NCBI GenBank assembly: GCA_021786105.1
Contig: JAJYNW010000015.1
Location: forward strand, 12,685 to 76,684
Origin: a bacterium
GTDB lineage: Bacteria > Patescibacteriota > Microgenomatia > Daviesbacterales > UBA10151
Length of the DNA: 64,000 nt
Direction: 5' to 3'
Shown: positions 1 to 64,000 of the stretch, one piece after another
How the letters are laid out: every line of letters starts with the position of its first letter
Numbering within the stretch: position 1 is the first letter of the stretch
The notes under the pieces: model-generated
What the model was told of the DNA's origin: nothing
The model's database searches: none
Seen by the model: the letters and a program-made list of their open reading frames with translations, nothing else
Program-made: the position numbers and the translations under genes

Positions 1-337
1 CCAAAACTTTTCCAAGATTTCCCTTAGTAGTAGGTAAAATAAAAATGTAGTCCAGTCTCGCTAAATCCAAATCCAGTTTATCAGGGGATTCCAAAATCAG
101 GTGGAAGTTGCGGTTTTCTGTGGCCTCTTTTAAATTTCTCTTTTCTCCCTCCTCCAAGTCATCAACTCCGATCACCTGTATTCCCTTATCCAACAGCTTA
201 TCAACCAAATTAGAACCCAAAAATCCTGCGGCTCCCACAACTAAAGCCACCGGACTATTTCGCGAAAGGTTTATACTAGCTTTGCCGATGCTATTATCGG
301 TAATTTCGCCCACGGGTAAATCGTAGCACTCTAACAT
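1..337 (-). CDS. NAD-dependent epimerase/dehydratase, N-terminal part (gene continues beyond window start)
   Basis: Reverse translation from the ATG at 335-337 gives MLECYDLPVGE...VVGAAGFLGSNLVDKLLDKGIQVIGVDD; Rossmann GxxGxxG motif. Runs off the window edge, so it is absent from the ORF track. Confidence 0.55.
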   Translation of the reverse strand, partial: MLECYDLPVGEITDNSIGKASINLSRNSPVALVVGAAGFLGSNLVDKLLDKGIQVIGVDDLEEGEKRNLKEATENRNFHLILESPDKLDLDLARLDYIFILPTTKGNLGKVL

Positions 338-376
338 ATAAAATCAAGAGTACGGAAAGGTGACATTCTATGTCAT

Positions 377-799
377 TTAGCGGGAATCTAAAGCCCAATT
401 GGCCAATTTATCTGCGGCGGTATTTTTTTCCCGGGGCACGTGAGTATAAACTACGCCACCTAACTCTATCGCTAAAATTTTAATTTCTTCAATGATTGGT
501 TTTAGATGGGGGCTTTTAATTTTATACCGGCCGGATAATTGCTCCGCCACCAATTTCGAGTCAGCAAACAATGCCACTTTAACCGGCTCAGCAGAAAACA
601 TTTCCTTAACTTTTTTAAACGCCTCTGAAACTGCAGTGTATTCTGCCACATTATTGGTTGTAGTTCCGATATAGCGACCCTCCTCATAAAGCAACTTACC
701 ACTGCCATCAGAAATAGTAAAACCATAACTGGCCGGTCCAGGATTACCGCGGGAGGCTCCGTCTGTATAGATAATTATTTTCATGTAAATATTCTTCAA
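377..799 (-). CDS. rnhA: Ribonuclease HI
   Basis: IIIYTDGASRGNPGPASYGF N-terminus and overall RNase H fold signature. Confidence 0.85.
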   Translation of the reverse strand: MKNIYMKIIIYTDGASRGNPGPASYGFTISDGSGKLLYEEGRYIGTTTNNVAEYTAVSEAFKKVKEMFSAEPVKVALFADSKLVAEQLSGRYKIKSPHLKPIIEEIKILAIELGGVVYTHVPREKNTAADKLANWALDSR

Positions 800-823
800 A
801 CGTAGTGAGAAGTTTCCTAAAAA

Positions 824-2059
824 TTAAAATAGTTTCCCACGTAAGTTCTCGCTTCGCTCGAACAATAATACCATAATCTGCATGACCAAAATAAGGTATT
901 CAGAGATTACTGTGATCCAGGAAGCGGCAAAGAAAGAATACTTCGGGATATAGATAAAATTTAAAACCAGGTTAAAAATCAACCCCAACGTGTAAAGGAA
1001 AAACAAACTCTTATACTTATTTTTGGCCACCAGCATCCACATCAAAAGTGATGACAAAAAATAGGCCGGAAACCCCAAGGATAATATCTGCAAAGATAAA
1101 GCTGACCCGGCAAATCCTCCGCCGGTTAAAATCTTAATTATTAAAGGCGCAAAAATTAAAGTAAAAATTGTTCCCGTCACAGACAATCCCAGCAATCCCA
1201 TCCCCACCAGCTTTACCTTATTTAAAGATTTCAGCATCATCGGATAATAAGCATTCATAATAAAAGTCGGCAAAACCAGGGCCGACTGAAAAACCGAATA
1301 AGCCGCATTATAAACACCGGCATCCGATATTGATTTATAATAAGCCACCATAAAAGAATCAGCACGGAAATATAACACATTTAAAGACAGCGTCGCCGCG
1401 ATCGGCCAGGATTCTTTAAATAATTTAACGGCATAATTAAAATCAAACAGGGGAACAATCTGACGGACAAATCTGTGCACCAGCAAAAGGGCAGTTAAAG
1501 CAATCGCTACCCAACCCAGTAAATGGGCAATCAGCAATATCGAAACCGGATATTTAGCAAAGGATAGAAATATAAAAATCGCCAGACTAATCAAAGTGCC
1601 CAAGCTTGACGCCAAAACTGACAGGTTATATTTCAGCTCACCCTGAAAAATTAAATTACAGGTGATAAATACCGAGGAGGCGATAATGGCCAGACTGCCA
1701 AAAATCACCGCCCTGTTAAACTCCGGTGTGCTAAACGGCCAAAAGAGGAGTAAGGCTACCGCCAAAACAACCAGTACCATCGACCACAATATTCTGGTTC
1801 CCAGCAATTTCCGCCAGTCTCTACTAATCTGGGACTTGGTCAACCCATTAAATTGACGTAATGCATGGGCATTAAAACCAAAGTCACCTAACAGGTAAAA
1901 AATTGCCAAGTAAGTTAGCGCTAAAGTAAACACTCCGGTGCCGTTCGGTCCATATATCCGAGCCACCAGACCCAAGATGATAAAAGTTGACAGGGAAGTA
2001 ACCCCCTTACCCAATATCTGCCAGCCGGTTTGCTCCAAAATCTTAGGTAGTTTTTGCAT
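824..2059 (-). CDS. Polysaccharide/oligosaccharide flippase family membrane protein (MOP/Wzx-like)
   Basis: 411 aa, about 12 predicted TM helices; typical Wzx/MATE-like composition. Confidence 0.5.
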   Translation of the reverse strand: MQKLPKILEQTGWQILGKGVTSLSTFIILGLVARIYGPNGTGVFTLALTYLAIFYLLGDFGFNAHALRQFNGLTKSQISRDWRKLLGTRILWSMVLVVLAVALLLFWPFSTPEFNRAVIFGSLAIIASSVFITCNLIFQGELKYNLSVLASSLGTLISLAIFIFLSFAKYPVSILLIAHLLGWVAIALTALLLVHRFVRQIVPLFDFNYAVKLFKESWPIAATLSLNVLYFRADSFMVAYYKSISDAGVYNAAYSVFQSALVLPTFIMNAYYPMMLKSLNKVKLVGMGLLGLSVTGTIFTLIFAPLIIKILTGGGFAGSALSLQILSLGFPAYFLSSLLMWMLVAKNKYKSLFFLYTLGLIFNLVLNFIYIPKYSFFAASWITVISEYLILVMQIMVLLFERSENLRGKLF

Positions 2060-2121
2060 TTTTACATTCTAACCAACTTCACAGCTGAAAACAATTAAAA
2101 CACATCTGATATACTGCTGTT

Positions 2122-2661
2122 ATGCCGCTTTACTTTATTACCGGGAGCAAGCATAAATTCTACGAAACCCAAAACCTACTTCCGGATATTAAACAATTAG
2201 ACATCAAACTGCCGGAACTGCAAGAAATTGATGCGCATAAAATCATTTCCGCTAAACTAGAGGAGGCTTTTAACCACCATACCGGTGAATTTATCGTGGA
2301 GGATACCTCACTGCACTTGGACTGCTTAAACGGATTGCCCGGACCCTTAATCAAATGGTTCCTCAAAGCCTTGGGCACTAAAGGCTTATACCAAATTACC
2401 AAAAAACTTGACAACAATCACGCCACTGCCATAACTATCATCGGTTATGCTAAAGACCGCAATCATATCCATTTCGTTGAAGGGGAAGTCACCGGACAAA
2501 TCGTGTCACCCCGGGGCAGTAACGAATTTGGTTGGAACAATATCTTCCAACCTGCCGGCTTTAATAAAACTTTTGCCGAAATGACCACCACGGAAAAAAA
2601 CTCCATTAGCATGAGAGGGTTGGCCGTCAGTAGGCTTAAAAAGTTCTTAGAGAAAACTTAA
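2122..2661 (+). CDS. Non-canonical purine NTP pyrophosphatase (HAM1/RdgB family)
   Basis: MPLYFITGSKHKF start and length match Ham1/ITPase family. Confidence 0.75.
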   Translation: MPLYFITGSKHKFYETQNLLPDIKQLDIKLPELQEIDAHKIISAKLEEAFNHHTGEFIVEDTSLHLDCLNGLPGPLIKWFLKALGTKGLYQITKKLDNNHATAITIIGYAKDRNHIHFVEGEVTGQIVSPRGSNEFGWNNIFQPAGFNKTFAEMTTTEKNSISMRGLAVSRLKKFLEKT

Positions 2662-3867
2662 CGACAATCCCCACACCAAGAAAAATAAACGGTAACCTTG
2701 CGGCAGGGTCAAAAAATAGTGATCAAACATCCCCAAAAAAAGAATCATAAACCAAAGCACTAACGCGACAGGCGACACACGACCAACAATTAGTTTCTTG
2801 ATTGGATAACTAATAAAAAGTAAAAAACCGGCCAAACCAATAATCCCGGTTTCCGACAAAACCAGAAGAATTATATTATGCACTGGCTGCAAAAACCGGC
2901 TGGGCCCGGTCAGCAGATCCCCGGCTGAGACAGGAACAAAATTATTTAACCCCACCCCAAAAACAGGTTTTGCCAAAAACATTTGCCAAGCACTGCCCAT
3001 TAGCTCCTCCCGCCGCAACAGCGTTAAGCTGTCAAAATTGAATAAACTAGTAAACCTGGTAAAAAGAATGGGGGAAAGCATAAGTGTTATCACTATTATA
3101 GCCGTGAGCCATTTTCTTCTTAAAACAGTTAGTGCAATAAACCCAGCCAGTATTGCCACCCGGGACATCGACAAAAAAACAGCTAAGCAACCCAGCATTA
3201 AGCTTAATCTGGAAACTCTTTGTTTTTCCCTTAACACTAAATACATAATACCTACTCCAATTAGGATGTAAGCTGCCAATAAATTGGGATGGGGAAATGT
3301 AGCATATGGTCTCAAAAACTGATAGCCATAAAAATCAAACTTGGCAATGCCTGGGGTAGACAAAGTAAAAGCTCTTTCTCCCAAAACCCACAGCCCCAAG
3401 GTAGAGCCCTTTAAAAATTGTAGCAGGGCAATTGCCGATTCCCCAACGATCCCTAAACTTAAGGGCAGAAGAATCTTTTTCGACAAGCTTTTAAAATCCC
3501 CAGAGGCCAGAAAAACTCCAAAAAATCCGGCTACAGTATATTGCTCCAGCCTGACCAATCCCGCCCCCAAATTTTGGGCACCCATCAGCGACAAGGCTTG
3601 GGTAAACAAAAAAAGTAATAATAAATTTAGAGCTAATTTGTTAATATGCGGCTTCTGGCAAAACCATATCACCAGCAGTCCTATTACCAAAATATCCCAA
3701 AAATACAAAGTAGGGGACAAATAATCAATTTTTAGGGAATAAATATAGGCAAACTCAGGCCACAAATGTTTGCCAAGTTGAGTGGGTAAAAAAAGCAGGG
3801 TTAAAAACCAAAGAGAATTTTCAATCCTCTTTAGTTTCAGCATCTGGTTTTTCTTCAGCAGATTCAT
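2647..3867 (-). CDS. O-antigen ligase-like polytopic membrane protein
   Basis: 406 aa, many TM helices with a large periplasmic loop, adjacent to the flippase. Confidence 0.45.
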   Translation of the reverse strand: MNLLKKNQMLKLKRIENSLWFLTLLFLPTQLGKHLWPEFAYIYSLKIDYLSPTLYFWDILVIGLLVIWFCQKPHINKLALNLLLLFLFTQALSLMGAQNLGAGLVRLEQYTVAGFFGVFLASGDFKSLSKKILLPLSLGIVGESAIALLQFLKGSTLGLWVLGERAFTLSTPGIAKFDFYGYQFLRPYATFPHPNLLAAYILIGVGIMYLVLREKQRVSRLSLMLGCLAVFLSMSRVAILAGFIALTVLRRKWLTAIIVITLMLSPILFTRFTSLFNFDSLTLLRREELMGSAWQMFLAKPVFGVGLNNFVPVSAGDLLTGPSRFLQPVHNIILLVLSETGIIGLAGFLLFISYPIKKLIVGRVSPVALVLWFMILFLGMFDHYFLTLPQGYRLFFLVWGLSLSFL

Positions 3868-4330
3868 CTTTACCAGCCGGCTGACTTGCAGGTTTTATCA
3901 CAATGTGTCTGTCTCGACCCTCTCCCACGCTTTCACTCTCTACGCCGTCCATTTCCGAAATTACCATATGGACAATTCTTCTTTGCCAAGCAGATTGCGG
4001 TTCCAGCTCAATTTCTTTGCCGCTTTCCACTACCTGTTTACCCCAGCTTTCTGCATCCTTAGCCAAATCTTCCTCTTTTTGCTTTCTCCAACCCTCTACA
4101 TCTATCACCACTCTTTTAAACCCCTCTTCTCCCACTTTTCTGGAAAGCATTTGGTTAACTAGTAATTGCAAAGCATCCAAGGATTCACCCCTAGCTCCGA
4201 TTAGCCTACCGGCATCTTTGGTTTCGATAGACACCAGAAAACTGTCGTCGCCTTCTTCGATCTCATAACTGCCTTCTAAAAGCAGCATTCCTAATAGATT
4301 GTCTAAAATATCTGATAATTGTTGTTCCAT
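3821..4330 (-). CDS. jag: Jag/SpoIIIJ-associated RNA-binding protein (KH + R3H domains)
   Basis: Jag N-terminal domain; LIGARGESLDALQ KH-like and R3H-like C-terminus; conserved position after yidC. Confidence 0.7.
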   Translation of the reverse strand: MEQQLSDILDNLLGMLLLEGSYEIEEGDDSFLVSIETKDAGRLIGARGESLDALQLLVNQMLSRKVGEEGFKRVVIDVEGWRKQKEEDLAKDAESWGKQVVESGKEIELEPQSAWQRRIVHMVISEMDGVESESVGEGRDRHIVIKPASQPAGKDESAEEKPDAETKED

Positions 4331-4333
4331 AAA

Positions 4334-5173
4334 TTATTTTCCTAGACTCTTGACTCTAGTCACTAGACTCTCTAATCCGCCCCAGCCGGAAATCCGATGC
4401 TGTTGGATTATTCCCAGTATTGTATACGTATTCCAATAAATTGCAAGCCCCGCCGGAAAAGAGAAAGCAAAATAGCCAATCATGATCGGCATCAAATACA
4501 CCATTTGAGACTGAACCTGAGTCATGCTTTCTTCTACAGTTTCTTTCTCCTTCTTCTCTTTGGATGAATCAGTCGGGTAAGGCTTAACCGGTTTCGGCAA
4601 AGTCATCTGCGACTGAATAAAAGTTAAGACTGCTGTCAGCAGGGGGATTAACAACAAAAAAACACCATGACTGTCAAACTGTGAAGGCCTGATACCTAAA
4701 TTAATGCCAAAAAAATTCGGGTCAATGGTGGCCGGCAGTTTCAGTTGGGGAAAATATAGTAAAGAGTTAATTTTATCCAGGTGGCCGCCTGCTCCCGGCA
4801 AGATATTAATGATTGATTGATAAAGGGCAATAAAAACCGGAATCTGGATTACCGCCGGCAAACAGCCACCAGCCGGGTTGACCCCGTGTTCCTTATAAAG
4901 CGCCATTTGGGCAGCAGCCAAGGCTTGCTTATCGTCTTTAAGTTTTACCTTTAAAGCATCCAAGTGAGGTTTTAGCTCCGCCATCTTTTTAGTCGCCTTC
5001 ATTTGAGAAGCCATAAACGGCCAAACCAAAAGTCTAATTAATACAGTTAAAATCAGGATGGAAAAACCCAAGGCTCCGGGAATATGCAATCCTTGCAAAC
5101 CTTGAAATATTAATACCAGTAAATTTATCACTGGAGCAAAAAATATTAAATTAAAAATATCACCAATGTTCAT
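4334..5173 (-). CDS. yidC: Membrane protein insertase YidC/Oxa1
   Basis: 60-kDa inner-membrane insertase signature; 5 TM helices; operon with rnpA and yidD; C-terminal 12 aa are encoded by a palindromic repeat. Confidence 0.85.
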   Translation of the reverse strand: MNIGDIFNLIFFAPVINLLVLIFQGLQGLHIPGALGFSILILTVLIRLLVWPFMASQMKATKKMAELKPHLDALKVKLKDDKQALAAAQMALYKEHGVNPAGGCLPAVIQIPVFIALYQSIINILPGAGGHLDKINSLLYFPQLKLPATIDPNFFGINLGIRPSQFDSHGVFLLLIPLLTAVLTFIQSQMTLPKPVKPYPTDSSKEKKEKETVEESMTQVQSQMVYLMPIMIGYFAFSFPAGLAIYWNTYTILGIIQQHRISGWGGLESLVTRVKSLGK

Positions 5174-5178
5174 AATAT

Positions 5179-5379
5179 TTATCTACAACTCCAAATTCTT
5201 TGAGCACCCATTTTAACACCTTGAACTACCCCATGTTTTACAATCATTCGTTTAGCATACTCAGAACAACTGACTTCGTAACGGCAAGCCCCGCCCGGAG
5301 CAAAAATAGCCAAAACTCCTTTATCAAAAGAAAGGAACGCCTGATAAAAATCAATTATGCTAACCAATAATTTTTTCAC
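5179..5379 (-). CDS. yidD: Membrane protein insertion efficiency factor YidD
   Basis: 66 aa with FYQAFLSF and CRYEVSCSEYA motifs typical of YidD. Confidence 0.75.
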   Translation of the reverse strand: MKKLLVSIIDFYQAFLSFDKGVLAIFAPGGACRYEVSCSEYAKRMIVKHGVVQGVKMGAQRIWSCR

Positions 5380-5698
5380 TTTGTAATATTGCCTCCAGAT
5401 CCAAAAGAACGTCTCCTAATTTTACCTCAATTACCCCGGCCTTGGGAAGAGCGACTATATTAATAGCAGACGGCAGGCTAGAGTAAAGAGACCCAAAAGC
5501 CGCTGATACTACTCTTTTTGCTTTATTCCGATCTGTAGCTTTTTTGAAAACCTTCGAAGAAACTGCCACTCCTACCTTAGGAAATTCGTTGTTTCCCATT
5601 TTGATAAACAGCTTTAAATACTTTGTTTCCAATTTCTTACCGGCCGCTACCCACTTAAAATCTTTTTTTAAATTTAGTCTTTGAGGCTTAGGAAGCAT
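5360..5698 (-). CDS. rnpA: RNase P protein component
   Basis: Basic 112-aa protein between rpmH and yidD; conserved gene order. Confidence 0.75.
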   Translation of the reverse strand: MLPKPQRLNLKKDFKWVAAGKKLETKYLKLFIKMGNNEFPKVGVAVSSKVFKKATDRNKAKRVVSAAFGSLYSSLPSAINIVALPKAGVIEVKLGDVLLDLEAILQSEKIIG

Positions 5699-5835
5699 TA
5701 AACTGTCAGTCGAGCTCTACCCGTTGTCCTTCTTCTCTTTAAGACCTTCTGTCCGCCAGCAGTTGCTGTCCTGGCTCTGAAACCGTGTTTTCTTTGCCTT
5801 TTTAATTTTTTTGGCTGATAAGTTCTTTTTGGCAT
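5698..5835 (-). CDS. rpmH: 50S ribosomal protein L34
   Basis: Reverse translation gives [45 protein letters not shown] (45 aa), a canonical L34. Stop overlaps the rnpA start (TAATG). Below the ORF-track size cutoff. Confidence 0.85.
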
Positions 5836-5953
5836 ATTGGAAGTATATCATAACTTGATCTACTTTTTAATAGTTCCTCTATATTGCGTGAAAAGAAACG
5901 GTAGATTAAATTGTGGATAACTTTTCAACAGTTCGATAAACTCACTGTAAACT
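5836..5953. promoter_or_regulatory. dnaA upstream region with DnaA boxes (oriC part / dnaA promoter)
   Basis: Perfect TGTGGATAA box at 5912-5920 and TATGGATAA overlapping the dnaA start; divergent rpmH/dnaA promoters. Confidence 0.5.
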
Positions 5954-7285
5954 ATGGATAATTTAAGGCTTTGGCACAAATTTTTAGAATCTGTTAAATC
6001 TGAGGTCGGTCCGGCCAACTATAAAGCCTGGTTTTTAAAAACCTCCCTAAAAAGCTTTACGGAAGAAAAAGTTATTCTCTCTACTCCCAATGCTTTTATT
6101 AAAGAAACTTTAAATCAAAAATATCTATCGATTATTGAAGCGAATTTTGAAAAACTGATTGGCAAAAGAGTATCGATTGAATTTATTATCAAAGAAACTG
6201 AAGCTACAATAGAGGAGGAGCCAGCGGAAGAAGACTTTTTCCAACCAGTCCAAGCCCCGGTCTCTGTTTTAAACCCCAAGTATACCTTATCCAACTATGT
6301 CGTCGGCCCCTCTAATAATGTAGCTTACGCCGCCGCCCAGGCCATTGTCCAAAACCCCGGTACCTCTTACAACCCGCTATTTATTTATGGCGGCACTGGA
6401 GTAGGTAAGACTCACTTAATGCTTGGCATCGGCAACGGAATTTTAATCAAAAAACCCCACGCCAAAATTATCTATGCTCCTTCAGAAAAATTTATGAATG
6501 ATTATGTAGCAGCTATCCAGACTAATAAAATGAGGGATTTGCGAAACAAATACCGCTCCCCGGATGTATTGCTGGTAGATGATATTCAATTTTTCTCCGG
6601 CCGGGAAGGTACCCAGGAAGAATTTTTCCACACCTTTAATGAATTGATCGGTAAAAACTGCCAAATTGTTTTGACCTCGGATAAATCACCTCACGAAATT
6701 GCCAAACTGGAAGATCGGCTTAAATCCCGTTTTGCCGGCGGGTTAATGATCGATATTCAAACCCCTGACTTTGATACCAGGGTAGCCATTCTGCGCTCAA
6801 AGTGTTTGGAGCATAAAGTCAACCTGCCGGAAGAAACTTTGAAAATATTGGCTGCATCTTTTGAAACCAACATCAGGGAACTGGAAGGACAATTAGTTGG
6901 CATCCTACAGCTTCTTCAGGCTCAAAACCTGCCTCCCACTACTGAAAATATCAGCCGGCATTTACAAACTAAAGCTCCTACCCAAAACGGTTTTAAGGTT
7001 GAACCCAAAAAAGTTTTGGAAACCGTCTGTCAGTATTTTAACCTTAACCAAAAAGAGCTAATCGGATCAAGGCGGCAAAAGGAATTGGTTCTACCGAGAC
7101 ATATCACTATGTTTATCTTAAGTGAACACTTAAATTTAACTGTGGAAAAAATCGGACAAGTCTTAGGCGGTCGGGACCATACTACAGTTATGCACGGACG
7201 GGACAAAATCAAGAAAATGGTGAATCAGGATAGGGAAGTACAACGGATGTTAATTGAGATTAAACAAAAGTTGATGGCCGCCTAA
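5954..7285 (+). CDS. dnaA: Chromosomal replication initiator DnaA
   Basis: Walker A GGTGVGKTHL, AAA+ domain and C-terminal DnaA-box binding domain (VMHGRDKI). Confidence 0.95.
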   Translation: MDNLRLWHKFLESVKSEVGPANYKAWFLKTSLKSFTEEKVILSTPNAFIKETLNQKYLSIIEANFEKLIGKRVSIEFIIKETEATIEEEPAEEDFFQPVQAPVSVLNPKYTLSNYVVGPSNNVAYAAAQAIVQNPGTSYNPLFIYGGTGVGKTHLMLGIGNGILIKKPHAKIIYAPSEKFMNDYVAAIQTNKMRDLRNKYRSPDVLLVDDIQFFSGREGTQEEFFHTFNELIGKNCQIVLTSDKSPHEIAKLEDRLKSRFAGGLMIDIQTPDFDTRVAILRSKCLEHKVNLPEETLKILAASFETNIRELEGQLVGILQLLQAQNLPPTTENISRHLQTKAPTQNGFKVEPKKVLETVCQYFNLNQKELIGSRRQKELVLPRHITMFILSEHLNLTVEKIGQVLGGRDHTTVMHGRDKIKKMVNQDREVQRMLIEIKQKLMAA

Positions 7286-7470
7286 AGTTATCCACCAGGT
7301 TTTACCACTTTTCCACAATCTATCCACTGCTAATAAACAAGCCGTAAACACGAAAATTTACCAAAAAGCGAAGCTAGTTTTCGACTTACCAACATATCCA
7401 CCAACTATACTAATACTACTAATGTTTAATAAATTATGTAGTATAATCGAACATACCTGTGGATAACTTC
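7286..7470. promoter_or_regulatory. Candidate oriC: DnaA-box cluster plus AT-rich unwinding stretch
   Basis: TTATCCACC 7288-7296, TTTTCCACA 7309-7317, CTATCCACT 7320-7328, ATATCCACC 7394-7402, TGTGGATAA 7458-7466; AT-rich 7400-7450. Confidence 0.5.
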
Positions 7471-7914
7471 AACTGGGCGCTGATTACAGCCTTATTCTTA
7501 CTTTTAATAATAGCTTATTTAATCGGAAGACTTCATAACAGAAAGTCAGCAGATATACCCACCGACTTAATTGATCTGTATAAAGGAGTGCAGGATTTAC
7601 CAGCCCGAGTTTTACAAACCATTCAGGGGTCAATTAATCCCCAAAAGGGTAAGATGGCTGAGCTGCTAACTTATGCAGAATTACGTTATGATTATGACCG
7701 AATTGTGCCGTTGGGTTGGCCAATTGATTTTATTGGTATTAAAAATAATGAACGGATTGACTTTATCGAGGTTAAGTCCGGTCAATTTCATGTCTTGACA
7801 GAAGAGGAAAAACACATTAAAAACCTTATAGCTGCCGGCCGGGTTAATTTTAGGTTAATCAAAGTGACTGAAGAAGAAGTTCAAAGGTTCGTTTCTGCTC
7901 GGGAAAGGAAATAA
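7459..7914 (+). CDS. Membrane-anchored Hjc-like PD-(D/E)xK nuclease (Holliday junction resolvase family)
   Basis: N-terminal TM helix; AELLTYAEL...PIDFIGIKNNERIDFIEVKSG matches the E...D...E-x-K pattern of archaeal Hjc. Confidence 0.45.
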   Translation: MDNFNWALITALFLLLIIAYLIGRLHNRKSADIPTDLIDLYKGVQDLPARVLQTIQGSINPQKGKMAELLTYAELRYDYDRIVPLGWPIDFIGIKNNERIDFIEVKSGQFHVLTEEEKHIKNLIAAGRVNFRLIKVTEEEVQRFVSARERK

Positions 7915-7989
7915 TAGCTATCAGTCATCAGCTTTCAGCTATCAGATTTAAAAAGTCTGAAGACTGACGACTGAAGACTGACGACTGAT

Positions 7990-9090
7990 ATGAAATTTAC
8001 TGTATTACAACAAGACTTACTACCTTCTCTGCAGGCAGCAGCCAGATCAGTAGGTGTCAGGTCCACCCTGCCGGTTTTAGATAACATCTTACTCTCGGTT
8101 GAAAGCAAAAAGTTAAAGATCGCTGCAACCAATTTAGAAGTGGGGGTGATTAAATATATTAACGTGGAAGAGGAAAGTCCCGGGGAAATTACTGTTCCGG
8201 CCAAAACTTTAGTAGAGTTGGTGTCCGGATTAGGACCAGATAAGCTGAGTATAGTAGCAGAGGGTGAAGTGTTAACGGTTGAGTCCGGCAAACTAAAAGC
8301 TTCCATTAATGGTATTTCGGCTGGTGAATTTCCGGTTATTCCTTTATCTTCCGGCTCCGGTGTTGATTTTCCCAAAGCAGCCTTTTTAACCTCTTCCCAG
8401 ATTTTATTTGCCTCAGCAGTTGATGAGGGTCGGCCGGTTCTAACCGGGATTTTCACGGAAGTTAACGACGGCAAGCTAGACTTTGTGGCTACTGATGGTT
8501 TTAGGTTGGCTCACCGCCGGTTGGAAGTACCTAAAGATCAAGCTCAGTTTAGAAGCTTGATTCCCCGGCGGACCTTTGAAGAGGTGTTGCGATTGATGTC
8601 AGAAGAAGATGTAGATCAGGTTAATATTGCCACTTCCCAAAATCAAAACCAGATTGTCTTTACTTTAGGTAATACCATTGTCTCGTCTCGCTTGATTGAG
8701 GGACAATTCCCGGCCTGGGGTAAGATTATCCCGCAAAAAATTGTAGCCAGAGCCATGGTGGAGAAGGATGAACTGTTAAAAGCGATTAAACTGGCCGCTA
8801 TCTTTGCCAAAAATGAAGCTAATATTGTGGTTCTGACTACCAAAAAAGGTCTCTTGAAATTAGAATCTCATACCAAAGAAGTTGGCAGCCAGGAAAATGA
8901 GATTGAAGGCGAGATTGAGGGTGAGGAGCTAAAGATTGCTTTTAATACCAAATTTCTACTCGATGCTGTGTCTAACTCTCCTGCCACCAAAGTGATGATG
9001 GAATTTTCCGGCCCTTTGTCTGCAGCTATTATTAAACCGGTTGGAGTTGAGGGGTTGGAATATATTGTGATGCCGGTTAGACTGAGTTAA
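7990..9090 (+). CDS. dnaN: DNA polymerase III beta sliding clamp
   Basis: 366 aa, three-domain clamp, immediately after dnaA. Confidence 0.9.
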   Translation: MKFTVLQQDLLPSLQAAARSVGVRSTLPVLDNILLSVESKKLKIAATNLEVGVIKYINVEEESPGEITVPAKTLVELVSGLGPDKLSIVAEGEVLTVESGKLKASINGISAGEFPVIPLSSGSGVDFPKAAFLTSSQILFASAVDEGRPVLTGIFTEVNDGKLDFVATDGFRLAHRRLEVPKDQAQFRSLIPRRTFEEVLRLMSEEDVDQVNIATSQNQNQIVFTLGNTIVSSRLIEGQFPAWGKIIPQKIVARAMVEKDELLKAIKLAAIFAKNEANIVVLTTKKGLLKLESHTKEVGSQENEIEGEIEGEELKIAFNTKFLLDAVSNSPATKVMMEFSGPLSAAIIKPVGVEGLEYIVMPVRLS

Positions 9091-9096
9091 TTCCTT

Positions 9097-9170
9097 TTTG
9101 TCATCCTGAGGCGATTAGCCGAAGGATCTCAAGACTAATCTAGATTCTTCGCTTCGCTCAGAATGACAAT
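9097..9170. repeat. Imperfect inverted repeat/hairpin of the gtcatcctgagcgaagcgaagg family (terminator-like)
   Basis: gtcatcctgaggcgattagccgaaggatct ... agattcttcgcttcgctcagaatgac; related copies at 39577-39660 and 40597-40632. Confidence 0.45.
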
Positions 9171-9171
9171 T

Positions 9172-9675
9172 CTAAACACCCGTATACTTAATCGTCCTGA
9201 AATGGAAGATTTTCTCTTCTCCCCATCTGCCTACTCCGTCAAATTTGGTATCTGGGCCAATAAATAAGGTAAAGGTGGTGCCCAGCGGGTAGGGTTTGGC
9301 TGGAATAATCCTGGCGGTTTTTCGGTCCCCGGAAAGCTCGACTTTGTAACCTATCTCCGGTTCCATCCGGCTCTTAAATTCCCCCACATTTTCCAGTGAT
9401 CGGTTAAAGGTAATTTCGACAACATCGGTAGCTCCCACGATATTATCTTCCAAAGGATCAGGTTTGGTGGAAATAATCTGCGGTTTGTCGTTTTCAGAAA
9501 CCTGAATAGGTTTTTTATCCGAGGAGCTTGTAGTGGGTTTACTGGAAATTCCTTTCAGAAAGATTATTACCAGTATAATCCCTATAATCACTATCCCAGT
9601 AATAATTTTTTGTTTTGAAGTTTTCAGCATATTCTTATTTATAAATAGTATCAATTTCCATATATTGTTTATCAA
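9172..9675 (-). CDS. Hypothetical secreted/membrane protein with Ig-like beta domain
   Basis: N-terminal TM, Ser/Thr linker, beta-rich C-terminus; last gene of the VirB4 operon. Confidence 0.35.
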   Translation of the reverse strand: MINNIWKLILFINKNMLKTSKQKIITGIVIIGIILVIIFLKGISSKPTTSSSDKKPIQVSENDKPQIISTKPDPLEDNIVGATDVVEITFNRSLENVGEFKSRMEPEIGYKVELSGDRKTARIIPAKPYPLGTTFTLFIGPDTKFDGVGRWGEEKIFHFRTIKYTGV

Positions 9676-10123
9676 TATTTTGCTCTGCCAAAAATTGGTT
9701 AAACTCTTGTTGTCCTTGATCCGGGTTATCCTTATTTAGCTCTAATGTAAACAAATTGTTCTTTATATTATAAGTTAAAGTAAAGTTTGTCCCTTTGTAA
9801 GGGAGCTTTAAGAGTAATTGACTAATTCTTTGCCTTTTTGCCAAATAAACATCTTGATTAGCCTGGTCTTGTCGGTATTTTTGTACTAGGGCCGGATCAG
9901 TATTTGGCCCGACTCCATTAGATGCCCCCTCAGGCATGATTGTTGGATGAGGCGTAAATGGAATATTTGGTTTTGAGCTTGGAGACGGAGCGGTTAAGAC
10001 GGGAGGTGGAGCAGGAGGGAGTCTTTTCGTATTTGAGAGAATAAAAAGGGTTGCGGCTAGGGTAAAAATTAGGGCTATAAGGATAAAAATAGTTATTTTT
10101 TTGCCGATACCCAGAAAGTTCAT
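9635..10123 (-). CDS. Hypothetical membrane protein, Pro-rich linker
   Basis: N-terminal TM, PPAPPPVLTAPSPSS linker; operonic with the hydrolase. Confidence 0.35.
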   Translation of the reverse strand: MNFLGIGKKITIFILIALIFTLAATLFILSNTKRLPPAPPPVLTAPSPSSKPNIPFTPHPTIMPEGASNGVGPNTDPALVQKYRQDQANQDVYLAKRQRISQLLLKLPYKGTNFTLTYNIKNNLFTLELNKDNPDQGQQEFNQFLAEQNIDKQYMEIDTIYK

Positions 10124-10124
10124 T

Positions 10125-12545
10125 TTAATTACCTTTCCTTTTTATAGCTGCTGCAAAAAACCATGGGTGCGATTTATTATACTCTACACTATCAGGAATT
10201 AAGCTAATTAGTTTATTGCTAATCCATTGATTGGAATCATATTGGGAAGTATGTTCTGGTCGGCAATTTACAGGGTCCTCAACATGGACAAGGTTTTGAT
10301 TGATGTTAACATCGTCAATGGCAAAGATATGATCAACAACGCCTTGCTTAAGAGATCCGGGTCCGCAACCGCCGGGGTTCGGGCAGGGAAATTGATGAGA
10401 AGAGGCCACAATTAAATAGCCATTGTCTAAATATTCTTTTGCTTGGGTTAAATTAAGACTGCCGTCAGCATTTAATGCCAGATATTGGTAAGTGAAATTA
10501 TCGTTAAACCAGGTACTATTGCTAAAGAACAAACTCATGGTACTGCCGTAATTGCCGCAAGACCGGGCACCGGTATCTCTAAACATTTGGTCTATTTCTA
10601 CCGGGGTTTTAACCAGACCAAGGCTGGAAACAACAATAGCCGTTGAGCTTGGGCCACAGCCGTAATAATTAATACTGCAAGCATACTGCCAGGCCGGGTC
10701 GTCTTCACAGTAAAATTTGATATTTGGTTTTCCTCCGGGTAGAGGATTAGAGGAGGATTGACAGCTGTTGTAGCTTTTCCACAGGTCATCGCCATAATCG
10801 TAGGGGCCGCTGACGCAAGGATTATAATTCGGATCCTGCTTCTTTTTAGCAGTAATTGCCTCAGGTGTATCATATTTAGTACAGTTTGAAGGATCAGTGA
10901 GTCTTGCCCCGCTATAGTACATCGAAGCGATATCTCGGACAGTATTTTCGTTCCAGTCACCCGGCAGTTTATCAGTTTTAATTTTTAAAGCGGCCGCAGT
11001 GATTGAGTCGCGGATGCTATAGATTCTAAAGACATTTGCGGGAGCCATCGAGTTTTGCGGGTCAACAGTGTTTTTAACAGAGGTCTTATTAAATAAAGTT
11101 TTCAGGTCAGAAGAATAGCTGTTAAAGATATTGGTAAATGTCCCGGGCATAAATTGCATAATTCCAATAGCTCCTTCTTCACTGCTTTTTGCTTCATAAT
11201 CATTAGTTAAATAGTCAGCGGTTGAGCTAAAAGCGCTGGGAGATTCGACTCTCATGATTCCAGCCAAAATTGCTGCAGGAACGCCAACTTTATCGGATAT
11301 ATCAGTGAACAACCCAGCCATGGCTGGGTTGTTTAATTTCATTCCAGCATTAGCTCCATCTCCTCCCCTGTAAAAAGTACAAGAGGTGATATCTCCACCT
11401 CCTGGTGAGGGAGCTATTGGTATAACTCCGGTTGGGTTATTGCCGCCGATTATGGTTAATCCTCCTACCAGCATCATAAAACCCAGTATGCCAAACAAAA
11501 ACAGCAGCCACTTTTTGCTTTTGACGTTTTTACCAAATGAGGATACTGTCTGTCTGCCGCCTCTGCCGAATCGGTTAAATTTCCCAAAGATGCTTCTGCT
11601 GCCTCCGCCAAATCCGCCCGGATTGGCAATAGTGGTCAGGTTGCTGACTAGTCCGGTGCCCATCCGTCCTAAAAATGGGTTAGCGCTTTCCAGTCCGGTT
11701 TTGGCTGCTCCAAATATTCCCCGGCCGATTCTGCCTAAATTTTTCTTGGCAAATATCTGCGTATTTGATCCAAAAGTTTTAAGGAAACTGGGGGTTTTGA
11801 TGGTGTGTTCTCCAAAAACTCTGCCATCGCTTCTGGCTACGGCTATCTTTGATGGAGGTGTTTTTGTCTCAATAATTGATCCGTTTTCTCGGGCCAGGAT
11901 CAATTTTGGTGTTTCCGGGCCCGGACCTTTGGGAAGATTGGGTTGGCTTAGGGGGTGCTCCGTAACTGTCCCGGCTTTATTTTCAGTAAACAAAGTTGAG
12001 CCGGGTTTTTCGGCAATTTTCCCTTCGCTGGTGGCCAGTGCTATTTTGGGGGTTTGGGGTTGAGGGGTGGGTTGGTTAACAAACACCACACGGCCTGGTC
12101 TGGGAGAAATGACTGGACCGGACGGTAAACCCATACCCGGCATGCCGCCGGCAGTAGCACCGGGCGTGGTTTGGGGGGCGTTGGCTGGAGTTTGTTCCGG
12201 CGTAATTTCATATTTGTCTGCTTGTTCGACGGCCTCACCATCAATAACAAATCTACCTTCCAGCGCCTGATTTAATTCAGCTCCTTCGTTGGCCACAAAC
12301 TTACCTAAAATGCTGTTTTTGACATTTTTATAATCTTTTAAATGCTCAATTAGTGCTTCGTCTTTGAGTCCTTTTAGGGTCGGGTCTTTTGCGCGCAGCA
12401 AATTAAAACACTCTGCCCGATCCACAGTAAACCGCTGCCCTTTAATTGTGACGGTTCCTTTAGGGGGGATATTTTCCGCATGAAAGTGAGCTTTAGTCAG
12501 GACAAAGATAAAGACTTTTAGTTTGTCAAAATCTGAATATGCCAT
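10125..12545 (-). CDS. Membrane-anchored bifunctional cell-wall hydrolase: lytic transglycosylase (SLT) + papain-like (C39/CHAP-like) peptidase; VirB1/PrgK-like
   Basis: SLT motifs MRVESPS and GIMQFMPGTF; downstream Cys (YYGCGPSSTAIV) and His (VVDHIFAIDDV) dyad; single TM near residue 340; immediately downstream of VirB4. Confidence 0.65.
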   Translation of the reverse strand: MAYSDFDKLKVFIFVLTKAHFHAENIPPKGTVTIKGQRFTVDRAECFNLLRAKDPTLKGLKDEALIEHLKDYKNVKNSILGKFVANEGAELNQALEGRFVIDGEAVEQADKYEITPEQTPANAPQTTPGATAGGMPGMGLPSGPVISPRPGRVVFVNQPTPQPQTPKIALATSEGKIAEKPGSTLFTENKAGTVTEHPLSQPNLPKGPGPETPKLILARENGSIIETKTPPSKIAVARSDGRVFGEHTIKTPSFLKTFGSNTQIFAKKNLGRIGRGIFGAAKTGLESANPFLGRMGTGLVSNLTTIANPGGFGGGSRSIFGKFNRFGRGGRQTVSSFGKNVKSKKWLLFLFGILGFMMLVGGLTIIGGNNPTGVIPIAPSPGGGDITSCTFYRGGDGANAGMKLNNPAMAGLFTDISDKVGVPAAILAGIMRVESPSAFSSTADYLTNDYEAKSSEEGAIGIMQFMPGTFTNIFNSYSSDLKTLFNKTSVKNTVDPQNSMAPANVFRIYSIRDSITAAALKIKTDKLPGDWNENTVRDIASMYYSGARLTDPSNCTKYDTPEAITAKKKQDPNYNPCVSGPYDYGDDLWKSYNSCQSSSNPLPGGKPNIKFYCEDDPAWQYACSINYYGCGPSSTAIVVSSLGLVKTPVEIDQMFRDTGARSCGNYGSTMSLFFSNSTWFNDNFTYQYLALNADGSLNLTQAKEYLDNGYLIVASSHQFPCPNPGGCGPGSLKQGVVDHIFAIDDVNINQNLVHVEDPVNCRPEHTSQYDSNQWISNKLISLIPDSVEYNKSHPWFFAAAIKRKGN

Positions 12546-12548
12546 AAA

Positions 12549-14312
12549 TTATTTTCCGTTTTGTTTTGCCAAAATTTCCTCCGGGTTGGTAGTAATTAGC
12601 TGATGTTCCTGCGGGGAGGCCACCACCCGCATGGCCACATGAGTGTTGCCGGCAAAAAATATACCCTCGCCGATCCCCTCTGATAACAGCAGTCTTTGCT
12701 CCCCTTCTGACAGGTTGAAAACATGAGCCAGCAATTCGATGGAGGAAGGGGCTTGTTTTAAAAGGATTTGAATGGATGAATTAGAGATAATTTCTTTGCC
12801 TCTTTCAGTGGCCAGGAAATCTTCAATGTCTTGAGTGATGGTGGTGAGTCCTAAATAGTATTTGCGGGCCCGCTTGGCCATATCCACCAAAAAGTCCGCT
12901 GAATCCTGGTTGCGCATCAAATACCAGGCTTCATCCACAATCAGAATTCTTCGTTTCAATTTGCCACGGATTTTGGTCCAAATATAATCTAAGATCATGT
13001 GGATGGCCAGGGGCCTGAGTTGATCCGGTAGGTCGCGGACAGAAAAGACCGTAAAGGAGTTGGACAGGTCAACATTCGATTGCGAGGAGAAGATGCCGGC
13101 TAACGATCCTTTGATAAATCTTTCCAGTCGGGCGGCCAGTTCGGCTGCGGCTGGTTCTTCCATACCGAGTAGAACTTTATATAAATCTTCCATTAAGGGT
13201 GGCACTCTATTCTGAGTTTTTGGATCATCGGTAATACCCTTGAGCTGGTAAGTTTGTTTGAGGCTGCGGTCTAAAATGGCCGCTTCTTGGGCATTTAAGT
13301 TGCCTAAAACAATTTTCAAAAATGTTGTTAAAGACAAAATTTTCCGGCCTAGTTCATTTTCGCCTTCACTCAGCTCCCCTGACATATCAAAAGGGTTAAT
13401 CTTGACCGGGCTGGCAGCGGAAAAATTGATGTATTCTCCGCCTACGGCTTGAGATAACGGGAGGTATTCCTGTTCGGGATCAATGACAATAATTTCTGCC
13501 CCAAACATTAATGATCTTAAGGCTTCCAGTTTTACCAAATAAGATTTACCGGCGCCGGCTTTGGCAAATATCACCGAATTGGCATTTTCTAAAGAGAAGC
13601 GGTCGAATAAAATCAGCGAGCCGTTGTGCTCATTAATACCATACATGATTCCTTCGTTAGCTGTTAGTTCTGATGAGGCAAATGGGAAAGTGGTAGCCAG
13701 CGAGGTGGTATCCATATTATGAGTAAGATTTAACAGATCAGTTCCTTGGGGTAAGGTCGACTTAAACCCGTCCTCCATTTGTAAAGTGGTTTGCCGGGCG
13801 GTGATAGATAATGAAGCTAGGGTGGACTCTACCAGTTTGGAGGTGTTTTGCAGTTCTTCCAAAGATTGGGCCGGAACAGTGACATAAAGGGCAAACTGGA
13901 AGAACCGCTCTACTCCCCTAACCAGCTGGTCTTGTAAAGTCCGGGCATCTTCTAGGGCTACCTCCACCGCCGGATCAACCGGCCGGCCGCGCTCCAAATC
14001 TGTTTGGATGGTGGCTTCCATTTCCGCCACTTTGCGTTTTAGTTCATCCAAAACCCCTTGTGATTTGGAAGGGTAGATAAACATGGAGATTAGCAGAGAA
14101 TGATCAAAAGAAATGAGCGGTTCCAGCCAGTTGGGTTCAACAAATCTGGGGTAATCGGATACGAAGTAAGTTCGGAAGAAGCGGTGATCCAGCCGCAAGT
14201 TGCTAAAATCCACCTCAATTTCTGCCGGAGCCAAAACATCTTCTAAGGTTAGTTGAGGAATAGTTGGTTCGTCTTTGATTTTTGGCTTGTTTGACAGACT
14301 TGGTAGTTTCAT
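12549..14312 (-). CDS. VirB4/TrbE/CagE-like type IV secretion ATPase, C-terminal ATPase part
   Basis: Walker A FAKAGAGKSYL, Walker B RRILIVDEAWYLM, FSVRDL region; 4-nt ATGA overlap with the upstream N-domain ORF. Confidence 0.7.
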   Translation of the reverse strand: MKLPSLSNKPKIKDEPTIPQLTLEDVLAPAEIEVDFSNLRLDHRFFRTYFVSDYPRFVEPNWLEPLISFDHSLLISMFIYPSKSQGVLDELKRKVAEMEATIQTDLERGRPVDPAVEVALEDARTLQDQLVRGVERFFQFALYVTVPAQSLEELQNTSKLVESTLASLSITARQTTLQMEDGFKSTLPQGTDLLNLTHNMDTTSLATTFPFASSELTANEGIMYGINEHNGSLILFDRFSLENANSVIFAKAGAGKSYLVKLEALRSLMFGAEIIVIDPEQEYLPLSQAVGGEYINFSAASPVKINPFDMSGELSEGENELGRKILSLTTFLKIVLGNLNAQEAAILDRSLKQTYQLKGITDDPKTQNRVPPLMEDLYKVLLGMEEPAAAELAARLERFIKGSLAGIFSSQSNVDLSNSFTVFSVRDLPDQLRPLAIHMILDYIWTKIRGKLKRRILIVDEAWYLMRNQDSADFLVDMAKRARKYYLGLTTITQDIEDFLATERGKEIISNSSIQILLKQAPSSIELLAHVFNLSEGEQRLLLSEGIGEGIFFAGNTHVAMRVVASPQEHQLITTNPEEILAKQNGK

Positions 14313-15124
14313 TCAGTTAATTCCTCTACTACAAACGGATGAGTTCTGGTGCTTTGGGTTATAGTTGGCGTGCCGGGTGAGACTGGTGCGCCCGGTGGAT
14401 AGGTCGGAGTATCAGCGATCTGGTTGGTGGACTGGCTTATTGGTGAACTGGTTGGCTGACTTACTGAAATTGGTTGCGGATTTTTCAGTCTAACCGCTAA
14501 TTGTTCTGGACTGACCGGTTGGGTAATTGATTGTTCTAAAGCTTCTCCATTATATACTTCCTTCGGAAGACTGTAATTCTCCGAATTATAAATATCATAG
14601 AAGATCTCAATCAGTTCCCGTCTGGATAACTGGTCAGCGTTTAGCCCTACCCGGGCCAATTGTCTGATGATTTGGTCTCTGCGGGGCCAAAGCACGGTTT
14701 TAATTTTCTGTTCCAGTCTTTCTTTTGAGGCGGTAATGCCCAATTCTAAGGCAAAAAGCGGGATGACAATATAAAATTTTTTATCCAGCACTTCGTTTTC
14801 CTTAATGGTGCTTTGGATGAATTGTTTATACTGGGTGATCATTTGCGATAGTAAGGGATTAGTTTGTGCTTTTTTGGCTTTATCCAAAAGTTCTAAGTAT
14901 GAAGTAATATGAAGTCTTTCCGAATGTATCATGATTTGAATGCTAAAAGACAAGGAATTGAGCATTTGGGCAAAAGAGGAAATAATCGCTACCTGTTCTC
15001 TCTCTGAAAGCAGGCCAAAGTTGACAGCTGAAACTTGTAGGACCAGCGCCCCTCCGCCGTCTTTTAGCAGCAGGATATCGTCCTGGATGTCAGCGATAGA
15101 TAAATGAGATTGTGTCGTATACAT
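14309..15124 (-). CDS. VirB4-like N-terminal domain encoded as a separate ORF
   Basis: IADIQDDILLLKDGGGALVLQVSAVNFGLLSEREQ resembles the conserved N-terminus of Gram-positive VirB4 homologues; low-complexity C-terminal linker. Confidence 0.5.
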   Translation of the reverse strand: MYTTQSHLSIADIQDDILLLKDGGGALVLQVSAVNFGLLSEREQVAIISSFAQMLNSLSFSIQIMIHSERLHITSYLELLDKAKKAQTNPLLSQMITQYKQFIQSTIKENEVLDKKFYIVIPLFALELGITASKERLEQKIKTVLWPRRDQIIRQLARVGLNADQLSRRELIEIFYDIYNSENYSLPKEVYNGEALEQSITQPVSPEQLAVRLKNPQPISVSQPTSSPISQSTNQIADTPTYPPGAPVSPGTPTITQSTRTHPFVVEELTE

Positions 15125-15133
15125 CTTTGAGCT

Positions 15134-16183
15134 TTACTCCTTTGCTGCTATTAACAAAGGAGGTAATACTTGACCAGTTAATTCCATCTGTAAGACATCA
15201 AAAGTCAGGCCCTCCTTTTCCAGCTCTAAAGTATAAGTCCCATTCGGTAAGGGGGTGGAGCCGGTAAATTGGCCCAGCTTATTGGTTTTTAAGGCTCTGA
15301 CCGGCAGGCCCTCCTTATCGTAGATGACTGCTACTACCCCTTCCAGGTAATCGTTCTCTTTGTTTTTTACAATCCCATTGATCACATTAGGAAAGGTGGT
15401 GAGGGCGATTTGGGTTTGTTTGGGTTTTGCCGGAATGACCACTTTAACTTTCTCTTTTAGAATGACTGGGGGAGGCGGAGAGGCAGATTCTGGTTGCGGT
15501 TCTGCGGTAACCGACTGGATTTCCTGTTTGATGGTTGAGGCCTGACTAACCAAGCTTTGCAGGTCATCCAGGATTTTATTGACTTGTTGACCGTAATCTA
15601 CCGGTACAGGGGTAGGCTTTTGGGCGGCTGTTTTAATTTGGGATAAAGTCCGTTCAGTTTGGATAATTTTCATTTGTAATTGCTGGGCCTGACGCGCCAG
15701 ATTAACTGTTTTGCTTAGCTCTTCTTGGGTAGGAAGTTCAGCTGGCGTACCGGCGGGTCGAGGGGTCTGCGCTTCGGCAATTTGGTTAGGTGCTGGTTTA
15801 CTGGTTTGCTGATTGATTGGATCCTGATTTGCGTTATTTAAGTACATCATTAGACGGTTGTTGAATGAAGGATTTTCTTTAAAACTTTTGCCGTTTTTCC
15901 GCCAAACTCTGACGGTGGGGGAATAAACAGCTTTCAAAAAAGCTGCCAGCCAATAATCCAAAGGCCGTGATCCGACCGGTAAAAAAGCAAAACTGATTCC
16001 TAAAATTGCCGAACAGATAATGATCGGCCAGGCGATTAAAGGGAAGCTGTGTGCAAAGAATATAAACATAAGGTAGGAAACAGTAGCTCCGCCCGCCAGA
16101 TAGCCAAATTGTTTGAGGGTCATATCCCCAATTAGCTTAAACTGGAAGGAGGTGACATTTTGCGGAATCGGGTGGACATCCAT
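15134..16183 (-). CDS. Membrane protein: N-terminal two-TM VirB3-like segment, coiled coil, C-terminal CarboxypepD_reg-like beta-sandwich
   Basis: Two TM helices at residues about 30-75, Q/P-rich coiled coil, C-terminus GVVAVIYDKEG...PNGTYTLELEKEGL; first gene of the VirB4 operon. Confidence 0.4.
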   Translation of the reverse strand: MDVHPIPQNVTSFQFKLIGDMTLKQFGYLAGGATVSYLMFIFFAHSFPLIAWPIIICSAILGISFAFLPVGSRPLDYWLAAFLKAVYSPTVRVWRKNGKSFKENPSFNNRLMMYLNNANQDPINQQTSKPAPNQIAEAQTPRPAGTPAELPTQEELSKTVNLARQAQQLQMKIIQTERTLSQIKTAAQKPTPVPVDYGQQVNKILDDLQSLVSQASTIKQEIQSVTAEPQPESASPPPPVILKEKVKVVIPAKPKQTQIALTTFPNVINGIVKNKENDYLEGVVAVIYDKEGLPVRALKTNKLGQFTGSTPLPNGTYTLELEKEGLTFDVLQMELTGQVLPPLLIAAKE

Positions 16184-16684
16184 ATTAGGTACTATCTATA
16201 TACCTCGTGAAAAAAATGATGGCAAGAAGTTCAAAAGAGATCATTTGAGAGCAATCCATACTAATCTCAAATCTTAGATCTCAAATCGCAAATCTACATC
16301 TTAAATTTAAAAACTTTTAAAGCTTTGAGTTTTAAGTTGCAGTTTTGACCTTTGACATTTGAGATTTGAGTTTGTTATTTTATGGAGGTGGTATCTCAGG
16401 TCGAAGTTTCGACCCAAGAGATAATGGGAACCAGGTGCAAATCCTGGACTGTGCCGCAACGGTAATTGTTAGGGTTTAGGGTTTAGATTTCTTGCGATTT
16501 CTAAAAGCGCAGCTTTCAAGCTTTGCTTATACCCTATTGGCTATACCCTAGTCTCTAACATTAGTCCGGAGACCGACCACGCTTAGTGACTAGTCGCTAG
16601 TGACTAGAGTCAAGTGTAATTTGCTTTTTCCAGACTCTAGTCACTCGATTCTAGATTCTATTTTAAATCCCGTGCAGGAGCCAT

Positions 16685-17623
16685 ATGCCAGTATCAGAAC
16701 GAGAACGAACAGCTATTGCCAATATTGCAGGTTGGAGAAACACCGCCCCTGCTCAATTTGCAGAAGAATTAGCCTCTTTAAGTTTGGAAACTCATAGAAT
16801 TGCAGACCCCTATTCTTATTTGATTACAGCGAAAGGAGAATTGTTTTCACCTACAGCTAGATGTCTGATTAAAGATACCATCGATGATAAAACTAGTTTG
16901 TTAGGTAGATTAGAATACCAAGCTGTTTTAGTCACTGAGCAATGGGTAGCTAACAATAATGAGGGAGTAAGTATTTGGGTTAGCCCACCAAAAAAAGGAA
17001 TATATCCCACCTCTAAAATAATTGTTCAGGAAATAGTGCATGAAGGCGGAGTGAAGAAATTATTCAACCGGGCCATTGTTTTGGATTTTAACGAAGAACA
17101 ATGTATGAGGTTTGCTTGGAATCTGACTAGTTTTAGCCACAATAAGCCTATTTTCAGAGACTTGGATGAGATTAGAGCTATTCCTTTAGTATTGAATACT
17201 CAAAATAAATCTTGGATTGATATCTTGGAAAAATTAATTGATGTTCCGAAAGTTTGGGCAATGATTCGAAACGGAGAAGATAAGCAGTATAAAAAAGAGA
17301 CCCTCAGGCAGGCTGTAATAGTCCAAAAGCAGTTCTTTACTGATTCCAGGCTATCTTATTCAGATGAAGCAAAAATAGCCGTTATGCAAATGCTAGGGTC
17401 AAAATCCGGCAGTTGTCCGCCGCGATCTGGTACTCAGGGCAGAACAGCTTTTCAAGCTATTGCCGGTTCTGCCGTGACAGTTGGCAGTGGAGGGGGATTG
17501 GTCGAATCAGATCAATATGGGTCTTTGGAGTTTGAGTGCCCAAAGTGCAAGAAAACAAATACCAGACCAAAGGGTCAACTAATACCAAACTGCCAGCATT
17601 GCGGGCAAGATGTCCGTTGTTAG
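16685..17623 (+). CDS. Hypothetical protein with C-terminal zinc ribbon
   Basis: 312 aa; CPKCKK...CQHCGQ C4 motif at the C-terminus; no other recognisable domain. Confidence 0.4.
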   Translation: MPVSERERTAIANIAGWRNTAPAQFAEELASLSLETHRIADPYSYLITAKGELFSPTARCLIKDTIDDKTSLLGRLEYQAVLVTEQWVANNNEGVSIWVSPPKKGIYPTSKIIVQEIVHEGGVKKLFNRAIVLDFNEEQCMRFAWNLTSFSHNKPIFRDLDEIRAIPLVLNTQNKSWIDILEKLIDVPKVWAMIRNGEDKQYKKETLRQAVIVQKQFFTDSRLSYSDEAKIAVMQMLGSKSGSCPPRSGTQGRTAFQAIAGSAVTVGSGGGLVESDQYGSLEFECPKCKKTNTRPKGQLIPNCQHCGQDVRC

Positions 17624-17631
17624 TGGTATAA

Positions 17632-17895
17632 TTGGGATCTATGAAAACCTCCAAAGATTTACAGTTTAAAGTTCTTATAGAACAAGATGAAAATGGGCTG
17701 TATGTGGCTTCAGTTCCTGAGCTTCCTGGTTGTTACACTCAAGGGAAAACTTTGGAACAAGTTAGAAGAAGAATCAAAGAGGCGATAGAATTGGTATTAG
17801 AAGCAGATGAAGATTTAAAGAAAGAGAAAATACAATCTTCGAAATCTCCACAATTCTTCGGCATAGAAGAAGTGACGATTCGAGGCTATGCCTAA
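17632..17895 (+). CDS. hicB: HicB-family antitoxin (UPF0150)
   Basis: NGLYVASVPELPGCYTQGKTLEQVRRRIKEAIELVLE matches the HicB N-terminal domain. Confidence 0.7.
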   Translation: MGSMKTSKDLQFKVLIEQDENGLYVASVPELPGCYTQGKTLEQVRRRIKEAIELVLEADEDLKKEKIQSSKSPQFFGIEEVTIRGYA

Positions 17896-17974
17896 ATTAT
17901 CTCCTATTTCAGCTAAAGAGTTAATTAAAAATTCTACTTTTAGGAAGTTCTATGCTGGAAATATTAATACTTGA
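17888..17974 (+). pseudogene. hicA: Truncated hicA toxin remnant (28 codons)
   Basis: MPKLSPISAKELIKNSTFRKFYAGNINT then stop. Matches the HicA start MPKLPxISGxELIK but the gene is about 60 aa too short; overlaps the hicB stop. Confidence 0.5.
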
Positions 17975-17999
17975 CAAAAAGTATTACTTTTTGTATATT
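17971..17999 (+). promoter_or_regulatory. Near-consensus sigma70 promoter for the ATPase gene
   Basis: TTGACA, 17-nt spacer, TATATT. Confidence 0.45.
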
Positions 18000-18042
18000 A
18001 GTAATTGTGAAAAGGAAGCTATTCCAGCAAATTACAGCCAGA

Positions 18043-19161
18043 ATGGAGGCGCCGGAAGCGATTGTTGTAACCGGCATGCGCAGAGTTGGGAAGACAACAC
18101 TAATTAAGCAGGTATATGATAGTCTAAATACTGCCAATAAGATTTTTCTTGATTTGGAAAACCCTGTTAACCAAAAGTACTTTGAAGAAGTAAATTACGA
18201 AGCAATCAAATACCGATTCCAAACCCTTGGTATAGATTTATCCCAAAAGGCTTATATCTTTTTGGATGAAATTCAATTTGTCAAAAATTTACCCTCGGTT
18301 GTTAAATATCTGATGGATCATTATCAAATCAAGTTTTTCTTAACCGGCTCCAGCTCTTTTTACTTAAAGAATTTATTTTCCGAATCTTTGGCAGGCAGAA
18401 AAATAATTTATGAGTTATTTCCTTTAGATTTTGAGGAATTTTTGCTTCTTAAGGGCAGTCATATTGTTATACCTGAAAAAAATGTCAGTGAATCTATTTA
18501 TCAGACAATTATTCCTTTATATAAAGAATATATAGAATTCGGGGGGTTTCCGGGGGTTGTTGTGAAATCATCTCCTAAGGAAAAGCAGGAGGCATTAATG
18601 GATATATTCAGCGCTTATTTCAATAAAGAAGTTTTAAGTATTGGCGGTTTTCGGAATAATCAGGCGGTGAGGGATTTAATGCTGCTCCTGATAAGCAGGA
18701 TCGGTAGTAAAGTTGATGTGCAAAAATTATCTGCCGAACTAGGAATATCAAGGATAACTGTCATGGAATATCTGGCATTTTTGGAAGGGACATATTTTAT
18801 ATCGTTGTTATCACCATATTCTACCAATAAGGATACAGAAATAAGAGCTGCTAAAAAGGTATACTTTTGCGATAGTGGTTTAGTCAATAGTATACAAAAT
18901 ACCCCCTTTGGTAACCTTTTTGAAAATACAATCTATAATCAATTGCGAACTCGGGGAGAAGTAAATTATTACCAGCGAAAGAGTGGAGTAGAAATAGATT
19001 TCATTCTTAATAAACAGGAAGCATGGGAAGTAAAGACAAAAGCTGACAGTCATGATTGGATTAAGCTGCAAAGATTGGTCAAAGAGCTTAAGTTAAAAGA
19101 GGGGAAAATAGTTTCTTTTGAATATTCTCAAGCTAATGTTATTTATGGATTTCAAATCTAA
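18043..19161 (+). CDS. AAA+ ATPase of the DUF4143 family
   Basis: Walker A VVTGMRRVGKTTL, Walker B IFLDEIQ; the track ORF starts at 17971, but the internal ATG at 18043 follows the promoter. Confidence 0.65.
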   Translation: MEAPEAIVVTGMRRVGKTTLIKQVYDSLNTANKIFLDLENPVNQKYFEEVNYEAIKYRFQTLGIDLSQKAYIFLDEIQFVKNLPSVVKYLMDHYQIKFFLTGSSSFYLKNLFSESLAGRKIIYELFPLDFEEFLLLKGSHIVIPEKNVSESIYQTIIPLYKEYIEFGGFPGVVVKSSPKEKQEALMDIFSAYFNKEVLSIGGFRNNQAVRDLMLLLISRIGSKVDVQKLSAELGISRITVMEYLAFLEGTYFISLLSPYSTNKDTEIRAAKKVYFCDSGLVNSIQNTPFGNLFENTIYNQLRTRGEVNYYQRKSGVEIDFILNKQEAWEVKTKADSHDWIKLQRLVKELKLKEGKIVSFEYSQANVIYGFQI

Positions 19162-19271
19162 GTATATCTAACTTCAAATTCGTCAGGATTTTAACAGAAT
19201 TAAATCAAGCGCATTCGCTTCGCTCAGTGTAAACTTCTCAAAGAAAGGCAATATAAGAGGGAGGAAGAAAG

Positions 19272-19478
19272 ATGAAAGAAAAAATATCCAGTGAGATAAA
19301 TAGCGTTATGAGTACGGGCACGGAATATACTGCTCAAACGTTTAAAAGCGCTCTTTATTTGGCTGAGTCAATAAGGAGAAGTTTTTGGGGGGAAACAATA
19401 TTGGAGCGGAGTGGAGGTAGATGGGTGCCGCGGACAGTTAAACCAGGGATAAGACATCTAAGGAGTATTATTCGTTGA
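19272..19478 (+). CDS. Small hypothetical protein
   Basis: 68-aa ORF with an AGGGAGG RBS-like sequence upstream; no homology recognised. Confidence 0.25.
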   Translation: MKEKISSEINSVMSTGTEYTAQTFKSALYLAESIRRSFWGETILERSGGRWVPRTVKPGIRHLRSIIR

Positions 19479-19502
19479 CACAAATTTTAGGAAGTTCTAT
19501 AC
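19474..19502 (+). promoter_or_regulatory. Sigma70-like promoter for the 1434-aa gene
   Basis: TTGACA, 17 nt, TATACT; then AAGAGGAAAA RBS before the ATG at 19543. Confidence 0.45.
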
Positions 19503-19542
19503 TGGAATTAGGCCATAGAATTTCCGATGAAAGAGGAAAACT

Positions 19543-22500
19543 ATGGCACAAATTGAAAGTTATAACCCTGAGCGAAGTCGAAGGGAAAGAATTATGGCAG
19601 AAAGTAGTGCAATTCCAGAAGGAGCCCGTGATGTCCCCAAAAACCAATTAGTAATAGTGGGCCCAGGTGGTGAATACCGGGGACAATATAGACCTCCAGA
19701 AACGCCAAAGCCTCCTGAAGACCGTTTACTTCCAAGAAGGGTGGAAGAAGAAATAGCAGAAAGAGGAGGTAGTGAGTTTGAAAGAGCCAGATTGCTTTAC
19801 GACCATTACATGGGATTACCTCTCCCTATTGAGCAAGGGCTAAGAGATGAACTTCAAAGACGCCAAGCGCAAAGAAGAGCAGAGCTTGAGCGATTAGAAC
19901 AGGAAGCCGAAAAACACCCGGCTCAACCAGTGAAATTAATTACCAGAGAAATGCTGAGATCTTATAAAAGAATTAAGGAAACCAGGATCCGCGAATTGCA
20001 GGGTGGAGGAAGAGAGGATGCCATAGAACGGGAAAGAAGTAGGGGAGAATTGCAGGAAAGAATATTTGAAGATTATACTGAACTTGCTTCAGAGAGGAGT
20101 ATTCTTGCCGGCTTAGGACGCTACTTATGGGATGGTTTTCATACGGCAGTTGTTAATAATGAAAAAGGTATAACAGGTTTAACTCTTAAAAATCCTTTTG
20201 CAGAACGATTTTTTGAAATGATTAAACGGATGAGGCAAAGGGACAGGATGAGTACGAAAGAAAGCAGATATTTTCAGGTTGAATCATGGTATGGTGGATC
20301 TACAATCGTGATGTTTACCTGGCCTGAAAGCGCCCGGGATATGATCATTACTACCATGGATTGGATGAAAGATCGTATAGCAGATATAGGTCAGCGCGAT
20401 CCGGGAACAGCAAGTAAAGAATTTGAGGAAATGAGGTCACTTGGCCCTAATCTTTTGAAAAATACCCGTATCCGCATTAACGATGAACCAGTTTTGGTGG
20501 CAGAGCATGGGAAGATTCAGGAAACAAACCCGGATTACTTAAGAGCAAGAGCCCTTAGCGAAGGTCCGCCCGATGTCTTTGCCACTGAGATAATTACAAA
20601 AAAGGGCAATACTGAATTTGGGCCACAAGCTAAAGAAAGATTTGCTGCCAAATTTATTGAGAATTTCAATGCCATGTTTTTAGAAAATAGATCTGCAGCT
20701 TATTTGATGCACAGATTAAGAACATACAAAGATGGTACTTATTGGACCGGTCATGATTGGCATGCCGATAAAGTGAAAGAAGGGGATATCAAAGATTACC
20801 GGGCAAAAATACAGGAAGAGCTGATGGGTGAAGCTGCTACTCTTGATTTCTTTACTGAAACTATTTTTGTCAATAACCAAGACCTTTTTCAGGATGTGAT
20901 TCAAGGAAAAGATATTGGGGAAACAGCGGAAAATGTAGAAGATGTGAGGTTAGCTTATAAAGGCTTTTTTGAACTCAGAGAAAGGAACGGTTTGCAGTAT
21001 AGTATTAATGATCCTCTAGAAAGATTACTGTTAGATCCCGGAGATGTAATAAGACAAAGAATTAAAGCTACAGGAGATGCTGAGGCTTTAAAAAGGCATG
21101 ATGTGCGTGTAGCAGTTTTCAGAAGAACAAAAGAATTATTAGACAGAAGAGAAGGCTTTGACTTTATTAGCATGGCAGAAATATATAAGTTGGAGAAGCG
21201 TATGAGACGGCCGCTTTCAGATGAAGAACTGGCCGATTTAGCAGAAGTACATAAAGATGTTATCCGTGCACAGTTGCAGCAAACTCTGCAATCTCAGGGA
21301 CAAGATCCTGATCAGAATAAAGATTGGATTGAACAAAGCATTATAGAAGTTAAAGAAAGCAGAAAACAGGAGGCTATTAGGAGTAGGATACGCGCTCGGG
21401 TAGAGGAGATTAGCCGGGGAAAAAGCTATTTTGCAGAAACTTGTGCAGAAACATTAATACGGTTTGATCAAGCTAAGAAGGCTGGTGATTTAGCAAAATG
21501 TGATCAAATAGCCTGGGGATGGGTTAAAGATTATAACAGCAAGCTTATTCGATCTCATTTACCAAAATGGTACCCGAGCGGTTGGGATAAAGTCAGACTA
21601 AAAATAGACAGAGCGGCTAAAGTGATTGACCGTTCTTTAACAGAGGAAGAGAGGGAAGCAATGTATGAAACAGCATATCTGCCCGAGGGAAATGATGAGG
21701 AGTCAATAGCAAGAAGACTTGACCTTATTGCAGGCCGCGGAGAAGAAGCGAGATTTGGTTTTGAGATGGCCAGAGTCTTTTCACCGTTCTTGATGGAGTC
21801 TTCTTTGTTAGGAGGCATGAGAATCAGAATGGTGATGAAAAAAGGACCACATGCTGGAGAATATATTGGCAGGCTGGATGATGATGAAACCAGCGTGTTG
21901 TGTGGTCTTATTAAAGGAAGGGTAAATCCTCAAACGCGTGAAGTTGAGATTGAGAAAGATGTCAATGGTGAAGCTATTATTATAGATCCTGAGAGAAAAA
22001 GTATCCGTATTTCGGACATACTTGAGGCTCGGTTGGCCAAAGCTATTGCCGACGAGGAACACGAAATAGAACCTTTCAGGTTAGCTAAACATCAGGCATT
22101 GACAGCCATGTACAGGGCTGAACTATCTGGCAATCAGGCAGAAATGGCTGCGGCACACCAAGCTTTGGATAAAGCAGCCAAAGATTTAAGAGAAAAACTA
22201 TGCGACTGTCAATTTATAGTCACCCATGCTTTTAAAGCAAAAGGTTTAGTTAATGGTAGATGGCCAACATGGCCACAGGCATCAGCTTTGGATAATTCTG
22301 GAATTAAGTTGTTTGGAGAAATCTTAGCAGAATACGGAGTAGAGGTAGCTCCAGGCCTGCCTTTTGCAGACTATAAGAGCGAAATTTATGAGTATTTGGA
22401 AAGAGAAAGAAGAGGCCAGTTTGCAGAGATGGATCGGGCAAATCAAGAGTTTATGGAAGATAAATATCCTATTTATGAACGTGACGAGTGGACCGGAGAG

Positions 22501-23847
22501 ATTATTATGGATCCGGTGTTTGAGAATGGCGAGCCCAAGAAGGATCAACAAGGGAAAACGGTTATGGCACCAAGACCAGCTATATCCATATTTACCATGT
22601 CTGATCCCTGGGGCGAGCCAGGGCCGATGTCTGACCGGCCGCGGGTGGTAAATAAAGGAGACTGGGCAGAGAATACCATGGTCACTGAAGCAGAGTATAA
22701 TATCTCTACTAGCGGCGGAGTGAAATTCCCTGAATTTATCCGCTATGCCAGCATTCGCTTTTTACCTTTAGGAATATCGGGGCTGGGTTCCCCAGGCCTT
22801 TGGGATTTGAATAATTTCATTAAAGGAAGGAATGAAGTTGAATTCCATAAGCAAAAATTGTTTGATCCAACAGACATGCCCAAAAATGCCAGAGCGCAGG
22901 CTGCAGCCTATAAAGCCCGGATAGCTTTAACAGGCGGCAGTTTAGGTGAAGGCCAATTCACCCCAGGATTTTTAAATGAACCATTTAATGGTGCATTTAC
23001 TATTGCCGATTGGCTCCGTCAAATAGCCACCAATCAAGCTGGTTTTGATGCTTACAAGATGGAGAAAACCCAACTGTATGTAAAGAAAATGGAAGCTATG
23101 AGGAATGGAGAGACTCTCAAGGAGGGGGAACTAGAGGAATTAAGGCAACTAACTTACGAAGATTATTTTGTTCTCATTAAACATAAGACTATTGCAGATG
23201 AGTTTTATCAAACCACCTATAAGACTTTTGGCAATTTCGTTACTTGGCTTAAAGCTGAAAAGGAAGTTGAGCAAAACCGGATTGGTAATGCTCCAAGGAA
23301 CTATGCTTATGATAATACAAAACGCTGGTATGCCTTTAGAAAACTGATGCGCGAATCCATGCACAAAGGCGAGCGGGGTTTTATTCAAAGGTTAGGTTAT
23401 TCTCCTGAGATAGCTAGCGAGCTTTCCTTAAGAATGTTAGAAACCGGTATGCAGGATGCAGATTACTTGATTTTAAGGGATTATGAGAGGGAAAGATTGG
23501 CTCAGGAAGGATCATTAATACTTTCTAAAGTCTTAATTGATGCAGAAAAACAGAAAGGACTTTCATTATTAGATGAGACAACATGGGAAGATCAACGTGC
23601 CGAGGTAAAAAAAGCTTTGGAAACAGTCAGAAGAAGAGGCTTGCTGGAGTTTATGAGAGAAGAAGGATTTTCATGGTATTCAAAAATTGAAGGGGTAGAA
23701 AAAGGGCGATATAAACGCGAAGATAAATTTTATTTAGGGGAAAGAGTACCTGAAGCAGTTAGGAAAAACGGTAATATGATTACAAATTATGAACGCCGGG
23801 TAATGAGATCTGCAGAGTATCAATATCAACCACCTGTCACACCGTAG
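19543..23847 (+). CDS. Giant orphan protein (1434 aa), highly charged, no TM or signal peptide
   Basis: Uninterrupted 4.3-kb ORF with strong promoter and RBS; E/R/K/D-rich; no Walker or other catalytic motifs recognised. Confidence 0.6.
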   Translation: MAQIESYNPERSRRERIMAESSAIPEGARDVPKNQLVIVGPGGEYRGQYRPPETPKPPEDRLLPRRVEEEIAERGGSEFERARLLYDHYMGLPLPIEQGLRDELQRRQAQRRAELERLEQEAEKHPAQPVKLITREMLRSYKRIKETRIRELQGGGREDAIERERSRGELQERIFEDYTELASERSILAGLGRYLWDGFHTAVVNNEKGITGLTLKNPFAERFFEMIKRMRQRDRMSTKESRYFQVESWYGGSTIVMFTWPESARDMIITTMDWMKDRIADIGQRDPGTASKEFEEMRSLGPNLLKNTRIRINDEPVLVAEHGKIQETNPDYLRARALSEGPPDVFATEIITKKGNTEFGPQAKERFAAKFIENFNAMFLENRSAAYLMHRLRTYKDGTYWTGHDWHADKVKEGDIKDYRAKIQEELMGEAATLDFFTETIFVNNQDLFQDVIQGKDIGETAENVEDVRLAYKGFFELRERNGLQYSINDPLERLLLDPGDVIRQRIKATGDAEALKRHDVRVAVFRRTKELLDRREGFDFISMAEIYKLEKRMRRPLSDEELADLAEVHKDVIRAQLQQTLQSQGQDPDQNKDWIEQSIIEVKESRKQEAIRSRIRARVEEISRGKSYFAETCAETLIRFDQAKKAGDLAKCDQIAWGWVKDYNSKLIRSHLPKWYPSGWDKVRLKIDRAAKVIDRSLTEEEREAMYETAYLPEGNDEESIARRLDLIAGRGEEARFGFEMARVFSPFLMESSLLGGMRIRMVMKKGPHAGEYIGRLDDDETSVLCGLIKGRVNPQTREVEIEKDVNGEAIIIDPERKSIRISDILEARLAKAIADEEHEIEPFRLAKHQALTAMYRAELSGNQAEMAAAHQALDKAAKDLREKLCDCQFIVTHAFKAKGLVNGRWPTWPQASALDNSGIKLFGEILAEYGVEVAPGLPFADYKSEIYEYLERERRGQFAEMDRANQEFMEDKYPIYERDEWTGEIIMDPVFENGEPKKDQQGKTVMAPRPAISIFTMSDPWGEPGPMSDRPRVVNKGDWAENTMVTEAEYNISTSGGVKFPEFIRYASIRFLPLGISGLGSPGLWDLNNFIKGRNEVEFHKQKLFDPTDMPKNARAQAAAYKARIALTGGSLGEGQFTPGFLNEPFNGAFTIADWLRQIATNQAGFDAYKMEKTQLYVKKMEAMRNGETLKEGELEELRQLTYEDYFVLIKHKTIADEFYQTTYKTFGNFVTWLKAEKEVEQNRIGNAPRNYAYDNTKRWYAFRKLMRESMHKGERGFIQRLGYSPEIASELSLRMLETGMQDADYLILRDYERERLAQEGSLILSKVLIDAEKQKGLSLLDETTWEDQRAEVKKALETVRRRGLLEFMREEGFSWYSKIEGVEKGRYKREDKFYLGERVPEAVRKNGNMITNYERRVMRSAEYQYQPPVTP

Positions 23848-23876
23848 TCCATTGGTGTAGTTAGACCATAAATCAA

Positions 23877-25706
23877 TTAAGTAATGGTATTCTGTGTTTT
23901 TGACGTTTGTTGTTGAGGCTTTCTTTTAAATGGCCAGGGAGGAGTCCAATCCATCTCTCTTGCTTTTGTTAAACCAGGTTTTCCAGTATATGGTACCCAT
24001 TTCATTGAATCCTTATCTCTTATAAATTGTGTTTCTCCAAAGACACTTGTTTTAGCCCCTTGGCCCCAGTTAAGACCGCCCATATAGGTTCTTTGGGCAT
24101 AACCCTGGCCGCGGCCAAAGCCGCCCATTACTTCCTGTCCGATTGCCGCTCCTGCCTGGCCGCCCCGCCCAATAGTTTTGGTTACGATATCAGGGATTGT
24201 GGGAAGTGCCATTAGAGCTCCAAACGCCAATAAAATTCTTACGAAACTAAGATCCATCCCTCCCAGCAGTGGGAAGGTGGTGGTGTCCACGATACCTCTG
24301 CCGCTGCCGATCTGGGCATAGGCCGGGGAGATTAAGTTCCCGCCGCTTGGTTGACTAGAGCCGGCAACTTTAAACAGGCATTTGTTTAGGTCTTTGTCAG
24401 GGCAGTGCGGGGCTAAATCAGGCCCCATGATGAATGCCACAAAATAGAGTACTGCCACGACGGCCGGGAATATCAAAATATTGCCAATCATATTTAAAAC
24501 CCAGCCTGTTGCCATCCCCTGTCTGCCCGGTAAAGAGGCAATAAGAAATTGAAATGGGGCGCTGATAGTTAAGAAAATAATTGTCAGCCAGGCCATAATT
24601 AAACGTAGCAGCAGTTTGATCATTTGATAGATTAAAGCTAAAGCAGCGGCAAAGCTTAAAAAGTATCCTAGGAAAAACGGTAAGGCCACATTAGCCGTAA
24701 CTCCTCCAAGTAGACTTAACACCGGACCTGCAATTAAGCCCCAGGGTGGCGGGATGCCACCAGCAATGGGCATTAAGAATTGGGCAGAAAGCCAAAAAAC
24801 CACGATTCTTAGTGGATTTATAGCATCTCCCAGATTGCTGATGATACTATTGGCCACACTTTCTGCTCTGTCTCGGGTCACTACTCCTGTTAGTGGGGAC
24901 ATGAGGCTGAGGATATTTTGATTAGAGAGTTTCTGTGTCAAATTTAATTGTTCTTTAAACTCGCCATTATCTAACTTTCCCTGAGCAGCTACAAAATAAT
25001 AACCTACGACATTCGTTCCGACAAATGCCATGTCAGAGATCAGGCCGGCTAAAAAGTAGGAAAAAGTAATCATAATCAGGCCGATGACTAAACCCGGTAA
25101 AGCAGTTTGGGCAGTAATGACTGTTTGCGGATTGATTTTATTCCTAAACATAATCATCAGTCCGATGACTAAAAAGACTATAATCATGATGACATAAGCA
25201 ATATTTCTGGATACTTGCCAAAGGGTTAAAATGGGGTTTAACACTGCTGCTCCTGATCCAACCACCTGGGCATTGGCTGTTTTGACAATGCCTAAACCTT
25301 GTCCCACTGAAGCTAAATAATCAGCGGTTCTGACTGGCGGATTTTGGTATAACATTCCGATTAAGTTGGTAGTAGTTCCTAATACACCTCCGGAAGTATT
25401 AACCTGGGATAATACCGGGATGCTTTGAATCATACCCTGAGCATTTTTAGTCACTTGATAAGTTAAGCATGGTTGGCCGATGACCGATTGCCCGATGGCC
25501 AAACAGGAAAAAGAATGGAATAAGTTATTGACTAACAGGTCAGTATAGAGAGGGGAAGTAGGGCTAATAGTAGTTGGCAGTTGGGTAACAGTTGGGGTAA
25601 CAGGGGTGGCAGGCATAGCAGCAGGAGTAGCGGTCGCAGCATAAACAGGAGCAGTAAGGAATAGATAACCAGCAGTTAGCAGTAGGGCAAGGATCCGGGC
25701 AAACAT
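23877..25706 (-). CDS. VirB6/TrbL-like polytopic membrane protein
   Basis: Signal peptide, Pro/Thr-rich N-terminus, at least 7 TM helices, Gly-rich C-terminus; heads the pilin-like array. Confidence 0.45.
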   Translation of the reverse strand: MFARILALLLTAGYLFLTAPVYAATATPAAMPATPVTPTVTQLPTTISPTSPLYTDLLVNNLFHSFSCLAIGQSVIGQPCLTYQVTKNAQGMIQSIPVLSQVNTSGGVLGTTTNLIGMLYQNPPVRTADYLASVGQGLGIVKTANAQVVGSGAAVLNPILTLWQVSRNIAYVIMIIVFLVIGLMIMFRNKINPQTVITAQTALPGLVIGLIMITFSYFLAGLISDMAFVGTNVVGYYFVAAQGKLDNGEFKEQLNLTQKLSNQNILSLMSPLTGVVTRDRAESVANSIISNLGDAINPLRIVVFWLSAQFLMPIAGGIPPPWGLIAGPVLSLLGGVTANVALPFFLGYFLSFAAALALIYQMIKLLLRLIMAWLTIIFLTISAPFQFLIASLPGRQGMATGWVLNMIGNILIFPAVVAVLYFVAFIMGPDLAPHCPDKDLNKCLFKVAGSSQPSGGNLISPAYAQIGSGRGIVDTTTFPLLGGMDLSFVRILLAFGALMALPTIPDIVTKTIGRGGQAGAAIGQEVMGGFGRGQGYAQRTYMGGLNWGQGAKTSVFGETQFIRDKDSMKWVPYTGKPGLTKAREMDWTPPWPFKRKPQQQTSKTQNTIT

Positions 25707-25753
25707 AAAGATATACTAACAGTAAAACAAACCACCATACTTTGCAACTCTTT

Positions 25754-26194
25754 TCAGGGCTTAAATGGACCGCAGAACCAGTTGGTGGAGTCGCCGCATA
25801 AAGCTTTCATGTTAAAAACTGTGACAGGTTGATTTGTGAAGCCGGCAATCAGCTGTAAAATAATCCACGCTACAGCCATAAAAAGTACTCCTAAAATGGC
25901 CCATGACAGAGTGTAGTGGGCAGCCTGGAGGGCTTTAGGTTCCCCGCCGGAGGTCAGGTATTTAAATCCGGCAACAAGCAGTACCATGAGCATGGCAATA
26001 AACCCCAGGCCAACTACTACAGACAGGACATTGCCAACTGTTCCTTCGATTTCATTTAATCCGGCCGGGCAGGGACCATATTTGGCAATTGAGGCAGCAT
26101 CAGAAGGGCAGGGCGAAGGAACAGGATTTGCTGCGTAGGCCGGAGAAACAAAAAAAGCCAAGATTAAAGTAAAGAGCAGCAATATCTTCATCAA
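25754..26194 (-). CDS. Pilin-like paralog 1 (signal peptide, conserved TM-SGGEPK-TM hairpin)
   Basis: SP MMKILLLFTLILAFFVSPAYA; FKYLTSGGEPKALQAAHYTLSWAILGVLF. Confidence 0.5.
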   Translation of the reverse strand: MMKILLLFTLILAFFVSPAYAANPVPSPCPSDAASIAKYGPCPAGLNEIEGTVGNVLSVVVGLGFIAMLMVLLVAGFKYLTSGGEPKALQAAHYTLSWAILGVLFMAVAWIILQLIAGFTNQPVTVFNMKALCGDSTNWFCGPFKP

Positions 26195-26257
26195 TTAATC
26201 ATTATTCACTAATGTTAAATCATTTGCAATGGCTGGAAGATCAAATGAAATTTGGTA

Positions 26258-26626
26258 TTAGCTGGGAGCTGGGATTGGCAGAGTGCCAATGTTGGGGAAG
26301 CCTAAGATTTGGGCTGCCAGTTGAGCCAAGGCAAAGGCGACAGCCAGAATGGCGATACCAACTAAAGCATTGATAATTCTGTTTCTGGCTTTGGCCACCG
26401 CTTCTTTGTCTCCACCGGACACAATCCATTCAAATGCCCCCAAAATCAGCATCACCAAAACTACTAATACTGCTATGGAAAAAGCGATCGTGATGATATT
26501 GGTAATAAAGTTGCCGATAGTTTTATAACCATAGGGAGGCGGGGAGATGGTTATATCTGTAGCCAAGGCCGGAGTAGCGGTTAACAATGAAAATGCTGCA
26601 GAACCAATAAATGCTAATTTTTTCAT
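26258..26626 (-). CDS. Pilin-like paralog 2
   Basis: Signal peptide; LGAFEWIVSGGDKEAVAKARNRIINALVGIAIL. Confidence 0.5.
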   Translation of the reverse strand: MKKLAFIGSAAFSLLTATPALATDITISPPPYGYKTIGNFITNIITIAFSIAVLVVLVMLILGAFEWIVSGGDKEAVAKARNRIINALVGIAILAVAFALAQLAAQILGFPNIGTLPIPAPS

Positions 26627-26662
26627 CTCTGGTTTAACTATAGCTATATCGCAAACGACTTG

Positions 26663-27388
26663 TCAATACCCCCAGTTCACGGGAGGAGAACAATCTGAGG
26701 GATTAGTTGGTGGATGAGTTAAGGCAAAAGCTTGCTGACCCGGGCAGGAGATGCGATAGAGGTCGCCCCATCGCTCGATTGTGCATCCTTTGCAAACGCT
26801 CTCGTCAAAAAACTCAAATCCGGTAAATGTGCCCAAAACTGAGATAATGGCAAAAGCCGCGGCAAAGAGTAGGATGCCTATAATAGCATTTAAAATTCTC
26901 CTTTGAGCGGCAGCTAATTGTTCTTTATCCCCTCCGGAAGTAAGCCATTGAAAGGCTCCCCAGAGGATCATAAATAGCAAGACAATGGCGGCTACCATAT
27001 AAATTAAGTTGACGCCGTTTGATAAAAATTGGCTAATAGCTCCGGCGCCGGTCGGGTCTTTTTTTAACATGCCTTGCAGCGGGTTGGGAGGCAGAATTTT
27101 GCCAAACAGGTTTTGGACAGTATCTATTTGGCATGTAGAAGCTTGGGTAGTTTTACCAGGTGGGATATCCGGGGTACCGTCTTTATTATAATGCAGTTGG
27201 CAGCTGTATTTTTTTCCCTGATAATCATCGCAGGTATCAACACCGGGGTGGCAAATTTCGTCGTGACCACAAGGAACACCATGGCAGGCGCTGGTATCTG
27301 CTAAAACGGCTGTGTGACTAAACAGTAAAACAGCGGTTATAACGGTAAGAAATGCTAATAAGCTGGTTAGGAAAAATCTCTTCGACAT
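26663..27388 (-). CDS. Pilin-like paralog 3 with Cys-rich ectodomain
   Basis: Signal peptide; 12 Cys in the N-terminal 90 aa; LWGAFQWLTSGGDKEQLAAAQRRILNAIIGILLF; Cys-rich C-tail. Confidence 0.5.
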   Translation of the reverse strand: MSKRFFLTSLLAFLTVITAVLLFSHTAVLADTSACHGVPCGHDEICHPGVDTCDDYQGKKYSCQLHYNKDGTPDIPPGKTTQASTCQIDTVQNLFGKILPPNPLQGMLKKDPTGAGAISQFLSNGVNLIYMVAAIVLLFMILWGAFQWLTSGGDKEQLAAAQRRILNAIIGILLFAAAFAIISVLGTFTGFEFFDESVCKGCTIERWGDLYRISCPGQQAFALTHPPTNPSDCSPPVNWGY

Positions 27389-27527
27389 GGATCCCTAAAA
27401 ATATCTTACCATAAACTCATACAAATCTCTTATCTTTATCACATTTCTTCCATTCATTTTTCTGTTAGCATAAAGCATAGCCTATAACCTTGACAAAAAT
27501 ACTATAGAGTATTAAAATGGCGCTCAA

Positions 27528-28433
27528 ATGGGTAAGTCGGGAGAGTTAGAACAAGACAATCAAGCTAAAAATGCAGCAATTGAAGAAGCTGCCAAAAAGG
27601 GTATGGAGGCATCCAAAGGTCAGGGTGCTGATTCCTTAGTAGAAAATTCAGATGCCAGTCTCCCCGGAAGTCTTAGTCCGAAAACCAGATTAGCGCTTGC
27701 TTGTGGAGTTGGTATATTGGCGCTTTTAGGTATAACCTCTTGTATTTTTGGTGAACCGCCAGTTGCAAAGGCCGGAAATCCTGATACGCCTGTTGCAGGC
27801 CCTCAGCCAACTTATACACCTTTGCCAACTTATACTCCGTATCCTACCGCTGAGCCGACTTATACACCCTATCCGACTTATACTCCTCAGCCAACCTTTA
27901 CTCCTCTGGCTACCGCTATACCTACATCAACTCCAGCGCCCACCCCGACTCTTCAGCCAGGCATGACTTTGTTAAACCCTACCCAGCCCGGTTTGTTTAT
28001 CCTGCAAGCTCCTGAGCCGCGAGTGGTGCATGCGGATACAATTAATCCGGCAATTTGTTACCCACAAGTGGTTGATAAACCAGTTCCGGTTAAAGTAGAA
28101 GTGCCGCGCCAGCTTAGGGAAGACGAGAGGGTTGTGACCGATGCAACATTGAACGATTACACTAGGAGAAAGGCTGAGGAAATTACCGCCCCGCTCAAAA
28201 GCGAGCTTGATGCAACTAAGGCCAAGTTGACAACTGCAGAAAAAGCCCTGAGCGATTGTAATACTAACTTAACAGATACCAAGAAACAATTAGATAAGGT
28301 TCAAGGGTGGCATTATGATATTTGGTCTGGTTTGATAACTGCTTTGCCGGTTTTAGGGCTGGCGGCAGGGTTGGCTTATAGATTTAGACAAAGAATTATT
28401 GTTCGTCTCTATCCTGGTATTGTTTTCCCTTAA
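27528..28433 (+). CDS. Membrane protein with PTYTP tandem repeats and coiled coil
   Basis: TM at about 60, (P)TYTP(Y/L)PT repeats x8, coiled coil, C-terminal TM; promoter TTGACA-17-TATTAA upstream. Confidence 0.45.
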   Translation: MGKSGELEQDNQAKNAAIEEAAKKGMEASKGQGADSLVENSDASLPGSLSPKTRLALACGVGILALLGITSCIFGEPPVAKAGNPDTPVAGPQPTYTPLPTYTPYPTAEPTYTPYPTYTPQPTFTPLATAIPTSTPAPTPTLQPGMTLLNPTQPGLFILQAPEPRVVHADTINPAICYPQVVDKPVPVKVEVPRQLREDERVVTDATLNDYTRRKAEEITAPLKSELDATKAKLTTAEKALSDCNTNLTDTKKQLDKVQGWHYDIWSGLITALPVLGLAAGLAYRFRQRIIVRLYPGIVFP

Positions 28434-28457
28434 TTTAGCAGTTGTTTTGACTCAGCT

Positions 28458-28790
28458 CTAACTTTGGAATAGCTGGAGATTGGTAATTCCGAATAAACTG
28501 GACAGTAAAAATTGCAGAATGATAAAGGCAAACATTAAAATAATAAAGCCAATGATGGCGTGAGTAATCATTTGTCTGGCTCCGGCAATTTCTTCTTTAT
28601 TCCCGCCAGATTTTAACCAATTAAAAGCTCCCCAGAGGAAATAAATTACCACTGCAGCCGCGGCAACGGAAAATATGGTAGGAACTAACTTGCTGATGAT
28701 GTCTCCAAAAGAAGAAAATGATGGGCCAAAGCCAAAACAGTCTTTAATTGATACGCCGGAGGGGTAAGGGGGAGTAGGGCAGGGGTTCAA
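28458..28790 (-). CDS. Pilin-like paralog 4
   Basis: LWGAFNWLKSGGNKEEIAGARQMITHAIIGFIIL. Confidence 0.5.
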   Translation of the reverse strand: MNPCPTPPYPSGVSIKDCFGFGPSFSSFGDIISKLVPTIFSVAAAAVVIYFLWGAFNWLKSGGNKEEIAGARQMITHAIIGFIILMFAFIILQFLLSSLFGITNLQLFQS

Positions 28791-29083
28791 AATGGTACCC
28801 CTCCTTTCGGTTGTAAAACTTCTGCCACAAATTTGGCCACAAAGAAAGCCAATAATACTATGATCAGACCAAGGATGGCCCAGGTGATCCTGGCCCGGGC
28901 TTTGGCCAAATCTTCTTTTTTCCCCTGGGCCATAATGTAAGAAATTGCGCCCCAGATTAAATAGGTAAAGGAGAGGAAAACAGCGGCAAAAAAAGCAATG
29001 TTGATGAATACGGAAAGCAGGTCACCTAAAGTTTTCTGAGGTGCAGGATTAGCTTTAAAAATATCGTTTAAGCCAGGTATCAT
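28787..29083 (-). CDS. Pilin-like paralog 5
   Basis: IWGAISYIMAQGKKEDLAKARARITWAILGLIIV; ATGA overlap with paralog 4. Confidence 0.5.
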   Translation of the reverse strand: MIPGLNDIFKANPAPQKTLGDLLSVFINIAFFAAVFLSFTYLIWGAISYIMAQGKKEDLAKARARITWAILGLIIVLLAFFVAKFVAEVLQPKGGVPF

Positions 29084-29086
29084 AAT

Positions 29087-29121
29087 AGTGACTAGTCGCC
29101 AGAGTCTAGAGTCAAGTGGAT
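29087..29121. repeat. 35-bp direct repeat, left copy (agtgactagtcgccagagtctagagtcaagtggat)
   Basis: Identical to 29473-29507; flanks the four-helix-bundle gene. Confidence 0.8.
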
Positions 29122-29468
29122 TTCAATAAACCACTTAAGATTCTAGCTGTTTCTGTATGAATATCTAATATTCTCTCATAATCTTGAGAGTTTATAAACT
29201 TTCTTTCATAAGCAAAATCAATAAAAAATTCTAGTTCTGTTAAAGATGCGACTGCCATTTGATAAAAATGTTTTCTATCTTTTAAACTACTTCTGCTGTA
29301 TCCCTCAGCTATATTGGCGCAAACAGATAAAGCAGCTCGACGCATTTGGGAAATTAGTCCGAAAATTTCGTCTTTAGGGAAGTTGGTTGTTTCATCGTAA
29401 ATTAAATGAGTTAGCAGATTACTTTTTTGCCATGCAATTAATTTTCTGTAACCTTTATTATTTCGCAT
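29112..29468 (-). CDS. Four-helix-bundle protein (TIGR02436 / bAvd-like; 23S rRNA IVS protein family)
   Basis: 118 aa; WQKSNLLTHLIYDETTNFPKDEIFGLISQMRRAALSVCANIAEGYSR typical of this family. Confidence 0.65.
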   Translation of the reverse strand: MRNNKGYRKLIAWQKSNLLTHLIYDETTNFPKDEIFGLISQMRRAALSVCANIAEGYSRSSLKDRKHFYQMAVASLTELEFFIDFAYERKFINSQDYERILDIHTETARILSGLLKST

Positions 29469-29472
29469 AGTT

Positions 29473-29507
29473 AGTGACTAGTCGCCAGAGTCTAGAGTCA
29501 AGTGGAT
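29473..29507. repeat. 35-bp direct repeat, right copy
   Basis: Perfect copy of 29087-29121; followed by further gactctaga palindromes to 29560. Confidence 0.8.
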
Positions 29508-29524
29508 GGCTGTTTTTCTAGACT

Positions 29525-30703
29525 CTAGATTCTAGACTCTTGACTCTGATGAAACCCAGGTATATTTAATATACTCACTCCAATAATCTGTAAAAGCAAA
29601 ATACTAAAAATTACAAATAATAATCCAATAATGGCACTGGTTACTCTGCTGCGGCCGGCGCTTAAGGTTTCCGGATTACCGGCTGAGGTGAGCATCTGAA
29701 ATGCCCCCAGCAGCATCATTAAAAATGATAAACCTCCGCCGATGCCAATGGTAAATGTTAGAAAGTCTTTAACCAACTCAGGAGGATTGGTATGGATGCA
29801 GCCAATGGCAGTAGGGATACCAGGGTTAGGGTTAAGTTTGGTTGGGTCGTTTGGATCCTGAGGGTCATTGCATCCGGGAACTAGATTACCCATGGCAAGG
29901 GAGCAATCTTCTGGTTTGACGCATTGTTTTGTTATATCTGGTAGAACGGGGCATTGCCCGCCCTCGCCGCTTCCCAGCACCCCGACGGTAAAGCATACCG
30001 GAGCGCACTCAATACGATTATTTTTCCCTATAACCACGGTATAAATACCCCCATTAAATTTTCCTAAGTTCTTGCTAAGGGTGGAGGGATCTGCGGGATC
30101 AAAATTGTTATTGGAAAATTTAATTTCATTATTGATATAGATATCATAACTACCCTTATTAATATTCTGTGCCGATAAAATGACATCTGTGGTTGGATCA
30201 ATCGGTTTGGTCTCTATAGTGCTGGTACAGTTTGATTGCGCAGGAGCATTTTTAAATTCAAAAGTATCCTGGCAAACGATATTTCGAGGTGTTGGAGGTT
30301 TACCCTTTTCCATGGCAGTAATGATATAGGTGCCTAAATTCCATTTGTCATGTCCCCAGCTAGCAGGCCAGCCATTAGGGGGATGTTGTATTATGAGCGG
30401 AGCGGGGGTGTCTGCGCCAAAAGTAATATCGTTTACGTTATAAATATTACCGGCAGGGTCTTTAATTTGGAACCAATAAAGAGTTGGGGTTAAATCTTTT
30501 GAAGTATTGGTAACAGTAATTTTTAAATCGCCTATATTTTGATTGAGTGATCCTTTGGGAGGATCGTAGTCGAAGCTACATTCGGTCGCTGCGAATGTAT
30601 TTACAGGTAGGAAAAATGAGGTAAAAGAAAAAACTAATATTACCGTAAATAATTGCAGGAGGATTTTGGACATTAACCTCAGCTTAGCACGAAATTCATT
30701 CAA
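29525..30703 (-). CDS. Pilin-like paralog 6 with large (about 300 aa) Cys-containing ectodomain
   Basis: Signal peptide; beta-rich ectodomain; LLGAFQMLTSAGNPETLSAGRSRVTSAIIGLLFV at the C-terminus. Confidence 0.5.
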   Translation of the reverse strand: MNEFRAKLRLMSKILLQLFTVILVFSFTSFFLPVNTFAATECSFDYDPPKGSLNQNIGDLKITVTNTSKDLTPTLYWFQIKDPAGNIYNVNDITFGADTPAPLIIQHPPNGWPASWGHDKWNLGTYIITAMEKGKPPTPRNIVCQDTFEFKNAPAQSNCTSTIETKPIDPTTDVILSAQNINKGSYDIYINNEIKFSNNNFDPADPSTLSKNLGKFNGGIYTVVIGKNNRIECAPVCFTVGVLGSGEGGQCPVLPDITKQCVKPEDCSLAMGNLVPGCNDPQDPNDPTKLNPNPGIPTAIGCIHTNPPELVKDFLTFTIGIGGGLSFLMMLLGAFQMLTSAGNPETLSAGRSRVTSAIIGLLFVIFSILLLQIIGVSILNIPGFHQSQESRI

Positions 30704-30747
30704 AACTCAAATCTTAAGATAACCAATTATGTTAAAATTAATTTTCC

Positions 30748-32478
30748 ATGCGCCGAATCATTTTGCTCCTAGCCCTGGCCTTTTTTCTGTTTACCGTTTT
30801 AGGTTATTTTACTTCTGTCCGCGCTGATGAGATAGAGGATTTACAAAAACAGATTGACCAATTAAATCATGCCCGGGAACTGTCGGTTAATGCTACCAAG
30901 CCGTTAGAAGGGCAGTTGGATTCTTTAAAGCGGCAGCTGGCCCAAATCCAGGCCAGTTTAGATAATTTATCTGCCAATATCAAAGCCAAGCAAAAGGATT
31001 TGGATGTCCGGGAAGACAAATTGGCTTTGCAGCAGGCACTTCTTGAAGAAAGAGTTAAAGCTTACTATATTCGTTCCTATATGACTGATCCGCTGCTGGT
31101 TATTTTTTCCTCAATTCAGGCGGGGGATTTATTCAGGGAGCTGTCTTATCGTCAGTCAGTGACTCGGGAGGATAGATCAATTATTTCTTCCATCACGGCG
31201 GAAGTGGTGGATTTGTTAACCCAAAAGGAAAAACTGGAAAAAGATAAAGTTAAACTGGCTGCTTTGCAGGGAGAAGTGGATAAAAATGCCGACTTTTTAG
31301 GCGGGGAGATTAAAAAGGCCAAGGCTTATCAGGCCGATTTAACCGGTAAAATTGCCCAATTATCAGCCAAACAGCAGGAATTATTGGCACAAAAGCTGGG
31401 CAGTTTAAATTTACCTACCTCAGCCTACGCCATGCACGGCGGTTGCACTGATGATCGGAATACTGATCCGGGTTTCAGCCCGCGTTTTGCCATGTTTACT
31501 TACGGGGTGCCGAATCGGGTGGGTTTAAATCAATTTGGAGCCAAAGGTCGGGCGGAGGCTGGCCAAAATGCTCAGACCATCCTGCAGGCTTACTATAATG
31601 CTGATTACACCACCGGTTATAATTCCGGAATCAATATTCATGTCACCGGCAGCAATGAGTATGGTCAGTCTTTTGATGACAACTGGAATATTGAAGATTA
31701 CGTAAAACATTTATATGAAATGCCGGCCGGTTGGCCCATGGAAGCTTTAAAAGCTCAAGCCATTGCCGCCCGGTCTTATGCTTTGGCTTATACCAATAAC
31801 GGCGCCGGTCCGATTTGTCCCAGCCAGCAGTGTCAGGTGGTGAAAAAAGAAATTAATGACGGTAATTGGCAGGCGGCGGTGGATGCTACCCGGGGGATTG
31901 TTTTAACTTCCGGCGGCCAACCGATTAAGGCCTGGTTCTCTTCTACCCATGGCGGCTATGTTTTTTCCTCCGGCGATATTGGCTGGAGTTCTACGCCCTT
32001 TACCAAACGGGGGCAGGACGCCTCCGGCGGCATTAACAGTTTTGCTGATTTGCAAAACAATGCTTATGATAAAAGCTCGCCGGTTTTCTACTGCGATTGG
32101 GGTTCCCGGGCTCAGTATAATAAGACTGCCTGGTTAAAGCCGGAGGAGTTGGCCGATATTGTTAACGTATTGATGCTGGCCAAGAAAGATTCCGGTACTC
32201 AAGTTCACTTATCCCAGGTTGATAAGCCTAATCCCGATGGTCAGGAAACCTGGGATGCTGATCGGGTTAAAAGGGAGTTGGGATCACAGGCTTTCAATAC
32301 TATTTCCAGCGTGTCAGTGTCTGCTGATTTCGGATCCGGTCAAACCACTACCGTGACAGTCTCCGGAGACGGCAAGACTCAATCCTTCAGCGGCGGTGAG
32401 TTCAAAAACTACTTTAATTTACGGGCGCCTTCTAATATTAATATTGTTGGTCCGTTATTTAATGTGGAACAAAGGTGA
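30748..32478 (+). CDS. SpoIID/LytB-domain peptidoglycan hydrolase with N-terminal coiled coil
   Basis: Signal/TM, long coiled coil, PAGWPMEALKAQAIAARSYALAYT SpoIID motif. Confidence 0.65.
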   Translation: MRRIILLLALAFFLFTVLGYFTSVRADEIEDLQKQIDQLNHARELSVNATKPLEGQLDSLKRQLAQIQASLDNLSANIKAKQKDLDVREDKLALQQALLEERVKAYYIRSYMTDPLLVIFSSIQAGDLFRELSYRQSVTREDRSIISSITAEVVDLLTQKEKLEKDKVKLAALQGEVDKNADFLGGEIKKAKAYQADLTGKIAQLSAKQQELLAQKLGSLNLPTSAYAMHGGCTDDRNTDPGFSPRFAMFTYGVPNRVGLNQFGAKGRAEAGQNAQTILQAYYNADYTTGYNSGINIHVTGSNEYGQSFDDNWNIEDYVKHLYEMPAGWPMEALKAQAIAARSYALAYTNNGAGPICPSQQCQVVKKEINDGNWQAAVDATRGIVLTSGGQPIKAWFSSTHGGYVFSSGDIGWSSTPFTKRGQDASGGINSFADLQNNAYDKSSPVFYCDWGSRAQYNKTAWLKPEELADIVNVLMLAKKDSGTQVHLSQVDKPNPDGQETWDADRVKRELGSQAFNTISSVSVSADFGSGQTTTVTVSGDGKTQSFSGGEFKNYFNLRAPSNINIVGPLFNVEQR

Positions 32479-32501
32479 GGTAAAGTGCTATACTTGCCAT
32501 A

Positions 32502-33065
32502 ATGTTTTCTGCATATGTAGAAAGACCTGATTACTGCCGGTTTGAGGGTCAAGACCCCGATGAGAAAATATTGTTGTTACTGCGGGCGCATCCCATTACC
32601 AACTTGCCTTGGATTTTCCTGGCTGTTTTTGTCTTTACCGTGCCGTTTTTGGTAAAAATAGCCGCTCCTTTTGTTGGTTTTAGTCTGGACTTAGTTCCGC
32701 CGAATTTTTTGCTAATTTTGTTAATTATTAATTATCTGTTTGTTTTGGTGGTTGTTTTCCAGGGTTTTTTGGAATGGTATTTTAATGCCACTATTGTGAC
32801 CAATGAAAAAGTAATTGATATGTCTTTTGCCCATTTGCTTTACAAGGGGGTTGATCTCGCTCCTCTGCCAAAGATTGAAGAAACAGATTCTGTGACTGCT
32901 GGTATTCTGGGAACCATGTTTAACTTTGGCAATGTGAAAATTCAAACCGCCGGAGCCACGGTGGCGATTGAAATGAAAAATATCCCCCGGCCAGCCTCTG
33001 TCGCAGATTTAATTTTGGATTTGATTGGTAAGCCGAATGAAAACTTGATTGTAGAAAAAAATTAA
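32502..33065 (+). CDS. Membrane protein with bacterial PH (YdbS/bPH_2-like) domain
   Basis: Two TM helices then a beta-rich C-terminus. Confidence 0.35.
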   Translation: MFSAYVERPDYCRFEGQDPDEKILLLLRAHPITNLPWIFLAVFVFTVPFLVKIAAPFVGFSLDLVPPNFLLILLIINYLFVLVVVFQGFLEWYFNATIVTNEKVIDMSFAHLLYKGVDLAPLPKIEETDSVTAGILGTMFNFGNVKIQTAGATVAIEMKNIPRPASVADLILDLIGKPNENLIVEKN

Positions 33066-33066
33066 T

Positions 33067-33318
33067 ATGCCAATTACCTCGACCCAAAACTTGGCCACAC
33101 AAAGTTTATTTGACAATTATTACATTTTGGCCGGGGCCAAAGGGGCAATTTTGCTTATTTTAATATTTTACGCTATATTTTCCTTGATTATTATCCGGCA
33201 GGTGGATTCGATGGGTAAAACATTGATTACCAATATTTCGCCGCTAGTGAAAGGTTTGGCTATTATTCACGCCGGTTTTGCGATTGGATTAATCGTTTTA
33301 GCATGGGGAATGCTGTAA
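33067..33318 (+). CDS. Small two-TM membrane protein
   Basis: 83 aa, two hydrophobic helices. Confidence 0.3.
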   Translation: MPITSTQNLATQSLFDNYYILAGAKGAILLILIFYAIFSLIIIRQVDSMGKTLITNISPLVKGLAIIHAGFAIGLIVLAWGML

Positions 33319-35171
33319 TGAAACTTAAGATTGCTCAAGTCGTTGGTCTGAATACCGATCAAAAAGCTGCTCAAGTCACCTCGGCCGCCAGGGATGATAA
33401 TACCTTTCTGGCGGTTTTAGAGATGTCTTGTGATGATGCTTTTACTAAAGGCCGGCAGGCTTTATCAGAGTTGGAAGACTTCTATTTTGAGTTTGAGGGG
33501 AATGCCACCGAAAGATTAAATGCTACCTTTACCGAAGCAGAAAACAAATTATCCAAAGGCGGTGAATTTGATTTAGTGTTGGCCACGGTTTCCGGCAAGG
33601 TGTTGTACCTAATTGGTAAGGGTCAGGTGGAAGTTTATTTAAAACGGGGAGAAAAGTTGTCACCGCTTTTGTCGGTAGGTGCGTCCTCACAACTTATTTC
33701 CGGTTTTTTGCAAGACGATGATAAATTCTTACTTTGCACCGGTAGCTTGGCTGCCTTTCTAGGCTCAGAATTGGAAAAATCCTTAAGCTTGCCGATTGAA
33801 AATTTTGAGGAAGAGGTAGGCAGTAAAATTGGCACCTCTGATTTAGATAGCCAAGGGCTGGCTGCTTTAGCGGTGGAAGCTTTGGAGGGGAATCTGGAAA
33901 TTGCCCCGATTGTTTCTCATGAGGATTTGGGCCGGGTATCTCAGTCAGAAGAGCGGGCTATTGAAAATACTGTTAAAAAACCGCTAGTTCTTATTCCTGT
34001 GATTGCGGATAGGGTTTTGAGGTTATCCAGACGGTTGGGGTCCTATTTCCCAAAGTCTGGTCGGGGACGGCTGATTGTGGCAGTTGTTTTAATTCTCATT
34101 ATTATTGCCGGTGTGGGCTATAAATATAAAACAAGCCGTGACCACAAAATTCAGATCCAATTTAACCAGTTATTGCAGGAAGCTAAGGATGATTTTAACG
34201 GAGCTAAGGGAATTGCCAGTTTGAGCCCGGCTGATGCCAAGAGCAAACTGGATCAGGCTAAAGACCTGATTAGTAAAGCTTTAGTTTTAAAGCCGAATGA
34301 TCAAGAGGCCCAAAATTTCAAAAAACAGCTGGAGAGCGAATCGTCATCAATTTTACAGCAAGCTGAAGTATCGGAATTCCCGGTGTTTTTGGATTTGGAT
34401 TTAATCAAAAAAGACTTTCGGGCCACTCAAATGAGTTTATCTGGCGGTAAATTGTTACTTTTAGACCCGGGAATTAAAACTTTGGTGGTGATTGATCTTT
34501 CGAAAAAGAGTAATCAGATTTTGGCCGGATCAGAACAGTTGGGGGAGGCTGGCTTTGCCTCGTTAAACGGCGGACTGGCCTTTATTTATTCTAAAGATAA
34601 GGGGATTTTAAAGATTGATACTAACAATCAAAAAACTACCAAGGTGGCCAAAAAGGATGATGAGTGGGGACAAATTGCTGATGTTTATGGCTTTGCCGGT
34701 AATGTTTATGCTTTAGACTCAGGTAAAAAAGAGACGCCGCAAAGCGGACAAATCTGGAAGTATCTGCCAACCTCTGATGGTTATTCCGACAAAAGGATGT
34801 ATCTGAGCAAAGATGCTAAGGTGGATTTTAGTGGTGCTTTAAGGATGCAGATTGAATCTTCGATTTATGTGCTCAAAAGCGGGGGAGAGATTTTACGGTT
34901 TACCAAGGGCGATAAAGACAATTTTTCCCTGAGCGGGTTGGACAAAGGGGTTAAGGATCCAAAGTCTTTCTTTGTTTCTTCTGATACTGATAATCTATAT
35001 TTGTTGGATTCCGGTAATTCCCGTCTGCTGATTTTAACTAAAACCGGCAGTTATAAAGGACAGATGGTCGGCAGTAAGTTTGCTACCTCTTCGGATTTGG
35101 TGGTGGATGAGGCCGGGAAAAAGGTGTATTTGCTGGATGGAAGTAAGATTTATACCGCAGACCTCAAATAA
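33303..35171 (+). CDS. Hypothetical bitopic protein with C-terminal beta-propeller-like repeats
   Basis: TM at about 250; repeated YLLDSGN / YLLDGSKIY blades. Confidence 0.4.
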   Translation: MGNAVMKLKIAQVVGLNTDQKAAQVTSAARDDNTFLAVLEMSCDDAFTKGRQALSELEDFYFEFEGNATERLNATFTEAENKLSKGGEFDLVLATVSGKVLYLIGKGQVEVYLKRGEKLSPLLSVGASSQLISGFLQDDDKFLLCTGSLAAFLGSELEKSLSLPIENFEEEVGSKIGTSDLDSQGLAALAVEALEGNLEIAPIVSHEDLGRVSQSEERAIENTVKKPLVLIPVIADRVLRLSRRLGSYFPKSGRGRLIVAVVLILIIIAGVGYKYKTSRDHKIQIQFNQLLQEAKDDFNGAKGIASLSPADAKSKLDQAKDLISKALVLKPNDQEAQNFKKQLESESSSILQQAEVSEFPVFLDLDLIKKDFRATQMSLSGGKLLLLDPGIKTLVVIDLSKKSNQILAGSEQLGEAGFASLNGGLAFIYSKDKGILKIDTNNQKTTKVAKKDDEWGQIADVYGFAGNVYALDSGKKETPQSGQIWKYLPTSDGYSDKRMYLSKDAKVDFSGALRMQIESSIYVLKSGGEILRFTKGDKDNFSLSGLDKGVKDPKSFFVSSDTDNLYLLDSGNSRLLILTKTGSYKGQMVGSKFATSSDLVVDEAGKKVYLLDGSKIYTADLK

Positions 35172-35225
35172 GAGTCTAGTCGCTAGAGTCTAGAATCTAG
35201 TACAATCTACCTTGACTCTAGACTC

Positions 35226-35681
35226 TTGATTCTAGCCACTATGAAAATAGTTAATAAAAAAGCTCTTCATAATTACCATATTTTGGAACACTTGGAAGCC
35301 GGGATTGTCTTATCCGGGGCGGAAGTTAAATCCATTAGGACCGGCCGGATTGATTTAGGTGAAGCTTATGTACGGATTTTAAATGGGGAGGTATATTTGG
35401 TAAATGCCAATATTCCCCGTTATAACCAGGCGGCAGATAAAGAATATGATGCTCAGAAATCCCGGAAATTATTGCTTCATAAAGACCAAATTAATTCATT
35501 AATCGGCAAAACTTCCGGCAAAGGGGCAACTTTAGTGCCGGTTTCCATCTATGAAAAGCATAATAGGTTTAAGGTAGAGGTGGGGTTGGCTAAGAGTAAA
35601 AAAGAATTTGATAAGCGAAAGATAATCAAGGAACGTGATCATGCTCGCAGGGTGGAGCAGGAGCTCCGCGGAAAAGAATGA
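35226..35681 (+). CDS. smpB: SsrA-binding protein SmpB
   Basis: KALHNYHILEHLEAGIVLSGAEVKSIRTGRIDL; the true start may be the second Met at 35241. Confidence 0.85.
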   Translation: MILATMKIVNKKALHNYHILEHLEAGIVLSGAEVKSIRTGRIDLGEAYVRILNGEVYLVNANIPRYNQAADKEYDAQKSRKLLLHKDQINSLIGKTSGKGATLVPVSIYEKHNRFKVEVGLAKSKKEFDKRKIIKERDHARRVEQELRGKE

Positions 35682-35742
35682 CTTTTCTCCTGGCAATCTT
35701 GATTATTGTTTTTAGCCTCAAATTATGGTAATATACTAGCCT

Positions 35743-36163
35743 GGGGATGTATTGTCTCGACAGGATTGCTCTTTAAAAACTGCAAGCCGCTTAGGAAACA
35801 TTAAGCGTTAAATATTGTTTCAAAACACAAACGGCACAAGTTATTTGTCCCGTGCTGCAGGCAAAATGGCTGAGCAGATGTCTGACTTTGGGAGAAATCT
35901 CTTAGTTGGCTCTACTCGAGTCGCTTTCGCTTAAAGCTACTTTAGGTCATATCTTCTTTCTGACGGGATACTAAGGTACGTACAAAGTCAGGATGCTGTT
36001 GGCAAAGTGTTGGTTGATCTTTGCTAACAAAAGACGACTCAATCATTCATTAGTTTTCCTGCTAATTGGTTACAACTAATGAACAAAAATTAATTAGCTA
36101 AGCTTGTAGAAGTTTGAGAAGTTACAATTTTGGACGGGGGTTCAAAACCCCCCATCTCCACCA
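35743..36163 (+). ncRNA. ssrA: tmRNA (SsrA)
   Basis: 5' GGGGAUG pairs with 3' CAUCUCC-ACCA; T-arm GGACGGGGGUUCAAAACCCCC; TAATAT -10 upstream; directly after smpB. Confidence 0.8.
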
Positions 36164-36181
36164 ATTTGTTAGAATGATTTT

Positions 36182-36880
36182 GTGGGCTTAATCCTCGATT
36201 TGTTATTTCCCAAAAGGTGTGTGGGTTGCAAGAGATTTGATAGCTACTTTTGTCAGGATTGCATCAGGAATATTTTACAAACTGATTTAGTGTGCCCTCA
36301 ATGCGAGAAACTGGCCATGGGCGGTCAAACTCACCCAATTTGCCGGAGACGATTTGGTTTAGATGGTCTTTGGAGTTTAGGTATTTACCAGGGATCTTTG
36401 AGGGAGGCCATCAAGCAGCTAAAGTATGGTAAAGTCCGTGGTTTGGCAGAAGCTTTAACAGATATCACTTTAGAATATTGGGTTAGATACCAGCCATTTA
36501 TATTAGACCAAATTAAGAAAGATGCCGGTAAGGGATGGGTAGTTATTCCCGTGCCCTTACATTGGTGGAGGGGCAATGATAGAGGTTTTAATCAATCTTC
36601 TTTAATCGGACAACTTTTAGCTCAAAAATTGGGTTTAACTTATGCTGATGGATTGAAACGTGTACGTTACACCAAATCTCAAGTAAAGCTAAAAGGTAAA
36701 GATCGCCACTATAATATCCGAAACGCTTTTGAAATTTCTAAACCCTATACCCTAAACCCTAGTCCCTATGTTTTATTAATCGATGATGTCTGGACCACCG
36801 GTTCCACTTTGCGCGAGTGTGCGTATGTTTTGAAAAGAAATGGGGCCAAAAAAGTTTGGGCAATAACCTTAGCAAGATAA
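36182..36880 (+). CDS. comFC: ComF-family phosphoribosyltransferase (ComFC)
   Basis: N-terminal CxxC x2 zinc finger; PRTase motif LLIDDVWTTGSTL. Confidence 0.7.
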   Translation: MGLILDLLFPKRCVGCKRFDSYFCQDCIRNILQTDLVCPQCEKLAMGGQTHPICRRRFGLDGLWSLGIYQGSLREAIKQLKYGKVRGLAEALTDITLEYWVRYQPFILDQIKKDAGKGWVVIPVPLHWWRGNDRGFNQSSLIGQLLAQKLGLTYADGLKRVRYTKSQVKLKGKDRHYNIRNAFEISKPYTLNPSPYVLLIDDVWTTGSTLRECAYVLKRNGAKKVWAITLAR

Positions 36881-36885
36881 ATAAC

Positions 36886-37158
36886 TTATACTTTAATCCT
36901 TACAAATTTGTAGTCTACAATCTCATTCTCCCAATAGAATTTTCCGTTTCCTTCCAAAACTATTCCTAATTCATCATATTGCTCATGTTTGTGCCAATCC
37001 CATTTAGATCCTGGTTTTAATGTGCCCTTTGTAAGTGCATCTATATTATCGGAAACAAGATCTTCCTTTGTTGCCAGTGTTTGTCTGGAATTTGGCATGT
37101 CATGGATAGCTTCAAAGGGTACTTCTGAGATATTAAAGATTTTAAATTTTTTAGACAT
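36886..37158 (-). CDS. Small cupin-domain protein
   Basis: 90 aa; HKHEQYDELGIVLEGNG cupin motif. Confidence 0.4.
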   Translation of the reverse strand: MSKKFKIFNISEVPFEAIHDMPNSRQTLATKEDLVSDNIDALTKGTLKPGSKWDWHKHEQYDELGIVLEGNGKFYWENEIVDYKFVRIKV

Positions 37159-37172
37159 AGAAAAAAATCAAG

Positions 37173-37259
37173 CGGAGAGGGTGGGATTTGAACCCACGGT
37201 CCTCTTACGAGGACAGCGCATTAGCACTGCGCCGCACTAGGCCACTATGCGACCTCTCC
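37173..37259 (-). tRNA. tRNA-Ser (GCT)
   Basis: Manual cloverleaf: acceptor GGAGAGG/CCUCUCC, anticodon loop GUGCUAA, long variable arm. Confidence 0.8.
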
Positions 37260-37282
37260 TTAAAAAATGCTATATCAAAGGG

Positions 37283-37370
37283 CGGTGGGGGTGAGATTCG
37301 AACTCACGGTAGTATTACTACTACATTGGTTTTCAAGACCAACCTGATAAACCACTCCAAGCACCCCACC
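37283..37370 (-). tRNA. tRNA-Ser (TGA)
   Basis: Acceptor GGUGGGG/CCCCACC, anticodon loop CUUGAAA, long variable arm. Confidence 0.75.
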
Positions 37371-37455
37371 CTGTAGCGCTAATTGTAACAAACTGTCTCT
37401 TGATAATCTAGAAGAGTAATGGCATGATAATTGCAGAGTGGCTTAGTGCAAAATT

Positions 37456-38214
37456 ATGATAATTGGTACTTGTCTGTTTTGTAAGAGAAAATACAGAAAA
37501 AGAGAAAAAAAACGCAAATTTTGTTCTTTATCATGCTCGAGTAGTTACAATAAAAACGGCCTTAATCAGGTAATCTTGCCTCGTAAGAGTAGGCTTTTAG
37601 CAGAATTTATAGGTATTTGTCTCGGTGATGGTTATGCTTCTGGTTATCAAGCAGGTATTACACTAAACTCTATAGCGGATCGAAATTATTTGTTATATGT
37701 GGAAGATTTGGCAAGGAACTTATTTCCTGGAGCTACTTTTTCCATAATTAAGAGAAAAAAAGAAAATGCTATTGATATTAGAATAAATTCTAAAACAGTA
37801 GTAATTTTTCTTAAAGGTATGGGGGTTATTCCTAATGCAAAGACAATACCAGATTGGATATTGAAAGAGGAGAAGTATACTAGAGCATGCGTTCGTGGAT
37901 TATTTGATACAGAAGGTTCAATATCTTTTAAGTGCTATAGAGGTAAGAATGGAATAAGTGTCTATAAACAGTTAAATTTTAGAAATTCCAATATGATACT
38001 AATGGGTTTTGTTAAGAATAGCTTGATTAATCTTGGTTTAAAGCCAACTACTACGATGAGAAGATCGCTCTATTTAAGTAATCACGACAGTATAGATACA
38101 TACCGTAAGAAGATTGGGTTTAGTAATCCTAAGCTAAGGGAAAGAAGTTTAATAGAGGATATTTCTGCTTATCTTAACTGGAAAACAAGATTTGATAATC
38201 CAGCTATTACTTAA
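37456..38214 (+). CDS. LAGLIDADG homing endonuclease, free-standing
   Basis: LAEFIGICLGDGYAS and LFDTEGSIS (two LAGLIDADG motifs); N-terminal Cys cluster. Confidence 0.7.
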   Translation: MIIGTCLFCKRKYRKREKKRKFCSLSCSSSYNKNGLNQVILPRKSRLLAEFIGICLGDGYASGYQAGITLNSIADRNYLLYVEDLARNLFPGATFSIIKRKKENAIDIRINSKTVVIFLKGMGVIPNAKTIPDWILKEEKYTRACVRGLFDTEGSISFKCYRGKNGISVYKQLNFRNSNMILMGFVKNSLINLGLKPTTTMRRSLYLSNHDSIDTYRKKIGFSNPKLRERSLIEDISAYLNWKTRFDNPAIT

Positions 38215-38242
38215 ATAAATATTAGGTTATAATCTAACTACC

Positions 38243-38845
38243 ATGCCCGAGGAAGAGAAACAAAAACCCTCTAAAAAGGAGACTCCAAAGCATCCAGAGC
38301 GAGAATCTGTCGGGCCGGAATTTTTTACCCCTAAGATGATGGAAACAGAAGAGATTAAAACCTTGCTCTCTTGGGAAGCGCCGTCCCGGCCTTTCCGGAA
38401 AAAAGACCGTTCGTATTACACTACTATTATTATTTTGGTGGTGTTGATAGTGTTAATTGTTTTTCTTTGGCTGGGGGATTTTTTACTGATTGGTGTAATT
38501 TTATCTTTTGGCTTTGTTGCCTATGTTTTAGCATTTGTACCGCCACACAATATCAAATATAAAATTTCTACTCAGGGGATTACCATTGGGGAAGATTTCT
38601 ACTTTTGGCATTTTTTGGATGCTTTTTGGTTTAAGGAAAAAGACGGGTCAAAAGTATTACATATCCAAACGCGCCTGTCCTTTCCTGCTCAACTGATGTT
38701 GGTTTTGGGCAATATGAGTGAGAAGGGGGTTAAAAAAGTGGTAGCTAGGTTTTTGCCGTTTGTAGAAGTGCCATACAAAACCTGGATGGAGAAATGGTCG
38801 GATGGTTTACAAAAGCATTTTCCTTTAGAAAATGTTCATCATTAA
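38243..38845 (+). CDS. Hypothetical two-TM membrane protein
   Basis: 200 aa; two TM helices centrally. Confidence 0.35.
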   Translation: MPEEEKQKPSKKETPKHPERESVGPEFFTPKMMETEEIKTLLSWEAPSRPFRKKDRSYYTTIIILVVLIVLIVFLWLGDFLLIGVILSFGFVAYVLAFVPPHNIKYKISTQGITIGEDFYFWHFLDAFWFKEKDGSKVLHIQTRLSFPAQLMLVLGNMSEKGVKKVVARFLPFVEVPYKTWMEKWSDGLQKHFPLENVHH

Positions 38846-38916
38846 TTTTAAGGTTTATCCCTTGTGATTGGTTTACTGTTGCCGAGTTTGATTTTATAGT
38901 ACAATAACCCCTGTTT

Positions 38917-38992
38917 GCGCCTGTAGCTCAGCGGATAGAGCGCAACGTTGCGGACGTTGAAGTCGGGGGTTCAATTCCCTCCAGGCGCACCA
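38917..38992 (+). tRNA. tRNA-Arg (GCG)
   Basis: GCGCCUG acceptor, anticodon loop UUGCGGA, encoded CCA. Confidence 0.8.
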
Positions 38993-38997
38993 AGGGA

Positions 38998-39085
38998 GGT
39001 GGGGTCGCATAGTGGCCTAGTGCGCTGGTTTCGAAAACCGGTATACCGTAAGGTATCGTGAGTTCAAATCTCACCCCCACCGCCA
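38998..39085 (+). tRNA. tRNA-Ser (CGA)
   Basis: Anticodon loop UUCGAAA, long variable arm, encoded CCA. Confidence 0.8.
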
Positions 39086-39086
39086 T

Positions 39087-39158
39087 GCCCTCGTAGGCTA
39101 ATGGATAGACCCCGGGATTCCGGATCCCGTGATGTGGGTTCGATTCCCACCGAGGGCA
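39087..39158 (+). tRNA. tRNA-Arg (CCG)
   Basis: GCCCUCG acceptor, anticodon loop UUCCGGA. Confidence 0.75.
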
Positions 39159-39167
39159 CTTGTTATA

Positions 39168-39580
39168 TGAAACGTGAGTTTTCAGCAGGTGGGATTGTTT
39201 TTAATAATGAGGGTCAGGTGTTGGTAACCCAGCACTCTCAAAATAAGCATTGGAGTTTCCCCAAAGGTTTACTTGATCATCCTGAGCAAACTACAGAAGA
39301 ATCAGCATTAAGAGAAGTTAGGGAAGAGGGGGGAGTGGAGGCAAAAATTGTCGGCAAGGTGGGTTATAACAAGTATGTCTATACTTTTAATGGAGAGAAA
39401 ATCTTTAAAGCGGTAACTTATTTTTTAATGGAATATGTCTCAGGAGATATTAAAGATCATGATTGGGAAGTGTCTGAGGCTGGTTGGTATGAACCGGAAG
39501 ACGCTTTAAAACGACTTACATTTAATCAGGATAAGGAATTGCTAAAGAAAGCTTTAGAAATAAGGGAGGTGTCATCCTGA
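39168..39580 (+). CDS. NUDIX hydrolase
   Basis: Nudix box ESALREVREEGGVEA; the track ORF start at 39101 overlaps tRNA-Arg, so the Met at 39168 is used. Confidence 0.7.
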
Positions 39581-39643
39581 GCGAAGCGAAGGATCTCTCG
39601 CGGATGCGAGTATTCCTGAAACAAGTTCAGAGATTCTTCGGCT

Positions 39644-40228
39644 ATGTCTCAGAATGACAAAAAACAATTTGTTTCCCGGGGCGGGATAAAACTGCAGGCA
39701 GTCTTAGATAAGTTTCAAATTGATGTTAAAGATAAAGTAGTTTTGGATGTGGGTTCTTCCACCGGCGGATTTGTGGATTGTCTTTTGCAGCAGGGTGCTA
39801 AAAAAGTTTATGCGGTGGATACGGCTTATGGGGAATTGGCTTGGAGACTTAGAAATGATCCAAGGGTGGTGGTGATGGAGCGGATTAATATTTTGCATCT
39901 GGAAAGTTTACCTGAACCAGTCGATTTAATTACCATTGATGCCGGTTGGACTAAGTTAGAGCTAATCTTACCGATTGTAAAGAAGTTCCTCAAACCTGAT
40001 GGTTTTATTATTGCTTTACTTAAGCCTCACTATCAAGCAGATAAAAAAATCCTTAGAAAGGGTGTAGTTCCTGAGGATTTAGTAGAAAGTATTAAGAATC
40101 AAGTATTAAGGATTATAGAAGAATTAGGATTTAAGATTCAAGGGGAAATGGAATCGCCGATTTTAGGTGGTGCAGGAAACAGGGAATATCTACTTTTTTG
40201 CGAAGTAAAAAAGCAAGCAGGCTTTTGA
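39644..40228 (+). CDS. TlyA-family rRNA 2'-O-methyltransferase (FtsJ-like)
   Basis: SRGGIKLQAVLDKF and VLDVGSSTGGFVDCLLQQGAKKVYAVD SAM-binding motif. Confidence 0.7.
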   Translation: MSQNDKKQFVSRGGIKLQAVLDKFQIDVKDKVVLDVGSSTGGFVDCLLQQGAKKVYAVDTAYGELAWRLRNDPRVVVMERINILHLESLPEPVDLITIDAGWTKLELILPIVKKFLKPDGFIIALLKPHYQADKKILRKGVVPEDLVESIKNQVLRIIEELGFKIQGEMESPILGGAGNREYLLFCEVKKQAGF

Positions 40229-40238
40229 AAAAAGATTC

Positions 40239-40451
40239 TTACTTCTTCTTTTTTTGAGAAATGAAGAGATAAATTAAGGGTAAAATGCCAATAGAATTAA
40301 TAACCAGTAAAGCAATGAACCAATAAAGCTGTTTATTCCGGGCCGCCCGCCACAGGGCAAAACCTTTTAAAACTAAATCAAGGATGGCAAATGGTGCCAA
40401 CCAGGCAAAGGGACCAAAATTATACATGTGGTAAAAATATCCCGGCATCAT
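40239..40451 (-). CDS. Small two-TM membrane protein (PLD-N-like)
   Basis: 70 aa, two TM helices, poly-Lys tail. Confidence 0.3.
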   Translation of the reverse strand: MMPGYFYHMYNFGPFAWLAPFAILDLVLKGFALWRAARNKQLYWFIALLVINSIGILPLIYLFISQKKKK

Positions 40452-40491
40452 AATTTAAGTACACCACTTTACGCCAAAAATTGCAAGGGGG

Positions 40492-40580
<89 letters not shown>

Positions 40581-40707
40581 AAACCTTGTAATTTTAACAA
40601 ATCTTGAGATCCTTCGCTACGCTCAGGATGACGATGAGGGAGAGCTTGTTTTCGGGACTTATTTGGTGTACAATTTGCGCAACAATACCTGAAAGCCGCA
40701 ACTACAT

Positions 40708-42510
40708 ATGGGCCTTTGGGATAATTGCAAAAACATGGACGACGTCGAAGCTGTTAAAGAAAAAATTAATATTGTTGATTTGATCTCCGAATACGTCCCT
40801 CTTAAAAAAGCCGGCGTCAACTTTAAAGCTAATTGTCCTTTTCATAACGAAAAAACTCCCTCATTTGTAGTGTCTGCCGAACGGCAAATTTTCAAATGTT
40901 TTGGCTGTCAAAAATCAGGTGATATGTTTACCTTCTTAATGGAAAAAGAAGGGGTGGATTTTAAGGAAGCTTTGGAAATGCTGGCTAAAAAAGCTGGCGT
41001 GACCTTGAAAAAAACCGCTGATAAGAAAGATTTCCGCGATCGGTTGTTTGAGGTTAACTTAAAGGCCCAGGAATTTTTCCATTATATTTTGACCAAGCAC
41101 AATTTAGGTAAAAATGCCTTGGATTATTTAACCAAAAGAGGGTTAACGGCGGAAACAATTGAAAGCTTTGGTTTGGGTTATGCTCCTAATTCCTGGGAAT
41201 CTTTAACTAAATTCTTGCGCAAAAGAGGTTTTACCACCCAAGAAATTATTGACTGCGGCTTGGGAGTGGCTTCTAAATCCGGGAGTTATGACCGTTTCCG
41301 CGGCAGGGTCACTTTTCCGATGATTGACGGTAAAGGAAAGTTAAGAGGTTTTTCCGGACGGGTGTTATATCCGGCCGAACCAAAATATATCAATACTCCG
41401 CAAACTCCGATTTTTGATAAAGGTAATTTGTTGTTTGGTTTAAATTTGGCTAAAGGTGAAATCAGGAACAAAAAAGAGGCAGTTTTGGTGGAGGGGGAAA
41501 TGGATATGATTTTGTCTTTTCAATCCGGTGTCAAAAATATTGTGGCCTCTAAGGGGACGGCTTTAACTGAGGGTCAAATTGAATTGCTGAAAAAATACAC
41601 GGAAAACTTGAAATTGGGTTTTGATATGGATTTAGCTGGGGATAGTGCTTCACGGCGGGGAATTGAACTGGCAGATCAGGCCGGTTTAAATATTAAGGTA
41701 GTTCAACTTGATAAAGGTAAAGATGCGGCGGAGGTGGTCAAAGTTGATCCGGAGGCTTGGCAAAAAGCTATTGAAGAAGCAGTGCCGATTTATGATTATT
41801 ACTTAACCTCGGTGGCCAGAAGGTACAATACCAAAAGCCCGGCCGATCTTAAAAAGATTGGAGAAGAATTGATCCCGGTGTGGGCCAAGATTACTGATGA
41901 TTTAGTCAGGGAATTATATATTCAAAAACTGGCAGCCTTCTTAAAAACTGATGAGAAGATTTTGAGGGATGCAGTAGAAAAAGTGCGTAAAAGCCCGGAG
42001 AAAAGTTATGCCGGTCTTTTAAAAAAGACTAATACTCCGGATAATGTGGTTTCTTCCAAATCCAGAAGAGAGCTCTTGGAAGAGTACTTGATTGCTTTAC
42101 TTTTGCATCCGCCGGTCGATGGTAAATTTGTCCCTAATTTTCCGGAAACTTTATTTCTGGCAGAAAGATGGCGGCAAATTTATGTGTTATTGGTGCTTTA
42201 TTTAGATTCCATTTCGTTTAAAAGCCGGGCTTTTGATATTAACGAATTTGTGGCCGGTTTACCAAAAGAGTTGACTCACGAGGTAGATCGATTATACTTA
42301 ATGGAACTTGATGGCCGGCTTTTGGATGAAAAGCCCTGGAAGAAGGAGTTGGATGAGGTAGTATCAGAACTGAAGAAAGCTTTAATTAAGGCTTCTTTGG
42401 AAAAGCTATCTTTGGAAATCAAGAATGCCCAGGCTTTTGATAAGATGGATATAGTTGATAATCTAAACAAAAGGTTTAGAGATTTATCAGTTAAACTGAA
42501 AAATTTATAA
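40708..42510 (+). CDS. dnaG: DNA primase DnaG
   Basis: CHC2 zinc finger [11 protein letters not shown]...CFGC; TOPRIM domain. Confidence 0.9.
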
Positions 42511-42515
42511 AGAAT

Positions 42516-43607
42516 ATGGTTAAATCAAAAAGAGAAACACAACTGGACGAAAAAAAGCTCCTCAAGTTAGGCAAGGATCGGGGTTTTGTGACCCAGGAGG
42601 AGATTTTGCAGGTTTTTCCCAAGCCGGAAGAAACAATCGAAAAGCTGGATGAGTTTTTTATTAAATTAATCGAAGACAGTATTGATGTTTTCGAAACCAC
42701 GGCTGAGGAGCTGGAAGCGGAAACCAAGTCCACTACCGAGCTGGAAAAAGAACTGGAGATTTTATCGACTTTGGAAGGCGGTTCGGTGACGGATCCGGTC
42801 AGGCAATACCTTCGCGATATCGGCAAGATCCCGCTGTTGACTGCTGCTGATGAGATTGATTTGGCCAAACGGGCCGAGAAAAACGAAAAAAGAGCCCGGG
42901 ATAAATTGATCAGCGCCAATTTGCGGTTGGTAGTCTCAATTGCTAAAAAGTATGTTGGGCGTGGTATGAGCCTTTTGGATTTAATTGAAGAAGGAAACAT
43001 TGGTTTGATGCGGGCAGTGGATAAATATGACTGGCGGAGAGGTTATAAATTCTCTACATATGCCACTTGGTGGATTAGACAAGCTATTACCCGGGCCATT
43101 GCTGATCAAGCTCGAACTATTAGAATTCCGGTGCACATGGTGGAAACTATTAATCGATTTAACCGGACTCAAAGAAGGTTGATGCAGGAGTTGGGCCGGG
43201 AGCCAACCCCGGAAGAGGTGGCTAAGGCTTTGGGAATCGATGAAAGCAAGGCCCGGGAAATTATTAAAGTATCTCAAGAGCCAACTTCTTTGGAGACTCC
43301 AGTGGGTGATGAGGAAGATTCGCATTTGGGAGATTTTATTGCTGATCAGGGTTTGCAGCCGGACGAGCAAGCTACCCGGGAACTGTTGAAAATTCACTTG
43401 GATGAGGTGTTGGGTAGTTTATCACCGCGGGAAAAAAGAGTTTTACAGTTAAGATTTGGCTTGGAAGACGGTAAGCAAAGGACTTTAGAAGAAGTGGGGA
43501 AAGAGTTTGGGGTGACCCGGGAGCGTATCAGGCAAATTGAGGCTAAAGCCATTAGGAAATTAAAGCATCCAACTCGTGCCAAAAAACTCCGCGATTACCT
43601 GGAATAA
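42516..43607 (+). CDS. rpoD: RNA polymerase sigma-70 factor RpoD
   Basis: Regions 2-4: [32 protein letters not shown], region 4 HTH. Confidence 0.9.
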
Positions 43608-43662
43608 CTTCCTTTGTCATTGCGAACCCCGCCCGTATGGTGCGAGGGTGCGGCAATCTATA

Positions 43663-43932
43663 TTACTTTTGTAATCTATTCCAAAGCAAAGCAAAAACAT
43701 AACCAAAGACGTAACCTATTATGGCAGTAACGACTATTAAAGTTACCCATTTAACTACATCAAATGATTGGACAGTGAATGGATTATTCAAAAAATGAAT
43801 GCCGTAAACAAAATCCAGTATGGCTCCAGCCAAACCCATGGCCACCAGTAAGCCCCAGACAAAATGCCACAGCCCGGCAAATGTTCCCACCACCAACGCT
43901 GTTTTATTGGGATTTAATTTCAAGTTTCTCAC
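43663..43932 (-). CDS. Small three-TM membrane protein
   Basis: 89 aa, hydrophobic. Confidence 0.3.
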   Translation of the reverse strand: MRNLKLNPNKTALVVGTFAGLWHFVWGLLVAMGLAGAILDFVYGIHFLNNPFTVQSFDVVKWVTLIVVTAIIGYVFGYVFALLWNRLQK

Positions 43933-44016
43933 CCCCTCTAAATTAGGTGTACATCGTTGGGTTTAAAAATGCAAGATCAGTTGGTATAATTGCAGAGCTA
44001 TTTAACAATTAAATAT

Positions 44017-44091
44017 TCCCCTGTAGCTCAACGGTAGAGCAGGAAGCTGTTAACTTCAAGGTTCGTGGTTCGAATCCACGCGGGGGAGCCA
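44017..44091 (+). tRNA. tRNA-Asn (GTT)
   Basis: Acceptor UCCCCUG/CGGGGGA, anticodon loop CUGUUAA, encoded CCA; 3' end overlapped by the recombinase ORF. Confidence 0.8.
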
Positions 44092-45579
44092 AGGTGTTTT
44101 CTGTATAACCTGCTGATTATCGCGCAGTGTCGCGAAAATCGGAGTTGGGACAGTTGCAAAAATCTTCTTATTTTTAACCATTACCTTCTCATAAAAGAAC
44201 CTTAAGTAGTGCCGCTTCATAAAGGGTGGCGCATCCTTATAAGTCGCGTAAATATCGCGTGTGAAGGCCAATGTATCGTCAATCAGGTTGATATCGATTC
44301 TGCAGCGGTCATCGACATCCTGTAATTGTGTTTCCATTTGTCTTACCTGATCCTGTAGCTCGGTGTGCTTGCGCTTAAACACTTCCCGGTCGATTGTTCC
44401 CTCAATCAGCGCATCCTCAAGCTTATTTCTCTTCATCTCAAGGGCTAGTTTCTGATTAAGAATGCCCTGCTTGACACTTGTGGCATTTGCGCGGCTCTCT
44501 TCCAGTTTCTCGCGCGTTTTTCGGACAACGGCTTCGATAAAATCAGGGCTAAACTGCATATTCTTAAATTCCTGCTCAACCTGATACTCAAGATCATCCA
44601 CTTCTACATATGGTGCGCGACAACCATTTCGTTCTCGCTTAGGGCAATGATAATAGGCTATCTTGCCGCCTCGAGCGCGCAGTTTATGCGCGTTCTTATG
44701 CCATTCAGCCACATAACGCTGACCACATTCGGAACAGTAGACAAAACCGCCTAAGAGCCAGTTGTGTATTCGGCGACGCATTAGAAAGTTGCGATGCTTG
44801 GCCAGAACATACTGGCAGGTGTCATATATGTCTTTTGAAATAATTGGTATGTGATTGCCCATCTTTCCTTCGCCGTGCCAACGAATCCAGCCGTAGTAGA
44901 AGGGGTTGTTGAGAATGGTGTGAATAACGCTGTGACCCAAACCTGTGCCAGTTCGCGACAAGATATTGCGTTCTGCCAGCCAATCCTGAATCTCAATGAT
45001 GGAATAGTTGCCTGTGGAGTAAAGTTCATACAGTTCTTTGATAATTGGCGCAGTGTAGGGGTCAGGCTCGCAGGTTTTGCGCTCTCTGTCACCGCCAACA
45101 GTTCGGTAGCCAATAGGCGGTGGTGTAGGTTGCCAACCTTCCCGGAATTTTTGTACCAGCGCGTCACGCGTGCGCTGGCCGTTTACATCAGATTCCCATT
45201 CAGCGACACTAGCGAGAATATTAGCAATAAGACTCGATCCTTGCGTCACATTGCCTTCTAAGACAGAAATCATCTGAAGCCCTTTTGACTCGATCTCTTT
45301 GCGGGTATCGCGAAAATCTGAAACATTGCGCGCAAAGCGGTCGATTTTGTAGATAATCAGCGCGTCAACTTTGAACTCATCGACTGCTTTAAGAAGTTCT
45401 TGGAAGGCTGGGCGTTGCGTGGTGCGCCCGCTTTTGCCATCATCGAGAAATATGTGCTTTACATGGTAATCGTGGCTACGCGCATAATCCATACAGGCGC
45501 GTTTTTGGTTCTCCAACGAGAAGCCTTCAGTCGCCTGTTCATCGGTTGAAACGCGCAGGTATAAGTAGCAGGTATTCAT
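44056..45579 (-). CDS. Large serine recombinase (resolvase-family catalytic domain + recombinase domain + zinc ribbon)
   Basis: YLRVSTDEQ catalytic Ser motif, DRFARN; CSECGQ...YYHC zinc ribbon. The track ORF extends to 45816, but the Met at 45579 precedes the catalytic motif. The last 12 aa are read-through into the tRNA. Confidence 0.8.
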   Translation of the reverse strand: MNTCYLYLRVSTDEQATEGFSLENQKRACMDYARSHDYHVKHIFLDDGKSGRTTQRPAFQELLKAVDEFKVDALIIYKIDRFARNVSDFRDTRKEIESKGLQMISVLEGNVTQGSSLIANILASVAEWESDVNGQRTRDALVQKFREGWQPTPPPIGYRTVGGDRERKTCEPDPYTAPIIKELYELYSTGNYSIIEIQDWLAERNILSRTGTGLGHSVIHTILNNPFYYGWIRWHGEGKMGNHIPIISKDIYDTCQYVLAKHRNFLMRRRIHNWLLGGFVYCSECGQRYVAEWHKNAHKLRARGGKIAYYHCPKRERNGCRAPYVEVDDLEYQVEQEFKNMQFSPDFIEAVVRKTREKLEESRANATSVKQGILNQKLALEMKRNKLEDALIEGTIDREVFKRKHTELQDQVRQMETQLQDVDDRCRIDINLIDDTLAFTRDIYATYKDAPPFMKRHYLRFFYEKVMVKNKKIFATVPTPIFATLRDNQQVIQKTPWLPRVDSNHEP

Positions 45580-45788
45580 ATTCCCCGGTTTAGGTCGCTG
45601 AACCTCATTTTCATCGGGCGCTGTCCGTATCTTCGTGCTATCTTTGCGGCTTCTTTGTTGATTATGTCCAGATACGGCTTCGTTTTTTCTTTCGCCTGCT
45701 CGTAGGTCATCACGCCATGTCGCATCGCCAGATGTATCGCGCGCGTCTCTGCCAGCAATTCTCGCAAGTTTATCTTTTCGTTCTTCAT
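45576..45788 (-). CDS. Small hypothetical protein upstream of the recombinase
   Basis: 70 aa, helical; stop overlaps the recombinase start. Confidence 0.3.
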   Translation of the reverse strand: MKNEKINLRELLAETRAIHLAMRHGVMTYEQAKEKTKPYLDIINKEAAKIARRYGQRPMKMRFSDLNRGI

Positions 45789-45840
45789 AATGTCTTATAG
45801 TCGTATCAATATTCATAAGATTTTTAGCTTATTGCAAGCC

Positions 45841-46227
45841 TTAAGTTTGATTTTCCTTTGCGCGTTTCCAAGTCGCCACATCGGTAAAGATAATACTTAA
45901 CGGCTCGCCATCCTTACTCTCGTGCTGTATCCTGTCGGTCTCAATCATTCCGTGGTCTGATTTCAAAAGAAAGATAATGACAGAAGGGCTTTTAAGTCCA
46001 AGTGTCTTTAGGGTCAGCCGTTGGTGATCCATTATGCGGTCTACCGCTCCGCAAAAGTCCTCATTAGCCTCGGACCAGCGTTTTAGACTATCTGTACTTA
46101 CCCCTAAACGCTCGGCAAACTCTTCAAGAAAAGGTATTTTCCGGGCGTTTTTGCACTCTATGAGGTACTTTTCCGCCTCTTTTATAAACTCTCCTTTGTA
46201 CTTAGTTGGCCTACCCATTTTTGTCAT
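45841..46227 (-). CDS. Phage-type HTH protein (terminase small subunit-like N-terminus)
   Basis: MTKMGRPTKYKGEFIKEAEKYL resembles the phage Nu1/terminase-small HTH. Confidence 0.4.
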   Translation of the reverse strand: MTKMGRPTKYKGEFIKEAEKYLIECKNARKIPFLEEFAERLGVSTDSLKRWSEANEDFCGAVDRIMDHQRLTLKTLGLKSPSVIIFLLKSDHGMIETDRIQHESKDGEPLSIIFTDVATWKRAKENQT

Positions 46228-46982
46228 ACTGATTTTTTCTGCTGTTCACCATGTTTTTCAAAATATTCCTTAACTTTTGCATTAAAAACCTTGCCTTTGT
46301 TCTCAATAGTAGGATCCTGTTTTATCTCCCTGACATACTGATAAAACATGTTTGGGGGTAGTCCTTTTTCTAATGCGCGCAAATAGGTTAATTTTAGTGC
46401 CCAAGGATGGTCTGGCTCTAGCGCTATATGTGCCTCATTGGCCGCAACCTCACCCTCGTTAGTGGGATTAAAAAATTTACTTGTATAGTTTTTTTCCACT
46501 TCCATACCTAAAAACTCTTTATCGGCGACATATTCGCTTTTATTACTCTCTGTTGGATTTAATTCGCTTATATTAGATTGAGTAGCACTAGTGGTACCAT
46601 TTTGTATCCCATCCGTCTCCAAATTGGATCCATTATTATTAGTAAGTGAGGGTAAATCCGAAGGTTTATATCTATCACTTTTAATTTGTTGATACTTTCC
46701 CCAATTTATAAATTCAACAAACCACTCTTCAGTTTTCAGATTAGGCCACCAATATATCAATCCCGCATCGTGCATTTCTTCTAAATAATGCTTAATTTTC
46801 TTAAATGACCATTTCTTCAAAGGAACGACAGTACCTTTTATGGACTCCGCTTCTCCTCGCATTCTTCCATCATCATCAGCGTGAGCAATCATCCAAGTAA
46901 AGAGTAGCTGCGCAGGTGGGGAAAGTTTATTTACCTGCAACGAGGTTGATATTTTGTTATGTAACATTCGAGCTTTAGCCAT
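46224..46982 (-). CDS. Phage replisome-organizer-like protein
   Basis: N-terminal LFTWMIAHADDDGRM winged-helix-like region; Asn/Ser-rich middle. Confidence 0.3.
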   Translation of the reverse strand: MAKARMLHNKISTSLQVNKLSPPAQLLFTWMIAHADDDGRMRGEAESIKGTVVPLKKWSFKKIKHYLEEMHDAGLIYWWPNLKTEEWFVEFINWGKYQQIKSDRYKPSDLPSLTNNNGSNLETDGIQNGTTSATQSNISELNPTESNKSEYVADKEFLGMEVEKNYTSKFFNPTNEGEVAANEAHIALEPDHPWALKLTYLRALEKGLPPNMFYQYVREIKQDPTIENKGKVFNAKVKEYFEKHGEQQKKSV

Positions 46983-47241
46983 GATTATTTTTATTTATTC
47001 GCGCTAAGGCGATACCCTTTTTTATTCTTTTGCTCATTTGCTGTTTATAGTAGGCATCGGTTAGCTTTTTTGCTCGTACATGGGTAAGTACAAGATTTAC
47101 CCATTGTTCAGCAATTTTATCTATTTTCAGGTCCTTATTACTGTCGTTTTTGCTAATCATTTTTGTGAAAAAAGCCTGTCTTTTAATGACCTCAAAACTT
47201 CTGAGTATCGCCTCGCGTCGAGCTTTAAGCCACCAGACCAA
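46975..47241 (-). CDS. Small basic hypothetical protein
   Basis: 88 aa. Confidence 0.25.
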   Translation of the reverse strand: MVWWLKARREAILRSFEVIKRQAFFTKMISKNDSNKDLKIDKIAEQWVNLVLTHVRAKKLTDAYYKQQMSKRIKKGIALARINKNNHG

Positions 47242-47495
47242 TAGTCGTTGGCTAGTTGTTCACAAACAGATTTATTGGCAAAAATGAACCAGAAGAATTT
47301 ACTTTCTTTTTGGAGTCTTAGTAGTTGTACAGAAGAACAGATTAGCCCAGCTGCCTCGCCGAGGTCTTTCGTAAAATATTCATCAATATACGCCTTATCC
47401 ATATACATATATGATCAGGCATATCCGTGAGGTTGAATACACGAGGTAAAAACTACTTCAGCCTTATTTTGGAGCAATTTTGAGGATATTTGAGG

Positions 47496-47942
47496 TTATG
47501 GTTTAATTTCTACTTTACAATTCAGACCGAACCCCTTGTCTACAATAAAAAAGTCGTTAACCTTATCCTTCACCAAACCGAGCTCTTTTCTAATTGTTTG
47601 GATCGTATCTCGCGCTCTTCGATCTGGAGTTGAATCACTGTATTCGCGAGCCTTATTCAAAACCTCAGCTGTTTGATCGGCTGTATATATTTTCCCTGGA
47701 TATTGGATCAAAAGTGACAATAATAGATAGCCGTTGTCTCTAGGACCAAAGTGGCCTGTATGGTTTTTACCAGATCTGTCTATATAAGTAACATTTCCGG
47801 TGCTTTTATAAAATTCTAAAGTGTTCGATCGATCCGCTAACATACCCCGCTGATCTATTATTTTTTGTTTATTATTTCGTGGATTGGTTTGCCCAGAAAT
47901 TAAAACATAGTCCTGAAGTTGTTTATTTTTCCCCATATACAT
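47496..47942 (-). CDS. OmpR/CadC-type winged-helix DNA-binding protein
   Basis: LLLSLLIQYPGKIYTADQ...TIRKELG resembles trans_reg_C. Confidence 0.35.
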   Translation of the reverse strand: MYMGKNKQLQDYVLISGQTNPRNNKQKIIDQRGMLADRSNTLEFYKSTGNVTYIDRSGKNHTGHFGPRDNGYLLLSLLIQYPGKIYTADQTAEVLNKAREYSDSTPDRRARDTIQTIRKELGLVKDKVNDFFIVDKGFGLNCKVEIKP

Positions 47943-48009
47943 CTACATTTCCGGGCAGGAGATCTTTATTTTAGCAGAAAATTATGTTCAGTTCTTCTCT
48001 CTCGACAGC

Positions 48010-48681
48010 TTACAGCGAGGTAAGTCCGTCATACTTTGCGGCGCGGTGATTAGTGTTATCCGTAAAATAGTACTGAGCAATTTTGTATCCATAAGCGGTT
48101 TGGTCAAGTTCCAGCGCCATGCGCACTACCTTCGCGACATAGCCGACAAACTCGCCTCCAGATGGGATTATGCGCAACTCATCTACAATAACGCGCACTC
48201 GCGCGCCCTGTCGGCTCACGCTGCGCACATAATGCGCATCAACGGAGAAATTACGCCCTTGTGTTGCAAAAAGTCGCGCCGGGTTTGATACACCAACACG
48301 CGCGAGATCCACACCGAGTATAGAGTCTAGTTCTGACTGTTCCTCTTTTGTTTCAGGTGAAGAAAAGAAGTTCATGACTTTCTCCGCATCTCTTTGCTGT
48401 AGTGCGTTTTCAAAGGTATCCGTCAAAGCCACAACCTGTGTTTGTTTATCATCACTGACACCTGAAGCGCTAATTCCTTGCGCTTCGAGAACAATCTCGT
48501 TTCCGGTGTTTATCTGTTGAGTTTGGGGAGTAACGCGATGTGCAAACCACCCAATTGAAAAGCCCAGTAATAAGAATCCGGCAGGAACGAGTAGCATGAG
48601 CGCTTTGTATTTTTGGAAAGTGTTAAACATAATTTTATTTACCCCAAACACGAAAGATAATAAGACAAGGAACAGAGACAA
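48010..48681 (-). CDS. Membrane-anchored hypothetical protein
   Basis: Two N-terminal TM helices, soluble C-terminus. Confidence 0.3.
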   Translation of the reverse strand: MSLFLVLLSFVFGVNKIMFNTFQKYKALMLLVPAGFLLLGFSIGWFAHRVTPQTQQINTGNEIVLEAQGISASGVSDDKQTQVVALTDTFENALQQRDAEKVMNFFSSPETKEEQSELDSILGVDLARVGVSNPARLFATQGRNFSVDAHYVRSVSRQGARVRVIVDELRIIPSGGEFVGYVAKVVRMALELDQTAYGYKIAQYYFTDNTNHRAAKYDGLTSL

Positions 48682-48847
48682 TAATGCTTCCTAAAATAAA
48701 TTGAGTAAAGTTTGGCTCAGTCCAAGACCTTAGAACTGTCGTTCCCTGAGTTTCTACAACTGGGGTAAGTGTAAAAACAAACATTAGGGCGATCAAAACA
48801 ACCCAAACAGTCAAAATTACCTTTTGGCTTTTATTTAATGTTTTCAT
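48635..48847 (-). CDS. Small two-TM protein
   Basis: 70 aa. Confidence 0.25.
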   Translation of the reverse strand: MKTLNKSQKVILTVWVVLIALMFVFTLTPVVETQGTTVLRSWTEPNFTQFILGSIIVSVPCLIIFRVWGK

Positions 48848-49095
48848 TCTCCATGCTCACCCCCTTTGGGTTTTTGCTGGAGAGGAATGTAAAAGCTCCC
48901 CGCTAGCGATGGCTTGCGCCACCTGCAAACCTTTCGGTCTGCAACCTTCGCAGGTGCTCTAACGAGGAGCTGTTTCCTGCGAAGGTTTTGATGCCATGCC
49001 CCTTACGGGGTTTAGGCAATATTAAAATGTGAGGTAATTATACAACATTTGATGTATAATTGGGTGGAAGTTTTTTGTCTTAATAAGGGTATTAC

Positions 49096-49281
49096 ATGCC
49101 AAGAGCCATAAAACTATTAAGAATACGCGAGGCGGCGGAAATGTTGGGGGTAAACCCCGAAACGCTACGGCGTTGGGACAAAAGCGGCAAACTTAAACCT
49201 ATCATCATAAGTAAACGCGGTGATAGGCGCTATAAAAAGGAGGATATTGTACGGTTCCTTAAAAAACTTGCCGAACAATAA
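49096..49281 (+). CDS. Excisionase/MerR-type HTH DNA-binding protein
   Basis: IREAAEMLGVNPETLRRWDKSGKL helix-turn-helix. Confidence 0.55.
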   Translation: MPRAIKLLRIREAAEMLGVNPETLRRWDKSGKLKPIIISKRGDRRYKKEDIVRFLKKLAEQ

Positions 49282-49295
49282 CTATAAAAATAAAT

Positions 49296-51998
49296 ATGGA
49301 ATATGTTGATGAGCACGCCACGCGCAAAAAGTGGATAGACGATAAACTCAAAAAATCGGGTTGGGAAAACATTATCCCCTACAAAGAGGGCTTAGATACA
49401 ACCACACTACACAAAACCGCAGTTGAGGAGTTTGTTACCGCGACTGGACCCGTTGATTATGCGCTTTTTGCCAATGGTAAATTAGTTGCGTTTGTTGAGG
49501 CTAAAAAAATCGGTCTTGGTCCCCAAAATGTATTATCCCAAGCTCAACGTTATGTAAAAGGTGCCCAAGCTCAAGGACAGGAAGTGCCGTTTATTTATTC
49601 CACAAATGGCGAAGTGATTTGGTTCCAAGATTTACGCATAAGCCCAAGCCGCTCACGCCAAGTCGCGGAATTTCACACACCAAAGGCACTTATTGAATAC
49701 CTCACCAACCCGACCCATGAGAATGTACGTTGGTTTACCGATAACCCGCCCGATTATGCCAAGTTACGCTACTACCAACGCGACGCTATTGTTGCCATTG
49801 AAAACGCCATAGCTAATCACAAACGCTCAATGCTTGTTGCTATGGCAACTGGTACGGGCAAGACATTTACTATTGCCTCACTCGCTTACCGCTTGCTCAA
49901 ATCGGGTGTAAGCAAACGCATTTTGTTTTTAGTTGACCGTAAAGCGTTAGCCGCCCAAGCAGTGATGGAGTTTGCGGCATATGAGGCGGAAAACGGCTTA
50001 AAGTTTAACCAAATATACCAAGTGTATAGCCAACGTTTTCACCTAGACGATTTTGAAAGTGATGAAAAAGTTGATTTTAATATGGTACCCACAAGTTACC
50101 TTACCGACCCCGACGGGAACCAAGTATTTGTATATGTATCAACCATACAGCGGATGCAAATTAACTTATACGGCAAGGAGGGAATGTTTAGTTACAGTGG
50201 TGATTATGACCCCGACGATGATGCCGATAAAATTGATATGCCTATTAACGCCTTTGATACGATTGTTGCCGATGAATGTCATAGAGGTTATACCTCACAG
50301 GAAGTGAGCAAGTGGCGTGGCGTACTTGACCATTTTGATGCCTTAAAAATAGGACTTACGGCAACACCAGCGGCACACACAACTAGCTATTTTAAGGAAA
50401 TTGCCTACCGCTACACCTATGAGCAAGCCGTACAAGATGGGTATTTGGTTGATTATGACGCCGTAAAAATATCCTCAGGTGTTCGTATTAAAGGCATTAC
50501 CCTAAAAGAGGGTGAAGAGGTTGAGCAAGTTGATACCGAAACGGGAGCGCAACAACTTGATTTACTTGAGGACGAGCGGCATTTTGAGGTTGCTGATGTT
50601 GAGCGCGATATTACCGCGCCCGATAGCAACCGCAAAATTATCCAGGAGTTTGCAAAATATGCCCTTGAGCAAGAAAAAGAATTAGAGCGTTTCCCCAAAA
50701 GTTTGATCTTTGCCCATAATGACCTGCCACACACGTCTCACGCCGACCAGTTGGTTGATATTTGCCGTGATGTATTTGGCAGGGGTGATGCATTCGTGCA
50801 AAAAATAACGGGTTCACCCACCGTTGACCGACCGCTCACCCGCATAAAGGAGTTTAGAAACCGCCCCGACCCTCATATTGTTATCACCGTGGACATGCTA
50901 TCAACAGGTGTCGATATACCCTCAATTGAAAATATTGTGTTTTTGCGCGCTGTAAAATCGCGTATTCTCTTTGAGCAAATGCTTGGGCGTGGCACAAGAC
51001 TTTGCAAAAACTTCCCCAATGGTCTAGGCACGCTCGAAAAAACTCACTTTACGGTGTTTGACTGCTTTGACGGCACGCTTTTGGAAGCATTCAAAAATAG
51101 CACAGGTATTACCCAGGTCACACCAGTAAACCCAACCCGTACTATTGAACAAATTATTAGCGATATAAACAACAACATTGATGTTGAATACAATACGCGT
51201 TGCCTCGTAAAGCGATTGCAACGCATCGCCAAAAACATTACCTCTGAGGGTCGGGAAATGTTTGCTAAATACATAGCCGATGGCGACATTGCCGCCTTTG
51301 CCAAAAACTTACCCGATGCTTTAGCTACCGAAAGGGTTGCAACTCTTAAAATACTTACTGACCAAAAGTTTATTGACCTGCTTATACATTACCCGCGCCC
51401 CCCAAAGCGGTTTATACGCGCTATTGAGCAAGAAGACATTGTAGCCTCGGAATATATATTTAGGACAACCGACGGGCGCGAGTTAAAGCCCGAGGACTAT
51501 ATAACCCAATTCGAGCGGTTTGTTAAGGAAAACCCCGAACACATTGAGGCAATAAGCATTGTACTTAATAAGCCAAAAGGGTGGAACACGGAAGCACTTA
51601 AGGAATTGCGTACCTCGCTTGCCCAACAACCCGAACGTTTTACCGAGGAAAACCTGCGCCGAGCCTACAAATACCCGCTTGCCGACATTATTTCAATGGT
51701 TAAGCACGCCGCCAAAGATGAACCGCTACTGTCCGCCAAAGAGCGAGTTGATTTAGCAATGGCAAAAGTAATGGGTGATAAAAAAGTTACCGACAAACAA
51801 GAGCAATGGTTGGAGCTTATAAAGCTACACCTTGTTGAAAACTTAACAATTGATGTGCAGGACTTTGATGAAATGCCAATCTTTGTTAATCTCGGTGGAA
51901 GCTTTAAGCGCATTAACGCCGATTTTGACGGTAAGTTAATGCCATTTATAAATGAGATTAACGCAACAATACCAGCCGTTTATGCCTATGCAAACTAA
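49296..51998 (+). CDS. hsdR: Type I restriction enzyme R subunit
   Basis: Walker A MATGTGKTFT, DEAH box VADECHRG, helicase C motifs. Confidence 0.9.
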   Translation: MEYVDEHATRKKWIDDKLKKSGWENIIPYKEGLDTTTLHKTAVEEFVTATGPVDYALFANGKLVAFVEAKKIGLGPQNVLSQAQRYVKGAQAQGQEVPFIYSTNGEVIWFQDLRISPSRSRQVAEFHTPKALIEYLTNPTHENVRWFTDNPPDYAKLRYYQRDAIVAIENAIANHKRSMLVAMATGTGKTFTIASLAYRLLKSGVSKRILFLVDRKALAAQAVMEFAAYEAENGLKFNQIYQVYSQRFHLDDFESDEKVDFNMVPTSYLTDPDGNQVFVYVSTIQRMQINLYGKEGMFSYSGDYDPDDDADKIDMPINAFDTIVADECHRGYTSQEVSKWRGVLDHFDALKIGLTATPAAHTTSYFKEIAYRYTYEQAVQDGYLVDYDAVKISSGVRIKGITLKEGEEVEQVDTETGAQQLDLLEDERHFEVADVERDITAPDSNRKIIQEFAKYALEQEKELERFPKSLIFAHNDLPHTSHADQLVDICRDVFGRGDAFVQKITGSPTVDRPLTRIKEFRNRPDPHIVITVDMLSTGVDIPSIENIVFLRAVKSRILFEQMLGRGTRLCKNFPNGLGTLEKTHFTVFDCFDGTLLEAFKNSTGITQVTPVNPTRTIEQIISDINNNIDVEYNTRCLVKRLQRIAKNITSEGREMFAKYIADGDIAAFAKNLPDALATERVATLKILTDQKFIDLLIHYPRPPKRFIRAIEQEDIVASEYIFRTTDGRELKPEDYITQFERFVKENPEHIEAISIVLNKPKGWNTEALKELRTSLAQQPERFTEENLRRAYKYPLADIISMVKHAAKDEPLLSAKERVDLAMAKVMGDKKVTDKQEQWLELIKLHLVENLTIDVQDFDEMPIFVNLGGSFKRINADFDGKLMPFINEINATIPAVYAYAN

Positions 51999-53409
51999 TA
52001 CAAATATTGTCAATAAATTATGGGGATACTGTCATGTTTTGCGCCATGACGGTATGGACTACGGCGATTACGTTGAGCAACTAACCTACTTGCTTTTCCT
52101 CAAAATGGCGGAGGAAAAAGGGGCAGTTATACCCAAGGAATATTCTTGGTCGGTATTAAAAACTAAATCGGGTACGGAGTTGCTTGATTTTTATAGCGAG
52201 CTTTTGCGTGGGCTTGCCAAACAAGAGGGGTTATTGGGTGCGATATTTGTAGAGGCGCTTTCAAAGTTTACAAAGCCCGTAGGCCTTAAAAGGTTAATTG
52301 ATTTGATTGATGAAATTGAGTGGTCGGCGTTAAACATTGATGTTAAAGCCCAAGCCTATGAGGGGTTATTAGAAAAATCAGCCGCCGAAGGCAAAAAGGG
52401 TGCAGGACAATACTTCACGCCCCGTGTGCTTATCCAATCAATTATAAATGTAATGAAACCCGACCCAAGGGTGTCAAAAGATTTTACCGTTTGTGATCCC
52501 GCCGCAGGTACTGGCGGTTTTTTGCTTAGTGCTTACGAGTGGTTTTTACACCAAACGGGTGGCGCAATTAACCGTGATGATTTGGAGCGCATAAAGAAAA
52601 ACACTTATTTTGGCACCGAGCTTGTAGCACGTCCTCGAAGGCTTGCACTTATGAACCTTTATTTGCATGGAATAATTTCAAATATTCGCTTGGGCGATAG
52701 TATTTATGAACCCGACCGAGGCGAGAGGTTCGATGTAGTTTTGACTAACCCGCCCTTTGGTACCAAAGGTGCAAACCAAATACCCGAACGGCAAGACTTT
52801 ACGGTCGATACAAGTAACAAGCAACTTAATTTTGTCCAACACATTCTTACCATCCTTAAACCTGGTGGTAGGGCGGCTATTGTGTTGCCCGACAACGTGC
52901 TATTTGGCGACCAAGCCGCAGAGGTATTCAAAATACTCATGCAAGATTGTAACCTGCATACTATTTTGCGTTTACCAAGAGGTACTTTTACCCCATACAG
53001 CCAAGGAGTAAAGGCAAATGTAGTGTTTTTTACCAAGGGGATACCCACCGAAAATGTGTGGATATATGATGCACGTACCAATGTGCCAGGGATAACTAAA
53101 AAAGACCGTCCATTAACACATAGACACTTTGAGGAGTTTGAAAAGTGTTATGGCGATAACGCGAGTGGACAATCACCCCGTGATGAAAATCACTCTAAGG
53201 AAAACCGATGGAAAAAGTTTACTGTGGTTCAAGTTAAGGAGAAAAATTACAAACTGGATAGCTTTAAGTGGCTAAAAGAGGAAGACATTGAGAATAGTAA
53301 CGAGATTGGTGAACCAGAGGAAATTATTGTAGACGTAAAGTCTAGTCTTGAGGAAGCGCTTGCAAGCCTTGATAAGGTCTATGAGCAACTTACTAACGAT
53401 GACAAATAA
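51952..53409 (+). CDS. hsdM: Type I R-M N6-adenine DNA methyltransferase M subunit
   Basis: LWGYCHVLRHDG N-terminus, NPPFG catalytic motif, SAM-binding region. Confidence 0.9.
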   Translation: MRLTQQYQPFMPMQTNTNIVNKLWGYCHVLRHDGMDYGDYVEQLTYLLFLKMAEEKGAVIPKEYSWSVLKTKSGTELLDFYSELLRGLAKQEGLLGAIFVEALSKFTKPVGLKRLIDLIDEIEWSALNIDVKAQAYEGLLEKSAAEGKKGAGQYFTPRVLIQSIINVMKPDPRVSKDFTVCDPAAGTGGFLLSAYEWFLHQTGGAINRDDLERIKKNTYFGTELVARPRRLALMNLYLHGIISNIRLGDSIYEPDRGERFDVVLTNPPFGTKGANQIPERQDFTVDTSNKQLNFVQHILTILKPGGRAAIVLPDNVLFGDQAAEVFKILMQDCNLHTILRLPRGTFTPYSQGVKANVVFFTKGIPTENVWIYDARTNVPGITKKDRPLTHRHFEEFEKCYGDNASGQSPRDENHSKENRWKKFTVVQVKEKNYKLDSFKWLKEEDIENSNEIGEPEEIIVDVKSSLEEALASLDKVYEQLTNDDK

Positions 53410-54619
53410 TGGAACTTATAAAATCGGTGACATTTGTGACGTAAAAACGGGTAAAAAGGATGTTAATGCCGAAAATGTTGATGGAAAATATCCCTTTTTT
53501 ACCTGTGCGCAGGGTATTCATAAAATCAATACCTATACTTTTGATGATGAAGCTGTTCTTGTAGCAGGAAACGGTTTTTTTAACGTTAAGTATTACAAAG
53601 GCAAGTTTGACGCATACCAACGAACTTATGTGCTACACAATTTCAAAAGTAACATTAGAGGGAAATACCTTTATTACTTCATTAATCACAGGCTTGACGA
53701 TATAACTAAGGATAATAGAGGTAGCACAATAAGGTATATAAGGCTTGGTGATATTACAGAGCAACAGGTTTCCCTACCTCCAATTGAACAACAGGACAAA
53801 GCAATCGAACTACTCGACCAAGCAATACAAGAAATTAGTTTAGGAAGTGAAAAGGTTAGTAAATCACGATTGCTCGTTCAAAAGTTTAAGCAAGCAATTT
53901 TATCCGCCGCAGTTACAGGTAAACTTACAGAAAATTGGCGCGCAAAAAATTATGACGACGACACTTATCAAGATTTTAACCTTGAAAATGGGGAGGTTAT
54001 ACAAATCCCTGCACTTTGGGAAAGAAGGGCTATTGGAGATTTTGTTTTAGACATAGAGGCAGGCAAAAACTTTACTTGCCCCGAAGTGCCTGTAAGTGGC
54101 AACAATGTTGGGATAGTAAAAATTAGTGCTGTAACTTGGGGTGAATTTGATGAAAAGGAAACTAAAACCGTAGAGGATGAGAGTAAAATTGATGAAAAGT
54201 TATTTATTAACAAGGAAGATTTTTTAATCTCACGAGCAAATACAATTGAATTAGTCGGAGCTTCCGTGGTTGTTGGAGAGGTTAGGCATAAGATTATGCT
54301 AAGCGATAAGGTATGGCGTGTTAATTTTGAGGATATAAACAAGGAATATGTTAATTACTACCTAAAATCACGTATTGGCAGATCCGAAATTGAGGCACGA
54401 GCGACAGGCAACCAACAATCAATGCGCAACATATCCCAAAGTAACTTTAAGGCAATTAACTTACCTACTCCAAGTGATAATGAACAAGCCGAAATTGTAA
54501 GAATTGTAAAGCAATATCTTGAGATTGCAAACCAAGTTGAAAAGCAAATTGAAAAAGCCGAAGCACGGGTGTCAAAACTTACCCAAGCCATTTTGGCAAA
54601 AACGTTTAGACAAGAATAA
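53399..54619 (+). CDS. hsdS: Type I R-M specificity subunit
   Basis: Two target-recognition domains separated by a coiled-coil conserved region; starts in the hsdM stop (GATGAcaaaTAA). Confidence 0.8.
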   Translation: MTNNGTYKIGDICDVKTGKKDVNAENVDGKYPFFTCAQGIHKINTYTFDDEAVLVAGNGFFNVKYYKGKFDAYQRTYVLHNFKSNIRGKYLYYFINHRLDDITKDNRGSTIRYIRLGDITEQQVSLPPIEQQDKAIELLDQAIQEISLGSEKVSKSRLLVQKFKQAILSAAVTGKLTENWRAKNYDDDTYQDFNLENGEVIQIPALWERRAIGDFVLDIEAGKNFTCPEVPVSGNNVGIVKISAVTWGEFDEKETKTVEDESKIDEKLFINKEDFLISRANTIELVGASVVVGEVRHKIMLSDKVWRVNFEDINKEYVNYYLKSRIGRSEIEARATGNQQSMRNISQSNFKAINLPTPSDNEQAEIVRIVKQYLEIANQVEKQIEKAEARVSKLTQAILAKTFRQE

Positions 54620-54627
54620 AAATAACC

Positions 54628-55470
54628 ATGTCATATGTATCAAGTGGGTTAATTAACCAAGTATCGGGTGGTGTATCGCAAAGCGCCGTTGATGCAATAT
54701 CGGCGTTTCAAAACAATGTACGCTCCCTTTTACAACTAAGCTACGACACTTTTTTACAAGGAAGTTATGCTAACGACACCGAAATAAAGGACTTTAATGA
54801 TGTTGACATTGTGGCATTACAAAAACCATTACAAGGGCTACTTTCAAGTTTTAGCGCGTCAACAAACTTGTTTTACGACGTTAAAACTAAGTTGGAAACA
54901 AACCAAAATTATAGAGGCCGAATAACGGTTGGGCGCAAATGTTTAACCCTTGATTTAGGCACAAGAAAAGCGGATATTGTGCCAGCAAGACGTACGATGG
55001 GCGGGCAACCTAATGCTTATGGCGAGCCGATTTTAATTGGGCAAAACATTCCAAATTATCCAAAAACTCACATAAGTATCGGTCAAGCTAAAAACCAACG
55101 AACAAACAACAATTATAAACGTGTGGTTCGTATGGTTAAAAATTATGTAAACAAGTGGAACCTTAAAGGTGTAGCTCCTTCCTTTTATGTTGAATGTATG
55201 ATTTACAGCTACACCGACGCCACGTTTTCCAACGACCTACCTTACACACTTAACAATATACTTACACACATGGTTGGTAATAATTTCAGTGCAGGTTTTC
55301 GTACCGTTGCAGGGGACAAAATTGTAATTTCACAAACCGAGTGGTTTCCCCAAAGTTTTTTCGCTTTTAGGCAACACGTAGCGGCAAAGTTGCCTTACCT
55401 TAGTTCAGCGGTTATGGCTACCAGCGAAGCAAATGCAAATAGCTATTTCAGGAGCTTTTTTAATATATGA
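54628..55470 (+). CDS. SMODS/CD-NTase-like minimal nucleotidyltransferase
   Basis: GSYANDTEIKDFNDVDIVAL ([GS]x9-13DxD) and downstream KADIVPA third Asp. Confidence 0.5.
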   Translation: MSYVSSGLINQVSGGVSQSAVDAISAFQNNVRSLLQLSYDTFLQGSYANDTEIKDFNDVDIVALQKPLQGLLSSFSASTNLFYDVKTKLETNQNYRGRITVGRKCLTLDLGTRKADIVPARRTMGGQPNAYGEPILIGQNIPNYPKTHISIGQAKNQRTNNNYKRVVRMVKNYVNKWNLKGVAPSFYVECMIYSYTDATFSNDLPYTLNNILTHMVGNNFSAGFRTVAGDKIVISQTEWFPQSFFAFRQHVAAKLPYLSSAVMATSEANANSYFRSFFNI

Positions 55471-56063
55471 AAGACCAGCAAAAGTACATTACATCAATAG
55501 TTTTGCTTGTAACTGCAATTTTTATTTTTGGCGAGTGGGTTGAAACATGGTTTGGCAAGGGAATTGCCTCATTTATTACATCAATTAGCACCGTTAGCGT
55601 AATTATTTATGGTTTATACCTTGCTTGGGATAAGTGGCTGTGGAAACAAAAAGGGTTAGCTTACATTTTAAGTAAGCTTGTCGGTTTTTATGAATACCCC
55701 GCGTTAGATGGCAAATGGAAAATAGTATATGAAAGCACTTTTGGAAATACTACAAAAGGCGCGGGTGAAGCAACAATTCAACAAAGCTATTCTTCTTTAT
55801 TTATTGAGGGAAACTTTGGGCAAAATTCATCATTTGATAGTTATTTTGCTCAACTAAAACAAAAAGAAAATGGTAAATGGTTTTTAGTTTATACCTACCG
55901 CAATAAGCCACATAGTACAAAACTTACCAATTCACCTTCGGGTGGTATGCACGAGGGGTTTGCTTACTTGGACGTAGTTGATAAAAACAAGTTGATAGGT
56001 TACTACTCCAATGATGAAAACCGTAAAACTAGAGGCAAATTGACTTTTACAAAAATAAATTAG
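55467..56063 (+). CDS. Two-TM partner protein (SLATT-like membrane effector candidate)
   Basis: Two N-terminal TM helices then a 130-aa soluble domain; ATGA overlap with the NTase gene. Confidence 0.4.
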   Translation: MKDQQKYITSIVLLVTAIFIFGEWVETWFGKGIASFITSISTVSVIIYGLYLAWDKWLWKQKGLAYILSKLVGFYEYPALDGKWKIVYESTFGNTTKGAGEATIQQSYSSLFIEGNFGQNSSFDSYFAQLKQKENGKWFLVYTYRNKPHSTKLTNSPSGGMHEGFAYLDVVDKNKLIGYYSNDENRKTRGKLTFTKIN

Positions 56064-56067
56064 ACCT

Positions 56068-56526
56068 ATGATGAAATTATTAACCGAAGACTTTGTACAA
56101 GAGCAAATAATAAAGTATTTAACCAGCAAAGGGTGGGGCACGAGCCTAAAATCAAAAACCCTCAAGGAGCATGGGGTTGATATTAAGGTGCGCAATGATA
56201 AGTTTCCGCGGTATTGGCTTATTGAATGTAAAGGTGATGCTAGTACAAATGCCAAGTACCCAAAATCACATAGGGAAGTACACTTTAACCTTGCCTTAGG
56301 GCAAATTATTACCCGCATGCAAACCAAGAGGAGGGCTAGAGGTTACAAATACGGCTACAAGTACGGTGTAGGCTATCCTGCGTCATTTAGGGACTTGGTA
56401 ATGCGCCGTTTGCCTTATGATGTTTGCTATAAGCTCAATTTGTACGTGTTTTTAGTTGATGAAGGCGGTGCAGTGGAGAAACTTGAATGGCGTGATTTGA
56501 AAAATGCACAAGTAAAAGCTAAGTAG
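56068..56526 (+). CDS. PD-(D/E)xK restriction-endonuclease-fold protein
   Basis: HGVDIKVRND...YWLIECKGD (D...E-x-K) core. Confidence 0.45.
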   Translation: MMKLLTEDFVQEQIIKYLTSKGWGTSLKSKTLKEHGVDIKVRNDKFPRYWLIECKGDASTNAKYPKSHREVHFNLALGQIITRMQTKRRARGYKYGYKYGVGYPASFRDLVMRRLPYDVCYKLNLYVFLVDEGGAVEKLEWRDLKNAQVKAK

Positions 56527-56805
56527 CAACTTGGAACGCAGGGTCGCGCTGGAGTTTTTTAATTTCAAGCCACCGTTGCTTTAACTCACCCATATATCCA
56601 ACGTGTTGAAAGGCTTGGATGATAGCCTTAAAATCAATTGGTATAGGGTGTTTAGGCGCGGGGAGCAAATGTCAGGTACTAACAACAAGTACAAAAGCAC
56701 CATGAGCTTCGCGAAGATAACAGCCATTTCATGAAAAGAACCAAATAAGAAAAAAATGGTAGAATAGTGAAAGCGACGGGCAAAAGGTTCTGCGAGGAGG
56801 AACGA

Positions 56806-56900
56806 TGAATGAAAAACTATATTCGAAGAAAAAATTCTTCTCATTAATTCATGAAAAATTATATTCGAAGCATAAATACTTCTCATTAGTTTATGAAGAA
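56806..56900 (+). repeat. Three imperfect tandem copies of a gene-start segment (ATGAAAAAYTATATTCGAAG...)
   Basis: Copies at 56807, 56847 and 56891; only the third continues into the DUF1801 ORF. Confidence 0.6.
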
Positions 56901-57258
56901 CTATAAAGCAAAAGATGTTGATGAATTCATTGCAAGTGCACCAGAAGAAGCCCAGTCTAAACTTAGGGAAATAAGAGTGGTTGTAAAATCGATTATTCCA
57001 AACGCAGAGGAGAAAATAAGCTGGGGCGTGCCTTTCTACTGGTATCAGGGTGCTCTTGCTGGATTTACTCCATGTAAAAGCTATGTGCTCTTTGGCCTCG
57101 TGACCGTGCTTGACAATAAAGACCGCGAAACGTTCGGAAAAAAGGGTTACAAAACTGGCAAAAAAACCATACAAATCAAGTTCGACCAAAAAGTTCCGAT
57201 CACATTGATAAAGCAAATTCTAAAAACACAAGCAAAAATGAATGAAGCCAAAAAATAA
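56893..57258 (+). CDS. DUF1801 (YdhG-like) domain protein
   Basis: MKNYKAKDVDEFIASAPEEAQSKLREIR...EEKISWGVPFY typical of DUF1801. Confidence 0.6.
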   Translation: MKNYKAKDVDEFIASAPEEAQSKLREIRVVVKSIIPNAEEKISWGVPFYWYQGALAGFTPCKSYVLFGLVTVLDNKDRETFGKKGYKTGKKTIQIKFDQKVPITLIKQILKTQAKMNEAKK

Positions 57259-57334
57259 TAGAAATTTACTCAGCGCCGCGAGTGTTTTTTCTTACAGCTT
57301 ATTTTTTATCAATTCAATATAATTTACTTCAAAG

Positions 57335-57682
57335 ATGCCCTCTTTAATAATCATTATTTTTGGTTATTTTCGAGCTTTGCTTGGTGTTTTGAAAGATCCA
57401 GCTGTTAAAGGTTTGGCCTTATTTATCACACTCTATCTTTTGTTTGGAACCTTCTTTTATCATCGAACTGAGGGATGGAGTTACCTGGATTCGGCTTATT
57501 TTTGTGTGGTTACGCTAGCTACTGTCGGTTTTGGAGATTTTACCCCCAAAACCAGCCTGGGAAAATTTTTTACCATTTTTTATATCATGATAGGCATTGG
57601 GTCGTTTGTCGCCTTTGCCACGGCTCTGGCCCAGAATATGGTTGAAAGAAGGAGCAATAGACGTAAAAGGCTTTCAAAATGA
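57335..57682 (+). CDS. Two-TM potassium channel (ion-trans_2)
   Basis: Selectivity filter TLATVGFGDFTP between two TM helices. Confidence 0.65.
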   Translation: MPSLIIIIFGYFRALLGVLKDPAVKGLALFITLYLLFGTFFYHRTEGWSYLDSAYFCVVTLATVGFGDFTPKTSLGKFFTIFYIMIGIGSFVAFATALAQNMVERRSNRRKRLSK

Positions 57683-57702
57683 AGCAATAGTTTTAATTGC
57701 AT

Positions 57703-58575
57703 TTAGATATAAGGCAAAAAGCCGAGGGATGAGTAATCCTCATCAAGATTATTAAGTTGTTTCATATCATCATCGCTAATTTCAAAGTCAAATACATCAA
57801 TATTTTCCTCTAAATGTTTCTTTTGATTAGCTTTGGGCAGGGGAACAGTGCCTAATTGTAAATTCCAGCGGATTAAAATTTGGGCAGGGGTTTTATTGTG
57901 CTTTTGGGCCAGTTGAATAAGTGTTTCATCGTTGAGCCGTTTTCCCCGAGTTAGAAGACTGTAAGCTTGGATAATGATTTTATTTTTTAGGCAGTATTTC
58001 AGCATCTGGTCGCTATGGCCAAATGGAGACCATTCAATTTGGTTTACTACCGGGATTTCACCGCTGGCTTTAATTAGTTGTTCAATCAGCTTAATGGAAT
58101 AGTTACTGACGCCGATGTCTTTTACCAATCCTTCTTCTTTAGCCCGGATTAAACCTTGCCATAAATCTTCGCCAGCTCCTACTAGTGGCGGATGGTGAAT
58201 CAGCATTAAATCAGCATACTCAAGGTCTAGCTCTTGTAGATTGGATATTGTTCTTTGGTAGGCATTATCAGTTTCTTCTACTTTTGTAGTGATGTAGATA
58301 CTTTGACGGTCAATCTGACTGTTTTTAATAGCCTTGCCGATTCCCGGTTGAGTGCCGTAATCGCTTGAGGTATCAATTAGGCGGTAGCCAAGTTCTAAAG
58401 CATGGGTTACAGTCTCGGCAGTATCAATGGTTAATTGCCAAGTACCTAAACCTAAAACCGGCATTTTGTTGCCGGTCCGCAGTTCTATTTTTGAATTTTT
58501 GTCCATATTGTCAATAACGAAAACCTGGTTTTGATTTTGGCCTAATTGTTTAAAAATCAAGTTGATATGCCGCAA
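57703..58575 (-). CDS. Aldo/keto reductase
   Basis: MPVLGLGTWQ and IDTSSDYG AKR signatures. Confidence 0.8.
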   Translation of the reverse strand: MRHINLIFKQLGQNQNQVFVIDNMDKNSKIELRTGNKMPVLGLGTWQLTIDTAETVTHALELGYRLIDTSSDYGTQPGIGKAIKNSQIDRQSIYITTKVEETDNAYQRTISNLQELDLEYADLMLIHHPPLVGAGEDLWQGLIRAKEEGLVKDIGVSNYSIKLIEQLIKASGEIPVVNQIEWSPFGHSDQMLKYCLKNKIIIQAYSLLTRGKRLNDETLIQLAQKHNKTPAQILIRWNLQLGTVPLPKANQKKHLEENIDVFDFEISDDDMKQLNNLDEDYSSLGFLPYI

Positions 58576-58578
58576 GAA

Positions 58579-59643
58579 TTAAGTAAGAATAAATTGTTTT
58601 GCAATTTTTTCAATGCCTTTTTGCAAAACATACCCTAACAAAATAAATAAACCTAAGTTTAATGTTACATCCAAAAAGGGTGGTAATCCTAAAAAGGGGT
58701 TAAATCGGGAAACAATCGGCCAGTGCAGCAGGTAAATTTCATAAGAATAGATCCCAAAAATAGAGAACAATCCAAATTCCAGTTTGGATAAAGCAAAGAT
58801 AACGATTGCTGAAAAAGTAGTAATTAGACTGATACCCTGTTCGATTTTGGGATCCTGACCGACCCCGGAATAATAAGCAGTATAAAGGAAAACCAGGGTG
58901 GCTGCTCCAATAATCAGGATTTTTACAATCCGGTTTAGCTTAAATTTTAGATAAGGGATTACTAAAGCAAATAACATTCCTAAAGGAAAAGCTAAAGAGT
59001 GTAATTTATAAAGCTTTAATACATCGGATTTAACAGGCAGCGGTAAATTAAGCAGAAGCCAGCTTAAAAGCAGGATTAATAAAGGGGAGAGTAGGGGAAT
59101 TTTTTTAAAAAACAACAGCGGAAACACCAAGTAATAAAACAGAATTGGGGAAAAATACCATAAGGGTGAATCCAAACTTTGCCATAAATTAGCTTTAGGG
59201 TAAAAACCTAATAGGCTATGGACGATTTCTGCTATCGGATAAACTCGGTGCAACAGGAAAAAATCCAGCAGTAACACCAAGGTGATTACCGCCCAGAGCG
59301 GGATAAATAATTTGGAGAGCCTTTTTTTGTAGAAAGAGAGAGATGAGAGCGGGGATTTCAGCTGGGATAGTGTCAACCCAAAGCCTGACAAAAACAAAAA
59401 TATATTAACCCCCACTCCGGAGGCCACCGATAAAGGGAATAGGAACCTATTATCAGAGGATAAAAAATAGCCGATATGACCAAAGACAACAGCTAAAATT
59501 GCCAGTCCTTTTAACTGGTTAGTAACTTCTTTGGAGAAAAAACCGGCATTTTGTGTCCTTTTTACGGAAATAAACAGTAAACCCGTAAGAATTAGGGAGA
59601 CAAGAATAGTTTGAAAAGTTGGGTCGGAAACGTTAATCAACAT
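58579..59643 (-). CDS. Acyltransferase family 3 membrane protein
   Basis: 10-11 TM helices; LKGLAILAVVFGHIGY motif. Confidence 0.6.
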   Translation of the reverse strand: MLINVSDPTFQTILVSLILTGLLFISVKRTQNAGFFSKEVTNQLKGLAILAVVFGHIGYFLSSDNRFLFPLSVASGVGVNIFLFLSGFGLTLSQLKSPLSSLSFYKKRLSKLFIPLWAVITLVLLLDFFLLHRVYPIAEIVHSLLGFYPKANLWQSLDSPLWYFSPILFYYLVFPLLFFKKIPLLSPLLILLLSWLLLNLPLPVKSDVLKLYKLHSLAFPLGMLFALVIPYLKFKLNRIVKILIIGAATLVFLYTAYYSGVGQDPKIEQGISLITTFSAIVIFALSKLEFGLFSIFGIYSYEIYLLHWPIVSRFNPFLGLPPFLDVTLNLGLFILLGYVLQKGIEKIAKQFILT

Positions 59644-60334
59644 TAATTACTTTTAGCCATTCCTTATATCCTTGATCCGAGGGGTGAAACTGGTCTGCTG
59701 AGTAAAATTGGGCAGATTTGGTTAAAGGGTACAGGTCAATATAAACTGCTCTGTATTCCAAAGCTGCCTTTTTAATCGCCTCATTAAACTGTTTAGTCCG
59801 GGCCGCCCAAATCAGATTATAGGGAAAGAGTACTATTTTATCAGATCCCAAGTAGGGAATGGATAGTAGGTAAACTTTGGCACCATTTTTTTGTAAAGCT
59901 GAAACAATCTGATTATAGTTATTCTTAAATTCGGTTAAGGATTTTAAGCCATGGATGTCATTGATGCCGATGAACAGTGTTACCAGATTCGGTTTGGCGG
60001 ACAGAGCTTGGGGCAGTTGTTTGGTGAGGACATCGTCCGATCTGGCTCCGGATTGGGAGAAATTCCACAGTTCCACATTATTTTGGGCAGATAACTTTTG
60101 GGCAAGGAGATATGGATAGGAGTTTTGATAATCGGAGGCGCCGACACCGGCTGTTAAGCTGTCGCCCAGGGCTACATATTTAATGATTCGGTTACCGGGA
60201 TGGGTGCCAATCAGTGTTTTGGTTTCATGAGGCGGAGGCGCTAAATGCTTTTGACCCAGAAAATCAAAGAAGTAAACATAATTACCAATCAAATAAATGA
60301 TAATTATCAAAAAAATGAGCAGGAATTTTTTCAC
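59633..60334 (-). CDS. SGNH/GDSL hydrolase
   Basis: YVALGDSLTAGVG block I; GINDIHG block III; DxxH at the C-terminus. Confidence 0.7.
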   Translation of the reverse strand: MKKFLLIFLIIIIYLIGNYVYFFDFLGQKHLAPPPHETKTLIGTHPGNRIIKYVALGDSLTAGVGASDYQNSYPYLLAQKLSAQNNVELWNFSQSGARSDDVLTKQLPQALSAKPNLVTLFIGINDIHGLKSLTEFKNNYNQIVSALQKNGAKVYLLSIPYLGSDKIVLFPYNLIWAARTKQFNEAIKKAALEYRAVYIDLYPLTKSAQFYSADQFHPSDQGYKEWLKVINVD

Positions 60335-60356
60335 TTATCTACATTATACTGAAAAT

Positions 60357-60995
60357 TCAAGGGGAGAGAAGGGCAAAAACCAGCAGCCTTTTTAGGGAAG
60401 TACCAACCGGTGTGCAGGTCATTAAAATAATCTGATTTGGATCAATTTTTTTGACATATTGAACTTCCCAAGGCCAGACTTCTTTTTTGTTAATGACTTG
60501 ATATTGTTGGGTGAGATCGCCTTTGGCAATAATAATTCTGTCTCCTTTTTGCAATTCGCCTAGTCTTAAAAAGGCGGTATTATAGCGGGTTATTTTCCAG
60601 GGGAGATCAGAAGAATGGGCAAAGAAGAATGAGGAATTATCCTTGGCTTGCGCCACTCCTTTTGATAAGGCTGGTAAGTACTCACTTTTTTGCCAGGGGT
60701 TAACGTTGGGGATGATGGGGGCATAGGCGTTGATTTTGGGAATGACGATGGAATAACTATAGTTTTGAACTTTAGGGGGAGGTAAAAAATAAAGTTTGAT
60801 CATAGGATAATAAGTGAAAGACAGGATTAACAATGAAGCTAGGATTAAAATATTTCCCAACAAATGACGGGTTTTTAGGTTTTTCACCGGATTAAGGTTA
60901 AACGTTTGATTGCTGATTGAGGTGGGGGGGCAAAACGCAGATAGAGTCCGCAAACTAAAGCCATCATTCCAAGTATAGTTAGAAACATCAGCCAA
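60357..60995 (-). CDS. Sortase family transpeptidase
   Basis: N-terminal TM; catalytic TLxTC-like LMTCTP; His in FAHSSD. Confidence 0.6.
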   Translation of the reverse strand: MADVSNYTWNDGFSLRTLSAFCPPTSISNQTFNLNPVKNLKTRHLLGNILILASLLILSFTYYPMIKLYFLPPPKVQNYSYSIVIPKINAYAPIIPNVNPWQKSEYLPALSKGVAQAKDNSSFFFAHSSDLPWKITRYNTAFLRLGELQKGDRIIIAKGDLTQQYQVINKKEVWPWEVQYVKKIDPNQIILMTCTPVGTSLKRLLVFALLSP

Positions 60996-62071
60996 TTATT
61001 ACCGGCGGCCGCTAAAACTTCCCCGGCTGCAGCTGCGCCTAAAACCTCAGCCGCGGGGCCGGCCGCACCTCCGGCCGTACCCCCTCCGCCTCCTCCGGCA
61101 GATTCACCACCACCCCCTCCGCCACCACCCCCACCTCCTCCAGGCGAGGGAGTGGGAGTTGGGCTGGGGCTAACTGATGGGCTGGGAGTTGGGGTAGGAG
61201 TTACACAACAGGATATTGTTACTTCACTGATATTTATTGGGCCGTTGTTAATGCTTAAGTCATAATTAACATTACCGGTGACGATGGTTACATCACCTAA
61301 ATTGCCGTTAGCGAAATTGTTGCCGGTTGATAATTCCCAATTGACTTCATTGTTAATTTGGGCTTCGTTGTCAATATTAATGTTATTTTCCTGGGTTTGA
61401 TCAATGTCGGCCGTGTTGGTTGATCCGGTGCCGTTATCAGTAATTTTAATGGAAATATCTGGTCCCCCTTGGCTAGTTGTCACTTCAGCTATATTGATAT
61501 CGTGATTGTTAATGTCTGCATTGGCATTAATATTGCCAGTATCGATTGAAACGTTGCCTTCATTATTATTTACTTTATTACCGCCGGTATTGGCCTGACC
61601 GTCAATTTCGTTATTAATATTAGCTGTTTGACTCACGTCAACATTTGTTTGGTTGTTATTGTCAACATCAATATGATTTTGTGAATCGGCTCCGTTACCT
61701 GCGATAGTGGCTGTAACTCCCTGGGTAGGACAACACTCATTATTAACTTGGGATTGGTTGGTTTGATTTTCAATTTTAGTTTCACTCTTAATATCTCCGG
61801 TAGAAATATCATTACTGCTGCCGGTATTGCCAGAGGCTTGGTTGTTTCCGGTATCGGCTAATGTTTGGATATCATTTTTAATCTCGCCTTGATTGGTTTG
61901 TTCAACTGTTGTGGTGGTTTGACTGGTAACAGTGACTTCGTTTTGCGAGCCTGTGCCGTTGCCGGAAATTGTCAGTTCTTCCGCATAGCTTGCAGTTAGG
62001 GTTAATGAGGATAATGCAACAATAAGTAAGAATATAATAACTATGGAGAGTTTGCGTTTAATTTTATCCAT
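60884..62071 (-). CDS. Cell-surface repeat protein (GNG-x-GS-x-N repeats, PT-rich stalk, poly-Gly, C-terminal TM)
   Basis: Signal peptide; about 50-aa repeats ISGNGTGSQNEVTV / IAGNGADSQNHIDV / ITDNGTGSTNTADI; TPTPTPSP; G13 run; hydrophobic C-terminal anchor. Confidence 0.5.
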   Translation of the reverse strand: MDKIKRKLSIVIIFLLIVALSSLTLTASYAEELTISGNGTGSQNEVTVTSQTTTTVEQTNQGEIKNDIQTLADTGNNQASGNTGSSNDISTGDIKSETKIENQTNQSQVNNECCPTQGVTATIAGNGADSQNHIDVDNNNQTNVDVSQTANINNEIDGQANTGGNKVNNNEGNVSIDTGNINANADINNHDINIAEVTTSQGGPDISIKITDNGTGSTNTADIDQTQENNINIDNEAQINNEVNWELSTGNNFANGNLGDVTIVTGNVNYDLSINNGPINISEVTISCCVTPTPTPSPSVSPSPTPTPSPGGGGGGGGGGGGESAGGGGGGTAGGAAGPAAEVLGAAAAGEVLAAAGNNWLMFLTILGMMALVCGLYLRFAPPPQSAIKRLTLIR

Positions 62072-62144
62072 TTTATTTTTCCAGTTTAATATTTTTGTGT
62101 AGTAACACTATCAAGATTCTGTAATAAAATAATGAGAATTTGAC

Positions 62145-63944
62145 TTAATTTACCCGGTGTTTTATGAAGAGGGTGATACCGCCGAAAGGTAGCAATAATA
62201 ACAACCAGGCCAAGTTTAATTCCATAACTTGACGACTGTTTGGGGTATTTGGAGTGATGGGTTGTGCTGATGGACCGCTGTCATTGTTATCTATTTTGAC
62301 GCCGGCTACCAAAGTTTGCTGCTCAGTGCTGTTGTTGTCGTAGCTGATTGAGGAGGATTTGGGAGCGTCAGACGCAACCGGGTCAGTAGCAATAGCGGTA
62401 GAATCTAATTGCGGTTGATCAGCAGTTTGACCGGAGGCGGATGTTTGACTGGCAGATTGATTTAGGGACGGATCTTGGATTTGATTGGCAGGCGGATCAG
62501 CCGGGTTCTGGTCGGCATTCCGTCCGCCGTTTGCTGCTGTTTTATGCTGGCCCGGTGTTACAAAATCTCCTATCCAACTGCCAAAGACATTTACAATGGT
62601 GACTGTTAGCCGGTCACCGTTTGCAATATTGTTATTTACAAAATTTACCAGGTTTGTCACGATATTGGCGTCGCCGGTTTTGATGGTAGAATCTCCGCCG
62701 GTATTTCTCGAGGCACTATTATTACCAGTGTTAGCTGACAAATCAATATTATTAATAATTTTGGCATTATTAGTTTGGGCGGTGGTGTTATTGCTGGTTG
62801 AGTCGGCACTGGCCGTGTTGGAAGAACCTGCTCCGTTACCGGAATTAGTGGCGGTGATGTTACCCTGACTGTCGCTCGTAAAGGTGGTACCGGCTGAACC
62901 GGCCGTGTCAGCTCCCTTAGGAGCGCCTAAGATTTGTCCTACCCATTGTCCAGCTTTATTGACAATCACCAGCCACCAATTTCCTCCTTCGACGTTGGAA
63001 TTTGCTATGTTAATAGTTTGAGAGTCTATATTGGCACCGCCTGTTTCTATTGTAGAATTACCGCCGGTATTTTTGCTGGTATGGTTGCCGCCGGTATTTG
63101 CTTCAAATTCCAGGTTATTTTGAATCAGGGCCTCATTGGTTTGAAGCGTTGTATTATTAATTTCGTTATCAACCAGGGTTGAATTTGTCGATCCCGAGCC
63201 GTTGCCGGTATTACCGGCATTTGCTAAGGGGGTGTTTAGCTCTTCCTCCGGCAAGATTATATCTCCAATGAGATCACCGAAAATATTTACTACCCCCAGG
63301 ACAATATTACCCGCGATATTGTTGTTTAAGAAGTTGAGGATGTTGGCTGAGACATTGGCGTCGCCGGTATTAATAGTAGAATTACCGCCGGTATTTTGGT
63401 CTGCCTGATTGTTGCCGGAGTCGGCAGTGAGGGTAATATTGTTTTCCAGTGCGGCATCATTATTTTGAAATGTCTCATTATTTACAGTCTGGTTTACCGC
63501 AGTGTTGTTTGTCGAGTCGGTACCATTGCCGGAATTTGTAACAGAAACAGGATTAAAAATCCCACATCCTGTAATACAACCTGAGGCAAAATCTAAAATT
63601 AGGTCTCCCTGAGTATTATCAACTACGTTAAATTCGGAAACAGCCAGCCCGGCCGCATTTGTATTAGCTGTAGTTACAACTGTTCCTGAGGTATTGGCAT
63701 CTCCGGTAGTAATTATTGAATTTCCTACATTCTGAGAGGCTGAAGATCCGCCGGTGTGGGTATTTAAGTCCACATTATTTCCTACTTCAGCACTGTTATC
63801 CTGAATAATGTTTGTACTGGATTCGTCTCCCAAAGAGGCTGAGTTATCAGATCCTGAGCCGTTATTGGTATTTTCAGCGCCGGTACTATTTCCGGTTGAT
63901 TGAGAGGGTTGTTGTAAAGCTGTACTATTTGCTTCTGTTGTCAC
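62145..63944 (-). CDS. Cell-surface repeat protein, paralog of 60884-62071
   Basis: Same NSGNG-x-S-x-N repeat type; C-terminal TM LAWLLLLLPFGGITLFI. Confidence 0.5.
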   Translation of the reverse strand: MTTEANSTALQQPSQSTGNSTGAENTNNGSGSDNSASLGDESSTNIIQDNSAEVGNNVDLNTHTGGSSASQNVGNSIITTGDANTSGTVVTTANTNAAGLAVSEFNVVDNTQGDLILDFASGCITGCGIFNPVSVTNSGNGTDSTNNTAVNQTVNNETFQNNDAALENNITLTADSGNNQADQNTGGNSTINTGDANVSANILNFLNNNIAGNIVLGVVNIFGDLIGDIILPEEELNTPLANAGNTGNGSGSTNSTLVDNEINNTTLQTNEALIQNNLEFEANTGGNHTSKNTGGNSTIETGGANIDSQTINIANSNVEGGNWWLVIVNKAGQWVGQILGAPKGADTAGSAGTTFTSDSQGNITATNSGNGAGSSNTASADSTSNNTTAQTNNAKIINNIDLSANTGNNSASRNTGGDSTIKTGDANIVTNLVNFVNNNIANGDRLTVTIVNVFGSWIGDFVTPGQHKTAANGGRNADQNPADPPANQIQDPSLNQSASQTSASGQTADQPQLDSTAIATDPVASDAPKSSSISYDNNSTEQQTLVAGVKIDNNDSGPSAQPITPNTPNSRQVMELNLAWLLLLLPFGGITLFIKHRVN

Positions 63945-64000
63945 CGCACCAGTAGTTAAGCCGTTTCCGGTATTTATCTGAGTATCACCGACCTTACTAT

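Follow-up and report, generated by a model that had tools for sequence, protein, structure and literature searches.

The locus studied here raises the question of what a type IV secretion system (T4SS) is for when it lies beside a replication origin and is accompanied by neither a relaxase nor a coupling protein (T4CP). Six ORFs are tightly packed on the minus strand at 9172-16183 (intergenic gaps of 9, -4, 3, 1 and -41 nt; Table 1) of the window, by which we mean the whole 64,000-nucleotide stretch of DNA analysed. The system probably derives from the monoderm (MPF_FATA) conjugation channel, has been inherited vertically at a site near the origin and is kept in this Candidatus Daviesbacteria (class Microgenomatia) chromosome as a host-contact apparatus that carries out no conjugative DNA transfer. 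Relatives of its VirB4 numbered 441 among GTDB species representatives, and 80 loci were kept for comparison; where annotated, these are almost all Daviesbacteria, Curtissbacteria, Shapirobacteria or Microgenomates, the best-related being Candidatus Daviesbacteria MAGs with VirB4 identities of up to 91%.

Table 1. T4SS-related features of the window, with the basis for each assignment.
Feature	Position	Strand	Basis
Small bitopic protein p167, 167 aa, Ig-like domain	9172..9675	-	TM helix + Big_5
Small bitopic protein p162, 162 aa	9635..10123	-	one N-terminal TM helix
Wall hydrolase, VirB1 analogue, 806 aa	10125..12545	-	Pfam SLT + Peptidase_C39_2
VirB4 ATPase, 587 aa, MPF_FATA / CD1110 type	12549..14312	-	NF045971
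TrsD-like protein, 271 aa, Pro/Ser/Thr-rich tail	14309..15124	-	NCBIfam TrsD, VirB4-model tiling, hhalign
PrgI/VirB3-like membrane protein, 349 aa	15134..16183	-	Pfam PrgI PF12666
Polytopic membrane protein, 609 aa, candidate VirB6	23877..25706	-	predicted fold
VirB2-like pilin paralogue, 146 aa	25754..26194	-	T4SS_pilin PF18895 E 1.6e-7; signal peptide + two-helix hairpin
VirB2-like pilin paralogue, 122 aa	26258..26626	-	PF18895 E 4.5e-9; TrbC/VirB2 PF04956 weak, E 0.002
VirB2-like pilin paralogue, Cys-rich N-terminal extension, 241 aa	26663..27388	-	PF18895 E 7.2e-9
VirB2-like pilin paralogue, 110 aa	28458..28790	-	PF18895 E 8.6e-9
VirB2-like pilin paralogue, 98 aa	28787..29083	-	PF18895 E 4.1e-7
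Large secreted protein, 392 aa, C-terminal VirB2-like pilin domain (residues 313-372)	29525..30703	-	PF18895 E 1.5e-5

The operon and its two-gene VirB4

The PrgI/VirB3-like protein matched PF12666 with 38.1 bits (E 2.3e-9; cut-off 27), and its homologues are named 'PrgI family protein' by NCBI, PF13620 being present on many of them; a weak CarboxypepD_reg match was also obtained for the protein itself (Pfam, E 9.5e-4). The sequence-only reading had proposed a two-TM VirB3-like protein with a coiled coil and a beta-sandwich, and the AF2 structure prediction that it suggested returned all three elements: a confident TM hairpin (helices 23-43 and 48-67, pLDDT >90), a two-helix coiled-coil hairpin (helices 153-188 and 198-226) and, at lower confidence, a C-terminal beta-sandwich (strands 267-335), the C-terminal domains as a whole being low-confidence models. 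A PrgI homologue lies immediately 5' of trsD-virB4 in 77 of the 80 related loci.

The VirB4 ATPase matched the conju_CD1110 model NF045971 with 393.7 bits (E 1.6e-117; cut-off 325) over profile positions 183-734 of 752, and the VirB4 C-terminal domain of PDB 4AG5 with E 4.7e-49. Further Pfam matches were to P-loop_TraG, AAA_10 and CagE_TrbE_VirB. A weak match to CedB (NF041017, E 1.3e-14) was also obtained, and Walker A (GAGKS) and Walker B (ILIVDE) motifs can be read straight from the sequence. Judged by its NF045971 and 4AG5 matches, the protein relates to the MPF_FATA class; at 587 aa it is without the first ~180 residues of a full-length VirB4.

The TrsD-like ORF matches the N-terminal stretches of three VirB4 models (NCBIfam). 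On NF045971 it covers positions 25-199, next to the 183-734 of the VirB4 ORF, and on NF045975 (VirB4_plasma, 894 positions) the two ORFs cover 132-290 and 293-893, respectively. Its match to the TrsD model NF041427 (E 2.8e-7, positions 21-200 of 201) reached 30.5 bits, under the model cut-off of 200, and the TrsD homology therefore rests on this tiling and on hhalign, which aligned the protein with a 216-aa ORF that precedes traE on a plasmid of B. cereus (probability 98.1%, E 1.2e-13). Against PDB sequences, profiles of the TrsD-like family and of the VirB6 candidate gave spurious matches alone (prenyltransferases at E ~0.006; designed repeat proteins). By the tiling and the hhalign match, the TrsD-like protein is the N-terminal subdomain of VirB4, made as its own polypeptide.

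A frameshift or an assembly error could produce the same picture, in which case the operon would be a pseudogenised, non-functional relic; the 4-nt overlap of the two ORFs (ATGA) and their joint tiling of a full-length VirB4 are in keeping with this. However, the ORFs are separate in 78 of 78 related loci, where the junctions vary between an overlap of 29 nt and a gap of 182 nt (with a single outlier), and the frames differ. Moreover, the TrsD homologue upstream of the B. cereus traE is free-standing, TrsD is a named family (NF041427), and VirB4 is 61-91% identical over the 80 loci, which come from several candidate divisions. A frameshift origin was rejected on the separate ORFs of the 78 loci, and we regard a relic of this kind as vanishingly improbable. 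The split VirB4 noticed in the earlier reading is thus genuine, a conserved arrangement of two genes that also occurs on Firmicutes plasmids and involves no disruption.

The wall hydrolase comprises a ~345-aa N-terminal region without a signal peptide, a single TM helix (348-366), an SLT domain (PF01464, E 3.7e-5) and a C39-like Cys peptidase (PF13529, E 1.9e-5), both matches exceeding their cut-offs. At least 80% of the 33 homologues from Daviesbacteria retain the SLT catalytic Glu and the A.G.MQ motif. An initial description as a membrane-anchored SLT enzyme with a papain-like peptidase holds for the SLT domain, the anchor and the Cys peptidase, with the amendment that the peptidase is C39-like here and that the content of the slot varies in relatives: other Microgenomatia carry M23, CHAP or other modules, and the same slot on Firmicutes plasmids holds proteins combining a glycosidase (Lysozyme_like or SLT) with NlpC/P60. 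As an incremental addition, the gene after virB4 is a slot for interchangeable peptidoglycan-hydrolase modules.

The last two genes encode small bitopic proteins, as had been proposed, each with a single N-terminal TM helix. In p162 the helix (10-28) is followed by a Pro-rich linker and a ~70-aa domain bearing an LPYxGTNFSLxY motif. The protein has zero family matches in Pfam and NCBIfam, homologues were detectable in just 7 of the 80 loci, and no similarity was found to the TcpC/VirB8-like protein of the equivalent plasmid slot; in our judgement, a fold of the NTF2-like type would probably not fit into its ~70-aa domain. Neither a VirB8-like nor a VirB5-like component was found for the T4SS of the window, which weighs against the favoured reading of the system. 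In p167 the helix (24-42) precedes an extracytoplasmic Ig-like domain; of the 25 members of the family, 23 matched Big_5 (best E 2e-9). The p167 family occurs in 42 of the 80 loci, always immediately before dnaN, and these loci are all annotated as Daviesbacteria or, by VirB4 identity, are nearest to Daviesbacteria. A promoter and terminator scan of the operon was uninformative (21 promoter-like sites against 12.6 expected; 10 terminator-like against 9.4 expected).

Pilin array and VirB6 candidate

The sequence-only reading regarded the system as minimal, a claim that does not stand: it had missed an array of VirB2-like pilins and a VirB6-like polytopic protein at 23877-30703 of the same window. 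Five ORFs of the array (25754-30703) score over the PF18895 cut-off and one, the large secreted protein, lies barely under it (25.4 bits against 26.6). The pilin domains of the six paralogues share 27-43% mutual identity. The adjoining 609-aa product is a candidate VirB6-like polytopic protein; its model is of moderate confidence (mean pLDDT 66), and structure comparison points to a VirB6-like fold, with Foldseek not significant. Comparison of its profile with CD1112 VirB6 of pCDC3875 (hhalign) gave nothing.

Chromosomal site and inheritance

The operon adjoins dnaA (5954-7285) and dnaN (7990-9090), with dnaN 82 nt from the operon end, a GC-skew minimum at ~6-7 kb and perfect DnaA boxes at 5912 and 7458. 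The origin-adjacent, chromosomal position that had been claimed therefore stands, and synteny across related genomes bears it out: the order prgI-trsD-virB4-(hydrolase)-dnaN-dnaA recurs in all 60 of the related Microgenomatia loci that extend as far as dnaN, with the same orientation throughout, dnaN-dnaA lying downstream of the operon on the opposite strand.

Next to oriC, each of the two T4SS clusters retains a head-on orientation to replication. As an incremental addition, this conserved orientation complicates a simple 'high-expression site' argument.

Beyond Patescibacteria, the nearest relatives in sequence and gene order are conjugative plasmids of Firmicutes and Actinobacteria, and a serine recombinase is encoded at 44056-45816. 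Both would suit an ordinary ICE or its decaying remains, with relaxase and coupling protein encoded beyond the window. However, the recombinase is 28 kb off, beyond smpB, dnaG and rpoD, and the operon is flanked by dnaN and by housekeeping genes at a site and in an orientation fixed in the 60 loci. Every ORF is intact, and the VirB4 split is kept in all 78 loci. Furthermore, VirB4 identity correlates with the identities of DnaA (rho 0.87) and DnaN (rho 0.93) and is higher than both in 59 of 59 loci, which indicates a stronger constraint on VirB4 than on DnaA or DnaN. As VirB4 identity both tracks and exceeds that of the two replication proteins, we conclude that the system is vertically inherited and no ICE. 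The ICE reading was rejected on these identities and on the fixed dnaN-dnaA synteny, and we hold it to be very improbable.

The VirD4, VirB11 and relaxase families had been reported missing, and indeed had no match (Pfam) in any scanned ORF of the 64-kb window. Likewise, neither a T4CP or relaxase nor any further P-loop candidate turned up in the window or in the 10 kb past each edge; a relaxase/VirD4 pair just outside, which would have made this an ordinary conjugative element, is thus not present within that distance of either edge, where the DNA is housekeeping. The absence of relaxase and coupling protein over this stretch argues for the non-conjugative use suggested at the outset, as do the fixed synteny and earlier work (PMC12102498; PMC10633639). 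VirD4 homologues do occur at other sites of many Patescibacteria genomes (5,713 homologues across 2,918 genomes; PMC12102498), which counts against a T4CP-free reading.

Proposed working and comparison with known systems

The evidence above shows the identity and anatomy of the system; from it we infer the following assembly order, cargo and direction of transport. The two-TM PrgI/VirB3-like protein would anchor in the membrane a two-polypeptide VirB4 motor, in which the TrsD-like protein supplies the N-terminal subdomain to the 587-aa ATPase, and the membrane-anchored SLT and Cys-peptidase enzyme would open the peptidoglycan locally. The VirB6-like polytopic protein may provide a membrane platform, on which VirB2-like pilin paralogues, extracted from the membrane, would polymerise into a pilus or conduit to the host cell. 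The analogues of VirB1, B2, B3, B4 and B6 that are retained would then amount to the portion of a T4SS that sits in the inner membrane and builds the pilus, while the portion that processes DNA (T4CP, relaxase) is absent. Most likely, the role would be that of an episymbiont-host contact apparatus which also passes protein or other non-conjugative cargo.

The apparatus could instead be mainly a ComB- or Ced-like importer, taking host DNA or macromolecules into the episymbiont and so offsetting missing nucleotide and lipid synthesis, a possibility that we consider rather unlikely. DNA-importing T4SSs without T4CP or relaxase do exist, namely archaeal Ced and the ComB system of H. pylori, which retains homologues of VirB2, B3, B4 and B6. 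The weak CedB match of the present VirB4 agrees with import but falls far short of its match to the conjugative VirB4 of CD1110. The T4SS of the ABY1 class adjoins comF, recG and radA, which favours import, but no competence genes adjoin the cluster in the 64-kb window. Import of DNA or other macromolecules was also proposed by the authors of PMC12102498. Against this, the T4SS of Southlakia epibionticum is essential, whereas deletion of comEC abolishes competence and leaves viability intact (PMC12857230); DNA uptake coupled to ComEC is therefore not what makes the T4SS essential.

In a distinctly unlikely variant, the machine would be VirB4-only: the long PrgI/VirB3 extension (coiled coil and beta-sandwich), probably cytoplasmic by the positive-inside rule, would replace the coupling protein as substrate receptor while the VirB2 conduit imports host macromolecules. 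If true, this would account for VirB4 being more conserved than DnaA.

The host-contact apparatus that we favour can be compared with three groups of systems. Among conjugative MPF_FATA T4SSs of the pGO1/pIP501 subclass (TrsC-TrsD-TrsE...TrsG), represented here by two plasmids, the operon is collinear with B. cereus p30102_3 (PrgI-like, TrsD-like, TraE, lysozyme+NlpC/P60) and with C. botulinum pCDC3875 (PrgI, x, VirB4, x, SLT+NlpC/P60), and its VirB4 shares ~30-40% identity with those of Firmicutes plasmids. The Gram-positive type read from the sequence alone is thus upheld. The plasmid systems have a VirD4-type T4CP (pCDC3875) and usually a relaxase, lack VirB2 pilins and reside on mobile replicons; in contrast, the window system has neither T4CP nor relaxase, has six pilin paralogues and a PrgI about three times longer, and occupies a fixed chromosomal site.

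A VirB4-driven machine without coupling protein or relaxase is shared with ComB and Ced, and also with the protein-exporting Bordetella Ptl and Brucella VirB systems (as cited in PMC12102498). All but archaeal Ced belong to diderms and have an outer-membrane core of VirB7/9/10, and the VirB4 of the window shows generic VirB4 affinity alone to this group (CedB E 1.3e-14 vs CD1110 E 1.6e-117).

The closest counterpart is the T4SS already described across Patescibacteria between 2023 and 2025, so that the window holds no new kind of system. That T4SS has TrsD, PrgI and VirB2 arrays, no relaxase and a position near dnaA (Quinonero-Coronel et al., 2025, PMC12102498). In S. epibionticum, Tn-seq showed that epibiotic growth requires its genes, those of the pilin array among them, and neither a coupling protein nor a relaxase was recognised in the cluster (SEML1_0006-0019; Wang et al., 2023, PMC10633639). 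The present system shares with this clade an MPF_FATA-derived VirB4 with an adjacent TrsD homologue, PrgI/VirB3, a divergent PF18895 pilin array, a wall hydrolase immediately after virB4, a cluster without relaxase or T4CP near virB4, a chromosomal site adjoining dnaA, dnaN and rnpA, and a Patescibacterium as host. Nothing differs in kind. In Microgenomatia, VirB6 homologues were reported to be scarce and only 22.6% of VirB3 homologues to lie near virB4 (PMC12102498), whereas here a PrgI homologue is adjacent in 77 of 80 loci and structure comparison suggests a VirB6-like fold. The locus thus offers a clean, complete Microgenomatia example of the Patescibacteria T4SS and adds, incrementally, that a VirB6-poor class does carry a VirB6-like predicted fold beside the pilin array. 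The ultrasmall Patescibacteria account for much of bacterial diversity and apparently live on other microbes, and their T4SS is among the few machines shown to be essential for such a lifestyle, in one cultivated Saccharibacterium.

The operon beside dnaA and dnaN

The six minus-strand ORFs between 16183 and 9172 are closely spaced, with gaps of 9, -4, 3, 1 and -41 nt. The first product belongs to the PrgI family, the VirB3 equivalent in Gram-positive conjugation systems, and shows an additional weak Pfam match to a carboxypeptidase-regulatory-like beta-sandwich. In its AlphaFold2 model a TM hairpin is predicted confidently (pLDDT >90), together with a pair of long antiparallel helices and, at lower confidence, a beta-sandwich at the C-terminus. 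This agrees with the sequence-only reading, which had described a VirB3-like protein with two TM helices, a coiled coil and a beta-sandwich. The 587-aa VirB4 matched the NCBIfam model “VirB4-like conjugal transfer ATPase, CD1110 family” (E 1.6e-117, 393.7 bits, cut-off 325) and the C-terminal domain of Thermoanaerobacter pseudethanolicus VirB4 (PDB 4AG5, E 4.7e-49). Both the SLT lytic transglycosylase and Peptidase_C39_2 domains of the 806-aa hydrolase exceed the Pfam cut-offs, and the 167-aa protein contains a Big_5 Ig-like domain, matched in 23 of 25 members of its family. Together with the ORF spacing and TM helices, these matches confirm the operon as that reading had observed it.

VirB4 had also been described as split. 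The 271-aa ORF matches N-terminal stretches of three full-length VirB4 NCBIfam models and the 587-aa protein continues each (positions 132-290 and 293-893 of NF045975, 25-199 and 183-734 of NF045971, and 51-193 and 272-776 of TraC-F, respectively). The match of the smaller ORF to the TrsD/TraD family (NCBIfam, E 2.8e-7) lies under the model's cut-off; its profile, built from 30 homologues, aligned with the 216-aa ORF that directly precedes traE in a plasmid from Bacillus cereus, at an hhalign probability of 98.1% (E 1.2e-13). Furthermore, each of the 78 related loci compared encodes the two proteins by separate ORFs (78 of 78), with junctions and frames that vary, which rules out a frameshift. 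The tiling, the plasmid alignment and this conservation therefore make the split evolutionarily real, as a conserved TrsD plus VirB4 arrangement.

Features of the window by position
Feature	Position	Strand	Size	Remarks
DnaA boxes (perfect)	5912, 7458
Archaeal-Holliday-junction-resolvase-like endonuclease gene (PF10107)	7459-7914	+	151 aa	between dnaA and dnaN; kept in 40/80 related loci, mostly 68-90% identity
PrgI-like	operon, first ORF	-	349 aa	Pfam PrgI, E 2.3e-9, 38.1 bits (cut-off 27)
TrsD-like	14309-15124	-	271 aa	overlaps VirB4 start by ATGA
VirB4 ATPase	operon, third ORF	-	587 aa	P-loop_TraG, AAA_10, CagE_TrbE_VirB (Pfam)
Wall hydrolase	operon, fourth ORF	-	806 aa	TM helix 348-366, then SLT, then Peptidase_C39_2
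Hydrolase N-terminal stretch	10125-11160	-	residues ~1-345	precedes TM helix; no signal peptide; three short repeats, type PK(I/L)xLA(T/R)xEG; low conservation among homologues
Small proteins	operon, last two ORFs	-	162, 167 aa	one N-terminal TM helix each
Cobalamin riboswitch RF00174	16372-16595	+		52 bits, E 4.4e-10; in 500-bp gap between operon start and 312-aa ORF
ORF divergent from operon	16685-17623		312 aa	C-terminal CxxC...CxxC zinc ribbon; no family match; homologues at same position in 17/80 related loci
Soluble, highly charged protein	19543-23847	+	1434 aa	between the two T4SS clusters; no family match; detectable in only 8/80 related loci
Polytopic protein	23877-25706	-	609 aa	closes pilin array
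T4SS_pilin (VirB2-like) PF18895, six ORFs	25754-30703	-		~8 kb right of operon
Two-TM, Pro/Thr-rich protein	27528-28433	+	301 aa	no assigned family; breaks up pilin array
23S-rRNA-IVP/bAvd-like gene	29112-29468	-		breaks up pilin array; IVP-like genes adjoin prgI in 12/80 related loci
smpB	35226-35681
tmRNA	35743-36163	+		117.8 bits; directly 3' of smpB
tRNA genes	37173-40580			several
Probable variable or defence island	44017-56526			includes the next four features and small ORFs of no assigned family
Large serine recombinase gene	44056-45816			3' end overlapped by tRNA gene
LOOT RNA RF03000	48908-49018			90 bits
Type I R-M system	49296-54619
CBASS-like SMODS/CD-NTase + Cap15 pair	54628-56063
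Region with sortase gene	60357-63944	-		sortase adjoins two low-complexity proteins (395, 599 aa) that end in hydrophobic anchors; canonical LPXTG motif not found

Pilin array and VirB6 candidate

The sequence-only reading had called the system minimal, overlooking a VirB2-like pilin array and a probable VirB6 analogue in the same window; the system is therefore not minimal. PF18895 is a domain typical of CPR. Each of the six pilin ORFs encodes a two-helix hairpin, most with a signal peptide, and the paralogues share 27-43% pairwise identity in the pilin domain. The 609-aa polytopic protein has no family match in Pfam or NCBIfam, and sequence-profile methods recovered no VirB6 relationship. 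For its AlphaFold2 model (33 homologues; mean pLDDT 66, membrane core 70-90), Foldseek ranked VirB6 first, below significance. We provisionally treat the protein as a probable VirB6 analogue. Hence VirB1-, B2-, B3- and B4-type parts are present, and probably a B6-type part.

Neighbourhood and inheritance

A Pfam scan of nearly all window ORFs over ~90 aa gave no match to T4CP, VirB11 or relaxase families, bearing out the absence of VirD4, relaxase and VirB11 noted from sequence. Other strict Walker-A motifs in the window occur only in DnaA, an AAA_14 protein and, by chance, an 87-aa HicB-like ORF. Likewise, the 10 kb past either window edge, where a relaxase and VirD4 might have lain, holds no transfer genes and encodes ribosomal protein L25, a tRNA synthetase, TsaD, Lon and similar genes.

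Among GTDB species representatives we found 441 VirB4 relatives; all locus counts refer to the best 80 (61-91% identity), whose annotated members are almost all Daviesbacteria, Curtissbacteria, Shapirobacteria and other Microgenomates. On the 5' side of virB4 lie prgI (77/80) and trsD (78/80); further upstream, 46 of the 80 loci have a detected VirB6 candidate and about 20 have pilin genes. The virB6-prgI interval is variable, here also holding a HicB-like and an AAA_14/DUF4143 gene. dnaN-dnaA, which directly adjoin the operon here, lie 3' of virB4 on the opposite strand in all 60 loci reaching far enough (median distance 3.3 kb), usually followed by rnpA and yidC, consistent with the origin-gene rather than mobile-element setting proposed earlier. 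VirB4 identity correlates with that of DnaA (rho 0.87) and DnaN (rho 0.93), and exceeds both in 59 of 59 loci. The operon is vertically inherited and strongly constrained; an integrative conjugative element is countered by the fixed synteny, the tracking of DnaA and DnaN identity and the housekeeping flanks.

The cumulative GC-skew minimum and the two DnaA boxes place oriC at dnaA/dnaN. The operon and the pilin-array cluster (23877-30703) occupy the minus strand right of oriC and are therefore transcribed head-on to replication; the operon is oriented alike relative to dnaN in 60/60 loci. Head-on orientation is not mentioned in the 2025 survey of Patescibacteria T4SSs (Quinonero-Coronel et al., 2025; PMC12102498).

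Possible function and comparison with known systems

The system is almost certainly a Patescibacteria-type T4SS. Its parts correspond to the inner-membrane and pilus-building portion of characterised T4SSs (R388 structure), and the DNA-processing part is absent. PrgI would anchor a VirB4 motor in which the TrsD-like subdomain and the ATPase come together. The hydrolase would open the cell wall and the VirB6-like protein may form the membrane platform; VirB4 could draw pilins out of the membrane and polymerise them to give a pilus or conduit reaching towards the host. The reading as a pilus or contact apparatus whose cargo is non-conjugative has about an even chance of being correct. The system may export proteins, import host material or serve mainly for adhesion.

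In Southlakia epibionticum, Tn-seq showed the SEML1_0006-0019 T4SS cluster, pilins included and with no recognisable coupling protein or relaxase, to be essential for epibiotic growth (Wang et al., 2023; PMC10633639). An apparatus for import only appears unlikely. The survey authors, concluding that these T4SSs were repurposed away from conjugation, regard import as possible (PMC12102498). Deletion of comEC abolishes competence with viability kept (2025 review; PMC12857230), so the essential role is not ComEC-linked DNA uptake.

The nearest VirB4 relatives beyond Patescibacteria belong to conjugative plasmids of Firmicutes and Actinobacteria (about 30-40% identity). The operon is collinear with the cores of B. 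cereus p30102_3 (PrgI-like, 142 aa; TrsD-like, 216; TraE/VirB4, 617; Lysozyme_like + NlpC/P60, 343; weak TcpC-like, 174) and C. botulinum pCDC3875 (VirD4, x, VirB6, PrgI, x, unsplit VirB4 of 797 aa, x, SLT + NlpC/P60 of 957 aa), but lacks VirD4 and relaxase and has pilins. Moreover, its PrgI protein is about three times longer; all homologues are long (263-615 aa, one 1015) in comparison to 132-142 aa on the two plasmids, and a positively charged segment after TM2 suggests that the extension is cytoplasmic. In more distant Microgenomatia, the ORF directly 3' of virB4 encodes a large protein that ends in an M23 domain at three loci and a CHAP domain at one, and elsewhere shows no hydrolase domain that could be recognised; among Daviesbacteria hydrolases the SLT catalytic Glu is conserved and the C-terminal peptidase region is not. 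The place after virB4 is a slot in which wall-hydrolase modules are interchangeable.

The finding is real and was correctly interpreted as chromosomal and non-conjugative, in line with published conclusions (PMC12102498, PMC10633639), yet it is already known. The survey (PMC12102498) described a VirB4 clade that is monophyletic and related to MPF_FATA, with TrsD homologues abundant beside virB4, PrgI/VirB3, VirB2 pilin arrays above all in Microgenomatia and Saccharimonadia, nearly absent relaxases, T4CP homologues mostly distant from virB4 and, for Paceibacteria and Microgenomatia, T4SSs near dnaA, dnaN and rnpA. For Microgenomatia, where it found few VirB6 and few virB4-linked VirB3 homologues, our analysis adds the adjacent PrgI homologue in 77 of 80 loci and, from predicted structure, a VirB6-like fold.

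What the first reader, a model, noticed from the sequence alone, without database searches (positions are those of the whole stretch)
12549..15124. VirB4-like ATPase split into two translationally coupled ORFs
The 271-aa ORF at 14309-15124 carries an N-terminus that resembles the conserved start of Gram-positive VirB4 homologues (DIxDxILLLKDGGGALVLQVSAVNFGLLSEREQ). The 587-aa ORF at 12549-14312 carries the Walker A (GAGKS) and Walker B (ILIVDEAW) motifs. The two overlap by ATGA and together are about 858 aa, which is normal VirB4 length. The junction lies in a Pro/Ser/Thr low-complexity linker. This is either a genuine two-subunit VirB4, as in a few characterised systems, or a frameshift.
Basis: partly seen in the sequence, partly recalled or inferred. 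Interest (0 to 1): 0.65.

Follow-up and report, generated by a model that had tools for sequence, protein, structure and literature searches.

The report
Naturally two-gene VirB4 secretion ATPase
The motor ATPase (VirB4) of this ultra-small bacterium's type IV secretion system really is encoded as two adjacent genes rather than broken by an error, but this arrangement was already described in staphylococcal plasmids and, in 2025, across this bacterial group.

Summary
On the minus strand a 271-aa ORF (14309-15124) and a 587-aa ORF (12549-14312) overlap by ATGA.

- **Complementary halves.** The two ORFs match non-overlapping parts of one VirB4 profile. The first covers positions 25-199 and the second covers 183-734 of 752.
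- **Not a frameshift.**
  - All 120 best homologues of the small ORF are stand-alone proteins of 242-278 aa.
  - In 82 of 83 sequences examined (80 species loci, two extra orthologue loci and the window), the same split sits directly upstream of a VirB4 body. The junction sequences and frames differ.
  - The identical 271-aa protein occurs on five contigs from three sources.
- **One functional unit.** Fused 780-880-aa homologues exist in sister lineages and are collinear with both ORFs. A model of one fused form superposes on full-length TrwK/VirB4.
- **Known precedent.** The small protein is a TrsD-like VirB4 N-subdomain. Staphylococcal pSK41 TrsD/TrsE is split at the same profile position (183).
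- **Context.** The genes lie in an operon-like block (PrgI/VirB3-like, TrsD-like, VirB4 body, VirB1-like hydrolase) next to dnaN and dnaA. The source is a Candidatus Daviesbacteria (Patescibacteria) genome.

A 2025 paper (PMC12102498) already reports TrsD homologues beside virB4 near dnaA across this phylum, so the finding is real but already known.

One possibly new detail is a variable disordered tail ending in a conserved PFVVEEL peptide. Fused forms lack it.

The parts
15134..16183 (-). PrgI-family (VirB3-analogue) membrane protein, 349 aa, with a Q/P/A-rich linker and a weak C-terminal CarboxypepD_reg-like match. It is the first gene of the block and ends 9 nt before the next start.
   Evidence: Pfam PrgI E 2.3e-9, above the cut-off. 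A PrgI-like N-domain lies directly upstream on the same strand in 69 of 72 related loci with enough flank.
14309..15124 (-). TrsD-like protein, 271 aa. It is a stand-alone first sub-domain of the VirB4 N-terminal domain followed by a disordered tail.
   Evidence: NCBIfam matches to VirB4 models over their N-termini (CD1110 positions 25-199 of 752) and to TrsD positions 21-200 of 201. The identical protein carries PF26593 TraC-like. hhalign against pSK41 TrsD gives probability 95.5%, E 1.5e-8. The top 14 Foldseek PDB matches are all TrwK/VirB4.
14576..15109 (-). Folded alpha/beta domain of the TrsD-like protein (residues 6-183).
   Evidence: AlphaFold2 pLDDT is mostly 83-97 over residues 11-180. 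This part aligns to residues 11-205 of the fused homologue P0273 at 45% identity.
14312..14575 (-). P/S/T/Q-rich, probably disordered tail (residues 184-271). Its length varies greatly among homologues.
   Evidence: 50% P/S/T/Q. pLDDT about 43-64. Homologue lengths range from about 200 to 715 aa, and the variation lies in this tail.
14318..14341 (-). Conserved C-terminal peptide HPFVVEEL (residues 262-269), a candidate short linear docking motif. Its Glu codons also form the GAGG Shine-Dalgarno-like element.
   Evidence: Present in 118 of 120 close homologues and in 0 of 43 fused VirB4 proteins. Conserved in 35 species loci despite heavy synonymous codon variation, and regardless of distance to the stop codon or to the virB4 start.
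14323..14326 (-). GAGG, a Shine-Dalgarno-like element 10 nt upstream of the virB4-body ATG, inside the upstream coding sequence.
   Evidence: Read directly from the sequence. Its function is inferred.
14309..14312 (-). ATGA stop/start overlap, a translational-coupling junction.
   Evidence: The same 4-nt overlap occurs in 29 of the 82 split sequences, and most of the others have a distance between -29 and +14 nt.
12549..14312 (-). VirB4 body, 587 aa. It holds the second half of the N-terminal domain (CagE_TrbE_VirB region) and the C-terminal ATPase domain.
   Evidence: NCBIfam CD1110 VirB4 E 1.6e-117, profile positions 183-734 of 752. Pfam P-loop_TraG, AAA_10, DUF87 and CagE_TrbE_VirB. PDB 4AG5 VirB4 C-terminal domain E 4.7e-49. 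64% identical to residues 212-777 of the fused P0273.
13542..13556 (-). Walker A motif GAGKS (residues 253-257).
   Evidence: and the translation.
12924..12947 (-). Walker B region ILIVDEAW (residues 456-463).
   Evidence: and the translation.
10125..12545 (-). 806-aa membrane-anchored cell-wall hydrolase (SLT lytic transglycosylase plus C39-like peptidase), a VirB1 analogue. It starts 3 nt after the virB4 stop.
   Evidence: Pfam SLT E 3.7e-5 and Peptidase_C39_2 E 1.9e-5, both above their cut-offs. It occupies the same relative position as the CHAP-domain TrsG in pSK41.
9172..10123 (-). Two small ORFs (162 aa and 167 aa, the second with a weak Big_5 match) that complete the tightly packed block.
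   Evidence: A Big_5 protein sits at the same position in orthologous locus L001.
26663..27388 (-). VirB2-like T4SS pilin, 241 aa, about 12 kb from virB4.
   Evidence: Pfam T4SS_pilin E 7.2e-9, above the cut-off. A second, sub-threshold pilin-like ORF lies at 29525-30703.
5954..9090 (+). dnaA (5954-7285), a Holliday-junction-resolvase-like endonuclease gene (7459-7914) and dnaN (7990-9090). This is the replication-origin neighbourhood, convergent with the T4SS block.
   Evidence: Pfam. The same synteny occurs in L001, and dnaN lies within about 4 kb downstream of virB4 in 46 related loci.

Best explanation
This is a genuine, evolutionarily conserved two-gene VirB4 of the chromosomal Patescibacteria-type (Gram-positive-like, MPF-FATA-related) type IV secretion system. 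The source is a Candidatus Daviesbacteria genome. The 271-aa gene encodes the first sub-domain (about 180 aa) of the VirB4 N-terminal domain as a separate TrsD-like polypeptide. The 587-aa gene encodes the rest, namely the second half of the N-terminal domain and the Walker A/B ATPase domain.

The genes are co-transcribed with a PrgI/VirB3-like gene upstream and a VirB1-like hydrolase gene downstream. The ATGA overlap and an internal GAGG element couple their translation, so the two chains should be made in similar amounts (inferred).

The two chains are inferred to assemble non-covalently into a complete VirB4 protomer. In the R388 structure, the N-terminal domain is the part that VirB3 wraps around, that VirB8 tails bind, and that forms the VirB4 dimer interface (PMC9259494). 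The TrsD-like subunit is therefore most likely the membrane-proximal adaptor that couples the ATPase hexamer to the PrgI/VirB3-like protein.

The disordered tail ending in PFVVEEL probably acts as a tethered docking peptide that partly replaces the lost covalent link. This last step is the most speculative.
For: Shown:
- **ORFs and overlap.**
- **Complementary coverage.** The two ORFs cover non-overlapping parts of the CD1110 VirB4 profile, 25-199 and 183-734 of 752.
- **Collinearity with a fused homologue.** In P0273 (794 aa), residues 11-205 match the small ORF and 212-777 match the large ORF. P0273 matches the VirB4 profile contiguously over 24-735. Its model superposes on full-length TrwK/VirB4 with TM 0.68/0.67 and E 1e-29.
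- **Fold of the small ORF.** Its folded domain is closest in the PDB to TrwK/VirB4, which takes the top 14 hits.
- **Conservation of the split.** All 120 best homologues are 242-278 aa. Of 83 sequences examined (80 species loci, two extra orthologue loci and the window), 82 are split with the VirB4 body directly downstream. The junction varies (ATGA in 29, other overlaps or gaps in the rest), which excludes a shared sequencing error.
- **Independent assemblies.** The identical 271-aa protein is found on 5 contigs from NCBI, Logan and ENA.
- **Fused and split forms interleave.** A crude tree of VirB4 bodies needs at least 7 state changes.
- **Precedent.** pSK41 has the order trsC-trsD-trsE-trsF-trsG. 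TrsE starts at the same profile position, 183, and the TrsD profile match has probability 95.5%.
- **Literature.** TrsD homologues are the most abundant T4SS component next to virB4 in Patescibacteria, lie near dnaA, and are essential in S. epibionticum (PMC12102498).
- **Tail motif.**
Against: - No direct evidence here, or in the literature I read, shows that the two polypeptides bind each other. Assembly is inferred from fused homologues by Rosetta-stone logic.
- The match to the curated TrsD model is far below its cut-off (30.5 against 200 bits).
- Translational coupling is not universal. About 16 of the 82 split sequences have spacers of 30-182 nt.
- The PFVVEEL motif is lineage-restricted. 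Many split homologues in other Microgenomates lack any recognisable C-terminal motif, so it cannot be essential to the split state in general.
- The Foldseek matches of the isolated small domain are only marginally significant (E about 1e-3, TM 0.35-0.43 normalised to a query that is one-third disordered).
Confidence: 0.88

Rival explanations
1. The split is a frameshift caused by a sequencing or assembly error, or by a recent pseudogenising mutation, in an originally single virB4 gene.
For: The two ORFs overlap by 4 nt in a low-complexity region, where indel errors are plausible. Single-ORF fused homologues of 780-880 aa exist in related lineages.
Against: Of 83 sequences examined (80 species loci, two extra orthologue loci and the window), 82 show the split, with many different junction geometries and sequences. 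All 120 closest homologues end at 242-278 aa. The identical protein is seen on 5 contigs from three sources. The upstream ORF ends in a peptide conserved at the amino-acid level, and the downstream ORF has its own ATG preceded by GAGG. Fused homologues lack the roughly 110-residue linker and tail, so removing one base here would not recreate them.
Confidence: 0.02
2. The two ORFs are joined into one 858-aa protein by programmed ribosomal frameshifting at the overlap.
For: The downstream ORF is in the -1 frame relative to the upstream one, and the two overlap.
Against: There is no slippery heptamer at the junction (the sequence is CTGAATGA). Across related loci the stop-to-start offset takes all three frames (-4, -1, +1, +3, +4, and up to 182 nt), so no single frameshift mechanism could be conserved. 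Gene callers and databases consistently record separate products.
Confidence: 0.02
3. The 271-aa protein is an independent accessory factor, a diverged paralogue of a VirB4 N-domain with its own role such as substrate recruitment or regulation through its disordered tail. On this reading it is not an integral structural piece of the VirB4 protomer.
For: TrsD has no assigned function (PMC12102498). In Gracilibacteria, TrsD homologues are not adjacent to virB4. The protein carries long, lineage-variable disordered tails with conserved terminal peptides, which is typical of recruitment hubs. The secondary-structure order of the two halves of the VirB4 N-terminal domain looks similar, so paralogy is conceivable.
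Against: The 587-aa body lacks the first ~180 profile positions that the small ORF supplies, without overlap. Fused homologues carry exactly one copy of each part, in the same order, and give a complete TrwK-like fold. Fused and split states interconvert among close relatives. hhalign finds no significant similarity between the small domain and the second half of the N-terminal domain.
Confidence: 0.08

Closest known systems
TrsD/TraD + TrsE/TraE of staphylococcal conjugative plasmids pGO1/pSK41 (MPF-FATA, pGO1 subclass)
   Same: The gene order is the same: VirB3-like (TrsC), TrsD, VirB4 (TrsE), then a cell-wall hydrolase (TrsG). The VirB4 body starts at the same position, 183, of the CD1110 VirB4 profile. 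There is profile-profile homology between the small proteins over 173 columns (probability 95.5%, E 1.5e-8).
   Different: - The window protein scores only 30.5 bits on the curated TrsD model, whose cut-off is 200.
- pSK41 TrsD (227 aa) has no long disordered tail or PFVVEEL peptide.
- pSK41 has a 14-nt gap rather than an ATGA overlap between trsD and trsE.
- The pSK41 system is plasmid-borne with a relaxase and a coupling protein. Here the block is chromosomal beside dnaN and dnaA, with no relaxase or coupling protein found among the ORFs scanned.
Patescibacteria T4SS as catalogued by Quinonero-Coronel et al. 2025 (PMC12102498) and shown essential in Southlakia epibionticum (Wang et al. 2023, PMC10633639)
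   Same: A TrsD homologue lies next to virB4, with PrgI/VirB3-like and VirB2-like pilin genes present. dnaA and dnaN are close by, and no relaxase is evident. Microgenomatia, which includes Daviesbacteria, is one of the classes the paper covers.
   Different: Nothing differs in kind, because this locus is one instance of that system. The paper does not describe the VirB4 as split ('split' has zero occurrences). It says no function is assigned to TrsD, and it reports that few Microgenomatia VirB3 homologues are near virB4. Here a PrgI-like gene is directly upstream in 69 of 72 related loci.
Single-chain VirB4 (TrwK of R388; CD1110-type VirB4 of Firmicutes ICEs; fused Amesbacteria-type proteins such as P0273)
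   Same: The domain content and order are the same when the two window ORFs are concatenated. The ATPase domain matches 4AG5 (E 4.7e-49). The fused relative superposes on TrwK over about 800 columns.
   Different: The chain is broken after the first N-terminal sub-domain, and roughly 110 residues of low-complexity sequence (tail plus the first 19 residues of the body) replace a junction of 18-100 aa.
Tethered C-terminal peptides on disordered linkers (FtsZ C-terminal linker and peptide; SSB C-terminal tip). This is an analogy from general knowledge and was not tested.
   Same: The architecture is a folded domain, a linker of variable length and low complexity, and a short conserved terminal peptide.
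   Different: There is no sequence relationship. The binding partner here is unknown and binding has not been shown.

Membership tests
VirB4/TraC/CagE T4SS ATPase | Whole-protein score above the curated cut-off of a VirB4 family model | tested here: met
   The 587-aa ORF scores 393.7 bits on NF045971 (CD1110 family), cut-off 325, E 1.6e-117. It falls below the cut-offs of the other VirB4 equivalog models, as expected for a divergent lineage.
VirB4/TraC/CagE T4SS ATPase | Walker A and Walker B nucleotide-binding motifs in a P-loop ATPase domain of VirB4 type | tested here: met
   GAGKS starts at residue 253 and ILIVDEAW at residue 456. Pfam P-loop_TraG E 3e-25. PDB 4AG5 VirB4 C-terminal domain E 4.7e-49.
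VirB4/TraC/CagE T4SS ATPase | Complete N-terminal domain (about 400 aa in TrwK) on the same polypeptide as the ATPase domain | tested here: not met
   The 587-aa ORF begins at profile position 183 of 752, and positions 25-199 are on the separate 271-aa ORF. The family is complete only as a two-chain unit.
VirB4/TraC/CagE T4SS ATPase | ATP hydrolysis, hexamer formation, and binding to VirB3 and VirB8 | not testable with these tools
   Requires biochemistry or structure determination. Inferred from R388 (PMC9259494).
TrsD/TraD family (NCBIfam NF041427) / Pfam PF26593 TraC-like | Score above the curated NCBIfam cut-off (200 bits) | tested here: not met
   30.5 bits, E 2.8e-7, although the match covers model positions 21-200 of 201. 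It is therefore a remote homologue and not a member of the narrow staphylococcal subfamily.
TrsD/TraD family (NCBIfam NF041427) / Pfam PF26593 TraC-like | Pfam PF26593 domain | tested here: met
   A precomputed PF26593 hit is recorded on the identical protein P0001 and on all 120 listed homologues. The domain is named 'TraC-like'. The model is absent from the local Pfam copy, so I could not rescore it.
TrsD/TraD family (NCBIfam NF041427) / Pfam PF26593 TraC-like | Homology to authentic TrsD and to the N-terminus of VirB4 | tested here: met
   hhalign against pSK41 TrsD gives probability 95.5%, E 1.5e-8. There are matches to the N-terminal profile positions of three VirB4 models. The top Foldseek PDB hits are all TrwK/VirB4.
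TrsD/TraD family (NCBIfam NF041427) / Pfam PF26593 TraC-like | Gene lies between a VirB3-like gene and an N-terminally short virB4 | tested here: met
   Window gene order. pSK41 gene order. 82 of 83 sequences examined and 69 of 72 loci with enough flank.
Patescibacteria-clade chromosomal T4SS (PMC12102498) | virB4 with TrsD, PrgI/VirB3 and VirB2-like pilin genes, located near dnaA/dnaN | tested here: met
   dnaN ends about 80 nt from the last ORF of the block, and dnaA lies about 5 kb from virB4. A T4SS_pilin gene is at 26663-27388. Homologues are labelled Candidatus Daviesbacteria.
Patescibacteria-clade chromosomal T4SS (PMC12102498) | No relaxase or coupling protein adjacent to the system | tested here: inconclusive
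   None was found among the 26 ORFs scanned with Pfam. Not every ORF of the window was scanned, and two large neighbours (1434 aa and 609 aa) have no Pfam match.

The most novel reading that the evidence does not exclude
The split state is not neutral. After fission, the former inter-domain linker became a long, freely evolving disordered tail that ends in a conserved docking peptide. The peptide is PF[VI]VEEL in the Daviesbacteria lineage and LPP[IL][PA]EI in another lineage whose tails reach 500 aa. On this reading, the tethered peptide holds the N-subdomain on the VirB4 body, on a neighbouring protomer, or on another T4SS or substrate partner. That would make VirB4 assembly or partner recruitment tunable, in a way comparable to the FtsZ or SSB C-terminal peptides. 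The resemblance of THPFVVEELT to the near-invariant TFPFASSELT segment at the boundary between the N- and C-terminal domains of VirB4 hints at strand or peptide mimicry.
Probability: 0.3. Interest if true: 0.45.

Novelty: already known. Interest (0 to 1): 0.25.

Why it matters
The T4SS of Patescibacteria is one of the few machines shown to be essential for their epibiotic lifestyle (PMC10633639). What it transports is unknown. Recognising that 'TrsD' is the missing first sub-domain of VirB4, and not an orphan protein of unknown function, gives it a concrete predicted role: anchoring the ATPase to the VirB3-like membrane protein. It also tells annotators not to flag these loci as pseudogenes. 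That reading is implicit in published work, so the present locus adds an instance and not a discovery. Three incremental points may be new:
- the breakpoint is the same as in pSK41;
- fused and split forms have interconverted repeatedly;
- the tail peptide is conserved.
The tail peptide is a cheap, testable handle on how the two chains, or a partner, are held together.

Tried and rejected
1. A profile of 49 TrsD-like proteins searched against all PDB sequences gave no hit even at E <= 10. The link to VirB4 structures needed fold comparison.
3. The search for related loci with the diverse alignment A1 failed for lack of a conserved stretch. Alignment A2 worked.
4. I considered whether the PFVVEEL conservation merely reflects the Shine-Dalgarno element of the downstream gene. 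I rejected this as the sole cause. The motif persists where virB4 starts 80-180 nt away or where the motif lies 4-7 codons before the stop. Its codons also vary synonymously. In the window, GAGG probably serves both roles.
5. I tested whether the TrsD-like domain is a detectable sequence duplicate of the second half of the VirB4 N-terminal domain. hhalign gave probability 0.3%, so this is unsupported by sequence and only the secondary-structure order is similar.
6. That tree is a crude neighbour-joining tree, so the count of 7 transitions is indicative only.
7. Promoter and terminator consensus scans of 8900-16900 gave terminator-like counts at the shuffled expectation and promoter-like counts only moderately above it (21 found, shuffle mean 13.9, sd 3.1). 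They were not used.
8. Guglielmini et al. 2014 is cited for TrsD-VirB4 homology but does not mention TrsD in its main text.
9. Read-level inspection of the assembly is not possible with these tools.
Full report
**Observation**

The minus strand carries a 271-aa ORF at 14309-15124 and a 587-aa ORF at 12549-14312. They overlap by ATGA. The sequence reads ...GAG GAA TTA ACT GAA TGA, with the downstream ATG formed by the last A of GAA and the TG of the stop. A GAGG element lies 10 nt upstream of that ATG.

Walker A (GAGKS) starts at residue 253 and Walker B (ILIVDEAW) at residue 456 of the large ORF. The last 88 residues of the small ORF are 50% P/S/T/Q, against 23% in the rest of that protein.

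**What the two ORFs are**

- **Large ORF.** It passes the curated cut-off of the CD1110-type VirB4 model (393.7 bits against 325, E 1.6e-117). It aligns only to model positions 183-734 of 752, starting at its own residue 19.
- **Small ORF.** It aligns to positions 25-199 of that same model, to the N-terminal parts of two other VirB4 models, and to positions 21-200 of the 201-position TrsD/TraD model.
- **Pfam.** The ATPase domains and the CagE_TrbE_VirB region fall in the large ORF, not in the small one. The identical small protein carries a precomputed PF26593 'TraC-like' domain.
- **PDB by sequence.** The large ORF matches the solved VirB4 C-terminal domain 4AG5 (E 4.7e-49). A profile of the small protein finds nothing.
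- **PDB by fold.** The AlphaFold2 model of the small protein has a confident alpha/beta domain over residues about 6-183 and a low-confidence tail. Its 14 best Foldseek matches in the PDB are all TrwK/VirB4 of R388 (probability 1.0, E 1e-3 to 1.6e-2).

**Frameshift or real split?**

Four results show the split is real.
- All 120 best homologues of the small ORF (60-73% identity, labelled Candidatus Daviesbacteria or Patescibacteria) are stand-alone proteins of 242-278 aa.
- An orthologous locus has the same order: PrgI-like, TraC-like (255 aa), P-loop_TraG (585 aa), hydrolase, Big_5 protein, dnaN, resolvase-like gene, dnaA. Both of its first junctions are 4-nt overlaps.
- I examined 83 sequences: 80 species-representative loci (Daviesbacteria, Woesebacteria, Gottesmanbacteria, Shapirobacteria, Beckwithbacteria), two extra orthologue loci and the window. 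The N-domain ORF is followed at once by a separate VirB4-body ORF in 82 of them, and only one is fused.
  - The stop-to-start offset is -4 (ATGA) in 29.
  - It lies between -29 and +14 nt in most of the others.
  - It is 30-182 nt in about 16.
  - A shared sequencing error or a conserved programmed frameshift cannot produce such varied junctions and frames.
- The identical 271-aa protein occurs on five contigs from NCBI, Logan and ENA.

**Do the two chains make up one VirB4?**

Fused proteins of 780-880 aa carrying both PF26593 and the ATPase domains exist in sister lineages such as Candidatus Amesbacteria. They account for 43 of the 120 best hits to a fused query.

The window ORFs are collinear with the fused protein P0273. 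Small-ORF residues 3-180 match P0273 residues 11-205 at 45% identity. Large-ORF residues 20-584 match residues 212-777 at 64% identity. The fused junction is only 18-100 residues long. In the split form it is replaced by about 110 residues of low-complexity sequence plus a stop and restart.

P0273 matches the VirB4 profile contiguously over positions 24-735. Its model superposes on full-length TrwK with TM 0.68/0.67 and E 1.4e-29 over about 850 alignment columns.

On a crude neighbour-joining tree of VirB4 bodies, fused and split forms interleave. Parsimony requires at least 7 changes and infers a split root. This count is indicative only, because the sample was drawn with a fused query. Interconversion among close relatives is the classic sign that the two chains function as one unit.

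**Precedent**

Staphylococcal plasmid pSK41 encodes trsC (VirB3-like), trsD (227 aa), a 672-aa DUF87 protein (TrsE), a membrane protein and a CHAP-domain hydrolase, in that order. TrsE matches the CD1110 VirB4 profile from position 183, the same breakpoint as the window's large ORF. A profile of the Patescibacteria small proteins aligns to pSK41 TrsD over 173 columns with probability 95.5% and E 1.5e-8.

**Literature**

Quinonero-Coronel et al. 2025 (PMC12102498) make the following points.
- TrsD was the most abundant T4SS component in Patescibacteria: 2,272 homologues, of which 1,664 lie next to virB4.
- TrsD has no assigned function and is essential in Southlakia epibionticum.
- In Microgenomatia and other classes virB4 lies near dnaA and dnaN.
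- Relaxases are mostly absent and VirB2-like pilin genes are common.

The window fits all of this. dnaA lies at 5954-7285 and dnaN at 7990-9090. A T4SS pilin gene lies at 26663-27388, and a second pilin-like ORF lies at 29525-30703. dnaN is also found within about 4 kb downstream of virB4 in 46 related loci. The finding is therefore an instance of a published arrangement.

**Mechanism**

The shown steps are those above. The following steps are inferred.
- Tight gene spacing (9 nt, then a 4-nt overlap, then 3 nt, then 1 nt) suggests one operon. The ATGA overlap with an upstream GAGG suggests translational coupling.
- In R388 the VirB4 N-terminal domain (residues 15-400) has three roles. VirB3 wraps around it, VirB8 tails bind it, and it forms the whole dimer interface between central and outer VirB4 subunits (PMC9259494).
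- The TrsD-like chain supplies the first half of that domain. It is therefore most likely the adaptor between the ATPase and the PrgI/VirB3-like membrane protein. That protein's gene lies directly upstream in 69 of 72 related loci.

**A detail that may be new**

The tail of the small protein ends in HPFVVEEL (residues 262-269).
- **Distribution.** The motif is present in 118 of 120 close split homologues and in none of 43 fused proteins.
- **Codon variation.** In 35 species loci it is conserved despite free synonymous variation. Pro uses four codons, Leu five and Val three or four.
- **Position.** It lies 226-315 residues from the start and 1-7 residues from the stop.
- **Independence from the virB4 start.** It is retained where virB4 starts 80-180 nt further on.

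Selection therefore acts on the peptide and not only on the Shine-Dalgarno element embedded in it.

Another lineage has tails of up to about 500 residues that end in LPP[IL][PA]EI. Many other split homologues have short tails with no recognisable motif, so this is a lineage-specific elaboration. A tethered docking peptide is a reasonable hypothesis, but it is untested.

**Verdict**

The frameshift and programmed-frameshift readings are rejected. The arrangement is already known from pGO1/pSK41 and from the 2025 Patescibacteria survey, so interest is low. The modest added value lies in three points: the explicit complementarity and shared breakpoint, the fused/split interconversion, and the conserved tail peptide.

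Noticed in passing
window 14318-14341 (-); related loci L001-L052: The TrsD-like protein ends in a conserved peptide PF[VI]VEEL after a tail of variable length and low complexity. It is conserved at the amino-acid level, with many synonymous codons, in 35 species loci and in 118 of 120 close homologues. It is absent from all 43 fused VirB4 proteins. A second lineage has tails of 150-500 aa that end in LPP[IL][PA]EI.
   Followed up: partly
window 13665-13694 (-) compared with 14315-14344 (-): The tail peptide THPFVVEELT resembles TFPFASSELT (residues 207-216 of the VirB4 body). That segment is near-invariant and lies at the boundary between the N-terminal and ATPase domains. BLAST and MAFFT both paired the two segments. 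This could be chance or peptide mimicry.
   Followed up: no
model of fused homologue P0273: The secondary-structure order of residues 18-204 (the TrsD-like part) and of residues 224-377 is similar (b-b-b-a-b-a-a-b-a-b-a). This hints that the VirB4 N-terminal domain is an ancient internal duplication. Profile comparison gave no significant support.
   Followed up: partly
proteins P0308, P0309, P0312, P0318, P0319, P0360, P0362, P0371, P0387: Several Patescibacteria VirB4 homologues are 1158-1215 aa long and carry intein and LAGLIDADG homing-endonuclease domains (PF14890, PF14528) inserted in the ATPase.
   Followed up: no
loci L003, L005, L009, L010, L011, L016, L018, L020 and others: In a subset of Daviesbacteria loci the virB4 reading frame opens only 80-180 nt after the trsD-like stop. 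An ATGA or ATG-AAA start-like sequence still sits at the old junction. This suggests a small intervening ORF or a relocated virB4 start.
   Followed up: no
related loci L003-L082, compared with PMC12102498: A PrgI-like N-domain gene lies directly upstream of the trsD-like gene in 69 of 72 Microgenomates loci. The 2025 survey reported that only 22.6% of Microgenomatia VirB3 homologues were associated with virB4. Its profiles may have missed these divergent, extended PrgI-like proteins of 349-372 aa.
   Followed up: partly
window 19543-23847 (+) and 23877-25706 (-): Two large ORFs (1434 aa and 609 aa) near the T4SS block have no Pfam match at E <= 1e-3. They are candidates for missing T4SS parts (VirB6-like protein, adhesin, coupling protein) or substrates.
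   Followed up: no
window 26663-27388 (-) and 29525-30703 (-): A VirB2-like T4SS pilin (E 7.2e-9) and a second, longer protein with a sub-threshold pilin domain at its C-terminus lie 12-16 kb from virB4. A SpoIID-domain protein follows at 30748-32478.
   Followed up: no
window 17632-17895 (+), 17971-19161 (+), 37456-38214 (+), 44056-45816 (-): Other genes in the window include a HicB-like antitoxin, an AAA_14/DUF4143 ATPase, a free-standing LAGLIDADG-domain protein and a large serine recombinase. These are possible mobile or defence-related insertions in an otherwise core, origin-proximal region that also holds YidC, DnaA, DnaN, DnaG and sigma-70.
   Followed up: no
record titles of loci L005, L011-L015 and others: Many 'binchicken' MAG records that hold this clearly Patescibacteria-type locus are titled 'uncultured Gammaproteobacteria bacterium'. 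These are probably placeholder or wrong taxonomic labels in the source records.
   Followed up: no

Follow-up and report, generated by a model that had tools for sequence, protein, structure and literature searches.

What does a very large soluble protein of no recognizable kind do in the middle of a bacterial secretion locus? The question is raised by a stretch of bacterial DNA of 64,000 nucleotides (the window), in which a 4.3-kb gene, here called BIG, lies among genes for a T4SS. In Patescibacteria such systems are widespread and sit beside the replication origin, and in the one tractable species the T4SS is essential for growth on the host, a related system in Saccharibacteria being required for the epibiotic lifestyle; they have no known substrate or recruitment route and no recognizable coupling protein or relaxase (PMC10633639, PMC12102498, PMC12857230). 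Our answer, offered tentatively and with less than even confidence, is that BIG may belong, as a dedicated cytoplasmic component particular to this lineage, to the chromosomal T4SS of Candidatus Daviesbacteria, a monoderm-type (MPF-FATA-like) system encoded near the replication origin, and may dock on its VirB6-like subunit.

The gene and its start region comprise the following features.

19475..19503, plus strand: promoter-like site TTGACA-17-TATACT, 11 of 12 positions by consensus match only, with the ATG 40 nt downstream
19530..19539, plus strand: ribosome-binding site AAAGAGGAAA, read directly from the sequence and ending 4 nt before the ATG
19543..23847, plus strand: BIG, ATG start, 1434 aa, a soluble acidic protein

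The frame runs without a stop through 1434 codons in DNA of 41% GC, far beyond chance, and this length together with full-length homologs establishes that the gene is genuine. A preliminary description had assigned it a promoter and a ribosome-binding site, and both are found; the promoter-like site is the best in its region, where the number of such sites does not exceed the shuffled expectation. The product has a mass of 166 kDa and a pI of 5.8 and is, as described, highly charged (E 11.4%, R 9.3%, K 6.4%, D 5.8%; 32.9% in total). It carries no signal peptide and no transmembrane segment (maximum 19-residue Kyte-Doolittle value, 0.91), hence none of the five or more transmembrane helices by which a VirB6-type protein is judged, and is predicted to be a large cytoplasmic protein.

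Known families offer little guidance. BIG gave no match to Pfam, NCBIfam, PHROGs, PADLOC or PDB sequences, and a scan for motif patterns returned no Walker A (strict or loose), DEAD, HUH, HxH, CxxC or SAM motif I. Homology to housekeeping, SMC-like or helicase proteins, named beforehand as what would refute the preliminary description, was likewise not found. An AlphaFold2 model of residues 186-1380 (pLDDT 90.5, pTM 0.87) presents a compact, mainly helical multidomain body with few long helices and one helical hairpin of 40+23 residues. Since a pTM of 0.87 speaks for a compact body and against an SMC-like rod, the earlier label 'coiled-coil-prone' holds for those few helices and overstates the rest. 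Foldseek searches with the whole body and with the conserved core found no match in the PDB or among viral models (BFVD). Specifically, a dedicated core model (526 residues, pLDDT 85.6) had no PDB match at E <= 0.001, the lowest E being not below 0.2, and BFVD yielded nothing at E <= 0.001, its SMC-like matches having E >= 0.12 and a TM-score of about 0.1.

Two candidate identities find no support in these data. An SMC-like or coiled-coil ATPase does not fit the lack of Walker motifs, the compact model and the single 40+23-residue hairpin. A phage or prophage protein, one of the origins first suggested, finds no PHROG match (best E 0.037), no BFVD structural match at E <= 0.001 and no IMG/VR locus. 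The two other suggestions, secretion substrate and scaffold, have become the leading explanations for BIG.

The term 'orphan' survives in part: BIG has no known domain or fold relative, but it belongs to a family of about 50 known members. A profile search of 1.84 billion representatives found 39 clusters at 50% identity, all of them large soluble proteins, and every member with a named source comes from Candidatus Daviesbacteria, which are ultra-small CPR bacteria. None of 48 members has a transmembrane segment, all 48 are net acidic, and the maximum 19-residue hydropathy stays below 1.6 in every one. The family comes in two types that share just 20-26% identity. Conservation spans the full length, is strong within each type, and includes invariant W, R, G and STSGG positions. 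Such conservation, combined with a compact and confident model, indicates that BIG is a folded working protein rather than low-complexity filler. Two segments stand out.

21505..21642, plus strand: Trp-rich block of BIG, residues 655-700, with family-conserved W658, W660, N665, W676, P678, W681, D682, R685 and R697
22600..22992, plus strand: most conserved core of BIG, residues 1020-1150, with R1034, S1055-T-S-G-G1059, E1098-x-E1100, D1111, G1131-G1132 and G1142

The core is a candidate active or ligand-binding site, as judged from conservation: R1034 occurs in 43 of 45 members, S1055, T1056 and S1057 in at least 41 of 45, E1098 in 34 and E1100 in 39. Its linear order of Arg, S-T-S and E-x-E is also that of the R-S-E ADP-ribosyltransferase (ART) toxins (C3, iota, ExoS and the cholera-toxin class). 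Might residues ~1020-1150 then be a divergent ART or other nucleotide-using toxin domain, making BIG polymorphic-toxin-like? The ordered Arg, Ser-Thr-Ser and (Q/E)-x-E elements are conserved, their spacings of 21 and 43 residues lie within the known ART range, and 'YNISTSGG' resembles the ART pattern 'aromatic-x-hydrophobic-STS'. However, neither fold nor profiles are those of an ART. P-loop, relaxase and ART Pfam families matched neither BIG nor any of 35 relatives, the 526-residue core model retrieved no ART, and DSSP places ExE inside a helix and finds only short strands, with no ART beta-sandwich. The residues that follow ExE also depart from the hydrophobic ART pattern, and we regard this identity as very improbable.

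Slighter still is the chance that BIG processes DNA in a novel way, standing in for a relaxase or primase in a T4SS with a conjugation-like or DNA-uptake role. The locus has no recognizable relaxase, and BIG is large and cytoplasmic, as is TraI; against this, it has no HUH, Toprim, helicase or Walker motif, is net acidic, resembles no nucleic-acid enzyme in structure, and contains no Tyr or His conserved in at least 90% of the family. A MOB relaxase proper (HUH or Rep_trans) was also considered and rejected, with no HUH/HxH motif, no conserved catalytic Tyr and no Pfam match.

The genomic neighborhood of BIG is arranged as follows.

10125..16183, minus strand: divergent T4SS operon upstream of BIG
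15134-16183, minus strand: PrgI/VirB3-like gene of that operon
14309-15124, minus strand: TraC-like/TrsD-like gene of that operon
12549-14312, minus strand: VirB4 ATPase gene of that operon
10125-12545, minus strand: SLT + Peptidase_C39_2 cell-wall hydrolase gene of that operon
16685..17623, plus strand: 312-aa soluble protein without a Pfam match, opening the plus-strand unit whose last gene is BIG
17632..19161, plus strand: variable insert, with a HicB-like antitoxin (17632-17895) and an AAA_14/DUF4143 ATPase (17971-19161; PADLOC PDC-S01)
23877..25706, minus strand: VirB6-like polytopic membrane protein of 609 aa, bearing a signal peptide and some 8 hydrophobic helices, convergent with BIG across a 29-nt gap
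25754..30703, minus strand: six VirB2-like T4SS_pilin genes (25754-26194, 26258-26626, 26663-27388, 28458-28790, 28787-29083, 29525-30703)

The pilin array is broken by a plus-strand gene for a 301-aa protein and by a 23S_rRNA_IVP gene, and the locus adjoins dnaA-dnaN. The 609-aa protein matches no Pfam family and is called VirB6-like by position and topology only.

BIG does lie between the VirB4 operon and the VirB6/pilin array, as first described, and this placement is conserved in every related locus. It stands tail-to-tail with a ~600-aa VirB6-like membrane gene and the pilin array in 15 of 15 loci (about 11 non-redundant), and the PrgI/TraC-like (TrsD-like)/VirB4 operon lies upstream, next to dnaA-dnaN, in all 10 loci recovered with 6 kb or more of sequence on that side. 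The order is kept even where BIG identity falls to 24%. BIG is single-copy and was found in every locus of this type examined. Homologs of the 312-aa protein (308-500 aa) hold the same position in seven loci (L001, L003, L004, L007, L011, L012 and L014). The neighboring ATPase had been taken for an insertion, and indeed the HicB-like/AAA_14 insert is missing from L001-L014, and lies outside the conserved unit; its ATPase matches PDC-S01, a candidate defence family of PADLOC. The invariant position of BIG is genuine evidence that ties it to the T4SS, and such synteny makes BIG a candidate cytoplasmic partner or cargo of that machine.

Could the position nevertheless be a mere inheritance? BIG might be a cytoplasmic enzyme or structural protein that has nothing to do with secretion and simply travels in an origin-proximal block within one narrow lineage. 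All source-named members are indeed Daviesbacteria, and the dnaA-dnaN-...-SpoIID-DUF5657 block is collinear among loci as a whole. The block is otherwise plastic, however, with toxin-antitoxin modules, ATPase, transposase, Fic and IVP genes varying from locus to locus, yet BIG and the VirB6-like gene are never separated. From 10125 to 30703 all other function-assignable genes are T4SS-related, mobile inserts aside. The relationships described next are also hard to explain without a functional link, and we consider a role apart from secretion unlikely.

These relationships involve two further features.

19272..19478, plus strand: 68-aa ORF directly upstream of BIG, without a Pfam or PADLOC match
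23952..24143, minus strand: Gly/Gln-rich C-terminal tail of the VirB6-like protein, about residues 521-585, past the last hydrophobic helix and homologous to the 68-aa ORF

The 68-aa ORF recurs at the same position, with 44-45% identity, in L001, L004, L012 and L014. By tblastn (E 2.6e-6 to 1e-9) it is paralogous to the VirB6-like tail, and it is kept beside both BIG types. Moreover, BIG co-diverges with the neighboring two-thirds of the VirB6-like protein, as is demonstrated by two loci that are equally related to the window (VirB4 87%, TraC-like 65%, PrgI 62-65%). BIG shares 26% identity with that of the window in L014 versus 60% in L003, and the VirB6-like proteins of these loci are equally close to that of the window over residues 1-200, but thereafter show 52/49/48/32% identity to it in L014 versus 74/82/67/56% in L003. 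The tail shows no clean type-specific co-variation, with 27% identity in L002 (which has a type-1 BIG) versus 19-35% in type-2 loci. The coupling shown for BIG and the VirB6-like protein is at the gene level: the two genes adjoin in 15 of 15 loci, they diverge together, and a paralog of the tail is encoded upstream of BIG; no member of the family is a fusion.

In the arrangement we favor, the helical 166-kDa body would dock on the polytopic VirB6-like subunit from the cytoplasmic side of the channel, probably contacting its flexible Gly/Gln-rich C-terminal tail. BIG would there be a platform without ATPase activity for the reception, gating or processing of cargo moved by the VirB4-driven machine, and could replace the coupling-protein or substrate-receptor layer that is missing from the locus. 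The lack of a VirD4-type coupling protein and of a relaxase among the scanned ORFs is in line with what is published on Patescibacteria T4SSs (PMC12102498, PMC10633639). The cluster formed by R1034, STSGG 1055-1059, ExE 1098-1100 and D1111, together with the Trp-rich block, would probably be a ligand or catalytic site, and the free 68-aa copy of the tail might compete with, chaperone or regulate docking. Both the contact itself and the action of BIG as a platform are inferred, as is any catalysis.

Several points weigh against this partner role. The synteny comes from one narrow lineage and could in part reflect shared descent. Core machine parts usually evolve steadily, and deep splits into types are more typical of cargo or host-facing proteins; two types 20-26% identical among close relatives show such cargo-like divergence. 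BIG also bears no ATPase, nucleic-acid or peptide-binding signature that would hint at a handled substrate. Finally, no free protein of its kind occurs in the T4SS cluster of Saccharibacteria, which has been studied more closely.

Much of the same evidence can be read in another way. BIG might be the main translocated effector, resembling CagA in function: the VirB6-like/VirB4 entrance would recognize it, and it would be unfolded for delivery into a bacterial host cell, with the 68-aa protein as its chaperone or secretion adaptor. The two types differ as much as they do though VirB4, PrgI, TraC-like and DnaN are equally related, and when the locus genes were compared across loci, between-type identity as low as that of BIG appeared only in the hydrolase (24-35%), an exported or surface protein. 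Pilin paralogs within one array are also divergent, at about 25% (PMC12102498), and a T4SS of this kind may export proteins rather than DNA (PMC10633639). In addition, BIG is large, its fold is unmatched, it has its own promoter-like site, and its small co-encoded partner recalls effector chaperones. Type-1 members have a body of net charge -4 to -50, against 0 to +7 over the C-terminal 30-50 residues, and a conserved C-terminal motif, VLGxKIPPLV. This charge pattern is missing from type-2 members (-4 to +2), however, and no known secretion-signal domain was found, nor any recognizable toxin or enzyme domain. Effector repertoires are typically variable, whereas every locus has a single BIG gene, whose product is strongly conserved from end to end within each type, and export would demand complete unfolding of the compact body. 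On balance, translocation of BIG is the chief rival to the partner role, as a possible but rather unlikely function.

The analogy to CagA of Helicobacter pylori, with its chaperone CagF, is functional only. Both proteins are very large, mostly helical, without relatives and encoded with a partner in a T4SS locus or island, and both exist as distinct types that evolve faster than the machinery. They share no homology, and Foldseek of BIG against the PDB did not return CagA; furthermore, translocation of BIG is hypothetical, and its recipient would be a bacterium instead of a eukaryotic cell.

For the docking role that we prefer, the closest parallels lie in other T4SSs. The MPF-FATA-like systems of Patescibacteria (Quinonero-Coronel et al. 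2025, PMC12102498; Wang et al. 2023, PMC10633639) share with the window PrgI/VirB3, TrsD/TraC-like and VirB4 proteins, a bifunctional cell-wall hydrolase and a divergent T4SS_pilin array. They are likewise chromosomal, beside dnaA-dnaN, and have no relaxase or coupling protein nearby; in the window, neither a relaxase nor a VirD4-type coupling protein was seen among the scanned ORFs. BIG, in contrast, is restricted to Daviesbacteria-type loci, and a free cytoplasmic cluster protein of ~1,400 aa is described in neither report. The large extra proteins of the Southlakia T4SS are membrane proteins, namely two VirB6-like proteins of ~1,000-1,090 aa with C-terminal ARM-like helical domains, whereas BIG has no transmembrane helix. 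In these extended VirB6 proteins (SEML1_0011 and SEML1_0013; PMC12857230) a polytopic part and a large hydrophilic domain are joined in one polypeptide. BIG would similarly be a large, mainly helical hydrophilic module tied to a polytopic VirB6-like one, but as an adjacent, co-diverging gene on the opposite strand. No family member bears a transmembrane segment, hence there is no Rosetta-stone fusion, and similarity to ARM repeats in sequence or fold does not rise above noise.

If BIG forms a receptor layer on the cytoplasmic side of the channel entrance, in a locus without VirD4, its role also recalls that of VirD4/TcpA and the Dot/Icm coupling complex (DotL-DotM-DotN-IcmSW). BIG lacks the P-loop, the N-terminal membrane anchor and the HerA/FtsK fold of VirD4/TcpA, and would at most be a non-ATPase adaptor. 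As a VirD4/TcpA coupling protein itself it was rejected, there being no P-loop pattern, Pfam or structural match and no N-terminal transmembrane anchor.

A bolder formulation is that BIG is the first of a new class of T4SS components: a giant soluble protein of unseen fold that supplies the missing substrate-coupling layer, or is the principal cargo, of the Patescibacteria T4SS and bears a new catalytic or ligand pocket of R1034, STSGG, ExE and D1111. It and the VirB6-like channel subunit would co-evolve as matched partners, of which there would be two or more mutually incompatible types. We hold this to be rather unlikely as a whole. Still, with its novel predicted fold and its genetic link to a channel subunit, BIG is a concrete candidate for the missing layer of the T4SS in Microgenomatia, and even if it acts apart from secretion, it represents a large family with a confident predicted fold and no known relatives. 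Its high-confidence model offers defined residues for mutation. Moreover, BIG and its VirB6-like neighbor occur as two divergent types in genomes that otherwise resemble each other, a hint of groups defined by specificity or compatibility, which could relate to host range.

The gene at the center of this analysis encodes a 1,434-aa protein, here called BIG. The coordinates and length given in the preliminary description proved correct, and the promoter-like site and the ribosome binding site AAAGAGGAAA that precede the gene are consensus matches only.

19543-23847, plus strand: BIG, ATG start, 1,434 codons, open frame
19475-19503, plus strand: promoter-like site TTGACA-17-TATACT, matching at 11 of 12 positions

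BIG has a calculated mass of 166 kDa and a pI of 5.8, and D, E, K and R make up 32.9% of its residues, in agreement with the high charge originally reported. No hydrophobic segment is present (the 19-residue Kyte-Doolittle maximum is 0.91), and a scan for Walker A, DEAD, HUH, CxxC, SAM motif I, GGDEF and HD motifs reveals nothing of note; the looser patterns DxD, HNH, GxGxxG and PD-(D/E)xK give a few short matches. Searches against Pfam, NCBIfam, PHROGs and PADLOC yield no usable or significant match, and comparisons of the BIG sequence (by phmmer) and of its family profile with PDB sequences give only chance-level matches (E values of 0.24 and 1.8 across the two). The earlier statement that no domain, Walker motif or transmembrane (TM) signature can be recognized thus stands. 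That BIG is a novel DNA-processing enzyme is the least probable of the readings weighed here.

A word-indexed search of 5.8 billion proteins identifies 10 BIG homologs (52-100% identity), one of them a hypothetical protein of Candidatus Daviesbacteria GW2011_GWF2_38_7, and a profile-seeded search of the index returns only these same 10 close homologs. When 1.84 billion cluster representatives are searched exhaustively with an HMMER profile, only 39 family proteins emerge, all with E values of at most 1e-10 and nearly all 1,000-1,700 aa in length, and seeding with a distant relative adds one more Daviesbacteria protein. Distant members are Logan or ENA singletons, and the loci found by scanning GTDB genomes and JGI metagenomes with the 10-sequence alignment are either from Daviesbacteria or unnamed. 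BIG is therefore an orphan in lacking a recognized domain, but it does belong to a family, with 39 cluster representatives. Pfam domains are absent from all 35 members searched, TM segments from all 48 examined, and all 48 are net acidic except two short fragments.

The protein is conserved along its whole length, with variable insertions near residues 541-600, 781-810, 991-1020 and 1151-1200, and with N- and C-terminal tails that vary across the family. Positions at which 90% or more of the 35-45 family members agree include the following.

Conserved residues: R235, E262
Trp-rich block: W658, W660, N665, W676, P678, W681, D682, R685, R697
Conserved residues: G757, G758, R762, F891, P908, K945, R956, R957
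Core: R1034, G1039, S1055-T-S-G-G1059, D1111, G1131, G1132, G1142
Conserved residue: N1258

The C-terminus of BIG in the window reads ...QPPVTP. About 12 of 45 family members, drawn from both of the BIG types described below, end in Ala-Ala (...LLAAA, ...RYAA, ...ILAA), against a chance expectation of about 0.3. In their sequence, these ends resemble degrons of the ssrA-like or ClpX type, or a terminal signal.

Structure prediction, as proposed in the preliminary description, gives a confident fold. AlphaFold2 models residues 186-1380 from a 45-sequence alignment with a mean pLDDT of 90.5 and a pTM of 0.87, and none of the five models scores below 87.5. Such scores despite a shallow alignment indicate strong co-variation and a compact, defined predicted architecture. 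The modeled body is mostly helical; residues ~823-887 of the full-length protein form a single long helical hairpin, and two regions (~760-822 and ~972-1150) are rich in strands and loops. A Foldseek search with this 1,195-residue model finds no match at E ≤ 0.001 among 350,542 PDB chains (best E 0.11, TM < 0.1) or in BFVD; the sub-threshold matches in both are generic noise from helical solenoids, importins and tape-measure proteins among them (TM < 0.12). Because helical noise could mask a small domain, the conserved core (residues 640-1165) was modeled separately (pLDDT 85.6, pTM 0.80). The core model likewise finds no relative by Foldseek, the best match being 14-3-3 (E 0.2, TM 0.13). Among the PDB and BFVD structures compared, the predicted fold of BIG therefore appears to have no known relative. 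The phage origin suggested earlier also gains no support, since PHROGs and BFVD hold no match and a scan of IMG/VR returned no BIG locus.

An R/STS/ExE pattern had suggested an R-S-E ADP-ribosyltransferase. BIG does carry the motifs in the R-S-E order, but neither the fold nor the profile searches recover such an enzyme, and the idea was rejected because the Foldseek search with the core came up empty. A divergent member of that class is thus very improbable.

The window covers the chromosomal origin region of a CPR bacterium, with yidC, dnaA and dnaN followed further on by tmRNA, tRNAs, dnaG and rpoD. Positions 10125-30703 hold a type IV secretion system (T4SS), and this is the known monoderm-type T4SS of Patescibacteria (PMC12102498, PMC10633639). 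On the minus strand lie genes for a cell-wall hydrolase, VirB4 (P-loop_TraG/CagE_TrbE_VirB), a TraC-like/TrsD-like protein and a PrgI/VirB3-like protein. A plus-strand unit comprising a 312-aa protein, a HicB-like gene with an AAA_14/DUF4143 ATPase, a 68-aa ORF and BIG follows. After BIG, the minus strand carries the gene for a 609-aa protein, which has a signal peptide and about eight hydrophobic helices and is VirB6-like by position and topology only, and then six T4SS_pilin genes.

5954-7285: dnaA
7990-9090: dnaN
10125-12545, minus strand: 806-aa cell-wall hydrolase (SLT + Peptidase_C39_2), downstream of VirB4
16685-17623, plus strand: soluble 312-aa protein with no Pfam match, first gene of the unit ending in BIG
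17632-19161, plus strand: HicB-like antitoxin and AAA_14/DUF4143 ATPase
19272-19478, plus strand: 68-aa ORF directly upstream of BIG, itself preceded by GGAGG

We compared 15 loci, about 11 of them non-redundant: the window and 14 related loci (L001-L014). In all 15, BIG lies tail-to-tail with the VirB6-like homolog across a gap of 0-60 nt, with pilin genes beyond, and the two genes are never separated. Wherever the flank upstream of BIG extends over 6 kb or more, it holds the divergent PrgI/TraC-like/VirB4 operon, in most cases followed further out by dnaN. The position between the VirB4 operon and the VirB6-like/pilin array noted earlier is thus confirmed, and the co-occurrence is kept throughout. 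The material between these genes varies, and includes toxin-antitoxin pairs, PIN, Fic, transposase, 23S_rRNA_IVP and, in the window, the ATPase. That the position of BIG reflects mere inherited synteny is quite unlikely.

Several neighbors deserve mention. The ATPase matches PDC-S01, a candidate defence family of PADLOC (E 9e-66); its HicB-like/ATPase pair, between the T4SS operon and BIG, is missing from all related loci. Inserts found here at other loci are MazE/PIN, Gp49/HTH, Fic and transposase genes. The 312-aa protein (weak PADLOC HEC-08 match, E 1e-4) has homologs of 456-500 aa (L003 5199-6656, L014 8122-9624, L007 2-1372), and the long and short forms have only the C-terminal ~100 residues in common. 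Genes for 23S_rRNA_IVP or bAvd-like four-helix bundles recur in or beside the pilin array and T4SS operon at several loci (window 29112-29468, minus strand; L003 4371-4697 and 17849-18220; L013 9280-9675). A conserved block downstream of the pilin array (window 30748-35171, plus strand; L001 14155-16851; L013 22175-24938) encodes a SpoIID-domain protein (576 aa), a bPH_2 membrane protein (187 aa), DUF5657 (83 aa) and a 622-aa single-TM protein with no Pfam match, and could likewise be part of the envelope machinery.

Comparison of proteins across the loci reveals an uneven pattern of divergence.

Identity (%) to the corresponding protein of the window
L003 and L011: VirB4 87, TraC-like 65, PrgI 62-66, VirB6-like 72, BIG 60
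L014 (NCBI Daviesbacteria MAG): VirB4 87, TraC-like 65, PrgI 65, VirB6-like 52, BIG ~26
L002: VirB4 71, TraC-like 51, PrgI 45, VirB6-like 48, BIG 52
L006: VirB4 72, TraC-like 49, PrgI 40, VirB6-like 43, BIG 25

Thus, two deeply divergent BIG types occur in otherwise equally related genomes; DnaN of L014, a type-2 locus, is 78% identical to that of the window, which is type 1. When the VirB6-like proteins of L014 and L003 are compared with that of the window in 100-residue bins, the two track each other over residues 1-200 (65/78% versus 60/82%). From residue 200 to the end, in the portion of the gene closest to BIG, L014 falls to 52/49/48/32% versus 74/82/67/56% for L003. Judged from these alignments, the pattern would fit either one recombination block that covers the 3' ends of both genes or the co-evolution of interacting proteins. 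In the VirB6-like tail taken alone, identity is 27% in L002, which has a type-1 BIG, against 19-35% in type-2 loci, with no clean type-specific co-variation.

The other very fast-evolving gene of the T4SS cluster is that of the hydrolase, whose identity between loci is only 24-35% where that of VirB4 is 77-87%. This bears on the main rival reading, in which BIG is cargo of the T4SS, a giant effector like CagA. Such a role would agree with the existence of two divergent types, with the exported hydrolase being the only gene among those compared that matches the between-type divergence of BIG, with pilin paralogs being reported at ~25% identity within one array (PMC12102498), with the positively charged C-terminal tail of type-1 members and with a small partner, the 68-aa protein, encoded alongside. 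However, every locus has one BIG copy, and the tail charge is not common to type-2 members. We consider cargo possible but doubtful.

The 68-aa ORF, which has no Pfam or PADLOC match, is kept at the same position with 44-45% identity at four loci (L001 1929-2141, L004 9221-9433, L012 9230-9415 and the type-2 L014 9691-9900). Homology links the 68-aa ORF to the Gly/Gln-rich C-terminal tail of the VirB6-like protein (residues ~521-585), past the last hydrophobic helix, in the window, L001 and L003-L007 (tblastn E 2.6e-6 to 1.4e-9). As a tail paralog, it therefore represents a free, signal-less copy of a channel-protein tail that is encoded with BIG. This likeness is the most specific pointer to a connection between BIG and the machine, and hints at one.

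We tentatively favor BIG as a dedicated cytoplasmic partner of the T4SS that docks on the VirB6-like subunit. With regard to its physical interactions and activities, we infer that BIG, once docked, would act as a non-ATPase platform that receives, gates or processes in a system without a coupling protein. Its invariant polar and Trp clusters would make up a putative working site, with docking modulated by the 68-aa tail paralog.

No BIG-like component is described in the two papers that dissect the Patescibacteria T4SS (PMC12102498, PMC10633639). In the Southlakia cluster, the other proteins of ~1,000 aa or more are membrane proteins, and each of its two VirB6-like proteins (~1,000-1,090 aa) has a C-terminal ARM-like helical domain. 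BIG and the 609-aa protein together could correspond to these extended VirB6 proteins in a split and much enlarged form, although no fusion of the two occurs in the family and BIG shows no ARM-like similarity above noise. BIG therefore represents a new protein family, and probably a new fold, within a known system. The initial interpretation survives in part: the T4SS-linked placement holds, secretion substrate and scaffold are both candidate roles, phage origin gains no support, and strict orphan status falls away. The protein is restricted to an uncultured lineage. It offers a specific candidate, open to testing, for either the cytoplasmic layer missing from an important unexplained secretion system or the cargo of that system.

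Elsewhere in the window, the minus strand encodes a large serine recombinase (44056-45816) whose gene overlaps tRNA-Asn (44017-44091) at its end. Next come small ORFs and the HsdR (49296-51998) and HsdM (51952-53409) genes of a type I restriction-modification system, and the GC skew changes sign at ~44-50 kb. The region 44017-53409 is possibly an integrated element. ARAGORN identifies a 421-nt tmRNA (35743-36163, plus strand) with an unusually long 33-residue tag ending in ...TRVAFA.
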